Assembly: GCA_964523995.1 (NCBI GenBank)
Contig: CAZGBW010000001.1
Coordinates: 1-50,482 of the forward strand
DNA length: 50,482 nt
Source of the DNA: an uncultured Victivallales bacterium
GTDB lineage: Bacteria; Verrucomicrobiota; Kiritimatiellia; UBA8416
Direction of reading: 5' to 3'
Part shown: positions 1 to 50,482 of the stretch, piece by piece
How the letters are laid out: every line of letters begins with the position of its first letter
Numbering within the stretch: position 1 is the first letter of the stretch
Made by a program: the position numbers and the translations under genes
The notes under the pieces: generated by a model
Database searches by the model: none
What the model saw: only the letters and a program-made list of their open reading frames with translations
What the model was told of the DNA's origin: nothing

Positions 1-33
1 TGCCCAAAATGGAGTAGGCTTCTATATGCCTAT

Positions 34-146
34 CACATCTCGATAATCGAGAAATAATATGACAGCGTTGTCCAGGTGTTTCTTCCATCGCGCATGGCAA
101 GTCCGGTACGCATAGATATTGAGCAATTATAGATTATCGAGATGTG
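34..146. repeat. 15-bp inverted repeat pair (CACATCTCGATAATC at 34-48, GATTATCGAGATGTG at 132-146)
   Basis: The arms are exact reverse complements separated by 83 bp of AT-rich sequence. Confidence 0.6.
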
Positions 147-175
147 ACCCCAATACAGATGACCCCAATACAGAT
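146..175. repeat. tandem direct repeat, 2 x 15 bp GACCCCAATACAGAT
   Basis: Two identical adjacent copies at 146-160 and 161-175, abutting the right arm of the inverted repeat. Confidence 0.7.
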
Positions 176-423
176 ACGCAGGCCCCGTCTGCCTGTGATG
201 CGCATAGATTCGCGGGCGACGCACGACCTTCGCGTCAGTCGTCAACACCAGCAACGCCTCGACCGGTAGCCGGGCCACCAGCTCCGTCGGCGTAAATTGG
301 ACACTTTTCGTCATATCTCCACTTTTCATCCCTTATCTCCCCTGTAGTGGACGCTCGGACTGTAATACCGCCACGCCAATTTATTAACTTGTATAGTACA
401 TAATCTATTATATAGTATCCGCC

Positions 424-759
424 ATGTCAACAAAAACCGCTACAGAACTGCTTGAAAAACGAGCTGAAATCATGGGGCAAATCATGCAGCTACAGGACGC
501 CCTCCACGGCTCAATCGTCGAGCGATACACGACCTGCCAACGGCCAACCTGCCACTGTCACAAAGGCAAAAAACACGGTCCCCGCCATTATTTAGCTATC
601 AACGAGAACGGCCACCAGCGGCCGAAATATATTCGCACCGCCGACCTCGACCGGGCCCGCCAAGGTGTTGCTAACTTCCACCGCATCCAAGGCTATCTCG
701 ACCGGCTTACCGCATTGAACCTGGAGATACTCCGTGCCGAGAGCCAACAACTGGATTGA
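424..759 (+). CDS. small Cys/His-rich protein, DUF6788-like, function unknown
   Basis: 111-aa ORF. N-terminal coiled-coil-like segment, then TCQRPTCHCHKGKKHGPRHYL (C-x4-C-x-C...HGP). This resembles small proteins classed as DUF6788 that often accompany mobile elements. Family assignment is from memory, not from a search. Confidence 0.5.
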   Translation: MSTKTATELLEKRAEIMGQIMQLQDALHGSIVERYTTCQRPTCHCHKGKKHGPRHYLAINENGHQRPKYIRTADLDRARQGVANFHRIQGYLDRLTALNLEILRAESQQLD

Positions 760-911
760 CCTGTACTACCCGAATTGCAGAGCAATAGCCTGGGGCATAA
801 GTGGAACGGTAATGGTTGTTAGGGTGTACAACACTAAGTTGTCTCACGCAAAGACGCTATGGCCATGTCAAGAGGAGATGCTCGGATCCATCAGGACGCC
901 CCCGTTGTCAA

Positions 912-2801
912 TCACTTGAAGAGTGTCTTGAGCTTGGAGTAGGCGGGATCGTGGGGCTGGCGCGGATCACCGGGGCCGAAGACGTGCAGTTCGCTGATAT
1001 GGACTCCGGGGTTCAAGCTGTTCTTCAGCATGTTCACGCGCAAATAGCGTACCAGAACCGGTTCAAACGTGTGCCGATAGCCTTCATGGACGGACGGATT
1101 CCGGTTTTCGCTTGCATTCACAATGGGGAGCCATTGCGCGCCGTCGGTCGAAATCTCGATGGTGTACTGGTAGTACCGGTTGTCGCCGACGTACGCATGA
1201 AGATGAACTTCCTCGAGTAATGTCGGTTGCTCCAGGTCCACCTGCAGCCACTGCGGGTAGGGCGAGGCATCCCAGTAGGACCCTTTGTTTCCGTCCACGG
1301 CAGCGGACGGCGGGAAGTCTGCCGAGGCGGGCTGGGAGGCGGACACCGGCCTGTCCGTAGTCCTGTTCTGCTCGCGATCAAGCAGCCCCTTGAGGAAGGT
1401 GTGGCGGTAGTGCCCCATGCCGTCCATGGCACGTACCGTGAGTTGCGATGTCTGGAAAGTTTCTGCAATGCCAGCCAGCGACATGCGCAGTTCCTGCGGC
1501 AGTGCTGTCGGATTGGCTTTCGGGTCAAACCGTTCCGCCTCGCCGGGAATCTCGACACAGGCGAAAGCCAGGCCATCATCGCTGCGAACCACGAGTTCGG
1601 CGGTGCCGGGATCCAGCGCAAAACGTATCGTGTTCTCGCGGGTGTATTCGCGCGCGTCCATGGCGAACCATCGGCTGGCCGCCAGCGCCGCACCGCAGAC
1701 ATCGCTCCAGCAGGGTTCCGGTTCACTCCCGAAAACGCGGAAATCAGGGTGATTGCGGCTTGGGGGATCAAAAAACGTAAGGTACCGGTTCAGGGTGTCT
1801 CCGCCACGCCGCATGATGCCGTTGGGATAATACCTGGTGTGCGGCAGGGTGAAGGTGTGGCCAAGCTCGTGCAGGCCGGATCCAATCGTCGTCGAGGCCG
1901 TCGCCCAGACGGCGAATCGTCCGTTATCATCGGCATGAGAGATCTGCGGGTCAATCTGGGTATCACTCATGAAAACCTTATGGATCTGCGTGACCCCGGT
2001 CGGCCATGTGTAAAAACAGGCACCCCCCATCAGCGCCATATCGCCTCCACCGAGAGCCGCATAGGCCGTGGCCTGCCCCGTGCCCGGAAGCAGGCGGCTG
2101 AAGGCCACGTTAACCAGATCCTTGTAAGGTCCCGACGGCAGTTGGCTTTCGGCTGCGCGCGCCGCCGCTCCGTACACCGTGCCTCCTCTGAGCGCCTGCA
2201 GTTCGTCGAAGGTGCCGCTCCCCTTGACGACATGAACAATCACCTTGCCGTCTTCGTCCAGCTCCAGATTGAACGTCTGGCGACCGTACCCGAGCCGGTG
2301 CATCTCGTCGGCAGTAAAGGTCTGCATGAGTTTCAAGGCCGCATCGAATTTTGCACGGTAGTCCTGCGGATCATCCGAGAACGGTGACTCGAAGGTCGGG
2401 GATCCTGTCTTGTCGGTGAAGTGCACAGCCCTCACTTTGTAGGGATTCGTCTGGGGCTTGTAATGGATGTTGACGTTCAGCGAAGCGGCACCCGCCTTCA
2501 ACACAAGCAGGTTCTCGCCTGGGACGAGCTCAGCCAGTGCCTTGAACCGCCCCATGCACGCCTGCCCCCGCAGCTCGCGCGAATCCATGTGCGACGACTG
2601 GTTGACGACGGTCAGCCCGTCCAGGGCCTTGTCTTCAAGCGTGCCGCGCAGCAGCACCAGCGGATAGCGCACAGTCTCGCCGGGCTGGTAGTTGACAAGC
2701 GCGATTGCCTGTCCGGCACAATCAGTCGGGATGCCGGATAGGGCTGACAGGCACGCTATGGTTTTGAAAACACCAGCGGCGACGCGTCTGGACAAGAACA
2801 T
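912..2801 (-). CDS. secreted zinc metallopeptidase (metzincin-like HExxHxxxxxH) with C-terminal F5/8 type C (discoidin, CBM32-like) domain
   Basis: ORF 912..2834, with the start moved to ATG 2801 behind GGAGGA (rc of 2806-2811). Hydrophobic signal-like N-terminus. HELGHTFTLPH motif. C-terminal AVDGNKGSYWDA..WLQVDL..YYQYTIEISTDGAQW..NPGVHISELHVFG discoidin signature. Confidence 0.75.
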   Translation of the reverse strand: MFLSRRVAAGVFKTIACLSALSGIPTDCAGQAIALVNYQPGETVRYPLVLLRGTLEDKALDGLTVVNQSSHMDSRELRGQACMGRFKALAELVPGENLLVLKAGAASLNVNIHYKPQTNPYKVRAVHFTDKTGSPTFESPFSDDPQDYRAKFDAALKLMQTFTADEMHRLGYGRQTFNLELDEDGKVIVHVVKGSGTFDELQALRGGTVYGAAARAAESQLPSGPYKDLVNVAFSRLLPGTGQATAYAALGGGDMALMGGACFYTWPTGVTQIHKVFMSDTQIDPQISHADDNGRFAVWATASTTIGSGLHELGHTFTLPHTRYYPNGIMRRGGDTLNRYLTFFDPPSRNHPDFRVFGSEPEPCWSDVCGAALAASRWFAMDAREYTRENTIRFALDPGTAELVVRSDDGLAFACVEIPGEAERFDPKANPTALPQELRMSLAGIAETFQTSQLTVRAMDGMGHYRHTFLKGLLDREQNRTTDRPVSASQPASADFPPSAAVDGNKGSYWDASPYPQWLQVDLEQPTLLEEVHLHAYVGDNRYYQYTIEISTDGAQWLPIVNASENRNPSVHEGYRHTFEPVLVRYLRVNMLKNSLNPGVHISELHVFGPGDPRQPHDPAYSKLKTLFK

Positions 2802-3052
2802 GGTATCCTCCTCGCATGCTGCACGGCATGCCATTTATCATAGCCAGTCACATGATTGGCCCATTGGGGAAACCATACGACGGCAACTGCACAGAAAGCA
2901 AGTGTTTTGATGATTAATAAACACAAAACATTATGACAACTAAAAATTAAATATGTATTAATTACTTATAATAAAGCATTTACAAAATAAATAGACAAAT
3001 TAGCCATCAAAAATAATCTGCCATTTGTATTAATAAAAGTCAACTTTAGGGG

Positions 3053-3082
3053 TTGACGGCTGCGTCATGAGCAGCCTATATT
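3053..3082 (+). promoter_or_regulatory. sigma70-like promoter candidate TTGACG-18-TATATT
   Basis: Hexamers at 3053-3058 and 3077-3082. They sit at the edge of a very AT-rich island, about 90 bp upstream of the GH20 start. Confidence 0.35.
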
Positions 3083-3170
3083 GCCTGCATCGAAACGGAA
3101 TAATTCACAACGGGCATGATACCGACGGGACCGCACTCGTTTCACTCTTCGCCCATCGGAAGGAAAGAAG

Positions 3171-6100
3171 ATGATGACTCACATCAGGAATGCAGGCGCG
3201 ATTACCGCTCTGGCGATTATATTGACGTCCATTCATGCATGGGGCGTGCCGCCGGGAGCGGATGCCGGGCTTAACCTGATTCCCTGGCCGAAGTCAGTGC
3301 AGCTTGAGCCGGGCTCCATGCTGATCGGGCCGTCTTCGCGGATTGTCGCGGGGGATCGTACACTCGTCCCGCTGGCGGAGACGTTTGCCGTTGAGCTTGA
3401 ACGGACCATGGGGTTCAAACCCGGGGTGGCCAGCGGGAGGACCGCGGCAGGTGACATCGTTCTGGCGATCGATACCGCCATCGCCTCGGACGAGCCGATC
3501 CGCACCCTGCGCGAGCGCGAGGTGGCCAGCACCGCGGACGGCGCGTACGTCCTGACCGTGACGGACTTCGTGGAAGTCCGAGGCTTCGACTACCGGGCCG
3601 TCGCGGAGGGGACGAGTACGTTGCTTCAGTCCCTGCGGAAAACCGATCGGGGTGCCGGCCTGCCACGCATGCGGATCAAGGACTGGCCACATGCCGATTA
3701 CGTCGGCGCGATGCTGGACGTGGCTCGCCAGAACCACCCGATTGAGGCCGTGAGGCAGGTGGTCGACCTGTGCCGGTTGTACCGCGTGCGTTACCTGCAT
3801 CTCCATCTGACCGACGACCAGGGTTGGACTTTCCCCTCGACCGCCTATCCCCAGCTTGGAACCCGCAACATCGGAACCCACGGAGGCGAGGCACCCAAGG
3901 TCTACACGCTTGAGGAACTCACAGAACTGGTTGCCTACGCGGACACGCGGGGTGTCACCCTTGTGCCCGAACTGAACGTGCCGGGCCACAGCGGAGCCGC
4001 CCTCCGTAGTTTTCCGGAAGTGTTCGATGCGATCAACCCCGCCACCGGAAAACCCGTGAACATGGGCTGCATGAACATGGCGAACGAAGAGATCTACAAG
4101 GTTCTCGACACGCTGATTGGCGAGATGTGCGATGTCTTCAAGAGTTCCCCCTACTTCCACATCGGCACGGACGAAGTCCAGCTCGGGCGCCTCCAGCTCC
4201 ATCCTGGCTACAAGGCGTTCATGGAGAAGCACGGCCTGCTGAACGAGGGAGATCTGGCCACATACTTTATCCGGCAGGTCAACGATATGGTGGCACGCCG
4301 GGGCAGAAAGGCGATCAAGTGGGAGGGCGTGGCAGACACCGCGAGCAAGGATATCATCATCATGACCTGGGATGATGCATCCCGGCAGGCGGAGAAGTAC
4401 ATTGCCCAGGGGTTCACCACGATTACCTGTCCCTGGGTTCTGGGCGTACCGTGGGAAGAATGGAACATGTACATCTGTAACGGCAGTCATCTCAAGCGCA
4501 CTGATGCCGTGCTGGGATCGACCGTGGTCATGTGGGAGCAGAAAGCCAGCGCATCGATCGCCATTCTGCGGACTCGGATGCCGCAACGACAGGAACGCAC
4601 GTGGGGGCCGGACAACACATTCACCAAGGCGGGCTGGGAACGGCGCCACAATGCCACGGACGCGCTGGCTGCTCGCCTGCTGGACGTTCCACATACTCCC
4701 AAATGGCCGGTCGGAATTGATACGACACTCGCGGCAGACGGACTGCAGGGGCCGGAACTGGCGCTGGATGACCGGAATCAAGACTCCTGGTTCCTGTCGG
4801 CATCCGCCCCGCGCCAGGGAGACCACTTCAGCATGCGCTTCACGGAGCCGGTCCGCCTACTGGAAATCGAAGTCTTTACCGGTACATCGGACGGCAGCCA
4901 TCCGTTCCATGGCGACCTGCAGCTTTCGGATGATGGCAGCGCATTCCGGACCGTTGCGAGCTTCAACGCCGAAGGGCACGCCAGGTTCGCGTCCGACGAT
5001 GGAGCGCTCGTCCGGACGGTCCGGTTGGCCACCACGGCGGACCAGACCGAACCGGTTGCCATCCGTGACATCCGCTTCACCAGGATGGTGGAGATCGATT
5101 CGGTGATAACTAACCCGAATGGAGCAGTAGGCGAGGGCAATGTCGCCGTTTGCACGGGCGACGCCGGCTTCAACACATGGGGCAAGTGTGCCGTGTCCGT
5201 CCTCAACCGCGGCCACAACTTCACATTCGTGACCGGCGGCGGCAATGCGCTGGAACTGACAGGGTCCTTCCAGGGAACCGGCCAGTTCAACGTCGACCAA
5301 GGCACCGATATGCCGGTCACGCTTTCTGGAAGCGGGACCAATACGTTCAGCGGCATGTGGCGGGTGAATCAGGGCCGGCTGGCGCTCGCCAAGCCCGCTG
5401 GCGTCACCGCGCTGGCGGGGCGCGTCGTGGTTGGCGGAGGACAGGGCGGGAAGGACGCGCTCTCCTGGAGTGCCCCGCATCAGGTCGACGATCATGCTTC
5501 CGTCGAACTGCTGAATGGCTCCAAGGGGGCGGCCCGGCTCCTTCTGAACGGGCACGATGAGAAGTTCGGCACGCTCTCGATGGTTTCCGGCGCCCGCATC
5601 GTGACGGATGGAAACAACAAGAGCGGCAATCTGGCGCTCGACTCGCTGGTCCTCGACGGCACACCTCTTCCGCAGGGGCTCTACACGAGCGGCCATGACT
5701 GGATTGAGGGTAAGGGTTTGGTCACGGTGGGGTCGGTGAGACGCCTTGAGTTATCGGGTGCGATGCCCGATCCGGCCCATGCGCTTCGGCCCGGCGACTT
5801 TGTTGTGTTGACCGGCCCGGCGACGCTGACCCTGAAGGGCGGGAGTTGGGACAACGCCGTGGATACCGGGACGCACTTGTTGACCATTGCGAACAGTCAT
5901 CAGCCGTTGCGGATCACGGGGTTTGTCAGTGGCCTTGGCAGCTTGCAGGTTCAGGCTTGCATGCCCGTGGAATTTTCCGGACCAGTGCCCAATGCACACG
6001 CCGGACCGACCCGCCTGAGCGGCACGGTCCGCATGAACAAGGACGGTGGAGCAACCGCCTTTTCCGGCGAGGTCTTTCTCGAGACGGCGGCCGACCGCCC

Positions 6101-7046
6101 CGCGCGGTTGACATGGCTGGGCAACGAACAGCTCGGGGCGCGAACGAGCTTGACGGTTCAGGGAAAGGATTCTGCAGTTCTGGATCTGGCGGAACACCAC
6201 GAGCATTTTGAAAAACTCGTGCTGACGGAAGTCGCCCGTATCAGGGTGCTGGAGCAGGGGATGCTCCACGTCCGGCAGTTGGTGGTAGGCGGTAACCCGG
6301 TCATGCCGGGCACCTACACCGCCGGGCATCCCTGGCTCGAAGGCGACGGTCCTGTCGTTGTAGACCCGCGCGTGGATGTCTCCGGCGTGTACAACGGTCC
6401 GAACAACCAGATCGGAATCGGCAACGTCGCCAACATGGTGGGGGATACCACCTTCGGTTACATCACCCGCGACAGCGCCATCCCGGTGGTCAACAACGGC
6501 CACAGACTCACCTTCGACAGCGGGCATGGCAATGCATTCCGCTACACGGGTGCCATCACCGGTGCCGGCGAGGTATGGTTCCAGATGGGACCTGGCACCA
6601 CAAACCACAAAGACGTGCCGATGCGCCTGGGGGGGGACGATCCGAATACCCTGAAGGGACATTTCCATGTCAAGATGGGGCGCGTCCAGCTTGAGAAGCC
6701 GGATGGCGTCACCGCCATCTCCGACGACGTCACGGTGGGGGGCCAGGGGTTCAACGACTGCCTGTTCTGGAAGCGTAACGAGCAGGTCGATGACACGGCA
6801 ACGATCACGCTGATCGAATCCCCCAACGCCGGCGCGGCCTACCTGCAGCTCAACGGGCTCACGGAGACCGTAAGGGCGCTGACGATCAGGGGTGCCGGGC
6901 GCGTCCTCACCGATGGTCCGGACGGCAAGGGCGGCGTGCTGACCGTCAGCACACTGACCCTCGGCGAGAAGGAATTACCAAAGGGCGTCTATACGGCCGA
7001 CGATCAGCCATGGGTGGAGGGCACCGGCCGCGTCATTGTCAAGTAG
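3171..7046 (+). CDS. secreted GH20 beta-N-acetylhexosaminidase with discoidin-like domain and three C-terminal autotransporter-associated beta-strand repeat modules
   Basis: 1291 aa with a signal-like N-terminus. GH20 motifs YLHLHLTDDQGW, VPELNVPGHSGA and HIGTDEV (D-E catalytic pair). The C-terminal half contains GTGQFNVDQG..TLSGSGTNTFSG..GRLALAKPAGVTAL-type repeats. Confidence 0.9.
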   Translation: MMTHIRNAGAITALAIILTSIHAWGVPPGADAGLNLIPWPKSVQLEPGSMLIGPSSRIVAGDRTLVPLAETFAVELERTMGFKPGVASGRTAAGDIVLAIDTAIASDEPIRTLREREVASTADGAYVLTVTDFVEVRGFDYRAVAEGTSTLLQSLRKTDRGAGLPRMRIKDWPHADYVGAMLDVARQNHPIEAVRQVVDLCRLYRVRYLHLHLTDDQGWTFPSTAYPQLGTRNIGTHGGEAPKVYTLEELTELVAYADTRGVTLVPELNVPGHSGAALRSFPEVFDAINPATGKPVNMGCMNMANEEIYKVLDTLIGEMCDVFKSSPYFHIGTDEVQLGRLQLHPGYKAFMEKHGLLNEGDLATYFIRQVNDMVARRGRKAIKWEGVADTASKDIIIMTWDDASRQAEKYIAQGFTTITCPWVLGVPWEEWNMYICNGSHLKRTDAVLGSTVVMWEQKASASIAILRTRMPQRQERTWGPDNTFTKAGWERRHNATDALAARLLDVPHTPKWPVGIDTTLAADGLQGPELALDDRNQDSWFLSASAPRQGDHFSMRFTEPVRLLEIEVFTGTSDGSHPFHGDLQLSDDGSAFRTVASFNAEGHARFASDDGALVRTVRLATTADQTEPVAIRDIRFTRMVEIDSVITNPNGAVGEGNVAVCTGDAGFNTWGKCAVSVLNRGHNFTFVTGGGNALELTGSFQGTGQFNVDQGTDMPVTLSGSGTNTFSGMWRVNQGRLALAKPAGVTALAGRVVVGGGQGGKDALSWSAPHQVDDHASVELLNGSKGAARLLLNGHDEKFGTLSMVSGARIVTDGNNKSGNLALDSLVLDGTPLPQGLYTSGHDWIEGKGLVTVGSVRRLELSGAMPDPAHALRPGDFVVLTGPATLTLKGGSWDNAVDTGTHLLTIANSHQPLRITGFVSGLGSLQVQACMPVEFSGPVPNAHAGPTRLSGTVRMNKDGGATAFSGEVFLETAADRPARLTWLGNEQLGARTSLTVQGKDSAVLDLAEHHEHFEKLVLTEVARIRVLEQGMLHVRQLVVGGNPVMPGTYTAGHPWLEGDGPVVVDPRVDVSGVYNGPNNQIGIGNVANMVGDTTFGYITRDSAIPVVNNGHRLTFDSGHGNAFRYTGAITGAGEVWFQMGPGTTNHKDVPMRLGGDDPNTLKGHFHVKMGRVQLEKPDGVTAISDDVTVGGQGFNDCLFWKRNEQVDDTATITLIESPNAGAAYLQLNGLTETVRALTIRGAGRVLTDGPDGKGGVLTVSTLTLGEKELPKGVYTADDQPWVEGTGRVIVK

Positions 7047-7072
7047 TCTGGCAATGGAGGAAGGAGGAGATC

Positions 7073-8695
7073 ATGGACCACTCGGCAAAACAGAATGACA
7101 CCATCGGAATGGATGCGGACCGGGTGACACAGGAGGCACAACTGCGCGATCATCCGGAACTGCGGCAGTTCACCGCCTCCCGCCGCGATCTCGCGAGCGA
7201 CCCTTACCGGCCGCTCTACCACTTCGTGAGCCCGGAAAGCCGGATGAACGACCCGAACGGGCTCTGCTTCTGGCGCGGGAACTGGCACCTATTCTATCAG
7301 GGCTTTCCGCCTGCCAACCCGCGACCGTACTGGGGGCATGCGGTCAGCCCCGACCTGACGCACTGGCGCGACCTCCCTTATGCGATCGGGCCCGGCCCCG
7401 AGGAAAGCTGCTTCTCTGGCTCGACCCTGGTGGAGGACGACCGCGTGATCGCCATGTACCACGGCCACCAGCTCGGCAACATGGTAGCCGTGGCGAGCGA
7501 TCCGCTGCTGCTGAACTGGGAGAAGCTGACAGGCGGCACCGTCATCCCCAATCCCTGCCCGATCTGGCAGTGGACCACTGGCGACGAACGGATGCCCGGG
7601 GTTCTCGGCAACCCGCCACCCGCAGGCGCCATCAACTTCGTCTATGATCCGTGCATCTGGAAGAAGGGCGACTTCTACTACTCAATCGCCGGAGGCAGCC
7701 TGTCGCATACGCCGAGCGGCCGGCGGATCCGCGCCGAGTTCCTCTTCCGATCGCGTGATCTTGCAACGTGGACGTACCTGCATCCGTTCCTGGAGGAGGA
7801 CATCTACGGACTCGCGGGCGACGATGGTGGATGCCCCTACTTCTGGCCGATCGGCGACCGGCACATTCTGCTACACTTCAGCCATATGAGCGGCGCGCAC
7901 TATCTTCTGGGTGACTACGATACCACCCGCGACAAGTTCGTGGTCTCCCATGGCGGGCGATTCACATTCGGCGCCTGGTATCCTGGCGGCGTACATGCGC
8001 CGACGGCCTGCCCGGACGGCAAGGGCGGCGTGCTCGCGCTTTTCAATATCAACTCGGCCAAGCCCACGCCCGGGTGGAACCAGATCATGAGCCTGCCGCG
8101 ACGGCTGACCCTCCGCGGCAGCCATGAGCTGTTGATGGAACCGGCCGGCGACATCGAATCGCTGCGGCGCGAGCACCATCGCGTGGCGGCGCGGAAACTG
8201 CCTGCCAACCGGGAGATCATCCTCGACGGCGTGCTGGGCAACGCCATGGAGATCATCGCCGAAATCAACCCCTGCGGCGCACAGATGGTGGAACTGAACG
8301 TCCTGCGCGCGCCAGGCAGGGAAGAGTTCACACGCATCGCCTTCTACCGGAACCGGGGCTACGTGGACTGGGTCCTCGGCAATGGCTGGGAGCGCTTCCA
8401 GTCATCGCGCGACAGCCTCGTCACGCTTGACACGTCGTATGCGTCCGAACTGCCCGACGCGGAATGCCGCGCACCCGAGACTGCGCCCGTTTACCTGGCG
8501 CCCGAAGAGACGTTGAAACTGCGCGTCTTCATCGACAGGAGCGTGGTCGAGGTCTTCGTCAATGGCCGACAGTGCCTGAGCTCCCGTGTTTACCCCGGAC
8601 GCAGAGACAGTCTCGGTGTCTCCCTGCGCGCGCAGGGTGCCGATGCCGCCCTCTGCGCCCTCGACGCCTGGCAGATGGAGTGCATCTACGCATGA
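7073..8695 (+). CDS. GH32-family (beta-fructofuranosidase-like) protein, no signal peptide, non-canonical acid/base position
   Basis: ORF 7010..8695, with the start moved to ATG 7073 behind GGAGGAAGGAGGAG. YRPLYHFVSPESRMNDPNGLCFWRGNWHLFYQ carries the NDPNG nucleophile block. YDP stands in place of RDP, and GGCPYFWP in place of ECP. Confidence 0.85.
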   Translation: MDHSAKQNDTIGMDADRVTQEAQLRDHPELRQFTASRRDLASDPYRPLYHFVSPESRMNDPNGLCFWRGNWHLFYQGFPPANPRPYWGHAVSPDLTHWRDLPYAIGPGPEESCFSGSTLVEDDRVIAMYHGHQLGNMVAVASDPLLLNWEKLTGGTVIPNPCPIWQWTTGDERMPGVLGNPPPAGAINFVYDPCIWKKGDFYYSIAGGSLSHTPSGRRIRAEFLFRSRDLATWTYLHPFLEEDIYGLAGDDGGCPYFWPIGDRHILLHFSHMSGAHYLLGDYDTTRDKFVVSHGGRFTFGAWYPGGVHAPTACPDGKGGVLALFNINSAKPTPGWNQIMSLPRRLTLRGSHELLMEPAGDIESLRREHHRVAARKLPANREIILDGVLGNAMEIIAEINPCGAQMVELNVLRAPGREEFTRIAFYRNRGYVDWVLGNGWERFQSSRDSLVTLDTSYASELPDAECRAPETAPVYLAPEETLKLRVFIDRSVVEVFVNGRQCLSSRVYPGRRDSLGVSLRAQGADAALCALDAWQMECIYA

Positions 8696-11289
8696 ACACG
8701 ACCGTCTATCCAGGCAACGCCCGCCAGCCGTTCCACGGCAGGCAGGCAGGACGAGCTCCGCATCCGGCGAGAGCGCGAGCAGCAACCAGCAGGGACACTG
8801 CCGTCCCCCGTGTGCTGTCGTGCATACTGTGCCTGCTGTGGGGCGGGGTCCTCCGCCTGTGGGCGTCCGAGCCCGTGGTTGTCCGCTGCTGGGACCTGCC
8901 CGCTCCGGACAAGCTATCGGTCGCCAACCTGGCCGACCTGGCCGTGTTCGAGGCCTTTCGAAAGGCACACCCCGACATCGTATTCGAGCAGGCAGCAGGC
9001 CTGGAACTGCCGGGACCGGCCGGGACAGCCGGCCTGATCATGTCCATTGCGGGAGGAACAGCGCCCGACGTGATGTATGTCAACTTCCAGCGCACACGTG
9101 ACTTTGTCGAACGTGGTTTCCTTCAGCCGCTGGATGACTACATACGCACGGACATGACGGCGGACGAGGCGCGGGAGCAAGGTGTTTTCGATCCGATGAT
9201 CATGTACAGGGAGGAATGGGAAGAGCGTGTGCTGCCCCAGGCAAGGGAAGTGGTAACGGCCAGGGGGCCAGACGGCGGGACGCATATCTACGCCCTGCCA
9301 TACTCCAACCTGGCCATCTGCCTGCTTTACAACAAGACCCTTTTCCGCAAGGCCGGGCTCGACCCGGAAAAGGACTACCCGAAGACATGGGACGAGCTTT
9401 ACAGCGTGGCGCAGAAGCTAACCGATTCAACGAGGAACCAGTACGGATTCGTGGCGTATACGGGACCAGGCGCCAGTTGGGTTGCTTACACGTTCATGGT
9501 TTCCATGAATACACGCGCGATGCGCCAAGCACCGGACAGCGGGGCGTGGCACGCCACTTTTGATGATGATGGCATGGCCACGGCGGTAGACTTCTACCTC
9601 AAGCTGATGCAGTCCCCCTGGCGAAATCCGGCAAGCGGGAAAACGGAATGCGGCGTGGCCTATTTCGACAAGGATGTGACGGCGAAATGGGACCGGGGTG
9701 AGATCGGCATGCAGTTCGGCTACCTGGCGGATGAGATGTTAATGGGGTTCTCGCTTTCCGGGACCGGCTCCATCAACCCGGACGAGCTGGGCTTCGCACC
9801 GGTTCCGATGAGCCCGATCGGCGTCCAGGCCTCGGAACTGAATTGCCAGATGATGGGACTGTTCGGCGGGACCACCGACAAGCGCACACGCGATGCGGCC
9901 TGGCAATACATTCGTTTCTACAACGGGCCGGAGGCGCGGCGGATCCGTGCGCGGGTCTACGTTGAGAATGGATTCGGCAACATGATCCTTCCGGAAAAGC
10001 TGGCAGCCTATGGTCTCTCGGAGTATGGACGGGCTTTCCCCGAGGCCTGGAGCAAGGCATACCGCATATCCTTCCAGAATGCGGTCCCCGAGCCGTATGG
10101 CCCCGGTTGCCAGCAGATCTATCACTACATGTCGCAACCCTTTGAAAAGGCACGCACCGCCAAAATCGGGGAGATGCCCGAGCGCGAGGAACGGTTGCGG
10201 CTGATCCGAGACCTGAACAAGGAAGCCGTCCGCGAGGCCAACGTCAAGATGATCGGACGGATACCGGACACGGAGATGCACCGTCGCCGGCTGGTCGCAT
10301 CACTGATGGCCACAATGATTCTCGCCGCCTTCGTGGCGCTCTTCGTGCATGTCTGGCGGCTATTTACGCCGGCAGCATGTGAAAGCGAGGTTTTCCAGAC
10401 ATCCACCGCCCGACGCAAATTCCGTATCGCCTACTTCCTGCTCGTCCCGGCGGTACTCGGGATGCTTCTCTTCCACTATGTGCCCCTTTTGCGGGGAACG
10501 GTCATGGCGTTCCAGGAATACAACATCATGAAACCGTCGGTTTTCGTGGGAATCGACAACTTTGCAAATGTCATTTACGACCCATTGTTCTGGCTTTCAA
10601 TGTGGCGTGCGATCCAGTACTCGTTGCTCTTTATCGCCATGGTATTCTTCCCTCCGATCCTCCTGGCCATTCTGCTCAGCGAGATTCCGGCGGGCAAGAC
10701 CTTTTTCCGCGTCGTGTTCTATCTGCCGGCCGTTACCGGGGGCATTGTCACGCTCCTGATGTGGAAGATGTTCTTCGACCCTTCCGCAGGCGGAGTCGCA
10801 AACACGCTGCTTGGCCTGCTTGGCATATCACCGCAGGGGTGGCTGCAGGACAAGTCCCTGGCGATGCTATCGCTGATGATTCCACAGGCCTGGGCGAGCC
10901 TTGGGCCGGGGTGCCTGATCTATCTGGCGGCGCTGAAGACTGTTCCGGATGACCTGTATGAGGCGTCCGCCCTAGACGGAGCCGGCTTTTTCGCCCGCGT
11001 GCGTCACGTCATGATACCCACCATCAGGCCGCTGATCCAAATCCAGTTCATCTTCGCCATGATCGCGTCATTTCAATCGGTGGATTTCGTCCTTGTGATG
11101 ACCGGCGGCGGTCCGGACCACGCGACACACGTGGCTGGAATGGAGATCTTCCTGAAGACGTTTGTCTTCCTGGAGTTCGGAATCGCCACCGCCATGGGCT
11201 GGATCCTGGCATTTGCGCTATTGGGGCTCACCGTACTGCAAATGACGCGGCTATCCCGCGTGACCTTCAAGACCGCCGGAGGGACATAG
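8692..11289 (+). CDS. carbohydrate ABC transporter, extracellular solute-binding domain fused to MalF/UgpA-type permease
   Basis: ATG 8692 overlaps the GH32 stop (ATGA). Signal-anchor, then family-1 SBP hallmarks (GGTAPDVMYVNF, YALPYS..LLYNKTLFRKAGLDP..PKTWDEL). C-terminal 6-TM permease with EAA loop EASALDGAGFFARVRHVMIPTIRP. Confidence 0.85.
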   Translation: MNTTVYPGNARQPFHGRQAGRAPHPARARAATSRDTAVPRVLSCILCLLWGGVLRLWASEPVVVRCWDLPAPDKLSVANLADLAVFEAFRKAHPDIVFEQAAGLELPGPAGTAGLIMSIAGGTAPDVMYVNFQRTRDFVERGFLQPLDDYIRTDMTADEAREQGVFDPMIMYREEWEERVLPQAREVVTARGPDGGTHIYALPYSNLAICLLYNKTLFRKAGLDPEKDYPKTWDELYSVAQKLTDSTRNQYGFVAYTGPGASWVAYTFMVSMNTRAMRQAPDSGAWHATFDDDGMATAVDFYLKLMQSPWRNPASGKTECGVAYFDKDVTAKWDRGEIGMQFGYLADEMLMGFSLSGTGSINPDELGFAPVPMSPIGVQASELNCQMMGLFGGTTDKRTRDAAWQYIRFYNGPEARRIRARVYVENGFGNMILPEKLAAYGLSEYGRAFPEAWSKAYRISFQNAVPEPYGPGCQQIYHYMSQPFEKARTAKIGEMPEREERLRLIRDLNKEAVREANVKMIGRIPDTEMHRRRLVASLMATMILAAFVALFVHVWRLFTPAACESEVFQTSTARRKFRIAYFLLVPAVLGMLLFHYVPLLRGTVMAFQEYNIMKPSVFVGIDNFANVIYDPLFWLSMWRAIQYSLLFIAMVFFPPILLAILLSEIPAGKTFFRVVFYLPAVTGGIVTLLMWKMFFDPSAGGVANTLLGLLGISPQGWLQDKSLAMLSLMIPQAWASLGPGCLIYLAALKTVPDDLYEASALDGAGFFARVRHVMIPTIRPLIQIQFIFAMIASFQSVDFVLVMTGGGPDHATHVAGMEIFLKTFVFLEFGIATAMGWILAFALLGLTVLQMTRLSRVTFKTAGGT

Positions 11290-11291
11290 GC

Positions 11292-13181
11292 ATGCCGGCG
11301 ATATTGAAATCCGAACTGCGGAGCATGAGCACCCGTCTGCTGGTAGTCGCCATGTACGCGATACTCGTGGCGGGCGGCTTGACCATGGTCTATCCATTTC
11401 TGCTCATGGCTTCCGGATCGTTAAAGAGCAATGTGGATGTACAGGACTATGATATCGTGCCGCTGTTCTGGCACGATGACGCCATGCTTTACCGTAAATA
11501 TATCGAGGAGAAGTGCAATGAACGCTTCAATGACTTTGCCGAGAATTATGTGTCCAGCGCGTTCTCATTCGCGGATGTCATGCCGCCGCCTGCCGCGAAC
11601 AGCGTTCTGCTCAAGGATTGGAGCGATTTCACAGGCGAACCTGTCCCGCGCGGTTTTTACCGGCTGGGGGCCTCAATCTCCCGCGACGGGGCCAATGTAC
11701 CGCCCAACCTTCGCGCCTTCCGGCGGCATATCCAGTCGCAGTGCGGCGGGGATGTCCGCGCCCTTCAGGAGCGCTACGGCATAAACACGCCAAACTGGAT
11801 GGTTGTCGCCCCCCCCTATGAACCGCTCACCGATCGCGGCCACAAACCCTCCGAGGAGCCGCTGCATGTCGAATTCTACCGATTCAAGGAGTCGCGCCCT
11901 GCGCATGAGCGCATCTATCTGAACCTGGATCACGCCTTTGCCGCCTTTGTCTCGGTGTTGCCGAAGTACGGTCGTGATGTGGCCGTCTTCAATCGGATGA
12001 ACCATACACGGCTCGCGTCCTTCGAAGAGCTCTCGCTCCCTGAACGCTGCCCGGATGAACCCCACGCGGCATCAGACTGGGAGGCGTATGTCCGCAGCAG
12101 CATGAACCCGCGGTTCATTGCCCTTGACCCCGGAGCACGGACCGGATTTGCCACCTTCCTGGAGCGGCGCTACGTGAGAATGGAACGGCTGAATGCGCTC
12201 TATCTGGAGCCCGGACAGCCACCCTACACCCGATTCGGCGAGGTACCCTTCCCGACGGATACACATGCGCGTCCCGCCAGATTCACGGATATGGCCGATT
12301 TTATCCAGGACACCGGACTGCTGCCCGCCAGGGATATCCGCATCGACACACCGTCGGCACGCTGGCGCCATTTCCTCAAGGATCGCTATGCCGATGCGTC
12401 ACTGGCGGCCAAGGCGCATGGACGCGCGTACAAGTCTTTCGCCGTAATTCCCATGCCTCAGGCGGAAGTCGATTTCGCCTACTGCCGGATGCATGCAGGC
12501 CAGTTGCGCAGGCACTTCTCCGGCAGGAACTTCAAGATGGTCTTCGAGTATATCCTGCTCTATGGCCGAGGCATCCGCAATACCATCCTATACTGCGCAC
12601 TTGCCGTCCTGGCGGCATTGACGGTCAATCCCATGGCTGCTTACGCGCTGTCGCGTTATAAGCTACGAGGCCAGTACAAGATCATTCTCTTCCTGATTGC
12701 GACCATGGCATTCCCTCCAGTGGTGACCATGATCCCGAACTTCCTGCTCATCCGGGAACTAGGGCTGCTGAATACATTCGCCGCCCTGATCCTGCCCGGA
12801 ATGGCAAACGGCTACTCCATCTTTCTACTCAAGGGGTTCTTTGACAGTCTCCCCAGGGAGATGTACGAGGCGGCCGATATTGACGGCGCCTCCGAATGGC
12901 AGAAATTCTGGATCATCGCCATGTCGCTCTCCAAACCCATCCTTGCCGTGATTGCGCTGGGCGCCTTTCTCGGAGCCTATTCCAATTTCATGATGGCCTT
13001 CATCCTCTGCCAGGACCAGCGCATGTGGACCCTGATGGTATGGCTGTTCAAGCTCCAGAGCTTTGCCAGCCAGGGCGTCGTATTTGCCTCCTTGATGGTC
13101 GCCGCCGTGCCGACCCTGATCATGTTCGTGCTCTGCCAGAATCTCATCATCCGAGGGATCGTAGTCCCAACAGAGAAATAA
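11292..13181 (+). CDS. carbohydrate ABC transporter permease (MalG/UgpE-type) with ~380-aa extracytoplasmic insertion after TM1
   Basis: 629 aa, starting 3 nt after the upstream stop. EAA loop YEAADIDGASEWQKFWIIAMSLSKP. One N-terminal TM helix, a long soluble stretch, then 5 TM helices. Confidence 0.85.
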   Translation: MPAILKSELRSMSTRLLVVAMYAILVAGGLTMVYPFLLMASGSLKSNVDVQDYDIVPLFWHDDAMLYRKYIEEKCNERFNDFAENYVSSAFSFADVMPPPAANSVLLKDWSDFTGEPVPRGFYRLGASISRDGANVPPNLRAFRRHIQSQCGGDVRALQERYGINTPNWMVVAPPYEPLTDRGHKPSEEPLHVEFYRFKESRPAHERIYLNLDHAFAAFVSVLPKYGRDVAVFNRMNHTRLASFEELSLPERCPDEPHAASDWEAYVRSSMNPRFIALDPGARTGFATFLERRYVRMERLNALYLEPGQPPYTRFGEVPFPTDTHARPARFTDMADFIQDTGLLPARDIRIDTPSARWRHFLKDRYADASLAAKAHGRAYKSFAVIPMPQAEVDFAYCRMHAGQLRRHFSGRNFKMVFEYILLYGRGIRNTILYCALAVLAALTVNPMAAYALSRYKLRGQYKIILFLIATMAFPPVVTMIPNFLLIRELGLLNTFAALILPGMANGYSIFLLKGFFDSLPREMYEAADIDGASEWQKFWIIAMSLSKPILAVIALGAFLGAYSNFMMAFILCQDQRMWTLMVWLFKLQSFASQGVVFASLMVAAVPTLIMFVLCQNLIIRGIVVPTEK

Positions 13182-13203
13182 ACCTGAATGAGGAACATAC
13201 CCT

Positions 13204-14574
13204 ATGACATCCGACATGACCGTCGACGGGAACACCATGCATCCAACCTTCCATGAGCGGTATCGACCGCAGGTGCATTTCACGGCCGCCGCCAACTGGA
13301 TCAACGACCCGAACGGGCTGATCTACTACAAGGGCGAGTACCACATCTTCTACCAGCTCAACATGAATGCCCGTGAGGCGTGCTGGAACACGGGCGACAA
13401 GCCTAGGTGGGGCCATGCGGTCAGCACGGACCTGCTGCGCTGGCAGCACTTGCCCGTGACCTCGATCCAGTCCGGATCTGGCAGTGCCGTGCTGGATGCC
13501 GGCAACACCGCCGGATTCGGCAAGGGGACTGAAGATGTCTGGGTTGCCTTCTACAGAGGGTGCCTTTCGTTCAGTACCGATTGTGGACTCACATGGACTC
13601 CCTACGGGGGAAACCCTGTCCTGCCCAAGGCGGCGGATCCCTATGTGTTCCGCCATGAGCCGTCCGGCCAGTGGATCATGGTTACCTTTATCCACCCGGA
13701 GGCGCGCCGGGATTTCTGCATCTACCGATCGGACGACCTGCGGAACTGGACGCTCGCCAGCGTCCGCAAGGGGGAGAGCCATGAATGCCCCTGCCTGTTC
13801 GAGCTTCCCGTGGAAGGCTCCGACGAGACGCGCTGGATTCTCCACGGCGGGAATGGCGAGTATCGCGTCGGTCAATTCGATGGCACCGACTTCACTCCCG
13901 AATCGGGCAGGCATCGGATGGATTGGGGTCATTTCTATGCCTCGCAGATATGGACCAACACACAACAGGCATCCGGGCGCACCCTGCAGATCGCATGGAT
14001 GAACGGGGCGAACTTCCCGCCGGAGATGCCATTCAACCAGCAGCTCACGTTTCCCTGCGAGCTGACGCTGCGCCGGCTTCCTGAAGGACTGCGCGTCTGT
14101 CGCACTCCCGTCCGGGAAATCGAGACCCTGCACGAAGCGACACGGCACTGGTCCGCCACCGTCCTGGTGCCGGGTGACAATCCACTGGCCGGCGTCGAGG
14201 GCGATGGATTCGACCTCTTGATCGAGGCTCGCCTGGCCGAAACATCGGAACTTTGGCTCACCCTGCAGGGACTGATCCTGCGCTATATTCCCGCACAGCA
14301 GATCCTCTGCCTGGGTGCGCACGTCGACACCCACGAACCCCTGGCGGTGACGCCCCTGCGGCTGCCGGACGATAGGCTGCGCCTGCGCGTCCTGGTGGAC
14401 AGGGCGTCCATTGAGGTTTTCGCCGATCAAGGGCAGGTGGCGCTGACACAGAACTGCTTCCCCCCCGCGGACAACCGGTCCTTGTCCCTCACGGCCTGCG
14501 GCGGCCCGGTCCATCTCGATCGACTCATCGTTCACACGCTCGCATCCGCGGTAAACATGAACCATGCACGTTAA
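13204..14574 (+). CDS. GH32 glycoside hydrolase (fructan/sucrose beta-fructosidase-like), cytoplasmic
   Basis: YRPQVHFTAAANWINDPNGLIYYKGEYHIFYQ. The ECP acid/base motif is present (ESHECPCLFEL, Glu codon 13783-13785). No signal peptide. Confidence 0.9.
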   Translation: MTSDMTVDGNTMHPTFHERYRPQVHFTAAANWINDPNGLIYYKGEYHIFYQLNMNAREACWNTGDKPRWGHAVSTDLLRWQHLPVTSIQSGSGSAVLDAGNTAGFGKGTEDVWVAFYRGCLSFSTDCGLTWTPYGGNPVLPKAADPYVFRHEPSGQWIMVTFIHPEARRDFCIYRSDDLRNWTLASVRKGESHECPCLFELPVEGSDETRWILHGGNGEYRVGQFDGTDFTPESGRHRMDWGHFYASQIWTNTQQASGRTLQIAWMNGANFPPEMPFNQQLTFPCELTLRRLPEGLRVCRTPVREIETLHEATRHWSATVLVPGDNPLAGVEGDGFDLLIEARLAETSELWLTLQGLILRYIPAQQILCLGAHVDTHEPLAVTPLRLPDDRLRLRVLVDRASIEVFADQGQVALTQNCFPPADNRSLSLTACGGPVHLDRLIVHTLASAVNMNHAR

Positions 14575-14584
14575 GAGGTCTGCC

Positions 14585-16111
14585 ATGCTAGCACTCATCC
14601 CCGAGCCCGTCTCTGTATTGCAGGGCGAAGGAGCGTTTGAGATCAGCGCCACCACGCGACTGGCATTTCCACGGAGCCTGAAGCAGGAGGGAGCGTTCCT
14701 GCAAGACGCCCTTCGCCAGCGACTGGGGCTCCGGCTTGAGGCAGTGTCGTCCGGTTCGATACGCCTTAAGCTGAAACGTATGACCGGCGGGCGAGAAGCC
14801 TATCGACTGACTGTGTCGAAAGATGAAATCCTGGTTTCTGGTAAATCCGCGGCAGGCGTCTTTTTCGGGATCCAGACGCTGTTGCAGATGTTGCCGATCC
14901 GGCCGACGGGGGAAAGGTATGCCGTCGGGGCAGTCGCGATTCGTGACGAGCCGCGTTTCGGCTGGCGAGGACTGATGCTTGATGTGGGTCGCTACTTCTT
15001 CCCGGTCGCCGAGGTCAAGGGATTCCTCGATCTGATGGCCAGCTACAAGCTCAACCGGTTCCACTGGCATCTAACCGAGGACCAAGGGTGGCGGATCGAG
15101 ATCAAGAAGTACCCGAAGCTGACCGAGGTCGGCGCGGTCCGCAGGGAAACCGTGGTCGGGCATGCCGGCGTGACCCCCAACACGTTCGACGGAACGCCCT
15201 ACGCCGGATTCTACACGCAGGACGAGGTGCGCGAGGTCGTGCGGCATGCGGCCGGGCTGCATATCGAGGTTGTCCCGGAAATCGATATTCCGGGTCACTG
15301 CACGGCGGCCATCGCCGCCTATCCACGGCTCGGCAGTGTCAGGGAGCCCCTGGAAGTCAGTACAACGTGGGGCGTACATGAGAAGGGCGTCCTGAACGTG
15401 GAGGAGGATACCTTCCAGTTTGTCCTTGATGTGCTGGACGAGGTGATGGAACTGTTTCCAGGGGAGTTCATCCACATCGGTGCCGACGAAGCACCCAAGA
15501 CGATGTGGAAGCAGGATGAACGGGCCCAGGCCGTGATCCGCCGCGAGGGGCTCCAGGACGAGCACGAACTACAGAGTTACTTCATCCGGCGGGTCGAGAA
15601 ACACCTCAATGCCAAGGGGCGTCGCCTGATCGGATGGGACGAGATCCTGGAAGGTGGCCTGGCACCCAACGCCACCGTGATGTCGTGGCGTGGCGAAGCG
15701 GGGGGGATCGCAGCCGCCAGGCAGGGACATGACGCGGTCATGACGCCCAAGCAATATGTCTATTTCGACTACTACCAGAACGACTGCCGCGAGCGTGAAC
15801 CGTTGGCCATCGGCGGGTACCTTCCCCTGGCCAAGGTGTATTCGTACGAACCGGTTCCTGACGATCTCACCCCCGCGCAGGCAAGACACATACTGGGCGT
15901 GCAAGGTAACCTGTGGACGGAGTACATGCCGACCATGTCCCAGGTTCAGTACATGGCCTTTCCGCGTGCGCTTGCATTGTCCGAAGTCTGCTGGTCCCCC
16001 AGGGACTCGCGGGATTGGAAGTGCTTCATCCCGCGCCTGGCCCCGCACCTTGAACGACTGGATTCGCTGGGCATCAACTATCGTAAACCGGATGGAGGCG
16101 ACTATGAGTAG
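14585..16111 (+). CDS. GH20 beta-N-acetylhexosaminidase, cytoplasmic
   Basis: The ORF opens at 14564. ATG 14585 is preferred because AAGAGG lies 6-7 nt upstream. Motifs RFHWHLTEDQGWRIEIKKYP, EIDIPGH and HIGADEAPKTMW. No signal peptide. Confidence 0.9.
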   Translation: MLALIPEPVSVLQGEGAFEISATTRLAFPRSLKQEGAFLQDALRQRLGLRLEAVSSGSIRLKLKRMTGGREAYRLTVSKDEILVSGKSAAGVFFGIQTLLQMLPIRPTGERYAVGAVAIRDEPRFGWRGLMLDVGRYFFPVAEVKGFLDLMASYKLNRFHWHLTEDQGWRIEIKKYPKLTEVGAVRRETVVGHAGVTPNTFDGTPYAGFYTQDEVREVVRHAAGLHIEVVPEIDIPGHCTAAIAAYPRLGSVREPLEVSTTWGVHEKGVLNVEEDTFQFVLDVLDEVMELFPGEFIHIGADEAPKTMWKQDERAQAVIRREGLQDEHELQSYFIRRVEKHLNAKGRRLIGWDEILEGGLAPNATVMSWRGEAGGIAAARQGHDAVMTPKQYVYFDYYQNDCREREPLAIGGYLPLAKVYSYEPVPDDLTPAQARHILGVQGNLWTEYMPTMSQVQYMAFPRALALSEVCWSPRDSRDWKCFIPRLAPHLERLDSLGINYRKPDGGDYE

Positions 16112-16200
16112 CCTGCACCCCTGGGAAAAAGCCCCACCGGACAGCTCGTCAAGATGAACAGATCGCGCAAACAGGAAATGAGGTAAGGAGAAGCATTATT

Positions 16201-17382
16201 ATGAATGGTAAGGAAAACAGGGTTGTGGGGCTGGGTCTGATCGGGTGCGGAGCCCGCCTGACCGGAGTCATCGAGAACGTACTGAAGGACACGAAGGGTG
16301 TGCGCGTCGTGGCGCTGTGCGACCCGAGCATGATCGCGCTCAAGCAAGCCATGGAGAGGCTCGACTGTCATGGGGCTCGGGTGTACGACCATCATGGCGA
16401 CCTTTCGAGCGACCCGACGGTGGACTGGGTATGCGTCGGCTCGTGGAACTGCTTCCACAAGGAGCACATCCTCGGCGCCATTGCCGCAGGCAAGCATGTA
16501 TTCACCGAGAAACCGCTCGTGACCACGCTTGAGGACGCCGTTACACTCAAGGCAGGCGTCGAAGCGGCGAAGGGACTGTTCTCCATGGGCTTCGTGCTGC
16601 GCTATGCACCGTTCTACCAGCGCATCAAGGAACTGATCGGCGCAGGCGTCCTCGGTCGTCCCCTTTCGTTCGAGTTCAACGAGACACTCGGCTTCAACCA
16701 TGGCGGCTTCATCATGCAGGACTGGCGCCGCCGGCGCGAATACGCCGGGACGCACCTGCTCGAGAAATGCTGTCACGACGTGGATCTCATGAACTGGCTG
16801 ATCGACAGCGTGCCGGTACGTGCCGCCAGCTTCGGTGGACTCAATTTCTTCAAACCCGAGAATGCCCACCATGTGGAACGTATCGGCAAGGACAAGGAAG
16901 GTCGGGACGCCTACAGCACCTGGCAGTACTTCGGCATCTACACGCGCGAGCACAAGCTGAACCCGTTTACAGCGGAGAAGGACATTATCGACAACCAAGT
17001 CGCGATCCTCGAGTACGCCAACAACGTGCGAGCCACGTTCCACACCGATCTGAACTCGGCCATCGGCGAGCGGCGTTTCTATGCTTGCGGCACGGAAGGC
17101 ACGATTCGTGGCGATGTCGCAACCGGCAAGATCGAATGGCGGCGGATCGGGTTCGATACCGAACTGCACACGGAGCAGAGCGTCGGTGGCGGGCATGGCG
17201 GCGCCGATGGCATCCTCGCCGACGCCCTGCGTGATTCCATCCTGAATGGCACGCCGCCGTTGGTCGGTTTCGAGGACGGCCTGAAGTCGTCCGTGGCCTG
17301 CTTCGGCATGGATGCCGCGCTGGATAGTGGCACGGTGGTTGACCTCCGCCCGATGTGGGCGCAGGTGGGAATCGAGCCATGA
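16201..17382 (+). CDS. Gfo/Idh/MocA family NAD(P)-dependent oxidoreductase
   Basis: AAGGAGA RBS. N-terminal Rossmann segment VGLGLIGCGARL and the EKPL motif (FTEKPLVTTLEDA) typical of the family. Confidence 0.9.
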   Translation: MNGKENRVVGLGLIGCGARLTGVIENVLKDTKGVRVVALCDPSMIALKQAMERLDCHGARVYDHHGDLSSDPTVDWVCVGSWNCFHKEHILGAIAAGKHVFTEKPLVTTLEDAVTLKAGVEAAKGLFSMGFVLRYAPFYQRIKELIGAGVLGRPLSFEFNETLGFNHGGFIMQDWRRRREYAGTHLLEKCCHDVDLMNWLIDSVPVRAASFGGLNFFKPENAHHVERIGKDKEGRDAYSTWQYFGIYTREHKLNPFTAEKDIIDNQVAILEYANNVRATFHTDLNSAIGERRFYACGTEGTIRGDVATGKIEWRRIGFDTELHTEQSVGGGHGGADGILADALRDSILNGTPPLVGFEDGLKSSVACFGMDAALDSGTVVDLRPMWAQVGIEP

Positions 17383-19373
17383 ACAGGTGTACCCATATGC
17401 AACTGAACCGCATGGAAACGCGGGGGCGGGCGTCCGCCTCCCCCCGGAGAGACTGGCGGCAGTGCCCTGCCCGGACAGGCCTTGCGTTTCTCGCCTCGCT
17501 CGCCTTGCTGTTTCTATTCCCAGGTTTCCCGCCCCGCGACACGAACGCCGGGCAGAACAGCCTCGCCATCCGGCCCGAGCAGCCGCGGAACCTGGTCTCC
17601 AAAGGCATGATCAGGGTACAAAAGCTCAAGCTGAAGGAGCCCGGATGGAACAACCAGCTCGGTCCGGCGCTGGTAGCCGACGATCCGACGGGAGGTCTAT
17701 GGGTCTCCTGGCGCTCTGGCAGAGACAGCAACATCCAGCATATGACCGACAAGCTAAAGGCCGATCGGACGATCATCACACTGGAAAATCACGCCATCAT
17801 GGGGCTTTTCGGCCACGACGACGGGACCTTGGCGTTGACGTGGTACGAGTCCCGCATGAATCCGGAATTCGGTGTTGATCTCTACCTGAACAAGATTTCC
17901 GCTGACGGAGAGCAAATATGGACAACCAAGTTCAGAGGCGATCCTGGCGCCAATCTGGAATACAAGGATCGGCCTCAAGGCATATGGGGGCACCCGAACT
18001 ATGCAGGGCCCGTGATACCGATTGCATTCAACGGGAAACAGTATGGGCTTTTCTATGTGATCATGCAGAAATTCCCCGGCAACCCGGGCGAGTGCCACAC
18101 AGCGGATGAGTTCTGTGCCGTTGATGCTGATGGAACGGTTGACGAGTCCAAGCGGCATGTATGGAATGCCAGCCATAGCTTCTGGATGTCGGCCGTCGCG
18201 GGAAAGAAAGGTGATTTCTACGGCATCACGTATGCCTCTCCGAGCCCTTTTATCGGCATTCGCATGGGAGCCTATTCGAGGAAACCGGCGAAACAGGAGC
18301 TGATCTGGCCGGCAACAGAATGGGCGCTGGCGTTTGATATGCCGCACACGCGGCTAAGCCGGGCGTTCAACATTGGGCAAGGGTTCGCCATGGCGATCTC
18401 CAGCGGGGTAGACAAGGAGCTCTCGCTACTCGCCACGTATGATGTATCAGACGTGACCGCGCGGATAAAGGCTGAACAGATGATAAAGAGCGCATATCCC
18501 ATTCTCCTTCGGTTCGAGGAGGATGGCGCGATGGCACAATCCACTTATCTGACCACGAATCGGGTCCCGGATACGGTCGTGTCCGGAGCAAGGTTCGGAA
18601 AGGATTCCGCTATAGTCGCGTGGGGCAGCGGCCCGGGAGGCATGAAAGGTGAAGTGTTCGGAACATTCCCTGTGGAATTGGCCATCCTGGACCGGAACGG
18701 GAGCATCCTCCAGTCCCCCGTCGAAGTCGATGCCCCACTCACCTGGCATAGCGATCTGACCACATTGAAAAATGGTGACGTGGCCTGGGCCGGGATTGCC
18801 GATGACTGGACGCGGAACGACGACCGTCATACGCTTTACATCGTGCGCGTCGAGTGTCCCGAACCGCTTCGGGCCCCTGGAACGCCGACGGCGACCGGGG
18901 ACGACGATCCCGCGGAGAGCGGCGAGTCCGCCAACACAGAGGAAGCGGACGCGGGTACCACAGCCCGGACTCCCCTGCCACAAGCTGTAGCCCGGATCGA
19001 TGCCCAGTTGCTCGCCAAGCTGCAACGGCTAGCAGCCGCTACAGCCCTGCCAAGGGCTCCAATCCGGGTCTCGATGACGAAAGCCTGGGTGGTTCTGGCA
19101 GGTGTCGATGAACAGGGAGGCATCACCCTCCGTGCGCAAGTTGAGGGTCAGGCGCAGGAAGCCAGGTTCGAGTTTTCCGCGATGAAGCTCCTGGACAAGG
19201 CAACCATCGCGGCGGCGCTTGCCACAGCCGAACCGGACAACCAAACGCTACAGGCATCTGTCGGCTTCTACCTTGAATGCGCAGGACACCGGCGGGCTGC
19301 GGAACCCTACTATGCCAAGGCGGGCAATGCAGCGCGCGCCCAGTTCGACCGCCTGTTCGACGGCAGTCCGTAG
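17379..19373 (+). CDS. hypothetical exported protein, no recognisable family
   Basis: ATG 17379 overlaps the oxidoreductase stop (ATGA). Arg-rich N-region followed by the hydrophobic segment LAFLASLALLFLFPGF. Long beta-rich body, acidic linker and an Ala-rich helical tail. Confidence 0.6.
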   Translation: MNRCTHMQLNRMETRGRASASPRRDWRQCPARTGLAFLASLALLFLFPGFPPRDTNAGQNSLAIRPEQPRNLVSKGMIRVQKLKLKEPGWNNQLGPALVADDPTGGLWVSWRSGRDSNIQHMTDKLKADRTIITLENHAIMGLFGHDDGTLALTWYESRMNPEFGVDLYLNKISADGEQIWTTKFRGDPGANLEYKDRPQGIWGHPNYAGPVIPIAFNGKQYGLFYVIMQKFPGNPGECHTADEFCAVDADGTVDESKRHVWNASHSFWMSAVAGKKGDFYGITYASPSPFIGIRMGAYSRKPAKQELIWPATEWALAFDMPHTRLSRAFNIGQGFAMAISSGVDKELSLLATYDVSDVTARIKAEQMIKSAYPILLRFEEDGAMAQSTYLTTNRVPDTVVSGARFGKDSAIVAWGSGPGGMKGEVFGTFPVELAILDRNGSILQSPVEVDAPLTWHSDLTTLKNGDVAWAGIADDWTRNDDRHTLYIVRVECPEPLRAPGTPTATGDDDPAESGESANTEEADAGTTARTPLPQAVARIDAQLLAKLQRLAAATALPRAPIRVSMTKAWVVLAGVDEQGGITLRAQVEGQAQEARFEFSAMKLLDKATIAAALATAEPDNQTLQASVGFYLECAGHRRAAEPYYAKAGNAARAQFDRLFDGSP

Positions 19374-19441
19374 CACCGCCCAGACGACGGAAAAAGCCCG
19401 CATCAACGCCATGAACCGATGTCATCAAGCACACCCAAGAG

Positions 19442-20335
19442 TCACCTGATGATGATCGTCATCCCGGAAGGGGGAACCGGGATGTTCGTGATGACAATAT
19501 CGTCGATGCTGCCCTGATCGCGCGACCGAAGGAAGAGCGTCTTGAAGTCCGTGGGCGCGAAACCGGAAGGCAGTTCCAAGGCCATGGCCTGCATGCCGGC
19601 AACCGCCGTCCATGTGCCCGATGGCACGAGTGGATTGCCGCTGTATTGGTCGATAAAGAAGGACGCGGTGCCTGCCACCAGGTCGACCGTCAGCAGGCAG
19701 TCGAAATACAGGTAGCCGCCGCCGATGATCCCGTTCGTGGTATCGTTGTTCGCATCCGATGTGAACCGCCAACTGGCAAGGCTGCTCCCAATCACGATAA
19801 ACGGTGCGCCGCTGGCATCACCGAGCCCCAGTTGACTGATACGGCTCGATCCGGCAACCGAGTACCATGCGACGCTGAAGGCCTTGACGCCTTTGACTAA
19901 AGGCCATGCTGCATCACCGCTACAGGCCCGATAGGCCGTGGCAATATCGGCCCCCGTACTCGAGGACCAGGTGCCGGCAGAGACGTTGCCACCGGTGGTA
20001 CCGCGAGCTCTCATACCCGACAACAGCGTCTGCGTGCCTACCCACCCGTCCTGTCCGGCGAGAAACGCGTCGCCTCCTGTCAGATGATCGAAATCATACG
20101 TGAAGAAGGACGGCACGGTCGCCGTGGCCGTAAAGGTCAACGGTGACCCTCCCAGACCTACGCTCGTAGCCGTCGCCGTCTGCCCACCTGCCTGCTGTCC
20201 CAGAGTCCAGGTGGCTGTCGCGATCCCATTCGTATCCGACAGCACCGGATTTACACTGCCTAACGACCCGCCGCCGGTCGCCGCGGCGAAGATAATCCCC
20301 ACGCCGGCAACAATGATCCTCACCGGCGCTGCCAC
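19442..20335 (-). CDS. Ig-like (Big-type) domain plus lectin/LamG-like beta-sandwich segment; in frame with the upstream 703-aa ORF across a single TAG
   Basis: The track ORF starts at GTG 20335. The frame is open back to TAG 20357-20359 (AQRGYAP codons). GVGIIFAAATGGGSLGSVNPVLSDTNGIATATWTLG..SPLTFTATA is mid-to-C-terminal Big-domain sequence, not a signal peptide. The tail ends ..IDDIVITNI. Confidence 0.55.
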   Translation of the reverse strand: MAAPVRIIVAGVGIIFAAATGGGSLGSVNPVLSDTNGIATATWTLGQQAGGQTATATSVGLGGSPLTFTATATVPSFFTYDFDHLTGGDAFLAGQDGWVGTQTLLSGMRARGTTGGNVSAGTWSSSTGADIATAYRACSGDAAWPLVKGVKAFSVAWYSVAGSSRISQLGLGDASGAPFIVIGSSLASWRFTSDANNDTTNGIIGGGYLYFDCLLTVDLVAGTASFFIDQYSGNPLVPSGTWTAVAGMQAMALELPSGFAPTDFKTLFLRSRDQGSIDDIVITNIPVPPSGMTIIIR

Positions 20336-20356
20336 CGGCGCGTACCCACGCTGTGC

Positions 20357-22468
20357 CTATCGAAACAGGAAGACCGTTCCACGGGGTACGAACGGCGAGT
20401 AATCGACCGTCAGCAACGGGTGCCAGGAAGGATTCGCATGTTCTTTTGTGGCGAAGCCCAGCCGGGTCGCGCTGGTGTTGAGGCTGTTCAGATAAAAGCC
20501 GGCGTTCACGCCGCCGTGGGCCCACGATTCGAGAAGCGCCAGGTCGAATGCGTTCGTGATGGTGAAGGTCAGTGTCTGGCCGATGGTGACGGCGTCGACC
20601 TGGGGCACGTAGACTTCCGAGGCCACGGAGGCCAGACTCGCATTGGTCTCGGCAGGCCCGGGAGTATTGGGGTGGCTCGCGTTCCCTCCGAGCAGATCGC
20701 CGGCGGCCCACGGATCGCTTGCGTACTTGCGATACCCGCCGCAGGCCTCACCCGTCCCAGCCGTCGTGCCGTTCTTCGTCCCCTCGACCCAGTCGGCATC
20801 GACATCGCGGATTGTGTAGAGCGCGAAGGTGTTGGCCCCGGTGCCGTACTTCCCGCTAACGGTCAGCGTCAGGTCTGCCGAGGTGATCGCGCTGAACCGG
20901 CCGGCGAGGTTGGTGATGCTCCTGAACCGGAGGATGGCGCAATGGTTGGGGAAGAAGATGGTCTTGCCCACATACATTTCGGTGCTGATCCCGTAGTTGT
21001 TGTTATCGCCCCCCACCGTGGGCTGCTCGTTCGGGTTGAGTCGACAATCATCCGAGGGGAAGAAGCCTTCCAGCGTTGTCGCGCTTGCCACGGCGCTCAC
21101 GGCGGAAGTGTTGCCCGCCGCATCGTATGCGCTCAGCTGGTAGGCATAGGTGGTGGACGGTACCAGTCCCGTGTCCGTGTAGCTCGTGCTCGCTGTCGTA
21201 TCGAGCGGAACCCCATCGCGCAGGATGCTGTACCCGGTGACAGCGATGTTGTCGGTCGAGGCGTCCCAACTCAGCGCGACCTCGGTGGCCGACAACCCCG
21301 TGGCCGTGAGATTCGAGGGAACGCTGGGCGCCTGCGTATCCGGAGGGAACGTCTGAGCACTGGCAACGGCGCTCACGGCAGAGGTATTCCCCGCCGCATC
21401 GAATGCCTGCACCTTGTAGGCATAGGTCGTGGCCGGCGAAAGGCCGGAATCCAGGTAGTTCGTTTCCGTGGTCGTATCGATCGGGGCATCGTCGCGCAGG
21501 ATGCTGTACCCGGCAACGGCGAAGTTATCGGTCGAAGCGTTCCAGGTCACGGCGATGTCGCTGCTTGTCAACGCTGTCGCCGTGACGTTCGCCGGAATGC
21601 TTGGCGCTTCTGTGTCGGCGCTGATCGGCGTGTACGTGATCTCCAGCTTGGGGTGCGAGGAGCTGGTGGCGTGCTCTTTCGTGGCGAAGGCGAGCCGCGT
21701 TCTGCTGGTATTAAGGCTGTTAATGAAGAAGCCGGCATTCGCATCGCCGTTAGCCCAGGATGTGAGGACTGCCAGGTCATCGGGGTCGCTGATGCTGAAG
21801 CTGACCTCTTGACCATTGGTGACCGTGCTCATATTGGGGATAAGCACCTGATCGACAATGGAGGCCAGGCTGGCATTCGTGACGGCCGTGCCGGCCGTGC
21901 TGGCGGTGACGCCCTTGCCAAGCAGGTCACCGCCTGCCCAGGAGGTCGTGTTGAACTTTCTGTAGTGGCCACAATTCTGGCCAACCGCGGCCGTTGTGCC
22001 ATTCATGGTCCCTTCGATCCAATCCGCGTCAACATTGCGGATCGTAAACAGCACGAATGTGTTCGGCTTGTTGACTTCGTTAATGTAGACGCTATCGACC
22101 GTCAGGGTCAGGGTCGCCGAATCGATTGAGGCGAATTCCCCGGCCAAAGCCGAGACATCGAAGCGCATGATTCCGCAAAAGTTTGCAAAGAAGGCAGTCT
22201 TTCCAACCAGCATCGTGGTGGTAATGCCGTAGTTATTGTTGTCGCCGGTTTCGTTGCCCTGGGGGTTGACGGGGTTGAGCCGGCAATCGGCCGAGGCGGG
22301 AAAGTTCGTCGTGTCCGCCTTAGCGGCCAGGGGTGCGAGCACGACGCATCCCGCCAGTGCCAGCGCCGTGACAACCCGTGGCACGCTCCCGGCGGCGCCG
22401 AGACCGTGATGGACGGCGCTCCCTGCTCTCAGAGCCTTCCAAGTGCCCTGCATTTCTTGATGCCTCAT
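20357..22468 (-). CDS. secreted surface protein: DNRLRE/CBM96-like domain, two FN3 domains, second DNRLRE/CBM96-like domain (copy 1)
   Basis: GGAGG lies 6 nt upstream of ATG 22468. Signal peptide ends ..LAPLAAKA. ADCRLNP..NNNYG..MRFDVSAL..SATLTLTV..ATKEH..HPKLEITY, repeated as DDCRLNP..NNNYG..LRFRS..SADLTLTV..ATKEH..HPLLTVDY. Two FN3 units (P.NVTATAL..W.ASTDN.AV.GY.ILRD..YAY.V.A.DAAGN). Confidence 0.85.
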   Translation of the reverse strand: MRHQEMQGTWKALRAGSAVHHGLGAAGSVPRVVTALALAGCVVLAPLAAKADTTNFPASADCRLNPVNPQGNETGDNNNYGITTTMLVGKTAFFANFCGIMRFDVSALAGEFASIDSATLTLTVDSVYINEVNKPNTFVLFTIRNVDADWIEGTMNGTTAAVGQNCGHYRKFNTTSWAGGDLLGKGVTASTAGTAVTNASLASIVDQVLIPNMSTVTNGQEVSFSISDPDDLAVLTSWANGDANAGFFINSLNTSRTRLAFATKEHATSSSHPKLEITYTPISADTEAPSIPANVTATALTSSDIAVTWNASTDNFAVAGYSILRDDAPIDTTTETNYLDSGLSPATTYAYKVQAFDAAGNTSAVSAVASAQTFPPDTQAPSVPSNLTATGLSATEVALSWDASTDNIAVTGYSILRDGVPLDTTASTSYTDTGLVPSTTYAYQLSAYDAAGNTSAVSAVASATTLEGFFPSDDCRLNPNEQPTVGGDNNNYGISTEMYVGKTIFFPNHCAILRFRSITNLAGRFSAITSADLTLTVSGKYGTGANTFALYTIRDVDADWVEGTKNGTTAGTGEACGGYRKYASDPWAAGDLLGGNASHPNTPGPAETNASLASVASEVYVPQVDAVTIGQTLTFTITNAFDLALLESWAHGGVNAGFYLNSLNTSATRLGFATKEHANPSWHPLLTVDYSPFVPRGTVFLFR

Positions 22469-22547
22469 CGTGAACCTCCGCGTTGCGTGTTGATGACCTC
22501 CGCGCTACGGCGGCGGCGTGCCGGCGAGGGCGTGGCATCTGCACGTA

Positions 22548-22577
22548 ATTGTAGCGCACGCCGACCACGGGTGTCAA
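22548..22577 (-). promoter_or_regulatory. near-consensus sigma70-like promoter TTGACA-18-TACAAT (copy 1)
   Basis: rc of 22572-22577 is TTGACA and rc of 22548-22553 is TACAAT. It lies about 80 nt upstream of ATG 22468, inside the duplicated unit. Confidence 0.5.
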
Positions 22578-22592
22578 CGGAAAAGTTGCTCT

Positions 22593-22790
22593 TTATTGAT
22601 ATCCTGTCAAACTCACACTCGTAGCCGTCACCGTCTGCCCACCTGCCTGCTGTCCCAGAGTCCAGGTGGCTGTCGCGATCCCATTCGTATCCGACAGCAC
22701 CGGATTTACACTGCCTAACGACCCGCCGCCGGTCGCCGCGGCGAAGATAATCCCCACGCCGGCAACAATGATCCTCACCGGCGCTGCCAC
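22593..22790 (-). pseudogene. truncated duplicate of the 5' part of the Ig-like segment (65 codons)
   Basis: Matches the first ~58 codons of 19442..20335 apart from one Ala-to-Val change (the g/a mismatch). It diverges at the duplication junction 22617/22618 and stops at 22593. Confidence 0.7.
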
Positions 22791-22811
22791 CGGCGCGTAC
22801 CCACGCTGTGC

Positions 22812-24923
22812 CTATCGAAACAGGAAGACCGTTCCACGGGGTACGAACGGCGAGTAATCGACCGTCAGCAACGGGTGCCAGGAAGGATTCGCATGTTCTT
22901 TTGTGGCGAAGCCCAGCCGGGTCGCGCTGGTGTTGAGGCTGTTCAGATAAAAGCCGGCGTTCACGCCGCCGTGGGCCCACGATTCGAGAAGCGCCAGGTC
23001 GAATGCGTTCGTGATGGTGAAGGTCAGTGTCTGGCCGATGGTGACGGCGTCGACCTGGGGCACGTAGACTTCCGAGGCCACGGAGGCCAGACTCGCATTG
23101 GTCTCGGCAGGCCCGGGAGTATTGGGGTGGCTCGCGTTCCCTCCGAGCAGATCGCCGGCGGCCCACGGATCGCTTGCGTACTTGCGATACCCGCCGCAGG
23201 CCTCACCCGTCCCAGCCGTCGTGCCGTTCTTCGTCCCCTCGACCCAGTCGGCATCGACATCGCGGATTGTGTAGAGCGCGAAGGTGTTGGCCCCGGTGCC
23301 GTACTTCCCGCTAACGGTCAGCGTCAGGTCTGCCGAGGTGATCGCGCTGAACCGGCCGGCGAGGTTGGTGATGCTCCTGAACCGGAGGATGGCGCAATGG
23401 TTGGGGAAGAAGATGGTCTTGCCCACATACATTTCGGTGCTGATCCCGTAGTTGTTGTTATCGCCCCCCACCGTGGGCTGCTCGTTCGGGTTGAGTCGAC
23501 AATCATCCGAGGGGAAGAAGCCTTCCAGCGTTGTCGCGCTTGCCACGGCGCTCACGGCGGAAGTGTTGCCCGCCGCATCGTATGCGCTCAGCTGGTAGGC
23601 ATAGGTGGTGGACGGTACCAGTCCCGTGTCCGTGTAGCTCGTGCTCGCTGTCGTATCGAGCGGAACCCCATCGCGCAGGATGCTGTACCCGGTGACAGCG
23701 ATGTTGTCGGTCGAGGCGTCCCAACTCAGCGCGACCTCGGTGGCCGACAACCCCGTGGCCGTGAGATTCGAGGGAACGCTGGGCGCCTGCGTATCCGGAG
23801 GGAACGTCTGAGCACTGGCAACGGCGCTCACGGCAGAGGTATTCCCCGCCGCATCGAATGCCTGCACCTTGTAGGCATAGGTCGTGGCCGGCGAAAGGCC
23901 GGAATCCAGGTAGTTCGTTTCCGTGGTCGTATCGATCGGGGCATCGTCGCGCAGGATGCTGTACCCGGCAACGGCGAAGTTATCGGTCGAAGCGTTCCAG
24001 GTCACGGCGATGTCGCTGCTTGTCAACGCTGTCGCCGTGACGTTCGCCGGAATGCTTGGCGCTTCTGTGTCGGCGCTGATCGGCGTGTACGTGATCTCCA
24101 GCTTGGGGTGCGAGGAGCTGGTGGCGTGCTCTTTCGTGGCGAAGGCGAGCCGCGTTCTGCTGGTATTAAGGCTGTTAATGAAGAAGCCGGCATTCGCATC
24201 GCCGTTAGCCCAGGATGTGAGGACTGCCAGGTCATCGGGGTCGCTGATGCTGAAGCTGACCTCTTGACCATTGGTGACCGTGCTCATATTGGGGATAAGC
24301 ACCTGATCGACAATGGAGGCCAGGCTGGCATTCGTGACGGCCGTGCCGGCCGTGCTGGCGGTGACGCCCTTGCCAAGCAGGTCACCGCCTGCCCAGGAGG
24401 TCGTGTTGAACTTTCTGTAGTGGCCACAATTCTGGCCAACCGCGGCCGTTGTGCCATTCATGGTCCCTTCGATCCAATCCGCGTCAACATTGCGGATCGT
24501 AAACAGCACGAATGTGTTCGGCTTGTTGACTTCGTTAATGTAGACGCTATCGACCGTCAGGGTCAGGGTCGCCGAATCGATTGAGGCGAATTCCCCGGCC
24601 AAAGCCGAGACATCGAAGCGCATGATTCCGCAAAAGTTTGCAAAGAAGGCAGTCTTTCCAACCAGCATCGTGGTGGTAATGCCGTAGTTATTGTTGTCGC
24701 CGGTTTCGTTGCCCTGGGGGTTGACGGGGTTGAGCCGGCAATCGGCCGAGGCGGGAAAGTTCGTCGTGTCCGCCTTAGCGGCCAGGGGTGCGAGCACGAC
24801 GCATCCCGCCAGTGCCAGCGCCGTGACAACCCGTGGCACGCTCCCGGCGGCGCCGAGACCGTGATGGACGGCGCTCCCTGCTCTCAGAGCCTTCCAAGTG
24901 CCCTGCATTTCTTGATGCCTCAT
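22812..24923 (-). CDS. secreted DNRLRE/CBM96-like + 2x FN3 + DNRLRE/CBM96-like surface protein (copy 2, identical 703 aa)
   Basis: Translation is identical to 20357..22468. Confidence 0.85.
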   Translation of the reverse strand: MRHQEMQGTWKALRAGSAVHHGLGAAGSVPRVVTALALAGCVVLAPLAAKADTTNFPASADCRLNPVNPQGNETGDNNNYGITTTMLVGKTAFFANFCGIMRFDVSALAGEFASIDSATLTLTVDSVYINEVNKPNTFVLFTIRNVDADWIEGTMNGTTAAVGQNCGHYRKFNTTSWAGGDLLGKGVTASTAGTAVTNASLASIVDQVLIPNMSTVTNGQEVSFSISDPDDLAVLTSWANGDANAGFFINSLNTSRTRLAFATKEHATSSSHPKLEITYTPISADTEAPSIPANVTATALTSSDIAVTWNASTDNFAVAGYSILRDDAPIDTTTETNYLDSGLSPATTYAYKVQAFDAAGNTSAVSAVASAQTFPPDTQAPSVPSNLTATGLSATEVALSWDASTDNIAVTGYSILRDGVPLDTTASTSYTDTGLVPSTTYAYQLSAYDAAGNTSAVSAVASATTLEGFFPSDDCRLNPNEQPTVGGDNNNYGISTEMYVGKTIFFPNHCAILRFRSITNLAGRFSAITSADLTLTVSGKYGTGANTFALYTIRDVDADWVEGTKNGTTAGTGEACGGYRKYASDPWAAGDLLGGNASHPNTPGPAETNASLASVASEVYVPQVDAVTIGQTLTFTITNAFDLALLESWAHGGVNAGFYLNSLNTSATRLGFATKEHANPSWHPLLTVDYSPFVPRGTVFLFR

Positions 24924-25002
24924 CGTGAACCTCCGCGTTGCGTGTTGATGACCTCCGCGCTACGGCGGCGGCGTGCCGGCGAGGGCGTGGCATCTGCACG
25001 TA

Positions 25003-25032
25003 ATTGTAGCGCACGCCGACCACGGGTGTCAA
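25003..25032 (-). promoter_or_regulatory. near-consensus sigma70-like promoter TTGACA-18-TACAAT (copy 2)
   Basis: rc of 25027-25032 is TTGACA and rc of 25003-25008 is TACAAT. Confidence 0.5.
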
Positions 25033-25279
25033 CGGAAAAGTTGCTCTTTATTGATATCCTGTCAAACTCACAAAAGTCCACGGATCACCGCTGGAGTATA
25101 TGGAACGTGCTGTACTATAAGCACTTAACATACACTTAGCTCCGAGACTCAATAACACTTAGAGCGATGAATTGGGGAATATTCAGCCCTTTTTGGACAC
25201 GCGAGCCGGTCCCGTATGCTCTCGAGCAGGCGTGCGGCCGTCTGAGACCTCACCTGCGTGCATCTGTTGCGGCGGGAGG

Positions 25280-25754
25280 CTATCTGACGAAGATCACGGT
25301 GGCGTTACCGCCCGGCGCGACGTGCAGCGGCAAGTCTTCGTAGGCGTCAGCCAGGATGAAGCTGTCCACCTGGGTTTTGGCCGCCCGCCACTGGATCTTG
25401 GCGGTGTTGCCGTTGGCGTAGTCTGGCTTGCAACCCGTGACGGCGGCATCCGGCGTTGGCAATTCGGCTTCGGTGGCGGCGACCGGGTTCACCCACAGGC
25501 TTAAATCGTAGAGGTCGCCGCCGCCGCAGACCTGCCGCAGCACCAGAGTCGTGGGCGCGCATGCCCGTCGTGCTAACCCATCCGTCTTGCCCGTGGATGT
25601 ACGCATCCGCCCCCGTGAGGTTGTTGAAGTTGTACGTGTACACCGCGATATCGGCCAAACCAACGTGCGGAACCACAAAGCCCACCAGTGCAACCGCCAG
25701 CATCCGAGCCACGATGGATCTGATCACTTGATCTGCTCCTTCCAGCCTTTTCAC
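25280..25754 (-). pseudogene. frameshifted small exported lectin-like protein, paralogue of the tail domain of 19442..20335
   Basis: Two overlapping ORFs, 25347..25754 and 25280..25693. The first gives signal-like MLAVALVGFVVPHVGLA, then YTYNFNNLTGADAYIHGQDGWVSTTGMRA (compare FTYDFDHLTGGDAFLAGQDGWVGT). Sense continues in the other frame from ..PTTLVLRQVCGGGDLYDLSLWVNP.. The shift lies near the GCGCGCCCAC run at about 25565-25575. Confidence 0.6.
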
Positions 25755-26039
25755 TCCGGCATGAATTGTTGATATTTTTTGCAGCCATACCCGCAGTTAC
25801 CAACATATAATAATATGAATACTCCGCTTTATCAACGCAAGAATGCACTATTATTAACTTTTTCAGCGTCAATCAAATTGCAGGCTCAACGGGCGTGCGG
25901 ACAGCGAGCCGCTGTCCCTCCCTATGTGTATCCAACCGCTTTCTGAACTCTGCTCATAAGTTACCCCTTCGTTTTTTGCACACCGCCGTGGGTGGCTTAC
26001 CAACCAGTTATTCGCCCCGCAGCAGATGTCTTGCTTGCC

Positions 26040-27578
26040 TCATTTCTTCAGCGCTTCGTAGATGCCCTGTGCGATCAGGTCCGCAAGGATCGCGTTGCCC
26101 CTGTCGTTGGCATGCACCCCGTCGCCGGTCAGCAGTCGGCCCTTGAAGGCCAGAGAACCGCCGATCTGCGGCTCCCACCCATGATTCTCGTAGTAGGCCA
26201 TGAACGCCCTGCGAAGATCCACGAGCGCCGTTCCGGTGTCGGCAGCAACCTTGCGGGTGATCTCCGCGTACTGGTCGCAGACGGCTTTGCGGTCGCCTGC
26301 GGTTTCATCCCAGATGGCCAGGGTCGCCAGCACCGGCACGGTGCGGTTCGCCCGAGCGGCTCCGATCATGTCCCGTAGCGCCTGTTCGAACGCTTCGGGA
26401 GACGTCTTCCGCCACCAGACGTCGTTGACGCCGATGAAGATCGTGGCCACATCCGCCTTGTCCGCGACGAGCGTCTCGGCGAAGGGCTTCGGTGAGGTGC
26501 TGCCGAAATGCGTCTTGGCCGTGTCGCCGTCACGGAGCGTCAGCACGCCGCCACCGTTGACACCGTGGTTGACCAGCCTGATCGCCATCCCTTTCGTGCC
26601 TTCGCCCTGCGCCAACGCACGATCAAGCAGGCCGATATAGACGTTCTGCCAGGTGAGCGAATCGCCGAAGAGCGAAATGACCATGCCATCCTTCAGAGGC
26701 GTACCTGTGCCGCTCAGGTTCGCACGGCCGGGCACCTCGTACAGCGATGCCCGCAGGGCGACAGCCTTCCCTGACAGGTCGAAGGGCGGATCGATGGGCG
26801 CGACCGGATCGCCCGGAACCAGTTCGCCGTCGTCCCTGAGAACAGCCTGGAAGAGCCCGGGAGCACGGTTTGATGGGTTGACAAATCCGATTTGCCGAAC
26901 CTGCCCGGGCGTGAGCCCGGCGCTTCCACCTGCCATGCGGATACGGTCCTCCCCCTCCGTCCAGTCCGCCAGCGCCAGTGTCCGTCCGGCAGTCCACTCC
27001 AGTCCTTGGCTGTCGTCGAAGCGCAGCTCAACCGCCTTGTTGCCCAACAGCAATCGGCGGTCGTACCGAAGATCCAGCGACCCGGCGGTCTCGGTGGCGC
27101 CGAACACCATCAACTCGTTGACGTGCTGACCAGGGTTCGCGCTGTTCTTCAGCATCGTGAGCCGGACGAAACGGGCGGGCACCGGATCGAAAAAGTGCTC
27201 GCTGCCTGCCGCCGTGGAGACGTCCGCGTTCGTACTGCTGTCGACAACACGCGTCCATCCCGCTCCGTCAGGCGAGGCATCGACCGCGTACTGGTAGCGC
27301 CGCACACCATCATGGAAAAGGTACACGCCTACACGGTTGATCGAGAAGGTCTCCTGCAGATCCACCTGCAGCCAGGACGGGGTCTTGCCGCTGTGCCACC
27401 CGGACTCGTTGGTCGGTACGCCATCGACCACCTTCGCCGGGAAGGCGGTGCCCTGCGTCTCGCCGTCGATGGTGACGGGCTTGTTCAACGCCAGGTTGGT
27501 TTCGCCCAGCGCGGCGAGGACCGGTAAGAATGACAGCCAGATGACCTGGGCCGCGTATCGTGTTCTCATGGTATTCAT
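26040..27578 (-). CDS. secreted F5/8 type C (discoidin) domain + SGNH/GDSL hydrolase (carbohydrate esterase-like)
   Basis: Signal peptide. WLQVDL..RYQYAVDASPDGAGW..NPGQHVNELMVFG. SGNH blocks FGDSLTW, HGVNGGG, FIGVNDVWW and GDGVHAN. The start overlaps the upstream stop (ATGA at 27575-27578). Confidence 0.85.
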   Translation of the reverse strand: MNTMRTRYAAQVIWLSFLPVLAALGETNLALNKPVTIDGETQGTAFPAKVVDGVPTNESGWHSGKTPSWLQVDLQETFSINRVGVYLFHDGVRRYQYAVDASPDGAGWTRVVDSSTNADVSTAAGSEHFFDPVPARFVRLTMLKNSANPGQHVNELMVFGATETAGSLDLRYDRRLLLGNKAVELRFDDSQGLEWTAGRTLALADWTEGEDRIRMAGGSAGLTPGQVRQIGFVNPSNRAPGLFQAVLRDDGELVPGDPVAPIDPPFDLSGKAVALRASLYEVPGRANLSGTGTPLKDGMVISLFGDSLTWQNVYIGLLDRALAQGEGTKGMAIRLVNHGVNGGGVLTLRDGDTAKTHFGSTSPKPFAETLVADKADVATIFIGVNDVWWRKTSPEAFEQALRDMIGAARANRTVPVLATLAIWDETAGDRKAVCDQYAEITRKVAADTGTALVDLRRAFMAYYENHGWEPQIGGSLAFKGRLLTGDGVHANDRGNAILADLIAQGIYEALKK

Positions 27579-29674
27579 GGTTGGAGCGCCTCGTAGATGC
27601 CCTGTGCGATCAGATTGGCGAGAAGGCCGTCCCCACGGGCGTTGCTATGCACACCGTCGTGATTCAGCCAATTGGCGTCCAAGGTCCAGCTCCCGCCGGG
27701 TCGGACGGTGACGGCCTCGTTTGCCAGGCAGGCCAGGAACGCCGCGCGCAGATCCACCAGCACCGTGCCGGTTTCGCGGGCCACGGCGCGCATGACGTCG
27801 GCATAGACATCGCAGTCCGGGTTCGGCTTGATCGGGGTATCCTTGAGAATCGCCAGTGTCGCCAGCACCGGGATCGTCTTGTTGGCTCTTGCCTGGGCCA
27901 CCAGCTCGCGCAGCATCTGGCCATACGCCTCAGGCGTGCTCTTCTTCCACCAGACGTCATTGACGCCGATGAAGATTACAGCCACATCCGCCTTGTCGGC
28001 GGCGATCGTCTGGGCAAAGGGTTCAGGCTTCGTGTTCCCGGAACGGTTCTTCGAATCCTGCCCGTCCCGGATTGCCTGCACACCGGCGCCATTGACGCCG
28101 TTGTTGACGACACGGACACCCAGAGCCTTCGAACCCGCTCCCGCCCGAATCCCTTGGTGGAGGGTACTCACCAATCCGCCGCCCCACGTGATGGAGTCGC
28201 CAAAGACGGAGATGACCATTCCTTGCTTGAGCGGCGTTTCGGCCCCCCCGAGCCGAGCCAGGCCCGGAACGGCGTACAACGCCCGGCGGGCCTCGTAGGC
28301 TTCGGTGGACATGTCGATGGGCAGATCGATCGGCTGCACCATCGTTCCGGTGGGGACAAGCTCACCCTGTGCACTGAGCGAGGCGGTATAGGTGCCTGGC
28401 CGTAACCCTGCGGGGTCGGAGAACCCGATCTGGGCCAGTTGAGCGGCAGTCAGGCCCTTGCTGCTGGTGCCGACATGGAGGGCACTGCGATCTTTTCCGC
28501 CGTTGCGGATAATCAGGGCGCAACCGGGTTTCCAGGCCTTGGTGCTGCTATCGGCAAAGACGAGCCGTCCGCCGGCGTCGCCCAGGTCGATAACCCCGTC
28601 GCTCTGCAGATCCAGCGCACCAACCGTTTCGGTGTGGCCGTGCAAGGCCAGGGTCGGGTTCGTGCCGGCGAAGGTCAACGGCGAGGCATCCGCAATCTGC
28701 TCATCCGAATCCCAACGCAGGGTGCCCAAAGCCGACAGTACAACCGGCCCTGCCACGGCGGTCACCCCGTCGGGCTTCGCCAACCGCGTGTCATCCTTGC
28801 CCCCCCCGAAGGTGGTGATTCCGGTGAGGGTGCTTGGCATGTCGCCCGAAATGGTGGTGCCGTGGTTGACGAAATGGACATTGCCTTCGCCCCGCAGGCG
28901 GGCTGACAAGCGGGTGGGGCACCCTCCGCCGTTGGTGATCTGCCACGTCACCCCTTTCTCGACAGTGACGGAGCCATCGAGGACGCAGTAGGTCTGGCCG
29001 GTCCAGCGGGAATCGGCGGCGATGACGAGATCCCGCGAGCAGTGGACCCGCGATCCGAGGTTAAGTTGCCCGCCCAGCAGGCGGACAGGCAACGGGCCCC
29101 CGCCCAGCGCGCCGTTGTTTCCCATCAGGAGCGAACCGCTCTCGAGGGTTACCGAGCCGACATATCCGGTGTTGACACCGGTCATGACGACCGTGCCGTC
29201 GGGCACACCACTGACGACCAGTTCGCCGTCACCGCGGATCGTCCCCGAAATCGAGAGACGCTCGGCTCCCAGGTACCAGCGGTTCTCGTTGCGGAACTCC
29301 ACGCGGCCAGCCAGGAGAATCGGGGCGGAAATGGACTGAGAACCATCCGTGCCTGGCCGGGTCAGCGGTTTGAAGACAACGCGCGCCCCGTCGCCCAGCC
29401 GCAGCGTCTCGCCTTCGATCACGCACACGTGCCGTGCCTGCGGATCGAAGGTGATGGTGCCTACGTCCGTCTCGCGGCTGAGGTGGATCGTGGCATTCGT
29501 GGCCAGATCGGCGATGATCGCGTGATCCCCCTTGCCGGGCACACCAGTGCCTGGGTTCCAGTTGGCCGGCGTGTGCCAGTCGCTATCCTTCGAGCCGGTC
29601 CATACGTAGTCGGCAGCCTGCGACAGTGTGGTGGAAACAAGCAACAGGGCGGTGATAATCGTGATCTGTGACAT
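27575..29674 (-). CDS. secreted autotransporter-associated beta-strand repeat protein with C-terminal SGNH/GDSL hydrolase domain
   Basis: ORF to 29884, with the start moved to ATG 29674 behind AAGGAGA. Signal peptide MSQITIITALLLVSTTLSQA. ADYVWTG.. beta-strand repeats. SGNH blocks FGDSITW, NGVNGAG, FIGVNDVWW and HDGVHSN. Confidence 0.85.
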   Translation of the reverse strand: MSQITIITALLLVSTTLSQAADYVWTGSKDSDWHTPANWNPGTGVPGKGDHAIIADLATNATIHLSRETDVGTITFDPQARHVCVIEGETLRLGDGARVVFKPLTRPGTDGSQSISAPILLAGRVEFRNENRWYLGAERLSISGTIRGDGELVVSGVPDGTVVMTGVNTGYVGSVTLESGSLLMGNNGALGGGPLPVRLLGGQLNLGSRVHCSRDLVIAADSRWTGQTYCVLDGSVTVEKGVTWQITNGGGCPTRLSARLRGEGNVHFVNHGTTISGDMPSTLTGITTFGGGKDDTRLAKPDGVTAVAGPVVLSALGTLRWDSDEQIADASPLTFAGTNPTLALHGHTETVGALDLQSDGVIDLGDAGGRLVFADSSTKAWKPGCALIIRNGGKDRSALHVGTSSKGLTAAQLAQIGFSDPAGLRPGTYTASLSAQGELVPTGTMVQPIDLPIDMSTEAYEARRALYAVPGLARLGGAETPLKQGMVISVFGDSITWGGGLVSTLHQGIRAGAGSKALGVRVVNNGVNGAGVQAIRDGQDSKNRSGNTKPEPFAQTIAADKADVAVIFIGVNDVWWKKSTPEAYGQMLRELVAQARANKTIPVLATLAILKDTPIKPNPDCDVYADVMRAVARETGTVLVDLRAAFLACLANEAVTVRPGGSWTLDANWLNHDGVHSNARGDGLLANLIAQGIYEALQP

Positions 29675-29706
29675 AGGGTTTCTCCTTGAATGTTCGGACT
29701 TCCGGG

Positions 29707-31929
29707 TTATTTCTTTTCGTAGACGCGAAACTCGACCAGATGAACGGGGTTGGCCTGGGGCCAGGCGCTGCCGCCCAGCATAGTGATCCGGGCGTAGCGC
29801 GCCGTCGTTGGTGTGAAGGTATGCGTTTCGCCCGCCGGGGTACTTGGCCGGGTGTTCGTGCTCATGTCGACAACCTGTGTCCACGTTTCGCCGTCGCGGG
29901 AGACTTCAACCGTGTAACGGTAGGAGCGGCCTCCGTCCCAGTAGGGGAACACGGATGCCATTCCCAGTTCGTACTCGCCCTGCAAGTCAACCTGCAGCCA
30001 TTGCGGCCCCGGGGCGGCCCACCACGCACGGTCCCTGAACACGGAGCCATCAACGGCGTGCCCGGGCTGGTTGTCCCCCTGCGTCCCGTCGGAACTGGTG
30101 ACGGGCTTGCCCGTGGTCAGGTTCTTCTCGAAGTTCACGTAGCGGAATGTCTTTGCGCTCACGTGCCCGATGCGAGTCCCGTCCGCACCGAACAGTGCCG
30201 CGCGGAGGTCCGTATCTGACTTGAAGGTCAGGGGGCTTTCATAGCGCTCCGAGGACGCGGCCGGCTCGCTGCCATCGACGGTATAGCGGATCGTCCCCTC
30301 CTTGACGATGCACTCCAGCGCCAGGGTCAGTTCCTGACCAAACGCATTGCCGGTCTCGGAGGGTGCGCTCGTCTTGAGGTCGATCAATCCCCGTGCCCGG
30401 ATATGGACCGGCGCGATCAGGCGGGACACCAGGGATTCCGTCACCGCGCGACGACGGACGAACGCTTCCTCCGCAAAGGTGTTGTCCGGCCCCCATGTGC
30501 GTTCCTGCCGGTCGGGAATGCGGGGCAGGTAACTGCTGATCAGTGCCTCGGCGCTCATCTCCCAGAACGGCACCATGGCTCCCAGCACCGTGTCCGTCCG
30601 CTTCAGGGTGTCGCCATTGCAGACATACATACTCCACTCCGGCCATGGTACACCATAGACCCAGGGCACCGTGATGACCGGAATGCCCTTGGCGACGAAC
30701 TTCGCAGCCGTCCGGTTCCGGTCAGCCCACGGCATGTGGATGATGTCGTCGGACGCATAGTTACCCGCGCCTTCCCAGATGATCGCCACTTTGCCACGCT
30801 TGCGAACCATATCGTTCAGGCTGCGCATAAAATGGTGGAACAGTTCGCTGCCGGCTTTGAGCCCGCGCTTCTCCATGAAATGCTTTGTGTCGGGCAGTTC
30901 AAGCAGTCTGCCCATCGTGGTCTCATCGCCGCCGATGTGGAAGTAAGGGGAGCTCTGGAAGAGGTCGCACACTTCCCCGATGATCGTGTCGAGCGCGGCA
31001 TACGTCTCCTCCTTGCCGATATGAATCATCGGCAAGTCGATCGGTTTCCCGTCGGCCCCGATCGAGGCGAACAGCTCCGGCATGGCCCGGCGCATGGCGG
31101 CGGAATGCCCCGGCAGGTCGATCTCGGGTACCAGCGTGATGCCGCGGGCCGCGGCGTAGGCGACCAGGGCCTTCAGGTCTTCCCGTGCGTAGACCGTCGG
31201 CGGAATCCCCCCGTGCGCCGCCGTGTTCTTCGTGCCCAGCAAGGGGTATGCGATGGACGGGAACGTCCAGCCTTGGTCGTCGGCGAGGTGCAGGTGCAGG
31301 TAGCGCACCTTGTACACGCGGCAGGCCTGGATCGTCTGCTCGATCGCGGACAGCGGGATTCGCTGGCGGCCAAGATCGACCATGACGCCCGTGAAGTCGG
31401 CGTGCGGCCAATCCTTGACGCGGAGCTTCGGCAGACGAACCGTTGCCCCTTGCGATTCGAGCAACTGGAGCAGCGTGGCGGTGCCTTCCGCAACGGCGCG
31501 GTAGTCGAAACCTTCCACCACGGCCTGCTGATCGACCACCACCGTATGGGCATAATCGCGTACCCGTGCGATCTTCTGATCCTGGACGGTCAGGATCTCG
31601 CCATCCGCCCGCAGCGAGGTGTTCACCTTCAGCACGATGTCTCCGTCAACCGCCGCTCCCGTGCCAGCCTGCAGGCGCAGGCCGGTGGCCAGGTGTATCT
31701 CGGCGCGCAGGATGTCTGCCAGTGGCTGAAGAGCAGGAGTAGCCGCCACGACGCGGCTTGCGGGGGTTAGCTCGAGAACGCCCTCCGCCTCGATCAGTGC
31801 CTTCGGACTCGGGATCAGGTTCAGCCCCGCGTACGACACCCCGGACGAGAGCAGCAGCACGGCGGTGGCCAGCCAGGTTGCAGGACGCATGATCGCCGGT
31901 GGAATTGGAAATACTCTACGGTTGCGCAT
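29707..31929 (-). CDS. secreted GH20 beta-N-acetylhexosaminidase with C-terminal F5/8 type C domain
   Basis: ORF to 31986, with the start moved to ATG 31929 behind GAGGGGAG. Paralogue of 3171..7046 (GLNLIPSPK, DYRAVAEGTATLLQLL, YLHLHLADDQGW, HIGGDET). C-terminal WLQVDL..SYRYTVEVSRDGETW. Confidence 0.9.
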   Translation of the reverse strand: MRNRRVFPIPPAIMRPATWLATAVLLLSSGVSYAGLNLIPSPKALIEAEGVLELTPASRVVAATPALQPLADILRAEIHLATGLRLQAGTGAAVDGDIVLKVNTSLRADGEILTVQDQKIARVRDYAHTVVVDQQAVVEGFDYRAVAEGTATLLQLLESQGATVRLPKLRVKDWPHADFTGVMVDLGRQRIPLSAIEQTIQACRVYKVRYLHLHLADDQGWTFPSIAYPLLGTKNTAAHGGIPPTVYAREDLKALVAYAAARGITLVPEIDLPGHSAAMRRAMPELFASIGADGKPIDLPMIHIGKEETYAALDTIIGEVCDLFQSSPYFHIGGDETTMGRLLELPDTKHFMEKRGLKAGSELFHHFMRSLNDMVRKRGKVAIIWEGAGNYASDDIIHMPWADRNRTAAKFVAKGIPVITVPWVYGVPWPEWSMYVCNGDTLKRTDTVLGAMVPFWEMSAEALISSYLPRIPDRQERTWGPDNTFAEEAFVRRRAVTESLVSRLIAPVHIRARGLIDLKTSAPSETGNAFGQELTLALECIVKEGTIRYTVDGSEPAASSERYESPLTFKSDTDLRAALFGADGTRIGHVSAKTFRYVNFEKNLTTGKPVTSSDGTQGDNQPGHAVDGSVFRDRAWWAAPGPQWLQVDLQGEYELGMASVFPYWDGGRSYRYTVEVSRDGETWTQVVDMSTNTRPSTPAGETHTFTPTTARYARITMLGGSAWPQANPVHLVEFRVYEKK

Positions 31930-32192
31930 AAGACTCCCCTCTGTAGGTCCCTGGGCACGGCAACAATACCGCATCGCCCGTAACACTGGATAAACATATC
32001 AAGCAGGACAAAAGATAGCAAGGCAATAATCAACAAATTCTTTAATATCTATTCTACTCATATATATTGCAATTCGCATTTTTTAATAAGCTTTATAGCC
32101 ATATCCCACCATTTAGCGTTATATCAATATTGATCAATCATAGCCAATTCATGCGATGCTTGCGGTCTCCGCGCCGCCACCCCGGACGCGCA

Positions 32193-33245
32193 TCATCCCG
32201 AGTAATGGCCCGCGTAACGCTCCATGGCATCCATCAGCGCACCGGCATTGGACAGAGGCACTCCGGGATACATGCCGTAGATCATCAATAATCCCCCGCG
32301 GCTGGACCCCAGTTTCTCGACCTCGGTCCGGATCAGGCGGTCGATCGCCACGGCCGTTCCGCGCGCGGTGATGTCCTGGCGGTCGATGTCGAGATCAATG
32401 CAGACGCGCCCGGCGAATCTCTGCGCGATCCAGTCGACGCCGTTCACCAGGTCCTGCAGGTTGATGACGTCCACCCCGCCTTCGACGAGGTCATCGGCCA
32501 GCGTGCGGATGTCCCCGTCGGAATGCATGTGGACGATGCAGCCACGGTCGCGCACCGGTTTCATCAGCCGGGTGTAGACGGGTTGGATAAAACGGCGGAA
32601 CAATTCCGGCGACAGCATCGGCCCGACCTGCATACCAAGGTCTTCCGGAAAGCTCATCAGGTCCGGCTCCAGTTCCATCCAGTGCCGCACGTACTGCTCG
32701 TTGAAGTCGGCAAGATGCTCAATGAGACGGAGCAGGCGCGGTTCCCCGTCCAGCATGTCGAAGAGCAGGTTCTCATAGCCCCGGATATCCTGGAGCCGCA
32801 GGAAGGTGTGGCCATGCGGCAGTCCACCCATCACGATCTGGCCCGCCGCCTTCTGCCTCTGCACCCGGCGATGCACATCCCCCCAGTCCACAGGGAAGGT
32901 CCCATCGGTCACGCCCGGATCCGGAATGCGGTAGCCCTCGAACGCCGCCCAGTCCGCCAGCGGATGCCCGTGCACGGAACCGGTGATCCCGTCCTCGCAG
33001 GTCTGCCAGACACACCCCCAGGAATCGGTGTACGGGGCATCCCGGAGCTGATTTGGCAGGTAGCTCGGCGTCACGGTCGCGCGCCGCGCAAAATTCGGGA
33101 ACAGGAACGGATGCGCTTCCATCAGGTCCTGCAAGGCGGTCTGGTCATAATGGTGCCAGCAGGCCCCGTTGATGTGGAAAGTCATCGGGATCCAATCCGG
33201 AGTTTCGAATCGGATTGCCCTCAGTGTGTTCTCTCGTGGTGTCAT
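32193..33245 (-). CDS. uroporphyrinogen decarboxylase (URO-D)-like family protein, function in this context unknown
   Basis: 350 aa. N-terminal RENTLRAIRFETPDWIPM and HMHSDGDIRTLADDLVEGGVDVINLQD resemble the URO-D/MtaA TIM-barrel family. The start overlaps the upstream stop (ATGA). Confidence 0.6.
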   Translation of the reverse strand: MTPRENTLRAIRFETPDWIPMTFHINGACWHHYDQTALQDLMEAHPFLFPNFARRATVTPSYLPNQLRDAPYTDSWGCVWQTCEDGITGSVHGHPLADWAAFEGYRIPDPGVTDGTFPVDWGDVHRRVQRQKAAGQIVMGGLPHGHTFLRLQDIRGYENLLFDMLDGEPRLLRLIEHLADFNEQYVRHWMELEPDLMSFPEDLGMQVGPMLSPELFRRFIQPVYTRLMKPVRDRGCIVHMHSDGDIRTLADDLVEGGVDVINLQDLVNGVDWIAQRFAGRVCIDLDIDRQDITARGTAVAIDRLIRTEVEKLGSSRGGLLMIYGMYPGVPLSNAGALMDAMERYAGHYSG

Positions 33246-36244
33246 CGCGATACTCCCCTTGCGACACGTCCTTCCCTGCGACGGCGGAGCGCAAGCAATG
33301 CTTCTACATCAACATTCAAAAGATCCTTCCGGGATTGGTCTGCAAGAACATGGCCCGCAGCCGACCCGACGGCCAGGCATGGCATGCCCGCCGCGTGCGC
33401 CGCCTCCACCCCGGCAGCCGCATCCTCGATCACAAGACAGCGCGACGGCGCGACTCGGAGCGCCTTGGCCGCCCTGTGAAAAACCTCGGGGTCTGGCTTT
33501 GAATGGACGATGTCATTCCCGTTGACAACGGCATCGAAGGCACTCGCGAGGCCGATGCGCTCCAGAATCGTGCCCGCGTTTCGACTAGAGGAGGCGACGG
33601 CCGTCCTGATCCCGCGCTCGCGCAGGCGGTCGAGAAGCAGCATGACACCGGGCAGGATGTCGCGCCCGTCGAGCGTCGACAGCAGGGCGCGGTACGTCTC
33701 GTTCTTGCGATCCGCCATGGCCTGCCGCTGCGCCGGCAGATAATCTCTTCCCGCCTTTTCCAGGAGAATCGACAGGCTCTCCATGCGGCTGACACCGCGC
33801 AACCGTTCATTGACAGCAACATCGAAGGGGATGCCCTCGCTGTCCGCCAACGCTTTCCACGCCCGGTAGTGAAGCCCGTCCGTGGACACGACCACGCCGT
33901 CGAGGTCGAACAACACGGCGCGGATGGGGGTTGTCGGTCGCGGCCTGGACCGGGGCGGCGGCAGGCGCCAGTCCCCCGCCAGAGACAACGCCTGCCCGGG
34001 ACGCAGCGTCCGCCTCCGCCCGCCAATCTCGAGAGGGATGGCGCTTCCGGAGCCCTCGACCGCGATATCCAGCCGCTCGGGCGTGACCGCGAAGCGCAGC
34101 CGCACCCCGTGGTAGAGCGTACTGAACGCCAGTGACTTCCAGTGCCTGGGCAGACGGGGTGCCACCGACAGGTGGTCGGGCATCACGCGCACGCCGCCGA
34201 AGCCGGACACGATCGCCGACCAGCCCGCTCCCAGACAGGCGGCGTGCAATCCCGCGTCCGTGCTGTCGCCGCGACGGCAACCGTCGACCTCGCAGGCCAT
34301 GCGCAGGTAGGGATAGGCTTTTTCAGGACGCCCGCAATCGAGGCTGAAAAGAACATGCAGCGCCGGCGAGAGACTCGACGCATGCAGGGTCACGGGAAAG
34401 TAGCGGTTGAAGTTGCGCAGGAAGATCTCCGGCGAGCTGAGCTCCGGAAGGAGATGCAGCAGCAGGAGCACGTCGGCCTGCTTGATCTGCTGTCGCGGAT
34501 GGCTGAAGTACCCATCGAACTGCTCATAGATCCCCGTCGCGGAATCAAAGCCTAGTGGCAAACGGTCCGCGATGTCGCGCCAGCGCCGCCGCTCCGCCCG
34601 CTTCACGCCGTGTTGCCTCAGGAATGCGCGATACGCCCTGGGACGTTCCTCGGCACAGCGGTCGAGGAGATCCGCCGCCCACCGCAGGTTCCAGGCTGCC
34701 ATCGCGTTCGTGTAGACGCTATTGTTGACATCGGAGTGATACTCGTCCGGACCGATGACGTTGCGGATATGACAGGCGGATCCAGTGACACCGCCTGTTT
34801 CCGCGACAATAGAGGCCCAGTAGCGGGCCGTCCCGACCGCCGTCTCGAGCGCCGGGCCGTAGAGCAGCGCCGTGTCACCCGTGGACAGGATGTGTTGATG
34901 GTATCCCATCGGCACGTCGGCATTGATGTGAATCTCCTGCTCGCCGCCACGCCAGCGGAAATAGCCACCCCTGCTGAGTGGCAGCCACCTCGGGCATTCC
35001 TCGCGGCCTGTCTCCGCGGACTCCCATGGGAACTGCACGCCCTCGGCACCGCTTGCAGCGGCGTTGGCACGGGCAGCATCCAGACGGTCGTACCGGTACT
35101 TGAGCAGCGACTCGGCGATGTCCGGGAACTGCTGGCTGAAGAACGGCAGCATGTAGATCTCGGTATCCCAGAAAATGTGCCCGTTGTAACCGGGTCCCGT
35201 GAGTCCCTTGGCCGGAATGCTGGCACTCAGCCCGAGCCGCCAGTTGTGGAGGGAGGCCGACTGCAGAAGCTGGAAGACAAAGAACCGCGCCATGGTCTGC
35301 GCCATGCGGTCGCCCTTGATTCCAATGTCGGCGTCCCGCCAATAGGCGGACCATTCCTCCGCATGCTCACGCGCAAGCGCGGAAAAACCGGGGCATGCGG
35401 CGACCTCGGCATGAACCGCGCTCAGCGGGTCCTTCTGGCGCAGATCGTTCCGGATGCTGACGACCTTCTCGACGGTGTATGTCCGACCCTGCTCCGCATG
35501 AAATGTCAGGGCAACGCCGGCCAGGTGTGCATCCCGTACCGGTCGCTCCGTAAACGACGCGTCCGCGCGGCCCGCGTGGAACGCATGCCTGGCGGCCACA
35601 GCCACGCCGATCCCGGTCTGCAGCGAACGCAGGGCATACCAGGCCGTGCATTCATCCGACCCCGAATCGGTCTGTCGCGTCTGCACGATGCCATCGGGAT
35701 ATCCCCCGCGAGCATCCAGCAGCGAGGACACGGTCAACGTACCCGAGTAGTTCAAGGGCGTAATGCGATACCGGATCGCCACGATGTTCGGACGGCTCTG
35801 ACTGACCAGGCGGCAGGATTCAATACGCGTCCGACGGTTCATTGCATGCACGAAACGGGTCACCCGCTTCAACGTGCCCGCACGCATGTCAAGTGTGGTT
35901 GTTTCTTCTTCCGGCGCAACCGCCGGGTCCGTGACGAGCGTGTCCCCGTCAAACAGGCGCATGGCGAAAACGTTGGGCAGGTTCACCAGTCGTGACGGGC
36001 GCCGATACTTGGGCGGCTCGTCCTGCTGCCGGGCAGGGCGTCCGTACACTTCGGCCATCAGCGTCATCGGCAGGTCAGGCGGCGCCGGGTCGGCCTCTTC
36101 GCGAGAGCCGCGGATGCCAAGGAGCCCGTTGCCAAGCGTGAACACGCTCTCCCAGTACGCCCGCTCCTCCGGCCGCGGCGAGGAGCACACGATCTTCCAG
36201 CCCCGCAGAGGCGAGGTGTCAACGGGCCGTCCGGTGCTCTTCAT
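33242..36244 (-). CDS. GH65 glycoside phosphorylase (kojibiose/maltose/trehalose phosphorylase family) fused to beta-phosphoglucomutase (HAD)
   Basis: 1000 aa. GH65 N-terminus WESVFTLGNGLLGIRGSREE and catalytic block GHIFWDTEIYMLPFF. C-terminal ~220 aa has VLFDLDGVVVSTD, RGVSRMESL, SKPDPEVF and IEDAAAGVEAAHAAGM, the beta-PGM HAD motifs. Confidence 0.9.
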   Translation of the reverse strand: MKSTGRPVDTSPLRGWKIVCSSPRPEERAYWESVFTLGNGLLGIRGSREEADPAPPDLPMTLMAEVYGRPARQQDEPPKYRRPSRLVNLPNVFAMRLFDGDTLVTDPAVAPEEETTTLDMRAGTLKRVTRFVHAMNRRTRIESCRLVSQSRPNIVAIRYRITPLNYSGTLTVSSLLDARGGYPDGIVQTRQTDSGSDECTAWYALRSLQTGIGVAVAARHAFHAGRADASFTERPVRDAHLAGVALTFHAEQGRTYTVEKVVSIRNDLRQKDPLSAVHAEVAACPGFSALAREHAEEWSAYWRDADIGIKGDRMAQTMARFFVFQLLQSASLHNWRLGLSASIPAKGLTGPGYNGHIFWDTEIYMLPFFSQQFPDIAESLLKYRYDRLDAARANAAASGAEGVQFPWESAETGREECPRWLPLSRGGYFRWRGGEQEIHINADVPMGYHQHILSTGDTALLYGPALETAVGTARYWASIVAETGGVTGSACHIRNVIGPDEYHSDVNNSVYTNAMAAWNLRWAADLLDRCAEERPRAYRAFLRQHGVKRAERRRWRDIADRLPLGFDSATGIYEQFDGYFSHPRQQIKQADVLLLLHLLPELSSPEIFLRNFNRYFPVTLHASSLSPALHVLFSLDCGRPEKAYPYLRMACEVDGCRRGDSTDAGLHAACLGAGWSAIVSGFGGVRVMPDHLSVAPRLPRHWKSLAFSTLYHGVRLRFAVTPERLDIAVEGSGSAIPLEIGGRRRTLRPGQALSLAGDWRLPPPRSRPRPTTPIRAVLFDLDGVVVSTDGLHYRAWKALADSEGIPFDVAVNERLRGVSRMESLSILLEKAGRDYLPAQRQAMADRKNETYRALLSTLDGRDILPGVMLLLDRLRERGIRTAVASSSRNAGTILERIGLASAFDAVVNGNDIVHSKPDPEVFHRAAKALRVAPSRCLVIEDAAAGVEAAHAAGMPCLAVGSAAGHVLADQSRKDLLNVDVEALLALRRRREGRVARGVSR

Positions 36245-37505
36245 CCGGGGAGCATCCTTTCTTCCGCATGTTCACAGACAGGAGACCGGGGGCACCACCG
36301 GCCATTTCGAGCATGTCCTGCACCAGCAGGTTCCATCCGATGAAGCCCCCCTCGAGCCCGCTCCTTGACTGACCGGCGGAGGGAGCCAGCGGAGCACCCG
36401 TTTCCGCGTCGTAGTTCTCGTGCATCGACCCAATCGCCTCGATGTCGGTCACGCACAGCCCCGCCACCCTCCCTGCCAGGTCGGCCTCTTCGGCGCGGAA
36501 CCCGTAGTGCAGCAGCGCGGTCGCATAGAAATAGCAGGCAATCGGCCATATGGGCCCCTGCCAGTTCGAGTACGGCACGATCATGTTGACGTTGTTGTAT
36601 TCATGATCCTGCCGCGACAGGGTCCGCAGCCCGTGAGGGCTGAGCATATGGGCTTTGTTCCAGAGATAAGCGCGGATCATCGCCTGCCCCCCGGTGCGCG
36701 GCAGCATACCGGCCCAGAGCGGCACGAAATTGGAGAAGGAAACGCGCCGTATCCATTCGCGCGTCTGCCGATGACGATTCCAGCAGCCCTGTGTACTCTC
36801 ATCCCAGAGGTTTTCCATAAAGGCGGCGTGCAGGGCGTGCGCCCGCGCCTCGAAAGCATCGGCCGCATCGGTACGCCCGAGGCGCCCGGCCACCTGCGCC
36901 AGCGCGAGATACTCGCGCCACATGTACGCGTTGATATCGCACGAGAGAATCATTCCCTTCTGTGACGGATCGTTGCCGATGGCCGGGTTGTTGTCGGCTC
37001 CCGACTGCATGGCATCGTCCCAGAAGAAAAGGCCGGTGGACTCGTCCCGGTGCGTGCGTTCCCTGAGTGTCACGATCGTCACCAGGCGGTCAAAAGACGC
37101 GGACACCCAGTCGCGGGCCCCGGCATCCAGGCGCCATGCCAGCTCGACGCCCTGGGCCAGGAACGGCTTCATCTGGAAGCCGACGATCCCGGACCGCCGA
37201 CCTTCGGTCGTCACGCAGCCCGGCGTCCAGCCGTTCTCGTCGGCGATAGCGATGAAGGTTCGCGCCCAGTTTGCCATGTAGACAGGCTGGGAAGGCGTTC
37301 GGCCGGCGAAGTGCAGCGCGATGAAAAACCCGTCCCAATCCCAAAGCTGTTCGTAGAATCCGCCCGGCACGACATAGTCGTAGGGGATATACCCCTTGGC
37401 CGGCTTCACAACAAGGCGTCGCAAGGCGTCGAAAGTCTTCCCCACCCGATCGAATAGTGGTGACAAGGTTGGTACGCCACCGGCTTCATCCTGCCGCCGT
37501 GTCAT
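36219..37505 (-). CDS. (alpha/alpha)6-barrel glycoside hydrolase, GH63/GH37 (YgjK/trehalase/MGH1)-like
   Basis: 428 aa, no signal peptide. Motifs LWDWDGFF, FFWDDAMQSGADNNP, WQGPIWPIACYF, HENYDAETG and GWN. The start overlaps the GH89 stop (ATGA). Confidence 0.75.
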   Translation of the reverse strand: MTRRQDEAGGVPTLSPLFDRVGKTFDALRRLVVKPAKGYIPYDYVVPGGFYEQLWDWDGFFIALHFAGRTPSQPVYMANWARTFIAIADENGWTPGCVTTEGRRSGIVGFQMKPFLAQGVELAWRLDAGARDWVSASFDRLVTIVTLRERTHRDESTGLFFWDDAMQSGADNNPAIGNDPSQKGMILSCDINAYMWREYLALAQVAGRLGRTDAADAFEARAHALHAAFMENLWDESTQGCWNRHRQTREWIRRVSFSNFVPLWAGMLPRTGGQAMIRAYLWNKAHMLSPHGLRTLSRQDHEYNNVNMIVPYSNWQGPIWPIACYFYATALLHYGFRAEEADLAGRVAGLCVTDIEAIGSMHENYDAETGAPLAPSAGQSRSGLEGGFIGWNLLVQDMLEMAGGAPGLLSVNMRKKGCSPDEEHRTAR

Positions 37506-39700
37506 TGCGCCCCCCGTGATTGCAGCAGAGGAAGGTATTTATCCTGCAGCGCGGCGATACAGCTTAGCGCATCACCCGAAGGCTCATCCGCATAGGGTTC
37601 CGTGCCATGCGCCCAGGCCTCCTCCCACATCTGCAGCCTGCGACTGAAATCAACCTCATCATAGTCGCGCCCGTCTTGACGGCATGCGCGCAACTCTTCA
37701 AAATACCGGCGCCACCGCTCCAGGTAATATCCCCGGAGAAGACCGTTCCATTCCTTGCGCGCATAGTCACGCAGCATGCTGCCGCGCCTGCCCCATAGCG
37801 TCAACTGGGTACGGGCATTCCATTCGAGTAACCGTTTCTCTTCGCCTGTCTCGCCCCAGCGCTTCGCATCGGAAATCCATTTGCCGAGAAGGAATTCCCC
37901 TCGCGTACCGAGCACGGTGTCCATGTCCAGGATCAGGCCAAGGAACCGGCTTTCCGCGGCCGCCAGGCTTTCTGTGTCGCCCGACTGGAAAGCTTGCGAC
38001 AGCTCGCCTTGCAGCGTGTCTGTATGGTTCGAGAGAACCTGTCTCGTGAGGTCGACCAAGTCATACAGGTAGGGTGATTTCCGTCCGATCCGGTCCGCAC
38101 AGGCAAACAGTTGCTGCCAAGCCTGGGCAAGCAATGCGTTATCGTAATAGGTTGGGCGATGGTTCTTGAGTGACGGCGGCATGCACAGCACGGACGACGG
38201 GGTGCGAAGATCCGATGGACGTGCATACACGGTTTGCAGAAGCAGGGTCCAGGCGCTGATCGCCTCATCAGGCACCACGCCGTATCGCCGGCGCAGGTAT
38301 CCATGCACCCATGCGCGCAATTCGGGAGGATCCCGCCGCCACATCATATCGGTGGCCAGATCGTAAACCACGGGATTCTGCTCTATCCCTTCAGGCGCAA
38401 GCCCCATGCCCACCAGACTGCCGGGTGCCGCTTCGCGCAGCGCTCGCGGCGGCTCGCTGGCGAGCTTCTCCAGATTGCCGACCATGCTGCGGTTTCCTCC
38501 GAAGTTGTGGATGACATTCCAGATCCACGGCCGACCATAGTAACTTTGCGTTCGCGACCAGACAGGGTGCTCATCACTGTTCAGATCCAGCACGATAAGC
38601 CGATCCTCGGGAAAACCGTCAAGCAGGGCTCGGATCTGCTCTTCCTGCCAGAAATCAGGATCCTCCGGATTGAAGAAGAACATCCAGCCCTGCATGACCA
38701 GAAGCGCCTCGGGATCCGCGCCCGCCGTGGCCGCGTATACGCTGGCAGCCATGGATCTGAGGTAAGCAGGATCATTGCTGGGGGGGCAGTTTTCATTAAA
38801 GGAGTCGCAGGTGTAGACATGGTCCGTGCCGTAGCGGCGGGTCTGCTCGGAAATGAAACGGTGGCCGATCTCGCCGAACAGCGGATCGTGTGGGTCAAGC
38901 AGCCACGTACCGTCAAAATGCTTCGCCCACTTGGCGAGCTGCCTTATGCCTGCATCCGGGAAATGCAGGCGTAATGCAGCCGGCACGTGCCCCGTGAATG
39001 TCGGCAGAACCGGACGCATCCCCAGTTCACGCTGCCGGGCCACAATGCGGCACTGCAGCGCCTCCTGCGCCTTGATCCAGCTCAACGGCAGCGGACCGCC
39101 CCAACCGTCCAGATTACCCATCCAGCCCCAGGCAAGGAACGCCGGTCCGGCAATGAAGCCCAGAATCTCCTCGTCACTGAGCCCCATGTCCCGATAGACC
39201 GCCAGCCAGACGGCCTCCTGCCCTGTAAGCGCCAGCGGCAGCGTAAACCCGTTGAGCGCCATCCAGTCGATCTCGCGCTCCCAACGCGCCCAGTCCCACC
39301 AGACCATACTGTAGGAGAATGTGCAATAGTTGAAACAGTAGCGCTCGCGGTAAGGACCGGCAACACGGCAGACTGTCTCTACCGGCGGCAGCTCCGTCGG
39401 TAATTCCAGCCGGGCGCCACACCACGAGAGATGCACGCTGCAGTGGTGCTTCAGATACCAGTGCAGGGCTGCAGCCTGTGCGGGAATGGACGACGCGCGC
39501 AGGACAATACGTCCCGCGACACTCTCGATCTCAAACACATCCCCGTCGCCGTCATGCGCGATACTTTCCAACGCAAACTCATTCTGGCGCCCGGGCAGTA
39601 TCCGATTGATCAGGCCGACCACGCCAGCTGCATGTTGACCGTCGCTCGTATGGCATTCCCCATTCCCCATTGTTTTCTGCATAACTCGTGACCTATCCAT
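37502..39700 (-). CDS. GH89 alpha-N-acetylglucosaminidase (NAGLU family), apparently cytoplasmic
   Basis: FNYCTFSYSMVWWDWARWEREIDWMALNGFTLPLALTGQEAVW..GPAFLAWGWMGNLDGWGGPLP is the NAGLU TIM-barrel signature. No signal peptide. The start could instead be Met7 or Met11. Confidence 0.9.
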   Translation of the reverse strand: MDRSRVMQKTMGNGECHTSDGQHAAGVVGLINRILPGRQNEFALESIAHDGDGDVFEIESVAGRIVLRASSIPAQAAALHWYLKHHCSVHLSWCGARLELPTELPPVETVCRVAGPYRERYCFNYCTFSYSMVWWDWARWEREIDWMALNGFTLPLALTGQEAVWLAVYRDMGLSDEEILGFIAGPAFLAWGWMGNLDGWGGPLPLSWIKAQEALQCRIVARQRELGMRPVLPTFTGHVPAALRLHFPDAGIRQLAKWAKHFDGTWLLDPHDPLFGEIGHRFISEQTRRYGTDHVYTCDSFNENCPPSNDPAYLRSMAASVYAATAGADPEALLVMQGWMFFFNPEDPDFWQEEQIRALLDGFPEDRLIVLDLNSDEHPVWSRTQSYYGRPWIWNVIHNFGGNRSMVGNLEKLASEPPRALREAAPGSLVGMGLAPEGIEQNPVVYDLATDMMWRRDPPELRAWVHGYLRRRYGVVPDEAISAWTLLLQTVYARPSDLRTPSSVLCMPPSLKNHRPTYYDNALLAQAWQQLFACADRIGRKSPYLYDLVDLTRQVLSNHTDTLQGELSQAFQSGDTESLAAAESRFLGLILDMDTVLGTRGEFLLGKWISDAKRWGETGEEKRLLEWNARTQLTLWGRRGSMLRDYARKEWNGLLRGYYLERWRRYFEELRACRQDGRDYDEVDFSRRLQMWEEAWAHGTEPYADEPSGDALSCIAALQDKYLPLLQSRGAQ

Positions 39701-40017
39701 AATACGTTGACCCTGTCATGCTATGGCAGGCCATTCCGCGCGCACACGGCCAGCTAAACACCTAATCCAAGGTTGAAATGGTCACGCGGCAGGCCAAGCG
39801 CCTTCGGTTGCAAGACCAGAGGCGCGACATGACTTACGTGATCGTGGGGGAGTCTAGAAGCTGCGAACGGTTACGTCAATAATAATAAATATCTATCCAT
39901 GACATCAGGTGCCGGAATGTTACAATTCGTATTTAATAAAGCCTATCCGTGAGAACCAGGCAGATCAAAGTCACGATCAACTAGGACAAGAATAGACACA
40001 TTCACCGATTATTCTAT

Positions 40018-40047
40018 TGACTGTCCAAACCCGACGTGATTACTATG
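40018..40047 (+). promoter_or_regulatory. sigma70-like promoter candidate TTGACT-18-TACTAT
   Basis: Hexamers at 40018-40023 and 40042-40047, at the end of an AT-rich island and ~75 nt upstream of ATG 40121. Confidence 0.4.
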
Positions 40048-40120
40048 CTTGTGTTTGTACAGCAATCTGAATCCGGAAGGTGACGTAACGCCTGCAGGAT
40101 GGGGCGGGAGACCGATCGCG

Positions 40121-40888
40121 ATGGAACATGCCAATATGTTTGTGTGGGTGGTCTTCGCCGCCTTCCTGTCGGCTATCTTGTACAACGTGCGGCGGATGCG
40201 CGCCGGGCGGGAGGTCTTCCTGCGGAGGATCACCGGTCTGGAAGTTGTCGAGGAGGTGATCGGCCAGGCGACCGAACAGGATCGACCGATCATGTTCAAT
40301 CCCGGTTTTGGCGGTATCGGGATAGAGTTGTTCTGCTCTCTGGCCGTGATGGGGCACGTGGTGCGACGGGCGGCCAGGCTGTCAATGCCGGTGCTGGCCC
40401 CGCTGGCCGATCCGCTGGCATACGCCATGGCCGAGGAGTACTGGAAGGACGGCTACGCCGCCGAAGGCAAGGAGGGCATGTTTCCGGTCGAGGATTGCCT
40501 GCGTTACCTTTCGAACAATCAGGCCGCTTACGCCGCGGGCGTCGCGGGCTGGATCAAGCGCGACAAGGTGGGCGCGAATCTGATCTTCGGTGAGTACGGA
40601 TTCGAGGCGCTTGTCATTGCCGAGGCGGGGCAGCAGGCCGGGGCGGTGCAGATCGCCTGTACGCCGAGCTTCTTCCAGGTCCCGTTTTTTGTTGTCTCAT
40701 GCGATTACACGGTATTCGGGGAGGAGTTTTACGCGGCGGGCGCGTACTTCAGTCGTGATCCGGTCCTGACAGGCAGCCTGATCGCGCAGGATTGGGTCAA
40801 GCTGCTGCTTCTGCTTGTTGTCCTGGCGGGTGTGGCCAGCCTGTCCCTGTTTGAGAGCGAATGGGTGAACGCTCTGCTGTACTGGTAA
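40121..40888 (+). CDS. bitopic membrane protein (N- and C-terminal TM helices bracketing a soluble domain), unknown family
   Basis: ORF from 40049, with the start moved to ATG 40121 because the first ATG sits on the putative -10. TM helices FVWVVFAAFLSAILY and WVKLLLLLVVLAGVASLSLF. First gene of a tightly coupled array. Confidence 0.65.
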   Translation: MEHANMFVWVVFAAFLSAILYNVRRMRAGREVFLRRITGLEVVEEVIGQATEQDRPIMFNPGFGGIGIELFCSLAVMGHVVRRAARLSMPVLAPLADPLAYAMAEEYWKDGYAAEGKEGMFPVEDCLRYLSNNQAAYAAGVAGWIKRDKVGANLIFGEYGFEALVIAEAGQQAGAVQIACTPSFFQVPFFVVSCDYTVFGEEFYAAGAYFSRDPVLTGSLIAQDWVKLLLLLVVLAGVASLSLFESEWVNALLYW

Positions 40889-40899
40889 CGAGGAGCGGT

Positions 40900-42495
40900 G
40901 TGAACCGACGAACATTTCTTAAAACACTAGCCTTCACGGTAGGTCTCTACTTTGTCCTTAATTTCCTCCTGCCGGAGAAACTGGGGGGCGATTTCGATAG
41001 CTACAATGTGCACTCGCCGACGGCCGTGCAAACCCCGGACGGAACGGTTGTGCTCTACGTCGGGCAGTACAGCAGCAAACTTGCCGCGGTTGGACGGTTG
41101 CAACCTGCGCCGTTGGGAAACACGGGGATGACCAGGATGCCAGACCACCCGGTACTTCGGCGTTCCCTGTTCATCCCGGACGACCAGCATGGAATGGCAC
41201 AGTTGGATGCGGTTGTGAGCGCGGGCAGTATTGAACTTTTCTACATGGGGATCGACCGCGAGAACCGGCTCACGCTGTGCCGCGCCACCGGGAACATGGC
41301 GGGAACCGAATGGAGCAAGCAGTCGCCGCCGCATTTCCGTACCTCGATGGAACACCCCCCGGCCACGCAACCCGGAGTCTATCGCAACGGATTGCTCGGG
41401 GGGACGCTTGAGTTCTTCGCCGTGGACAAGGCCGATGACACCTGGCGTTTTGTCCTGCTGATCAAATCGCCGATCCGGGGCCGGGAAATATGGCTGGCGA
41501 CCGCCACAGACCTGCAAGACCTCCGGCTTGCCCCGCAGCCACTTGTGACCGCCCACGACATCCCGCTTAATTTCACCGCATTCGATGCCCATTCCGGCCA
41601 GGATGGATGGACGTTGTTTTTTGCTTCCGAGCGCGATCTGATCTCGCTGCCGGTCGCAGCTCCGGCAGACGCCTCGCGTCGTACACTTCTACCCGATGGC
41701 CAGCGGGCGACGGGGTTGAGGCTGGAGCCCGATGCAGGGATGCTGTACCTTTCAACCTCCGCTTACCGACCATCCGGGACGCCCCCTGAAGAGTCCGCGG
41801 TGGAGACGCGGCTCGCCGCGCTGGAGATATCCGACCAGGGGCAACCGGATACGCTGCACACGACCGGCAAGCCCCCTGTGCCGACATACCTGGGACGCGG
41901 TATGCAAATGGCCGGCACGTTCCTGCAGATCATCGGCGCCATGGCCCTGTTCATCGCGGTCATCAACCTGTCGCTTTTTCACGGCAAGACACTGACGAGC
42001 CGCAGGAAGGGGTGGCCCAACAGCCTGGTCTTCTTCATTTTCCTGATCGGAATGTTCGTCGTGACCCTCATGGGAAAGGGCATGGCGGGCGGCGAAGCGC
42101 TGGACTCCGGCTGGGGGCTGGCCTATGACTTCCTCTTCCAAAGCATTGTGCAGGCAATGGGGACAGCCGTCTTCTCGATGATTACCTTCTTCATGATTTC
42201 AGCGGCCTATCGCTCCTTCCGTGTGCGCAGCCTGGATGCCGCCCTGCTGATGGCGGCGGCCTGCATCGTGATGGTCGGGCAAATGCCGCTGGGCGAGTGG
42301 CTCGGGATGATCGTGCCTGATTCGCTCTTTTTCCTGCGTTTTCCCTGGCTGAGCCAGAAACTGCTGACGGTGATCAATGCCTGCGCCTACCGCGGAGTTC
42401 TCATCGGTTTGACCGTGGGGGCCATCTCGATTGCAATCCGGATCTGGCTCGGAATGGACAACAGCGTGTATTCAGGGCTGGAGGGTAAGTCATGA
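40900..42495 (+). CDS. membrane protein: Tat-like RRTFLK N-terminus, beta-rich ectodomain, C-terminal 5-6 TM bundle; unknown family
   Basis: GTG 40900 lies 4 nt after GAGGAG and 11 nt after the upstream TAA. The N-terminus reads (M)NRRTFLKTLAFTVGLYFVLNFLL. C-terminal hydrophobic helices run from FLQIIGAMALFIAVINLSLF onward. Confidence 0.7.
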   Translation: MNRRTFLKTLAFTVGLYFVLNFLLPEKLGGDFDSYNVHSPTAVQTPDGTVVLYVGQYSSKLAAVGRLQPAPLGNTGMTRMPDHPVLRRSLFIPDDQHGMAQLDAVVSAGSIELFYMGIDRENRLTLCRATGNMAGTEWSKQSPPHFRTSMEHPPATQPGVYRNGLLGGTLEFFAVDKADDTWRFVLLIKSPIRGREIWLATATDLQDLRLAPQPLVTAHDIPLNFTAFDAHSGQDGWTLFFASERDLISLPVAAPADASRRTLLPDGQRATGLRLEPDAGMLYLSTSAYRPSGTPPEESAVETRLAALEISDQGQPDTLHTTGKPPVPTYLGRGMQMAGTFLQIIGAMALFIAVINLSLFHGKTLTSRRKGWPNSLVFFIFLIGMFVVTLMGKGMAGGEALDSGWGLAYDFLFQSIVQAMGTAVFSMITFFMISAAYRSFRVRSLDAALLMAAACIVMVGQMPLGEWLGMIVPDSLFFLRFPWLSQKLLTVINACAYRGVLIGLTVGAISIAIRIWLGMDNSVYSGLEGKS

Positions 42496-43376
42496 CGGTG
42501 CCGGTTGACCGAAAACTGGGGTTCTGGGACCGCGTTCAGCAGGCCGATCCGCGTATACTTTACCTGCTGTTTGCCGTACTGATGATTGCCCTTGAGTTTC
42601 GGACGGTGTCGATTCCAACGCCTGTACCGGCCTATGTCCAGCGCCTGTATGACCATATCGAGAGCATGCCGGCTGACAAGATCGTGATCCTGGACAGTTC
42701 CATGGATGCCGGCTGGTTCGCTGAAGCCAGAGGCACGGTTGAAAGCGTCGTCCGTCACCTGTTCCGCCGGGGCATTCGTTTTGCCGTCTTTACCAATACA
42801 ACCTATTATCAAGGGCAGCAACTGGGACCGCAGATCATCAATCCCATTGCCCGCGAGATGGGCAAGACGTACGGTGTGGATTACTGTGTCTGGGGAGCGG
42901 TGGTGCTGGCACAAGGGGCCACGCTCCAGGCCGTGGCTCGTGATTTCGCGGGACAGGTCAAGGTGGACATGTTCGGCACGCCTCTGGCGGAAGTGCCGAT
43001 GATGCGCCAAGTCCGCGACATTCGCGATGTGGGCCTGGTCTACTCTGTCTGCTACGGGTGGGAAGGTATCCAATGGATCGGGTTTATCCAGGCGGTCTAC
43101 GGCACGCCTTATGCCGTGGGGACGTCGGCCATATCCTCGTCAACGGCATTCCCGTATATTGACTCGCATCAGATGATCGGGCTTCTGCCGGGGGCATCCG
43201 GCGCGGCGAGCTATGAACGGCTGCTCGATGAACCCGGCAGCGGGACCAGAATCGTGGCGGTACAGTCCTTGGCCACGCTGTATGTCGTGCTGGCCATCTT
43301 GCTGGGCAATGTGGCCATGGGACTCGCGCGGCTGCAAGCCGGGCGAACAGCACGCCGCGGGAAGGAGCGACTATGA
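42492..43376 (+). CDS. bitopic membrane protein with central soluble domain, unknown family
   Basis: ATGA overlap with the upstream stop. TM helices ILYLLFAVLMIALEF and LATLYVVLAILLGNVAMGLA. Basic C-terminus. Confidence 0.7.
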   Translation: MTVPVDRKLGFWDRVQQADPRILYLLFAVLMIALEFRTVSIPTPVPAYVQRLYDHIESMPADKIVILDSSMDAGWFAEARGTVESVVRHLFRRGIRFAVFTNTTYYQGQQLGPQIINPIAREMGKTYGVDYCVWGAVVLAQGATLQAVARDFAGQVKVDMFGTPLAEVPMMRQVRDIRDVGLVYSVCYGWEGIQWIGFIQAVYGTPYAVGTSAISSSTAFPYIDSHQMIGLLPGASGAASYERLLDEPGSGTRIVAVQSLATLYVVLAILLGNVAMGLARLQAGRTARRGKERL

Positions 43377-44200
43377 GTACGGCATGGAAGCAACGGGCAG
43401 TGGTGTTCGCCGGGATCGCGCTCTTTATCATGCTGGCCTGGAACGAGCACCGGATCGTCCGGATACTTCTCAGCGACGGGGTTCCGCTATCAACGGTGGC
43501 TTACCAGCGCGGCATCATATGGCTGGGTGCATTGGGCACGCTGGCCGTCTACTCGTTCCTGATCCGCTCGAATCCATTCTACCATCTCTTTGAACACGCG
43601 CTGCTTGGCTGTGCCACGGGGATGGGTATCGCGATCGCGCTACAGGATGCGCTTATCGCCAGATGGTGGCTGCCGATGACGGCTGGATTCCGTTTGCTCG
43701 CCAGCGAGGGCATGTCGCCGGAAGCCATGAACGGGGTCGTGCTGCTGATTCCAGGCGCGATCGGGTTGCTGTGGTATTTCCAGTTCTCGAAGCGCTTCTT
43801 CTGGATCAGCCGTATTCCCATGGTAATCGGTCTCGGGGCCGGGGCCGGATTGGCGTTCAAGGATATGTTCAACCGCATCCTTCCCCAGATCTCCGGAACG
43901 CTCAAGACCCTTTGGCCGCGGGAGGCCGTGCTTCCCGGTGCCGGTAACTGGGCGCGTGCCGCCGTGGGCGCTGAGAACCTGATCTTTGTCGTCGGGACCC
44001 TGAGTGTCCTGGCCTACTTCTTCTTCGCGTTTGGCCGCAACACGGTCGCGGTACGGGCACCGGCCCGCCTAGGGCGTTGGTATCTGATGCTCTCGCTCGG
44101 TGCCTTCTTCGGAAACACCTTCATGTCACGCCTGAGTGCGCTGATCGAACGTGTGCATTTTCTCTGTTCCGAATGGTTGCGATGGAGTGCTTTATGGTAA
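43373..44200 (+). CDS. polytopic (~7 TM) membrane protein, unknown family
   Basis: ATGA overlap with the upstream stop. Hydrophobic helices throughout (VVFAGIALFIMLAW, IIWLGALGTLAVYSFLI, VVLLIPGAIGLLWYF, LIFVVGTLSVLAYFFFAF and others). Confidence 0.7.
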   Translation: MSTAWKQRAVVFAGIALFIMLAWNEHRIVRILLSDGVPLSTVAYQRGIIWLGALGTLAVYSFLIRSNPFYHLFEHALLGCATGMGIAIALQDALIARWWLPMTAGFRLLASEGMSPEAMNGVVLLIPGAIGLLWYFQFSKRFFWISRIPMVIGLGAGAGLAFKDMFNRILPQISGTLKTLWPREAVLPGAGNWARAAVGAENLIFVVGTLSVLAYFFFAFGRNTVAVRAPARLGRWYLMLSLGAFFGNTFMSRLSALIERVHFLCSEWLRWSALW

Positions 44201-44484
44201 AGACATGCTTGTCGAACGAGGAACGGACGGCCTTGGTTGAGCGCATTGCGGGCTGGTCGCTGCGCCTGGGCATCGCCCCGATGGTCGTGTTCCTGGTCGA
44301 GTGCAACCGGCCGCTCGCGCCGCTCACCGCAAACATGCTGATCGGCGCGGGTTCCCTTGCGGAAACATTACTGCCGTTGCCGCTGCGCGACCTGGGGCTA
44401 CTGCTGCTGGATGACGACGTTGCAGCCGCCTTGCGAAAGCGCATCGACACGATCACCGCCACGGAGGAGCAACTTGCATCATGA
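44194..44484 (+). CDS. small (96 aa) hydrophobic protein, unknown family
   Basis: ATG 44194 overlaps the upstream stop (ATGGTAA). It ends in an ATGA overlap with the next gene. One or two hydrophobic segments (LGIAPMVVFLV, LTANMLIGAGSLAETLL). Confidence 0.5.
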   Translation: MVKTCLSNEERTALVERIAGWSLRLGIAPMVVFLVECNRPLAPLTANMLIGAGSLAETLLPLPLRDLGLLLLDDDVAAALRKRIDTITATEEQLAS

Positions 44485-46298
44485 TCGGTGAACAACCCTA
44501 TATGCCCGGAAAAACACCTTGCGTGCTGCTTGCCACCGACTGCGGATCAACCACCACCAAAGCCATTCTCGTTGTACGGGAACCAGACGGTACGTACCGC
44601 CTCGCTGCCCGCGGCGAAGCGCCGACCACCGTTGAGGCGCCCTTCGATGATGTCACCGTGGGCGTTTATAATGCCATGGAGGAGATCGAGGTGATCACCG
44701 GCCGCCGCCTGCAGCGGGACGGGAAACTTATCTGCCCGATGGAAGGGAACGATGGGGTCGATGCCTATTTCTCAACCTCCAGCGCCGGCGGCGGACTGCA
44801 AATGGCCGTGACTGGCGTCATTTCGAGTATCACGGCGCAGAGCGCCCAGCGCGCCGCGCTCGGGGCCGGGGCGATTGTGATCGATACGCTGACGATCGAT
44901 GATGACCGGCCGCAGCACGTCCAGATCGATGCCTTGCGGAAACTTCGGCCGGATATGATCCTGATGGCCGGTGGGGTTGACGGTGGCACGTGCCGGCATG
45001 TGGAAATGCTGGCGGAACTCATCCGTGGTGCCCGCCCGCAGCCGCGATTTGGACAGAACTTCGCCCTTCCCGTGATCTTCGCCGGCAATCGTGAGGCACG
45101 CGCCATCGCGGGTGAGATGCTCGATACGGTGGCCGCGATGCGCTATGTCGACAACGTGCGCCCCGGGATTGCGCGCGAGAACCTGGGCGAGGCCCGCCAG
45201 GCCATTCACGAACTGTTCCTCGAACACGTCATGCAGCAGGCTCCGGGATACAACAAACTCATGGCCATGACCTCCGCTGATATCATGCCGACGCCAAATG
45301 CCGTAGGGTTGATTGTCAAGGACGTGGCCCGCGCACGCGACCTGAATGTGCTAGCCGTCGATATAGGCGGCGCGACAACCGACGTGTTCAGCGTCTTCGA
45401 TGGGCAGTTTCACCGAACTGTGAGCGCAAACTATGGAATGAGTTACAGCCTGTGCAATGTCATGTCGGAGGCCGGAACCGCGAACATTCTGCGGTGGCTT
45501 CCTTTCCCGTTCCCCGAATCCCTTTTGCGTGATATCCTGCGGAATAAAATGGTCCGGCCGACCACTATTCCGGAAACCCTTGAGGAGCTCCATGTTGAAC
45601 AGGCGGCCGCCCGCGAAGCCCTGCGCCTCTCGCTGGAGCATCACCGCTCCCTGGCTGTCCACCTCCAAGGCGGCGGGACCGGTAAAAGCATCTCGCATCT
45701 GTTCAAGGCCGATGAAGAGACTCTCGTGGACATGATGGCTCTTGATCTCTGTATCGGGTCGGGCGGCGTACTCAGCCACGCGCCGGACCGCGCGCAGGCA
45801 TTTCTGATCATGCTTGACGCATTCGGACTTGAAGGGGTGACCCAGTTGGCCGTGGACAGTATTTTCATGATGCCGCAGCTCGGTGTCATGGGACAATTGG
45901 TTCCCGAGGCGGCACGCGAGGTGTTTGAGAAAGACTGCCTTCTGCCGCTCGGCACAGCCATCGTACCCGTCGGGATCACGAAACACGGGCGACACGTCAT
46001 GTCCGTGGCCGTCACCGGCAGTGATGACCGCATTGAAACGCATACTATCACATCTGGAGAACTGCGACGGCTGCCCCTGGCTGTCGGTGTGAAAGCATGG
46101 GTGCGGATCAATCCGTCTCGGCATTTTGATGTCGGAGCGGGCCGTGGTAAAGTTCTTGAAACCGAGGTGCATGGCGGTTTGGTGGGCCTTGTCCTGGATG
46201 GGCGGGGACGCCCCCTGGTATTCGCAGAGGATGCAGGCGTCAACGCCGGACGGCGCCGCCGGGATTACGAGGCGATGAACCTGAACCTGGAGGCATAG
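44481..46298 (+). CDS. GlmL/MutL-family (glutamate mutase L-like) ASKHA-fold protein
   Basis: 605 aa. Motifs LATDCGSTTTKAIL, SSAGGGLQM, MAGGVDGGT and LAVDIGGATTDVFS, the actin/Hsp70/sugar-kinase fold signatures in GlmL-like order. No signal peptide or TM helix. Confidence 0.8.
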   Translation: MIGEQPYMPGKTPCVLLATDCGSTTTKAILVVREPDGTYRLAARGEAPTTVEAPFDDVTVGVYNAMEEIEVITGRRLQRDGKLICPMEGNDGVDAYFSTSSAGGGLQMAVTGVISSITAQSAQRAALGAGAIVIDTLTIDDDRPQHVQIDALRKLRPDMILMAGGVDGGTCRHVEMLAELIRGARPQPRFGQNFALPVIFAGNREARAIAGEMLDTVAAMRYVDNVRPGIARENLGEARQAIHELFLEHVMQQAPGYNKLMAMTSADIMPTPNAVGLIVKDVARARDLNVLAVDIGGATTDVFSVFDGQFHRTVSANYGMSYSLCNVMSEAGTANILRWLPFPFPESLLRDILRNKMVRPTTIPETLEELHVEQAAAREALRLSLEHHRSLAVHLQGGGTGKSISHLFKADEETLVDMMALDLCIGSGGVLSHAPDRAQAFLIMLDAFGLEGVTQLAVDSIFMMPQLGVMGQLVPEAAREVFEKDCLLPLGTAIVPVGITKHGRHVMSVAVTGSDDRIETHTITSGELRRLPLAVGVKAWVRINPSRHFDVGAGRGKVLETEVHGGLVGLVLDGRGRPLVFAEDAGVNAGRRRRDYEAMNLNLEA

Positions 46299-46301
46299 CG
46301 C

Positions 46302-47417
46302 ATGGGAACAGCATTCACCCCCGGTTTGACGATTACGGAACAGGCGACCATCCGAAAAACTCGTCGCTTGCCGGTTCGCGGCGAGGTGCTGGTTGGTGCG
46401 GGTGCACGGGTCTCTTCGGATACGGTCGTGGCGCGCGTTGACATTCCCGGTCCGCTGGCAGTTGCAAAAGCCGCGCAGAAACTGGGCTGCGCACCTGAAC
46501 AACTGCATAGGCACTGCACGGTCAAGGAAGGCTCGCATGTTGATCGCGACCAGGTGATTGCGCAACGTTCCGTATTTTTCGGGCTCATTACGAATCGTTG
46601 CCACAGTCCGCGATCGGGGACCGTCGAGTACGTATCGCAATTATCGGGCAATATAGGTATCCGGGCTGCTCCTCGCCCCGTGACCTGTGCCGCCTATATC
46701 AGTGGTATCGTGACAGAGGTCCTGCCCGGTGAAGGGGTTATTATCGAAACCAACGGTGCTTATGTGCAAGGCATATTCGGCGTGGGTGGTGAGCGCCACG
46801 GGAGGCTGTGCTGGATCGGCAACGGACGGGACACCTTGCGCGGTGACGATATAAAGCCACAACAGGCGGGCACGATCCTGATGCATGCAGGTCGCATTGA
46901 CGCGACGGCCTTGCCCGCCGCGGTCGAGCACAATATCCTTGGCATCGTCGGAGCCAGCATGGTCGATTCGGAACTCATGGATTTCCTCGGATTTAATATC
47001 GGAGTTGCGATCACCGGCGAGGAGGCTATTCCGTTTTCGCTTATCCTGACAGAAGGCTTCGGGCAAATGTCCATGCCGACGCGCACGGAAGAATTGCTGA
47101 CCTCACTCGACGGCATGGATGCCGCCATCAATGGGGCTACGCAGATCCGGGCCGGCGTCATCCGCCCGGAGATCATCGTACCCCGCGCCGGTCTTCCGGG
47201 GAAAACAGTGGTATTCGGATGCCCGTTGGAAGTCGGTGTAAGGGTACGACTTATACGCCGTCCTGGATTCGGGCGGGCGGGCACGGTAACGTCCCTGCCT
47301 GAGAAGCCGATGATCATTGCGTCTGGCTCGAATGTGCGGGTCCTAAAGATTACCCTTGACGACGGCATGGAAGTAATCGTGCCCCGATCCAACGTGGAAA
47401 TTCTCAGTACCCCTTGA
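46302..47417 (+). CDS. soluble protein with barrel-sandwich-hybrid-like N-terminal half and KOW-like C-terminus (tentative), unknown family
   Basis: 371 aa. GGAGG lies 8 nt upstream and the start is 3 nt after the upstream stop. GEVLVGAGARVSSDTVVARVD and VKEGSHVDRDQVIAQ resemble lipoyl/hybrid-barrel hairpins. C-terminal VRLIRRPGFGRAGTVTSL is KOW-like. Confidence 0.65.
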   Translation: MGTAFTPGLTITEQATIRKTRRLPVRGEVLVGAGARVSSDTVVARVDIPGPLAVAKAAQKLGCAPEQLHRHCTVKEGSHVDRDQVIAQRSVFFGLITNRCHSPRSGTVEYVSQLSGNIGIRAAPRPVTCAAYISGIVTEVLPGEGVIIETNGAYVQGIFGVGGERHGRLCWIGNGRDTLRGDDIKPQQAGTILMHAGRIDATALPAAVEHNILGIVGASMVDSELMDFLGFNIGVAITGEEAIPFSLILTEGFGQMSMPTRTEELLTSLDGMDAAINGATQIRAGVIRPEIIVPRAGLPGKTVVFGCPLEVGVRVRLIRRPGFGRAGTVTSLPEKPMIIASGSNVRVLKITLDDGMEVIVPRSNVEILSTP

Positions 47418-47506
47418 TCAGTCACCCGGTTTCGCTAGTGTATTGCGCCTGACCGGTGTTGCTGAACATTTCCATGGACGCTTCCCCGATCATGCTTACA
47501 GCCGGG

Positions 47507-48373
47507 CTATGAGTGATCCTTGCGGTAGCGTGTAGGGCATTTGCCGTAAAGGGACTTGAAGTTGCGGCAAAACCGCTGAAGATCGTTGAAGCCGAGAGAC
47601 AGGCTGATCTCCGTTACGGACATACGGGTGGTCGTGAGCAGGCGGCTTGCTTTGCTGAGCTTCAGTTGCGAGAGGTACTGATAGGCGCGCAGATCGTCGA
47701 ATTCCTCGAAGAGCCTGCACAGATAGGGAATCGAGAGGTTGCAGGCGTCGGCCACCTCGCCAAGCTCATTGATACGCTCGTAATGCTCCTCGATGAACTT
47801 CTTGCAGGTCCAGAATGACTGCCTCGACTTCTTTCTGGACTTGAGTGATGAGGTCATGTGGGTGTCGATACGGCGCATAAGTATCATAGCGAGATCAACG
47901 CAGTTCTCCTTGCGGTAATCGCTGGAATGCATGCCCTCTTGCATGAGTTCTTCCATGATGCGCGCAACCTGTTCGGGGTGCGACAGTGTGGTGATACCCG
48001 ATCGGGAATGGAGGTGTCGGTCAAGTAAGAGCCCGACATCCCGTCCAAATATGGCTATGACATAGTCTACAAGCGGCGCCTCGCCGCGAAGATCCAGAAT
48101 GGAATGAACCTTTGAATCTGTCCAGAACACCATCCCTGGCTTCACAATATGCCGGACTCCGTCGACTTGGAATGCACCGCGTCCTCTTACGCAGTATTTG
48201 ATATAAGCGACGGGAGAGCCCTTGTGCTCGATCCTAGGTTGCGAGGGTAATATAACCTCCCGACCCACCCAGCGCACTGCCAATTGCGGATGCGTGAGGC
48301 CAAGTGTTACGTCAAACTCGAAGTCTTGATCCTGGCTCGGATCAAAGCGCAGGAAACTTTTGGCTTCATTCAT
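47507..48373 (-). CDS. AraC family transcriptional regulator (cupin-like sensor + HTH)
   Basis: C-terminal ELGEVADACNLSIPYLCRLFEE..MSVTEISLSLGFNDLQRFCRNFKSLYGKCPTRYR is the double-HTH AraC signature. Convergent with the seven-gene operon. Confidence 0.9.
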   Translation of the reverse strand: MNEAKSFLRFDPSQDQDFEFDVTLGLTHPQLAVRWVGREVILPSQPRIEHKGSPVAYIKYCVRGRGAFQVDGVRHIVKPGMVFWTDSKVHSILDLRGEAPLVDYVIAIFGRDVGLLLDRHLHSRSGITTLSHPEQVARIMEELMQEGMHSSDYRKENCVDLAMILMRRIDTHMTSSLKSRKKSRQSFWTCKKFIEEHYERINELGEVADACNLSIPYLCRLFEEFDDLRAYQYLSQLKLSKASRLLTTTRMSVTEISLSLGFNDLQRFCRNFKSLYGKCPTRYRKDHS

Positions 48374-48476
48374 GGTTATAGCTCTGCATCATGTTTTTTG
48401 GCATGTTTGAAAAGTAGCATTGTGCATATAGGTCGTCAAGCGTGCAGCAAGTTCTCATTCAGGCGAGATTGGGTGA

Positions 48477-48680
48477 TTAATAATCAACGCGCGGGCGGAG
48501 ACGCTTCGGGATAAGCCGACGTTTACCCGGTTACTGGCGAATAGACGCTGTCTCATAGTCGCCGACGGCTTCTACGAGTGGCGAGCGGGAGTTGGCCCAG
48601 CTCGCAATCGGTCGAAGGTGACCATCGTCAATGCGGCTAACGAGAGTCTTCCGGGAGGCGGCGGGGTTGCACGGCATTAG
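48477..48680 (+). pseudogene. internal fragment of an SRAP (SOS response-associated peptidase, YedK-like) gene
   Basis: Translation IINARAETLRDKPTFTRLLANRRCLIVADGFYEW matches the conserved mid-region of SRAP proteins. The N-terminal Cys2 region is absent (TGA at 48474-48476) and the C-terminal part is unrelated. Confidence 0.6.
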
Positions 48681-48692
48681 CCCCCGCCAGGT

Positions 48693-48726
48693 AAAAAAAG
48701 CACGCCGCCTTGGTAGGCGGGCGTGC
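48693..48726 (-). terminator. intrinsic terminator (GC hairpin + U7) on the minus strand
   Basis: The minus strand reads GCACGCCCGCC-TACCAA-GGCGGCGTGC followed by TTTTTTT. It sits just downstream of a TGA (48735-48737) that closes a TM-like reading frame. Confidence 0.6.
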
Positions 48727-49246
48727 CGGTGGTGTCACCGTGCCGTGATCGCCGTCGCCAGGCGGAAGACTGCGTAGAAGAGCAGGCAACCCAGCGCGGT
48801 GCCGGGGGCGAGCACGATTCCTATGCCAGCGGCCCATACCGCCAGTGCGATTGCATCGTCGCATAACCCCCGCCGCCTTCATCGCCTGGACCTGCGAGCG
48901 CGATATCGATTCGGACTCTCCACCAGCCTCCCCTCGCACTTGTGTGCCGGCAGCTATAGACTCCATATCGGCATGCTGGTAGCCGTGGATGAACAGGGCC
49001 GGGCGTACACGCCCGATGGTGTCGCCGAAGGCGGCAAAGTCGTTGTGAATCCCATCGAGCTGGTCATGCAGCCCGCGAGGCGCGTTGCGTAAACAGGACA
49101 GCGCCGTACTCGACGGTGGCCTCCTGGCGAAGCTAAATGGAAGAACCATTCTCGAAAATGTGGTTGCTTATGGTTGTCTAACTCGACCAACCACAGTGCG
49201 ATTTTGAACTAACTGTTAAAATCAGGTAGTAACACCCGCAGAAAGG

Positions 49247-49282
49247 AAAAAGGCCATATTCCTAAGGAAATACGGCCTTTTT
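49247..49282 (-). terminator. hairpin flanked by A5/T5 (bidirectional terminator-like) downstream of tRNA-Arg
   Basis: AAAAA-GGCCATATT-loop-AAATACGGCC-TTTTT, with one mismatch in the stem, 14 nt from the tRNA 3' end. Confidence 0.5.
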
Positions 49283-49295
49283 ATGGGGTTTTTAG

Positions 49296-49372
49296 TGGTG
49301 CACCTGGCGAGGATCGAACTCACAACCTTCGGCTTCGGAGGCCGACGCTCTATCCAATTGAGCTACAGGTGC
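49296..49372 (-). tRNA. tRNA-Arg (anticodon CCG), CCA encoded
   Basis: The minus strand reads GCACCTG-TA-GCTC-AATTGGATA-GAGC-G-TCGGC-CTCCGAA-GCCGA-AGGTT-GTGAG-TTCGATC-CTCGC-CAGGTGC-A-CCA. Full cloverleaf, 77 nt. Confidence 0.9.
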
Positions 49373-49393
49373 ATATCCGGGAACGCACGGCGT

Positions 49394-50470
49394 CTAGCCG
49401 TTACGCTTTTCGAAGTCTCGCATAAATCCGACCAGCGCGTCAACACCTTCCACGGGAAACGCGTTATAAATCGAGGCGCGAACCCCACCCACCGAACGGT
49501 GGCCTTTAAGCCCGCTGAACCCGGTCTTCTCGGCCTCCTTGATGAATTTCTCCTCCAGTTCTTCACTGGGCAGCCGCCACGTCACATTCATATCACTGCG
49601 GAATTCCTTGACCGCCGTGCCCTTGTAGAATCCGCTGGCGTCAATCGCCTTGTACAGTCGCGCGGCCTTGTCGACATTGCGGGCATAGAGCGTGTCCAGG
49701 CCCGTCTTCCTGATCCAGCGGGTGACGAGCATGTACATGTAGATCGTGAAGCAGGGGCATGTGTTGTACATGGAGTCTTCGGCGATGTGCGTGCTGTATT
49801 TGAACATCGTCGGCACCGTCGCCGGTACGCGCGCGGCCAGATCCTTGCGCATGATCACCAGCGCCATCCCCGCCGGGGCCAGGTTCTTCTGGGCACCCGC
49901 ATAGATCAGGCCGAACTGCCTGGGGTCGAACGGGCGCGAAAGCATGTCGCTGGACATATCGGCCACCAGCGGGGCGTCCGTCTTCGGGAACGTTTTCCAC
50001 TGGGCTCCGGAAATCGTCTCGTTGGAGGTGATGTGGACATAGGCCGCGCCGGGTGTCAATTTCAGTTCCGCCTCGCGCGGTACGCGGGTCGGGATCTCCT
50101 TGCCGCAATCGGCGGCGACGTTGACCTTGCCGATGAGCTTGGCTTCCTTGATGGCCTTGTTGGCCCAGGTTCCGCTATCGGTATAGTCGGCGACCTGTCC
50201 CGCGCCGAGCAGGTTCATCGGCACCATGGCGAACTGCATGCTCGCGCCGCCCTGCAGGAAGAGCACGGCATAGTCGTCGCCGAGGCCGAGCAGCTCCTTG
50301 GTATTGGCAATGGCTTCCGCATGCACGGCCATATAGGCTTTGCCGCGGTGGCTGTGCTCCATGATGGACATGCCGGTGCCCTTGAAATCAACCAGCTCGC
50401 GCTGCGCCTCTTCCAAAACCTCCAGCGGAAGAACCGCCGGACCCGCGCTGAAATTGTAGATTCTGCTCAT
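49394..50470 (-). CDS. serC: 3-phosphoserine/phosphohydroxythreonine aminotransferase
   Basis: MSRIYNFSAGPAVLPLEVLEEAQRELVDFKGTGMSIMEHSHRGK.. is the canonical SerC N-terminus. 358 aa. AGGAGA RBS 5 nt upstream. Confidence 0.95.
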   Translation of the reverse strand: MSRIYNFSAGPAVLPLEVLEEAQRELVDFKGTGMSIMEHSHRGKAYMAVHAEAIANTKELLGLGDDYAVLFLQGGASMQFAMVPMNLLGAGQVADYTDSGTWANKAIKEAKLIGKVNVAADCGKEIPTRVPREAELKLTPGAAYVHITSNETISGAQWKTFPKTDAPLVADMSSDMLSRPFDPRQFGLIYAGAQKNLAPAGMALVIMRKDLAARVPATVPTMFKYSTHIAEDSMYNTCPCFTIYMYMLVTRWIRKTGLDTLYARNVDKAARLYKAIDASGFYKGTAVKEFRSDMNVTWRLPSEELEEKFIKEAEKTGFSGLKGHRSVGGVRASIYNAFPVEGVDALVGFMRDFEKRNG

Positions 50471-50482
50471 CGTATTCTCCTG

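What the first reader, a model, noticed from the sequence alone, without database searches (positions are those of the whole stretch)
20163..25072. Near-exact 2,455-bp tandem duplication carrying a complete surface-protein gene with its promoter
Segments 20163-22617 and 22618-25072 match at a constant offset. Every six-frame ORF translation in the track is identical between them. I saw only one mismatch (g at 20175, a at 22630), 13 nt from the boundary. The unit runs from inside the Ig-like segment to 149 bp upstream of the 703-aa gene.

Copy 2 is therefore followed by a truncated 65-codon remnant, and both copies keep the TTGACA-18-TACAAT promoter. There are no transposase genes or terminal inverted repeats. 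This looks like a very recent replication or recombination duplication (gene-dosage amplification of a surface or glycan-binding protein), or an assembly artefact.
Basis: seen in the sequence. Interest (0 to 1): 0.6.

Follow-up and report, generated by a model that had tools for sequence, protein, structure and literature searches.

The report
Tandem-duplicated secreted glycan-binding protein gene
A 2.5-kb stretch holding one complete secreted, carbohydrate-binding-type protein gene is written twice head-to-tail in this lake-bacterium genome bin. Independent assemblies of four sequencing runs break at exactly the repeat's edges, so the join is very probably real, but the perfect identity and the copy number come from the assembler and have not been measured.

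Summary

Each unit carries a promoter-like site, a 703-aa gene (signal peptide, DNRLRE/CBM96, FN3, FN3, DNRLRE/CBM96) and the first 58 codons of the next ORF.

The window is a whole contig of a fragmented genome bin. Its contig ends overlap by exactly 55 nt, which marks a SPAdes-type k=55 assembly. The two copies are therefore one graph edge written twice. Differences deeper than 54 nt from a boundary cannot show, so "near-exact, very recent" is not established.

However, k=31 Logan contigs from four runs (SRR12261224-27) start or stop at the bases a fork at the unit boundaries predicts (20176, 20205, 25043). This makes the junction real DNA rather than a path-finding error.

Evidence for heterogeneity:
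- One Logan contig crosses the left boundary without a fork, and the Lake Mendota co-assembly crosses the right one.
- A second allele of the gene's C-terminal tail exists.

Verdict: an ordinary, probably genuine and possibly polymorphic tandem gene duplication formed by a non-homologous join. Copy number, fixation and copy identity are unmeasured. An earlier scan note called a similar 2.5-kb MAG duplication false; the cause given there does not apply here.

The parts
20163..22617 (.). Repeat unit, copy 1 (adjacent to the left flank)
   Evidence: Identical to 22618-25072 except at 20175
22618..25072 (.). Repeat unit, copy 2 (adjacent to the right flank)
   Evidence: BLAST of the unit against the whole bin finds only these two places
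22610..22631 (.). Novel junction 22617|22618 (AACTCACA|CTCGTAGCCGTCA), with the junction-linked A at 22630. There is no usable microhomology: an AC dinucleotide followed by a mismatch.
   Evidence: Sequence read. Fork positions in Logan contigs
20175..20175 (.). The only difference between the copies (G here, A at 22630), 13 nt inside the unit and therefore within k-1 = 54 nt of the boundary
20357..22468 (-). 703-aa gene, copy 1: signal-peptide-like N-terminus, DNRLRE/CBM96, FN3, FN3, DNRLRE/CBM96, short tail VPRGTVFLFR
   Evidence: NF033679 76.2 bits (cut-off 34), PF24517 41.9 bits (cut-off 26), PF00041 70.7 bits
22812..24923 (-). 703-aa gene, copy 2, identical product
22548..22577 (-). Promoter-like TTGACA-18-TACAAT in front of copy 1
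   Evidence: 11 of 12 consensus matches. This is a consensus match only.
25003..25032 (-). The same promoter-like site in front of copy 2
19442..20335 (-). 297-codon ORF. It is a 5'-truncated relic (partial Ig-like repeat, lectin-like domain, tail) of a gene of the type SP - L - Ig - Ig - L - tail. Its first 58 codons lie inside the unit.
   Evidence: 68 % identical to residues 366-647 of a 647-aa protein. Homology stops at 20338-20347
22593..22790 (-). 65-codon remnant created by the duplication: 58 copied codons (one changed, A to V), then 7 codons read from the promoter region, then TAA

Best explanation
A real head-to-tail tandem duplication of a 2,455-bp segment exists in the DNA of this freshwater bacterial population, in at least part of the cells.

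It arose by one non-homologous (RecA-independent, illegitimate or template-switch) join. One end lay 149 nt upstream of the 703-aa gene. The other lay inside the neighbouring gene relic. (Inferred.)

Each copy keeps its own promoter-like site, ribosome-binding site and complete coding sequence. A cell with the duplication therefore carries two expressible doses of a secreted DNRLRE/CBM96-FN3-FN3-DNRLRE/CBM96 protein, inside a glycan-degradation gene neighbourhood. (Inferred.)

The contig shows the duplication as a loop of the assembly graph walked twice. The identity of the copies, the number of copies (two or more) and the fraction of cells carrying it are therefore not shown by the sequence.
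For: (1) The repeat is exact.

(2) Contig ends of the bin overlap by exactly 55 nt in 370 cases and by 0 at k = 41 or 77-141. This is a k=55 de Bruijn assembly, which cannot invent a junction without reads that contain it. The boundaries share no sequence through which a false loop could form.

(3) Logan assemblies use k=31, drop k-mers seen once, and hold every 31-mer only once per run (PMC12424806). Their contigs end to the base where forks are predicted:
- L038 (SRR12261225, plus one other sample) and L040 (SRR12261224) both span exactly 20176-21950. They start at the first 31-mer shared by the left-flank (G) and junction (A) contexts.
- L037 (SRR12261226) stops at 20205 = 20175+30 and has no break left of the SNP. 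This excludes a plain SNP bubble.
- L035 (SRR12261227) stops at 25043 = 25073-30.

(4) Four different runs show this, which argues against a chimera from one library.

(5) No transposase or inverted repeats are present, which fits a simple illegitimate join.
Against:
- In SRR12261227 a contig (L036) runs from the left flank through 20176 to 21950 without a fork.
- The MetaHipMer co-assembly of 471 Lake Mendota metagenomes has a 7,130-nt contig that crosses the right boundary and holds the gene once.
- So single-copy-like paths exist, and the duplication may be a minority or sample-specific variant.
- Fork positions show that a second context exists at each boundary. Only the metaSPAdes-type contig itself links them into one junction sequence.
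- The fork at the right boundary alone could also be an unpopped SNP at 25042, although that would be a coincidence.
Confidence: 0.72

Rival explanations
1. The contig is a composite of lineages. The junction sequence is real DNA but belongs to a different arrangement in a co-occurring lineage or molecule, for example a permuted or partial copy elsewhere, or an excised 2.5-kb circle. The assembler threaded it into a single-copy locus, so no chromosome carries flank-U-U-flank as written.
For: - Two alleles of the gene's tail circulate: T698/F702 in the window and L038, M698/I702 in L036, L040 and the co-assembly.
- L036 and the co-assembly contig cross one boundary each without a fork.
- All Logan contigs of the unit's left part end at 21950, an unexplained extra fork.
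- Assemblers are known to write graph cycles more often than they occur (CheckV paper, PMC8116208).
- An earlier scan note (e1-2451729) judged a similar 2.5-kb MAG duplication false.
Against: - Any molecule with unit-end joined to unit-start is most simply a tandem array.
- Other arrangements need further novel junctions, and the k=55 graph evidently did not contain them, since the contig is continuous for 50 kb.
- No recombinase or repeat that could excise a circle is present.
- Unlike the earlier case, no short repeat is shared by the boundaries.
Confidence: 0.17
2. The duplication is a pure artefact. No natural DNA molecule carries the junction. It comes from chimeric library fragments or a graph error, and the genome has one copy.
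For: - Short-read assemblies cannot span a 2.4-kb exact repeat.
- The duplication is private to this contig among all collections searched.
- The one mismatch sits next to the junction, as a sequencing error in a single chimeric read might.
Against: - Forks at the exact predicted bases occur in four separate runs, assembled with a different program and a different k.
- k-mers seen once are discarded by Logan, so each fork needs at least two reads per run.
- The repeat length (2,455) is not a k-mer length, so it is not an untrimmed contig-end overlap.
Confidence: 0.05
3. This is a variant of the main explanation. The duplication is real but not recent. The two copies differ at several sites (paralogous variants) that the assembler flattened into one consensus edge.
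For: - Only 108 of the 2,455 positions can display a difference in a k=55 graph, and one of them does.
- The tail alleles (two substitutions 11 nt apart) appear alternately in runs whose sequence is otherwise identical over 1,775 nt. This is what random popping of an equal-coverage bubble between two copies would give.
- A constant fork at 21950/21951 is seen in three runs.
Against: - The same patterns fit two strains.
- Diversity in the flanks is very low: 0, 2 and 3 differences in 6.2, 7.9 and 8.9 kb. The junction-adjacent mismatch may instead be a footprint of the joining event.
Confidence: 0.25

Closest known systems
Spontaneous tandem gene duplication-amplification in bacteria (RecA-independent formation, RecA-dependent expansion and loss; known from Salmonella/E. 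coli genetics; my own background knowledge, not looked up here)
   Same: - Head-to-tail direct repeat of a few kb with one novel junction.
- No homology at the join and no mobile-element genes.
- A whole gene with its promoter is included, so dosage doubles.
- Signs of population heterogeneity.
   Different: - Seen only in metagenome assemblies of an uncultured lake bacterium.
- Copy number, stability and any selective benefit are unmeasured.
Assembler over-traversal of graph cycles (concatenated genome copies in metagenomic contigs; Nayfach et al. 2021, CheckV, PMC8116208)
   Same: - A short-read de Bruijn assembly writes the same edge more than once.
- The copies are necessarily identical and the multiplicity is unreliable.
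   Different: - Here the cycle is embedded in a 50-kb linear chromosome contig, not a circular replicon.
- It needs a specific non-homologous junction, and four other assemblies see its two ends as forks.
k-mer-length duplication scars (55/77/99/127/141-bp untrimmed contig-end overlaps), reported repeatedly by this scan on phage genomes
   Same: A perfect tandem repeat in a SPAdes-type assembly.
   Different: The repeat is 2,455 bp, not k. It lies mid-contig and is not at a re-opened circle.
CBM96 / DNRLRE-domain proteins (founding member: alginate-binding module of Dp0100; Ji et al. 2022, PMC9971899)
   Same: Both terminal domains of the 703-aa protein score above the curated cut-offs of NF033679 and PF24517. 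They are combined with FN3 spacers, as in many extracellular glycan-active proteins.
   Different: - There is no catalytic domain and no sequence-detectable solved relative for these domains.
- The ligand is unknown. The neighbourhood is GH20/GH32/GH65/GH89/SGNH, not alginate lyases.
- No orthologue was found in 40 related genomes or in 5.8 billion protein clusters.

Membership tests
Tandem duplication by illegitimate (non-homologous) joining | Two adjacent direct copies with a single novel junction | tested here: met
   20163-22617 = 22618-25072, with the junction at 22617|22618
Tandem duplication by illegitimate (non-homologous) joining | No extended homology between the two parental breakpoints | tested here: met
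   Identity is at chance level outside the unit. At most an AC dinucleotide followed by a mismatch is shared
Tandem duplication by illegitimate (non-homologous) joining | The junction is present in the raw data of independent libraries | tested here: inconclusive
   Indirect only. Logan k=31 contigs of four runs end at 20176, 20205 and 25043, exactly as forks at the boundaries predict. One contig crosses the left boundary unforked. No reads were seen.
Tandem duplication by illegitimate (non-homologous) joining | About twofold read depth over the unit, and outward-facing read pairs | not testable with these tools
k-mer overlap / assembly-seam duplication | Repeat length equals an assembler k (55, 77, 99, 127, 141) | tested here: not met
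   The repeat is 2,455 nt, while the assembly's k is 55
False loop through a shared short repeat (strain composite) | [quoted passage not shown] | tested here: not met
   There is no similarity between 20100-20162 and 22555-22617, or between 22618 onward and 25073 onward. No inverted or direct repeats lie at the boundaries.
IS- or transposon-mediated amplification | Flanking IS elements, a transposase, or terminal inverted repeats | tested here: not met
   0 inverted repeats of 30 nt or more in 18000-27500. No transposase or integrase domain in the unit or flanking ORFs.
DNRLRE domain / CBM96 proteins | Match above the curated cut-off of the family models | tested here: met
   NF033679 76.2 bits (cut-off 34, two stretches). 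PF24517 41.9 bits (cut-off 26)
DNRLRE domain / CBM96 proteins | Carbohydrate (alginate) binding through the basic groove of the founding member | not tested
   No structure prediction or residue mapping was done. phmmer finds no solved relative for these domains.
PEP-CTERM / exosortase-sorted proteins | C-terminal PEP motif, then a transmembrane helix, then an Arg-rich end | tested here: not met
   The tail is only VPRGTVFLFR: it has no helix-length hydrophobic stretch. The genome does have two exosortase homologues and a few classical PEP-CTERM proteins. Distant homologues of the neighbouring lectin-like domain end in true PEP-CTERM.

The most novel reading that the evidence does not exclude
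The duplication is a naturally segregating gene amplification in a wild lake bacterium. Its two copies have already diverged in the short C-terminal tail (T698/F702 versus M698/I702). Its frequency varies between samples of the 20-year Lake Mendota series. If so, the birth, maintenance and early divergence of a duplicated surface glycan-binding gene could be followed directly in nature.
Probability: 0.25. Interest if true: 0.5.

Novelty: new member of a known kind. Interest (0 to 1): 0.3.

Why it matters
Tandem duplications are thought to be the commonest and most reversible adaptive mutations in bacteria. They are almost invisible in short-read metagenomes, because assemblers collapse them or break at them.

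Here one is written out. Its two edges can be recognised as forks in independent assemblies of several samples from a long time series. If read mapping confirms it, this locus gives a concrete marker, the 22617|22618 junction. That marker could be used to measure how often such an amplification of a secreted glycan-binding protein rises, persists or is lost in a natural population.

The case also gives a practical caution. In a k-mer assembly, identical copies say nothing about the age of a duplication.

Tried and rejected
- **Exact-protein look-ups** of the 703-aa, 297-aa and 65-aa products found nothing outside the window.
- **Collection scans.** Protein-pattern and exact-DNA scans of metagenome contigs and genome contigs found nothing.
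- **Synteny in 20-40 related genomes.** Neither the 703-aa gene, the 297-codon ORF nor orthologues of the flanking genes are present, so no empty site could be compared.
- **Next Logan contig to the right of 21950.** My guesses for it (182-aa and 172-aa partial products) and a 49-aa partial were not on record.
- **Rejected: TAG read-through fusing the 703-aa gene to the 297-codon ORF.** They are in frame, 7 codons apart. However, TAG ends 315 of 1,249 long ORFs here, and the 703-aa protein ends in the same kind of tail as complete relatives.
- **Rejected: the C-terminal tail as a genome-wide sorting signal.** It occurs only at this locus.
- **Rejected: an internal repeat as the cause of the 21950 break.** No 20-mer or longer recurs there.
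- **Co-assembly contig ends.** These (window-equivalent 20262 and 20313) did not fit any simple k-based prediction, and no DNA was available for them.
Full report
**1. The observation**

At a constant offset of 2,455 nt, window 20163-22617 and 22618-25072 agree at every position except 20175 (G) versus 22630 (A). Identity drops to the chance level of this 62 % G+C DNA immediately outside both ends (one search finds the same repeat).

On the minus strand each unit holds three things:
- a promoter-like TTGACA-18-TACAAT (22577-22548 and 25032-25003; 11 of 12 consensus positions);
- a GGAGG-type ribosome-binding site and a 703-codon ORF (22468-20357 and 24923-22812);
- the first 58 codons of the next ORF (20335-19442).

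In copy 2 those 58 codons run on across the junction for seven codons to a TAA. This gives the 65-codon remnant 22790-22593.

The region has no inverted repeats of 30 nt or more, and no transposase or integrase domains occur in or beside the unit.

The three relevant joins read as follows:
- left flank to unit: CCCAGACCTACG|CTCGTAGCCGTCG
- junction: AACTCACA|CTCGTAGCCGTCA
- unit to right flank: AACTCACA|AAAGTCC

The parental breakpoints therefore share at most an AC followed by a mismatch.

**2. What kind of sequence this is**

The window is the whole of contig C1 of a genome bin with 500 contigs, 2.97 Mb, N50 7.7 kb and 86 % completeness.

Contig ends of the bin overlap each other by exactly 55 nt in 370 cases. 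They overlap in 0 cases at 41, 77, 91, 99, 119, 127 or 141 nt. That is the signature of a SPAdes-type de Bruijn assembly with largest k = 55 (the CheckV paper describes such k-length overlaps).

Elsewhere in the bin the longest repeat at 95 % identity or better is 443 bp (98.9 %), and the longest exact one is 175 bp. The 2,442-nt exact repeat is a complete outlier.

In such an assembly a tandem duplication is a loop: left flank, shared edge U, short junction edge, U again, right flank. The contig can contain U twice only by writing the same edge twice. Two consequences follow.

First, the assembler cannot show any difference between the copies that lies more than 54 nt from a boundary. Internal differences become bubbles that are flattened. 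The single mismatch, 13 nt from the boundary, lies inside the only 108 positions where a difference could appear. "Near-exact" identity is therefore imposed by the method and says nothing about the age of the duplication.

Second, the number of traversals is an estimate by the assembler. Short reads cannot span 2.4 kb. Metagenome assemblers are known to write cycles too often in rare cases (PMC8116208).

On the other hand, a de Bruijn graph has a junction edge only if reads contain the junction k-mers. Here no sequence is shared between the boundaries through which a false loop could form. That is the difference from an earlier case in this scan (e1-2451729), which was judged a strain composite looped through a short repeat.

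**3. Independent assemblies**

Exact look-ups of the flanking proteins did retrieve other assemblies of the same locus. [quoted passage not shown] Logan contigs therefore cannot contain the unit twice and must end at forks.

If a second context (the junction) exists, three contig ends are predicted:
- The first 31-mer shared by the left-flank (G) and junction (A) contexts starts at 20176.
- A contig coming from the left flank must therefore stop at 20175+30 = 20205.
- A contig coming from the right flank must stop at 25073-30 = 25043.

The observed contigs:

| Locus | Run | Window span | Note |
|---|---|---|---|
| L037 | SRR12261226 | 14038-20205 | 100 % identical |
| L038 | SRR12261225 (and one further sample) | 20176-21950 | 1,775 nt, 100 % identical |
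| L040 | SRR12261224 | 20176-21950 | two substitutions |
| L035 | SRR12261227 | 33906-25043 | |

All four ends fall on the predicted base.

L037 has no break to the left of the SNP. The A variant therefore does not share the left flank. That is what a junction predicts and what a plain G/A polymorphism does not.

Four runs and a different assembler make a path-finding error or a single-library chimera very unlikely. I take the junction to be real DNA.

**4. Signs that the picture is not uniform**

- In SRR12261227 a contig (L036) runs from the left flank through 20176 to 21950 without a fork. Yet the right-flank contig of the same run stops at 25043. I cannot reconcile these two fully. Low coverage of a duplication-bearing minority is the simplest idea.
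- The MetaHipMer co-assembly of 471 Lake Mendota metagenomes (IMG 3300059473; PMC11374980) has a 7,130-nt contig that crosses the right boundary. It holds the 703-aa gene once and ends 44 nt after its stop. It also has a 10,024-nt contig that ends about 100 nt inside the unit's left end. No DNA was available for either.
- There is a second allele of the gene with two substitutions 11 nt apart (20365 A>T, 20376 G>A). They change the tail VPRGTVFLFR to VPRGMVFLIR. This allele is seen in L036, L040 and the co-assembly protein P0275. The window and L038 have the other allele. Over the remaining 1,773 nt these contigs are identical.
- All three Logan contigs of the unit's left part end at 21950. 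No repeat in the bin explains this.

These facts fit two readings: a mixture of single-copy and duplicated lineages, or two copies that differ at a few sites and whose bubbles are resolved differently in each run. Only read-level phasing can decide.

**5. What is duplicated**

The 703-aa protein has, in order:
- a long N-terminus with a signal-peptide-like hydrophobic stretch (…RVVTALALAGCVVLAPLAAKA|DT);
- a DNRLRE/CBM96 domain;
- two FN3 domains;
- a second DNRLRE/CBM96 domain;
- an 11-residue tail.

The supporting scores are NF033679 76.2 bits against a cut-off of 34, PF24517 41.9 against 26, and PF00041 70.7. CBM96 was founded on an alginate-binding module (PMC9971899). By sequence, only the FN3 part has solved relatives.

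The gene has no orthologue in 40 related genomes. Among 5.8 billion protein clusters, the other hits shown cover at most 62 % of the protein (mostly about a quarter), at low identity. Its only cluster mate is the tail allele above.

The neighbourhood is rich in glycan-degradation genes:
- three GH20, two GH32, GH65, a GH63-like enzyme and GH89/NAGLU;
- an ABC sugar importer;
- two SGNH esterases, one of them with a discoidin domain;
- a metallopeptidase with a discoidin domain.

A non-catalytic, secreted, two-headed carbohydrate-binding protein is the most likely reading. The ligand is unknown.

**6. The surroundings are already rearranged**

The 297-codon ORF downstream is not a complete gene. 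Its closest relatives (68 % and 57 % identity) are 647- and 1,068-aa proteins with this architecture: signal peptide, lectin-like domain, 2-7 Ig-like repeats, lectin-like domain, tail. The ORF corresponds only to their last about 289 residues.

It starts inside an Ig-like repeat and has no signal peptide. The homology stops within 20 nt of the 703-aa gene's stop codon.

Upstream of the duplication, 25718-25554 encodes the signal peptide and the first about 35 residues of the same lectin-like domain. The reading frame is then lost. This agrees with an earlier first-reader note (e1-3707905).

So the 703-aa gene sits between the two ends of a disrupted gene, and the duplication copied "a remnant of a remnant".

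The 703-aa stop (TAG) and the 297-codon ORF are in the same frame, 7 codons apart (note e1-3707901). I do not think they form one gene, for two reasons:
- TAG is a normal stop here: 315 of 1,249 long ORFs end in it.
- The 703-aa protein ends with the same kind of tail as complete relatives (VPPAGTVILLR, ASPAGTVITIR).

**7. How it most likely works**

- *Shown:* the structure of the repeat, the lack of homology at the join, and the completeness of both gene copies with their promoter-like sites.
- *Supported indirectly:* the junction exists in the DNA of several samples.
- *Inferred from general bacterial genetics (my background knowledge):* a RecA-independent illegitimate join or template switch between sister chromosomes created the duplication. 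Homologous recombination between the 2.4-kb copies can then lose it or amplify it further, so it is expected to be polymorphic unless selected. The junction-adjacent substitution may be a footprint of the joining event or a later mutation.
- *Not shown:* expression, doubled dosage, any benefit, the copy number and the carrier fraction.

Copy 1 keeps only 40 nt upstream of its -35 hexamer. Any upstream regulatory site (note e1-3707903) would therefore be missing for it. No terminator-like site separates the copies, so read-through from copy 2 is also possible.

**8. Verdict**

This is an ordinary kind of event, a tandem gene duplication without mobile elements, in an uncultured freshwater bacterium.

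- The "assembly artefact" alternative is unlikely for the junction. It is correct, however, for the apparent perfect identity and possibly for the copy number.

Interest is modest. The locus would gain value if read mapping across the 20-year lake series showed the junction frequency changing over time, or the two copies diverging.

Noticed in passing
19442-20335 (-): The 297-codon ORF is the C-terminal about 289 residues of a larger gene type: signal peptide, lectin-like domain, Ig-like repeats, lectin-like domain, tail. Its relatives are 647 and 1,068 aa long, at 68 % and 57 % identity. The ORF starts inside an Ig-like repeat and has no signal peptide. The lectin-like domain matches no Pfam or NCBIfam model and no solved structure by sequence.
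   Followed up: partly
25280-25754 (-): A relic of the same family. It has the signal peptide plus about 35 residues of the lectin-like domain (66 % identical to a 242-aa stand-alone relative). The frame is then lost, and another frame ends in a similar tail (ATVIFVR*). Together with the 297-codon ORF it brackets the 703-aa gene, as if that gene had been inserted into, or had replaced, the middle of an older gene.
   Followed up: partly
20360-20392, 19445-19480, 25283-25320 (-): A short C-terminal tail P-x-x-G-(T)-hydrophobic(4)-R* (VPRGTVFLFR, VPPSGMTIIIR, APGGNATVIFVR) occurs only in these three ORFs of the bin. Close relatives end the same way (VPPAGTVILLR). Distant relatives of the lectin-like domain end in full PEP-CTERM signals (VVPEPATMVLL...RRR). 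The bin has two exosortase homologues (contigs C306 and C20). The tail could be a shortened PEP-CTERM or just a final beta-strand.
   Followed up: partly
20365 and 20376: Other assemblies carry A>T and G>A here (F702I and T698M in the tail of the 703-aa protein). These are the only differences in 1.8-7.9 kb of otherwise identical sequence. The two clustered non-synonymous changes could be strain alleles or differences between the two copies.
   Followed up: partly
21920-21951: Three Logan contigs from three runs (L036, L038, L040) all end at 21950, inside the first DNRLRE domain. No 20-mer or longer from this spot recurs in the bin. The cause is unknown: an unpopped SNP at 21951, a second junction, or a stretch shared with another organism.
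   Followed up: partly
20336-20359 (-): The TAG stop of the 703-aa gene and the 297-codon ORF are in the same frame, 7 codons apart. TAG is a common stop in this genome, so recoding is unlikely.
   Followed up: yes
29695-29702: The Logan contig of SRR12261227 differs from the window at three clustered bases (29695, 29701, 29702) between the GH20 and SGNH genes, and nowhere else in 8.9 kb. The co-assembly contig also starts near here (about 29897).
   Followed up: no
26040-29884 (-): Two adjacent SGNH/GDSL esterase genes are old tandem paralogues (49 % identity over 356 residues). Similar discoidin modules sit on the esterase, a GH20 (29707-31986) and a metallopeptidase (912-2834). The locus has a history of duplication and domain shuffling.
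   Followed up: no
whole bin (contig ends): 370 contig-end pairs overlap by exactly 55 nt, which identifies a k=55 SPAdes-type assembly. This is useful for judging any other repeat or break reported in this genome.
   Followed up: yes

Follow-up and report, generated by a model that had tools for sequence, protein, structure and literature searches.

In the reactivases DdrA/DdrB and EutA, an ASKHA ATPase of ~600 amino acids (aa) is paired with a smaller, dedicated partner, and its ATP/ADP cycle acts on another complex. The reactivase role has been shown for the diol-dehydratase pair DdrAB and only proposed for GlmL. ASKHA ATPases that dock on a membrane channel and supply its driving force are known from mtHsp70-TIM23 and BiP-Sec61/63. 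Here we analyzed a stretch of 50,482 nucleotides from an uncultured Victivallales bacterium (hereafter the window), which carries a seven-gene operon (g1 to g7) encoding an ASKHA-fold protein, g6, whose closest named relatives, GlmL and hydantoinase A, are soluble accessory proteins or enzymes. No known system matches this operon, and we found no papers on it in the literature. It joins two widely conserved, separable modules, a membrane cassette (g1-g4) and a soluble pair (g6-g7).

The preliminary description of this DNA had proposed seven co-directional genes with stop/start overlaps or gaps of no more than 11 nt, and all seven were recovered on the forward strand at those positions. Successive intergenic distances from g1 to g7 are 11, -4, -4, -7, -4 and +3 nt. 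Three of the overlaps read ATGA (42492, 43373 and 44481), and the one at 44194 reads ATGGTAA. Every start is preceded by a GGAG-like Shine-Dalgarno sequence (ribosome-binding site), and the codons of the seven genes have a GC3 of 0.63-0.79 compared with a GC2 of 0.41-0.49. The genes g1-g7 are one real, tightly coupled operon. Its proposed promoter, TTGACT-18-TACTAT, is indeed present at 40017-40046, within the 420-bp divergent intergenic region upstream of g1 (39701..40120, + strand), but the claim for it is weak, because it matches only 9 of 12 consensus positions, a better sigma-70-like site at 39899-39926 matches 10 of 12 and has a TG upstream, and the promoter scan returned 7 sites against 3.8 expected from shuffling, a slight excess. 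Scans yielded no Rfam element in the upstream region, no riboswitch (cobalamin riboswitches included) near the operon and no intrinsic terminator downstream of g7. As had been noted, mutases, ABC ATPases and secretion components are missing from the operon; glmS, glmE and other B12 genes were also absent among the 19 flanking ORFs scanned.

The assignment of g6 (605 aa, 44481..46298, + strand) to the MutL/GlmL-family ASKHA proteins was borne out by a match to Pfam MutL (PF13941) at 4e-110 and 369 bits. The protein has the motifs DCGSTTTK, GGVDGG and DIGGATTD, which do not vary among 27 aligned homologues, named mainly as Armatimonadota. These glycine-rich/DxG motifs are interpreted as the phosphate-1, phosphate-2 and adenosine motifs of the ASKHA fold and, with all of them kept, g6 looks like an active NTPase that would hydrolyse ATP. 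Identity is 56-73% among the homologues listed and aligned, and 56-62% between g6 of the window and those named Armatimonadota. Besides MutL, g6 matched only Hydantoinase_A and Hydant_A_N in Pfam, the similarity to hydantoinase A being weak, and it has no sequence relative in the PDB. In the test for the GlmL equivalog it scored 189 bits against a cutoff of 475, and it also fell below the NCBIfam cutoffs of Or-4 (181/600) and TIGR01319 (148/204). A conserved, beta-rich C-terminal extension of ~120 aa carries the motif GG..G...D.RGRP. Judged by its sequence, g6 is a distinct, highly conserved subfamily of PF13941.

Its novel, obligate and dedicated partner is g7 (371 aa, 46302..47417, + strand), a soluble protein whose invariant, flexible N-terminus (MGTA.TPGL) is followed by a beta-rich N-half, an alpha/beta domain (residues ~180-295) and, at the C-terminus, a KOW/Tudor-like domain. 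In the AF2 model (pLDDT 87.5), the KOW-like tail anticipated in the preliminary description was recovered by Foldseek, which returned KOW domains only (probability 1.0, TM 0.8 over ~55 C-terminal residues). The hybrid-barrel hairpins likewise found an echo, in weak barrel-sandwich-hybrid signals: g7 matches RnfC_N with an E-value of 1e-3 and a score of 19.6, below the Pfam cutoff of 25.6, and several homologues have precomputed RnfC_N (PF13375) or biotin/lipoyl-type (PF00364) matches. The beta-rich N-half may thus be a barrel-sandwich hybrid. No sequence match and no whole-chain structural match to g7 was found in the PDB.

The products of g1-g5 had been described as five unclassifiable membrane proteins. 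This stands insofar as profile and Foldseek searches, which had been set as a check, assigned the membrane components to no characterized system and no protein other than g6 to a characterized family, but g1 (255 aa, 40121..40888, + strand) is a DUF6754 protein (Pfam, 5e-70). The most conserved of the cassette subunits, g1 consists of an outward N-terminus, TM1, a cytoplasmic Rossmann-like alpha/beta domain and TM2, with invariant residues E52, Q177, D195, E202 and D224. Its AF2 model (pLDDT 88.6) retrieved generic alpha/beta folds only in Foldseek. The N-out topology is indicated by paralogues with a signal peptide and an apparent FN3-like domain ahead of TM1, and models and the positive-inside rule support the predicted topology of the membrane proteins. 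With its conserved cytoplasmic domain and outward N-terminus, g1 looks built for docking.

The second gene, g2 (531 aa, 40900..42495, + strand), encodes a polytopic membrane protein that was defined by alignment and HMM matches and falls in no Pfam family; its GTG start at 40900 agrees with the N-termini of homologues. The conserved core comprises TM1 and, at the C-terminus, a bundle of ~5 further TM helices, with the motif FS..FY..SAAYRAFR.RS.EA. The beta-rich ectodomain described earlier exists, but as a ~300-aa insertion after TM1 confined to the window's clade and not as part of the family core. A Tat motif in g2 finds no support in orthologues: RR is KR or KK in orthologues, and the hydrophobic stretch is the conserved TM1 of the family. 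Hydropathy and alignment point to a bitopic hairpin for g3 (294 aa, 42492..43376, + strand), running from an inward N-terminus through TM1, a ~210-aa periplasmic domain and TM2 to an arginine-rich cytoplasmic tail; it gave no consistent Pfam match and no PDB match. The polytopic g4 (275 aa, 43373..44200, + strand), also without a PDB match, has a conserved core of ~215 aa in the alignment, with the motifs ENP.YR..EH, YFFFS and GRW.LM..FGA.FG.T.M.R. It has an extra N-terminal TM helix in the window's clade and a BamB-like propeller add-on elsewhere. The small g5 (96 aa, 44194..44484, + strand), recognized by HMM matches, gene maps and hydropathy, had been described as hydrophobic; its hydrophobicity is moderate, and a Kyte-Doolittle scan showed no clear TM segment.

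The term 'orphan' used in the preliminary description cannot be kept, as the parts belong to large families: g7 represents a family without a name whose members occur in 568 or more species genomes, and the g4 family comprises 1140 representative clusters at 50% identity (E <= 1e-3). The gene set does recur beyond this genome, but the seven-gene order is restricted to the window's clade. Among metagenome loci anchored on the cassette and no shorter than 8 kb, the order g1-g2-g3-g4 is near-invariant, usually with g5, and g2 and g3 are both present in 39 of 41; together with proteins that are g3-g4 fusions, this indicates that the cassette behaves as one complex. Outside the window's clade, g1-g4 (often with g5) and g6-g7 usually do not lie within 10 kb of each other. 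Both modules occurred in 6 of 80 g7-anchored and 4 of 80 g1-anchored loci, compared with ~0.5% expected for unlinked genes (+/-10 kb, 4-Mb genome). They are united as g1-g2-g3-g4-g5-g6-g7 in the window's clade (L008, L011, L012, L019, L020, L092), as g5-g1-g2-g3-g4-g6-g7 in a Planctomycetota MAG (L046), as g6-g7-g1-g2-g3-g4 in an Armatimonadota MAG (L081), and as g6-g7 (L163) or g7 (L140) followed by three cassettes. This juxtaposition in several lineages, in four gene orders, argues for a functional link. In a rumen/UBP3 lineage (L013-L018) g5 accompanies g6-g7 without g1-g4, and in most cassette loci it lies upstream of g1 without g6-g7; since it travels with either module, g5 is a candidate adaptor.

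We tentatively read the operon as a two-module machine, to which we give somewhat less than an even chance, in which g6/g7 docks on a membrane complex and drives or gates envelope-side work; we infer the docking, the hydrolysis of ATP, the substrate and which way the coupling runs. Module A (g1-g4, probably with g5) would form a hetero-oligomeric complex in the inner membrane, with the cytoplasmic DUF6754 domain of g1, polytopic g2 and g4 and the periplasmic alpha/beta domain of g3 as constant parts and extracytoplasmic add-ons (the g2 ectodomain here, apparently FN3-like on g1 and BamB-like in g4 elsewhere) as variable ones. Because these outer decorations vary while the cytoplasmic parts are constant, the working end looks periplasmic. 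Module B (g6-g7), a predicted cytoplasmic ATP-hydrolysing ASKHA protein with its obligate partner, may dock at the cytoplasmic face via g1 and/or g5. Driven by nucleotide, closure of the g6/g7 domains would power or gate conformational work that is relayed through the membrane to the periplasm; this work would consist in transporting or handling a substrate of the envelope or periplasm, perhaps a glycan. As three tandem cassettes adjoin a single g6-g7 in some loci, several paralogous membrane cassettes might share one pair. Translational coupling from g2 to g6, and g5 as a link found with either module, count for this machine; against it, the modules mostly lie apart, the named proteins nearest to g6 are soluble, most g7-anchored loci, largely titled Armatimonadota, have no cassette nearby, flanking genes vary between loci and offer no substrate clue, and we know of no ASKHA protein that powers a bacterial membrane transporter. 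The earlier idea of one stoichiometric complex driven by an NTPase is only plausible, because the modules are split outside the window's clade, and the earlier interpretation as a whole is partly supported.

The mostly unlinked modules would suit a purely metabolic coupling, which we consider rather unlikely, with g1-g4 as a self-sufficient transporter (for example, secondary) or membrane enzyme and g6/g7 as a soluble, kinase- or hydantoinase-like enzyme that uses ATP to process the substrate of g1-g4 in the cytoplasm and forms no complex with them. Many small-molecule kinases belong to ASKHA, and the weak hydantoinase-A similarity of g6 and the enzyme-typical conservation of g6 and g7 fit this; however, g2 and g4 bear no transporter family signature, catabolic neighbours are not conserved in the 160 loci, g5 changes between both modules, and it is not obvious what a simple permease would do with the conserved cytoplasmic domain of g1. 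About as doubtful is that g6/g7 is a chaperone or reactivase, which would spend ATP on the upkeep or assembly of a client that it opens or repairs and would not be an every-cycle motor, the client being the membrane complex here and another enzyme in other genomes. Membership of g6 in the Pfam family of GlmL/MutL, the single pair adjoining three paralogous client cassettes and the frequent occurrence of g6-g7 alone in Armatimonadota favour it, whereas the sub-cutoff scores of g6 for GlmL, Or-4 and TIGR01319, the lack of a B12 enzyme, B12-binding motif or cobalamin riboswitch nearby, and the lack of similarity of g7 to g1 or g3, hence of subunit mimicry, do not.

That two unrelated conserved gene sets merely came to be co-transcribed in the window's clade would explain why most loci have the modules apart, but four independent gene orders unite them, the g4/g5 and g5/g6 genes overlap by 7 and 4 nt, and g5 is common to both, which makes chance juxtaposition improbable. 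We regard as still less probable a polymerising, actin-like g6 tethered by g1-g5 and shaping the envelope or cell in the style of MreB-MreC-MreD: the ASKHA fold, the very high conservation of g6 (56-62% identity) and its linkage with bitopic and polytopic membrane proteins speak for it, but in Pfam g6 falls in the hydantoinase-like MutL branch and not with actin/MreB/ParM, g7 is an obligate non-filament partner, and computational tools yielded no sign of polymerisation. Least probable of all is that database names of homologues ('glutamate mutase L', 'methylaspartate mutase') are right and g6 is GlmL of glutamate (methylaspartate) mutase beside incidental neighbours. Its score lies far below the equivalog cutoff, glmS/glmE are absent from the window ORFs scanned and no such family occurs among the conserved neighbour clusters annotated, and g6 has the C-terminal extension and g7, neither of which, to our knowledge, has a counterpart in clostridial glm operons.

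Compared with described systems, g6 shares with GlmL/MutL (PF13941, NF040745, TIGR01319) the Pfam family, the ASKHA core and DxGSTxTK and DIGGATTD-type motifs, but it is ~140 aa longer, with its conserved beta-rich C-terminal domain, is never beside mutase genes here, and comes with g7 as a partner and with linkage to a membrane cassette. The N-terminal barrel-sandwich hybrid of RnfC/NqrA (weak RnfC_N match) and the KOW domain of NusG/Spt5, with which the C-terminus superposes, resemble parts of g7, whereas the membrane subunits, flavin sites and Fe-S sites of Rnf/Nqr are absent. With type VII ABC systems (MacB, LolCDE, FtsEX) and MlaFEDB the operon shares logic alone, namely a cytoplasmic NTPase, polytopic subunits, TM-held periplasmic domains and periplasmic work; the likeness is architectural and not one of homology, as ABC, MacB_PCD, FtsX and MCE domains are lacking and the candidate NTPase is ASKHA-fold. 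Hsp70 translocons likewise offer an analogy alone, being eukaryotic and acting on polypeptides; g6 has no Pfam Hsp70 match (E <= 0.1), and a J-domain or Tim44-like partner is absent. Although g6 matches neither DDR nor EutA (Pfam, E <= 0.1) and has no B12 enzyme in its neighbourhood, and the searches run showed no relation between g7 and flavodoxin-like DdrB, DdrA/DdrB and EutA provide a useful mechanistic analogy for g6/g7.

The seven co-directional genes reported in the preliminary description (hereafter g1-g7) were all found at their proposed positions on the + strand. They comprise g1 (40121-40888), which encodes a DUF6754 protein, g2 (40900-42495), g3 (42492-43376), g4 (43373-44200), g5 (44194-44484), g6 (44481-46298), which encodes a PF13941 (MutL) protein, and g7 (46302-47417). 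The gaps between consecutive genes are, as originally claimed, very small (11, -4, -4, -7, -4 and +3 nt), a GGAG-like motif precedes all seven starts and the codon-position GC of the seven ORFs follows the pattern of real genes. The g1-g2-g3-g4 membrane cassette (often with g5) and the soluble pair g6-g7 are translationally coupled in the window. The promoter site cited earlier (40017-40046) is a 9/12 match that carries little statistical weight, and a stronger promoter-like site (10/12) is located at 39899-39926. No Rfam element was detected upstream of the operon, and no riboswitch, including the cobalamin type, was detected upstream of it or in five related loci.

The operon is flanked by a divergent gene for a NAGLU-family glycosidase and a convergent AraC-family gene, and genes for glycan degradation (GH20, GH32, GH65-HAD and a sugar ABC transporter) predominate in the surrounding window. 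The GH65 glycoside phosphorylase is fused to a HAD phosphatase/phosphomutase in a 1000-aa protein (33242-36244, minus strand) with NAGLU, MGH1-like, GH20 and GDSL esterase genes as neighbours. Within 8464-13181, both the ABC sugar solute-binding protein (941 aa, SBP_bac_1 only at residues 160-491) and its companion permease (629 aa, BPD_transp_1 only at residues 464-614) are unusually long. A tandem duplication of 2455 bp with 98-100% identity spans 20148-25057, and could be recent or an assembly artefact; each copy contains an internal 260-nt repeat of 74% identity and encodes, on the minus strand (20357-22468 and 22812-24923), a protein of 703 aa in which fn3, CBM96 and RGI-lyase-like domains are combined. 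A 672-aa ORF at 17355-19373 had no Pfam match, and a serC-like aminotransferase gene is closely followed by a tRNA gene (49299-49372, minus strand; RF00005, 70 bits).

Scans of all seven proteins against Pfam and NCBIfam (E <= 0.1) and PADLOC (E <= 0.01) returned DUF6754 for g1 and MutL for g6 as the sole families; g2, g3, g4, g5 and g7 gave nothing significant in any of the three collections. None of the seven matched ABC, P-type, Sec, T2-T9SS or PADLOC defence models, so that profile searches assigned no membrane component to a characterized system. Sequence and profile searches of the PDB were empty for g1, g3, g4, g6 and g7, and a literature search retrieved no relevant paper on DUF6754, on the PF13941/TIGR01319 family or on GlmL as a member of the actin/Hsp70-fold (ASKHA) superfamily.

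The product of g6 matches PF13941 (MutL/GlmL) over residues 17-486 with 369 bits (cutoff 27, E 4e-110). Because it scores well below the cutoffs of the GlmL equivalog NF040745 (189.4 bits against 475), the ornithine-pathway Or-4 model NF040744 (181.3 against 600) and TIGR01319 (148.4 against 204), its sequence places it in a distinct PF13941 subfamily outside the GlmL equivalog group. Three motifs, DCGSTTTK, VDIGGATTDVF and GSGGVLSHAP, are invariant across 27 g6 homologues, and we read them as the putative phosphate-1, phosphate-2 and adenosine motifs of the ASKHA fold; a beta-rich C-terminal extension of ~120 residues, with the motif GG..G...D.RGRP, is also conserved. Homologues in this subfamily (for example, P0032, P0047, P0057 and P0112) bear the source names 'glutamate mutase L' or 'methylaspartate mutase'. 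Mutase genes were absent from the loci inspected, and these annotations are almost certainly wrong for the subfamily, probably as the result of propagated misannotation.

Among the cassette proteins, g1 matches DUF6754 (PF20539) with 236 bits (cutoff 27, E 5e-70), a family without an assigned function. In its structural model (pLDDT 88.6), a Rossmann-like domain of six strands is flanked by TM helices, the C-terminal one being long, and Foldseek retrieved only generic alpha/beta folds (Rossmann, SIS and PBP-like; best E 1.8e-3, TM <= 0.39). Based on the positive-inside rule, the DUF6754 domain is predicted to be cytoplasmic and the g3 domain periplasmic, and an outward-facing g1 N-terminus is supported, with paralogues carrying a signal peptide and an apparent FN3-like domain before TM1. 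The large ectodomain of g2, inserted after TM1, is restricted to the window clade and belongs to no Pfam family, one homologue giving a non-significant BNR_4 hint. Tat export of g2, in which the preliminary description saw a Tat motif, was rejected: the arginine pair of the window sequence NRRTFLK is replaced by KR or KK in orthologues, and the hydrophobic segment is the TM1 conserved across the whole g2 family. A TrbL/VirB6 assignment of g3 was also discarded (19.5 bits against a cutoff of 25.9, with a match in 1 of 33 g3 homologues). At 50% identity the relatives of g4 fall into 1140 clusters. Among the representatives listed, five (P0362, P0390, P0414, P0434 and P0436) are natural g3-g4 fusions, and in other g4 homologues a loop accommodates a BamB-like PQQ_2 beta-propeller (P0334 and P0343) or a Lyase_N/CBM-like domain (P0358).

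In the AF2 model of g7 (pLDDT 87.5), the N-terminal half is rich in beta structure, residues ~180-295 form an alpha/beta domain and the C-terminus folds into a small barrel. Consistent with the KOW-like tail noted initially, Foldseek matched this barrel, and no other part of the chain, to the KOW domains of Spt5/NusG (probability 1.0 and target TM 0.65-0.84, though with E of only ~1e-2), a likeness at the level of the fold and not of NusG-family membership. No whole-chain structural match was found for g7. Against RnfC_N (PF13375), a barrel-sandwich hybrid domain of the RnfC/NqrA type, g7 scored 19.6 bits (cutoff 25.6) and some homologues have precomputed PF13375 or PF00364 matches; RnfC and NqrA were absent from the top 50 Foldseek hits of g7, which KOW matches dominate. 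The N-terminal sequence MGTA(F/Y)TPGL (residues 1-9, window 46302-46328) is essentially invariant across phyla and was modelled as flexible or disordered (pLDDT < 50), a combination that points to either a peptide used in docking or a terminus that is processed. Comparison of g7 with g1 and g3 by hhalign, made to test for subunit mimicry, was negative.

At least 568 species genomes contain a g7 homologue; their titles name mostly Armatimonadota, besides UBP3-like, rumen and Planctomycetota lineages. Among 80 genome loci drawn from these matches, 31 had g6 no more than 10 kb from g7, and just six contained membrane genes, namely L011, L012, L019 and L020 from the window clade, L046 from a Planctomycetota MAG and L081 from an Armatimonadota MAG. 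Lone g7 occurs in some loci and lone g6 in others. TatC and a two-component system, which neighbour g7 mostly in Fimbriimonadales-titled loci, look like lineage synteny and were set aside as uninformative. From at least 487 g1 matches in metagenomes, 80 loci anchored on g1 were compared. The order g1-g2-g3-g4 proved nearly invariant: of the 41 loci that measured 8 kb or more, 39 contained g2 and g3. Only 4 of the 80 also carried g6 or g7. In these 41 loci g5 was found in 19 and c8 in 17, usually upstream of g1; the latter is a conserved protein of ~150 aa with a two-TM hairpin and a cytoplasmic domain that has no counterpart in the window and precedes g5-g1 in many cassette loci (L096:2739-3206 and 16 others). 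Comparisons by hhalign for internal paralogy were negative for g1/g3, g2/g4 and g5/c8. The other cassette neighbours are housekeeping genes (LigA, AMMECR1, HD and MiaB-like) and were dismissed as a functional clue.

The two modules are joined in four gene orders in different lineages: the window clade has g1-g2-g3-g4-g5-g6-g7, L046 has g5-g1-g2-g3-g4-g6-g7, L081 has g6-g7-g1-g2-g3-g4, and in L163 g6-g7 precedes a tandem array of three paralogous cassettes, three cassettes also lying behind g7 in L140. A same-MAG check in GCA_026417575.1 revealed only an operon split across contig ends. Tandem triplication of g1-g2-g3-g4 was seen in L134, L140, L145, L163 and L169 (for example, L163:2824-13057); in L163, two of the three g1 paralogues begin with a clear signal peptide and an apparent FN3-like domain, and the N-terminal extension of the remaining one is shorter and signal-like. 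In the rumen/UBP3 lineage g5 accompanies g6-g7 without g1-g4, and in most loci it accompanies the cassette. In loci L013-L018 (for example, L013:3003-12593), two membrane proteins of ~780-790 aa, one of them YfhO-like at its C-terminus, are encoded upstream of g5-g6-g7, and an uncharacterized 472-aa protein downstream.

What stays constant in the system is the TM core of both g2 and g4, together with the predicted cytoplasmic domain of g1 and the predicted periplasmic domain of g3, and what varies is the set of extracytoplasmic modules. The pattern suggests a complex with a periplasm-facing working end and a conserved cytoplasmic docking platform. The g6/g7 pair would be the sole nucleotide-dependent component, and one pair beside three cassettes resembles a shared energizer or a shared maintenance factor. 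On these grounds we favour, tentatively and with somewhat less than even confidence, a reading in which an ATP-driven cytoplasmic g6/g7 module would act via g1/g5 on the membrane complex in transport or envelope-directed work. The more specific proposal that g6 and its KOW and possibly barrel-sandwich hybrid partner g7 are a dedicated energizer of an unrecognized class of inner-membrane machine, built on the DUF6754 cassette and moving or remodelling an envelope substrate, with one pair perhaps serving several interchangeable cassettes, is doubtful.

A link at the pathway level only, with a permease on one side and a soluble enzyme that depends on ATP on the other, is conceivable and rather unlikely. 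We are similarly hesitant about a chaperone or reactivase role of g6/g7 resembling GlmL or DdrAB. The joining orders, the translational coupling and the distribution of g5 argue against chance juxtaposition of the modules, which we regard as improbable, while not proving a physical complex. With no Pfam match of g6 to actin, MreB or FtsA, an actin-like filament is very improbable. Least credible is a true GlmL function of g6, against which stand its scores below the GlmL cutoffs and the lack of the B12-dependent mutase genes glmS/glmE both from the 19 window ORFs scanned and from the annotated clusters of genes that recur as neighbours in 160 related loci. The operon is real and uncharacterized, as first described, but it is modular, and the 'orphan' label did not hold, its parts being widespread; the proposed coupling of an actin-fold ATPase to the membrane proteins is plausible, as inferred from genomics. 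Our main reservation is that both the role of the system and a physical connection of its modules derive solely from such genomic inference.

Poorly studied phyla carry both modules in abundance, and neither has literature, a solved structure or a functional name beyond the misleading 'glutamate mutase L'. If they constitute a single machine, this would be the first case known in bacteria of an ASKHA-fold ATPase coupled to a membrane complex and would provide a function for DUF6754 and four or five unnamed families; if the energizer reading is true, it would add a new kind of primary energy coupling to those of the ABC, P-type, rotary and AAA+/secretion ATPases. Two taxa that include cultured representatives, the family Capsulimonadaceae and the order Fimbriimonadales, also carry the system, which should therefore be open to experiment. 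With detectable homology to none of them, it shares its logic with the MacB/Lol/FtsEX mechanotransmission complexes, is similar in its ATPase-pair composition to DdrAB-type reactivases and resembles Hsp70-driven translocons, and in our assessment the operon fits no known system.
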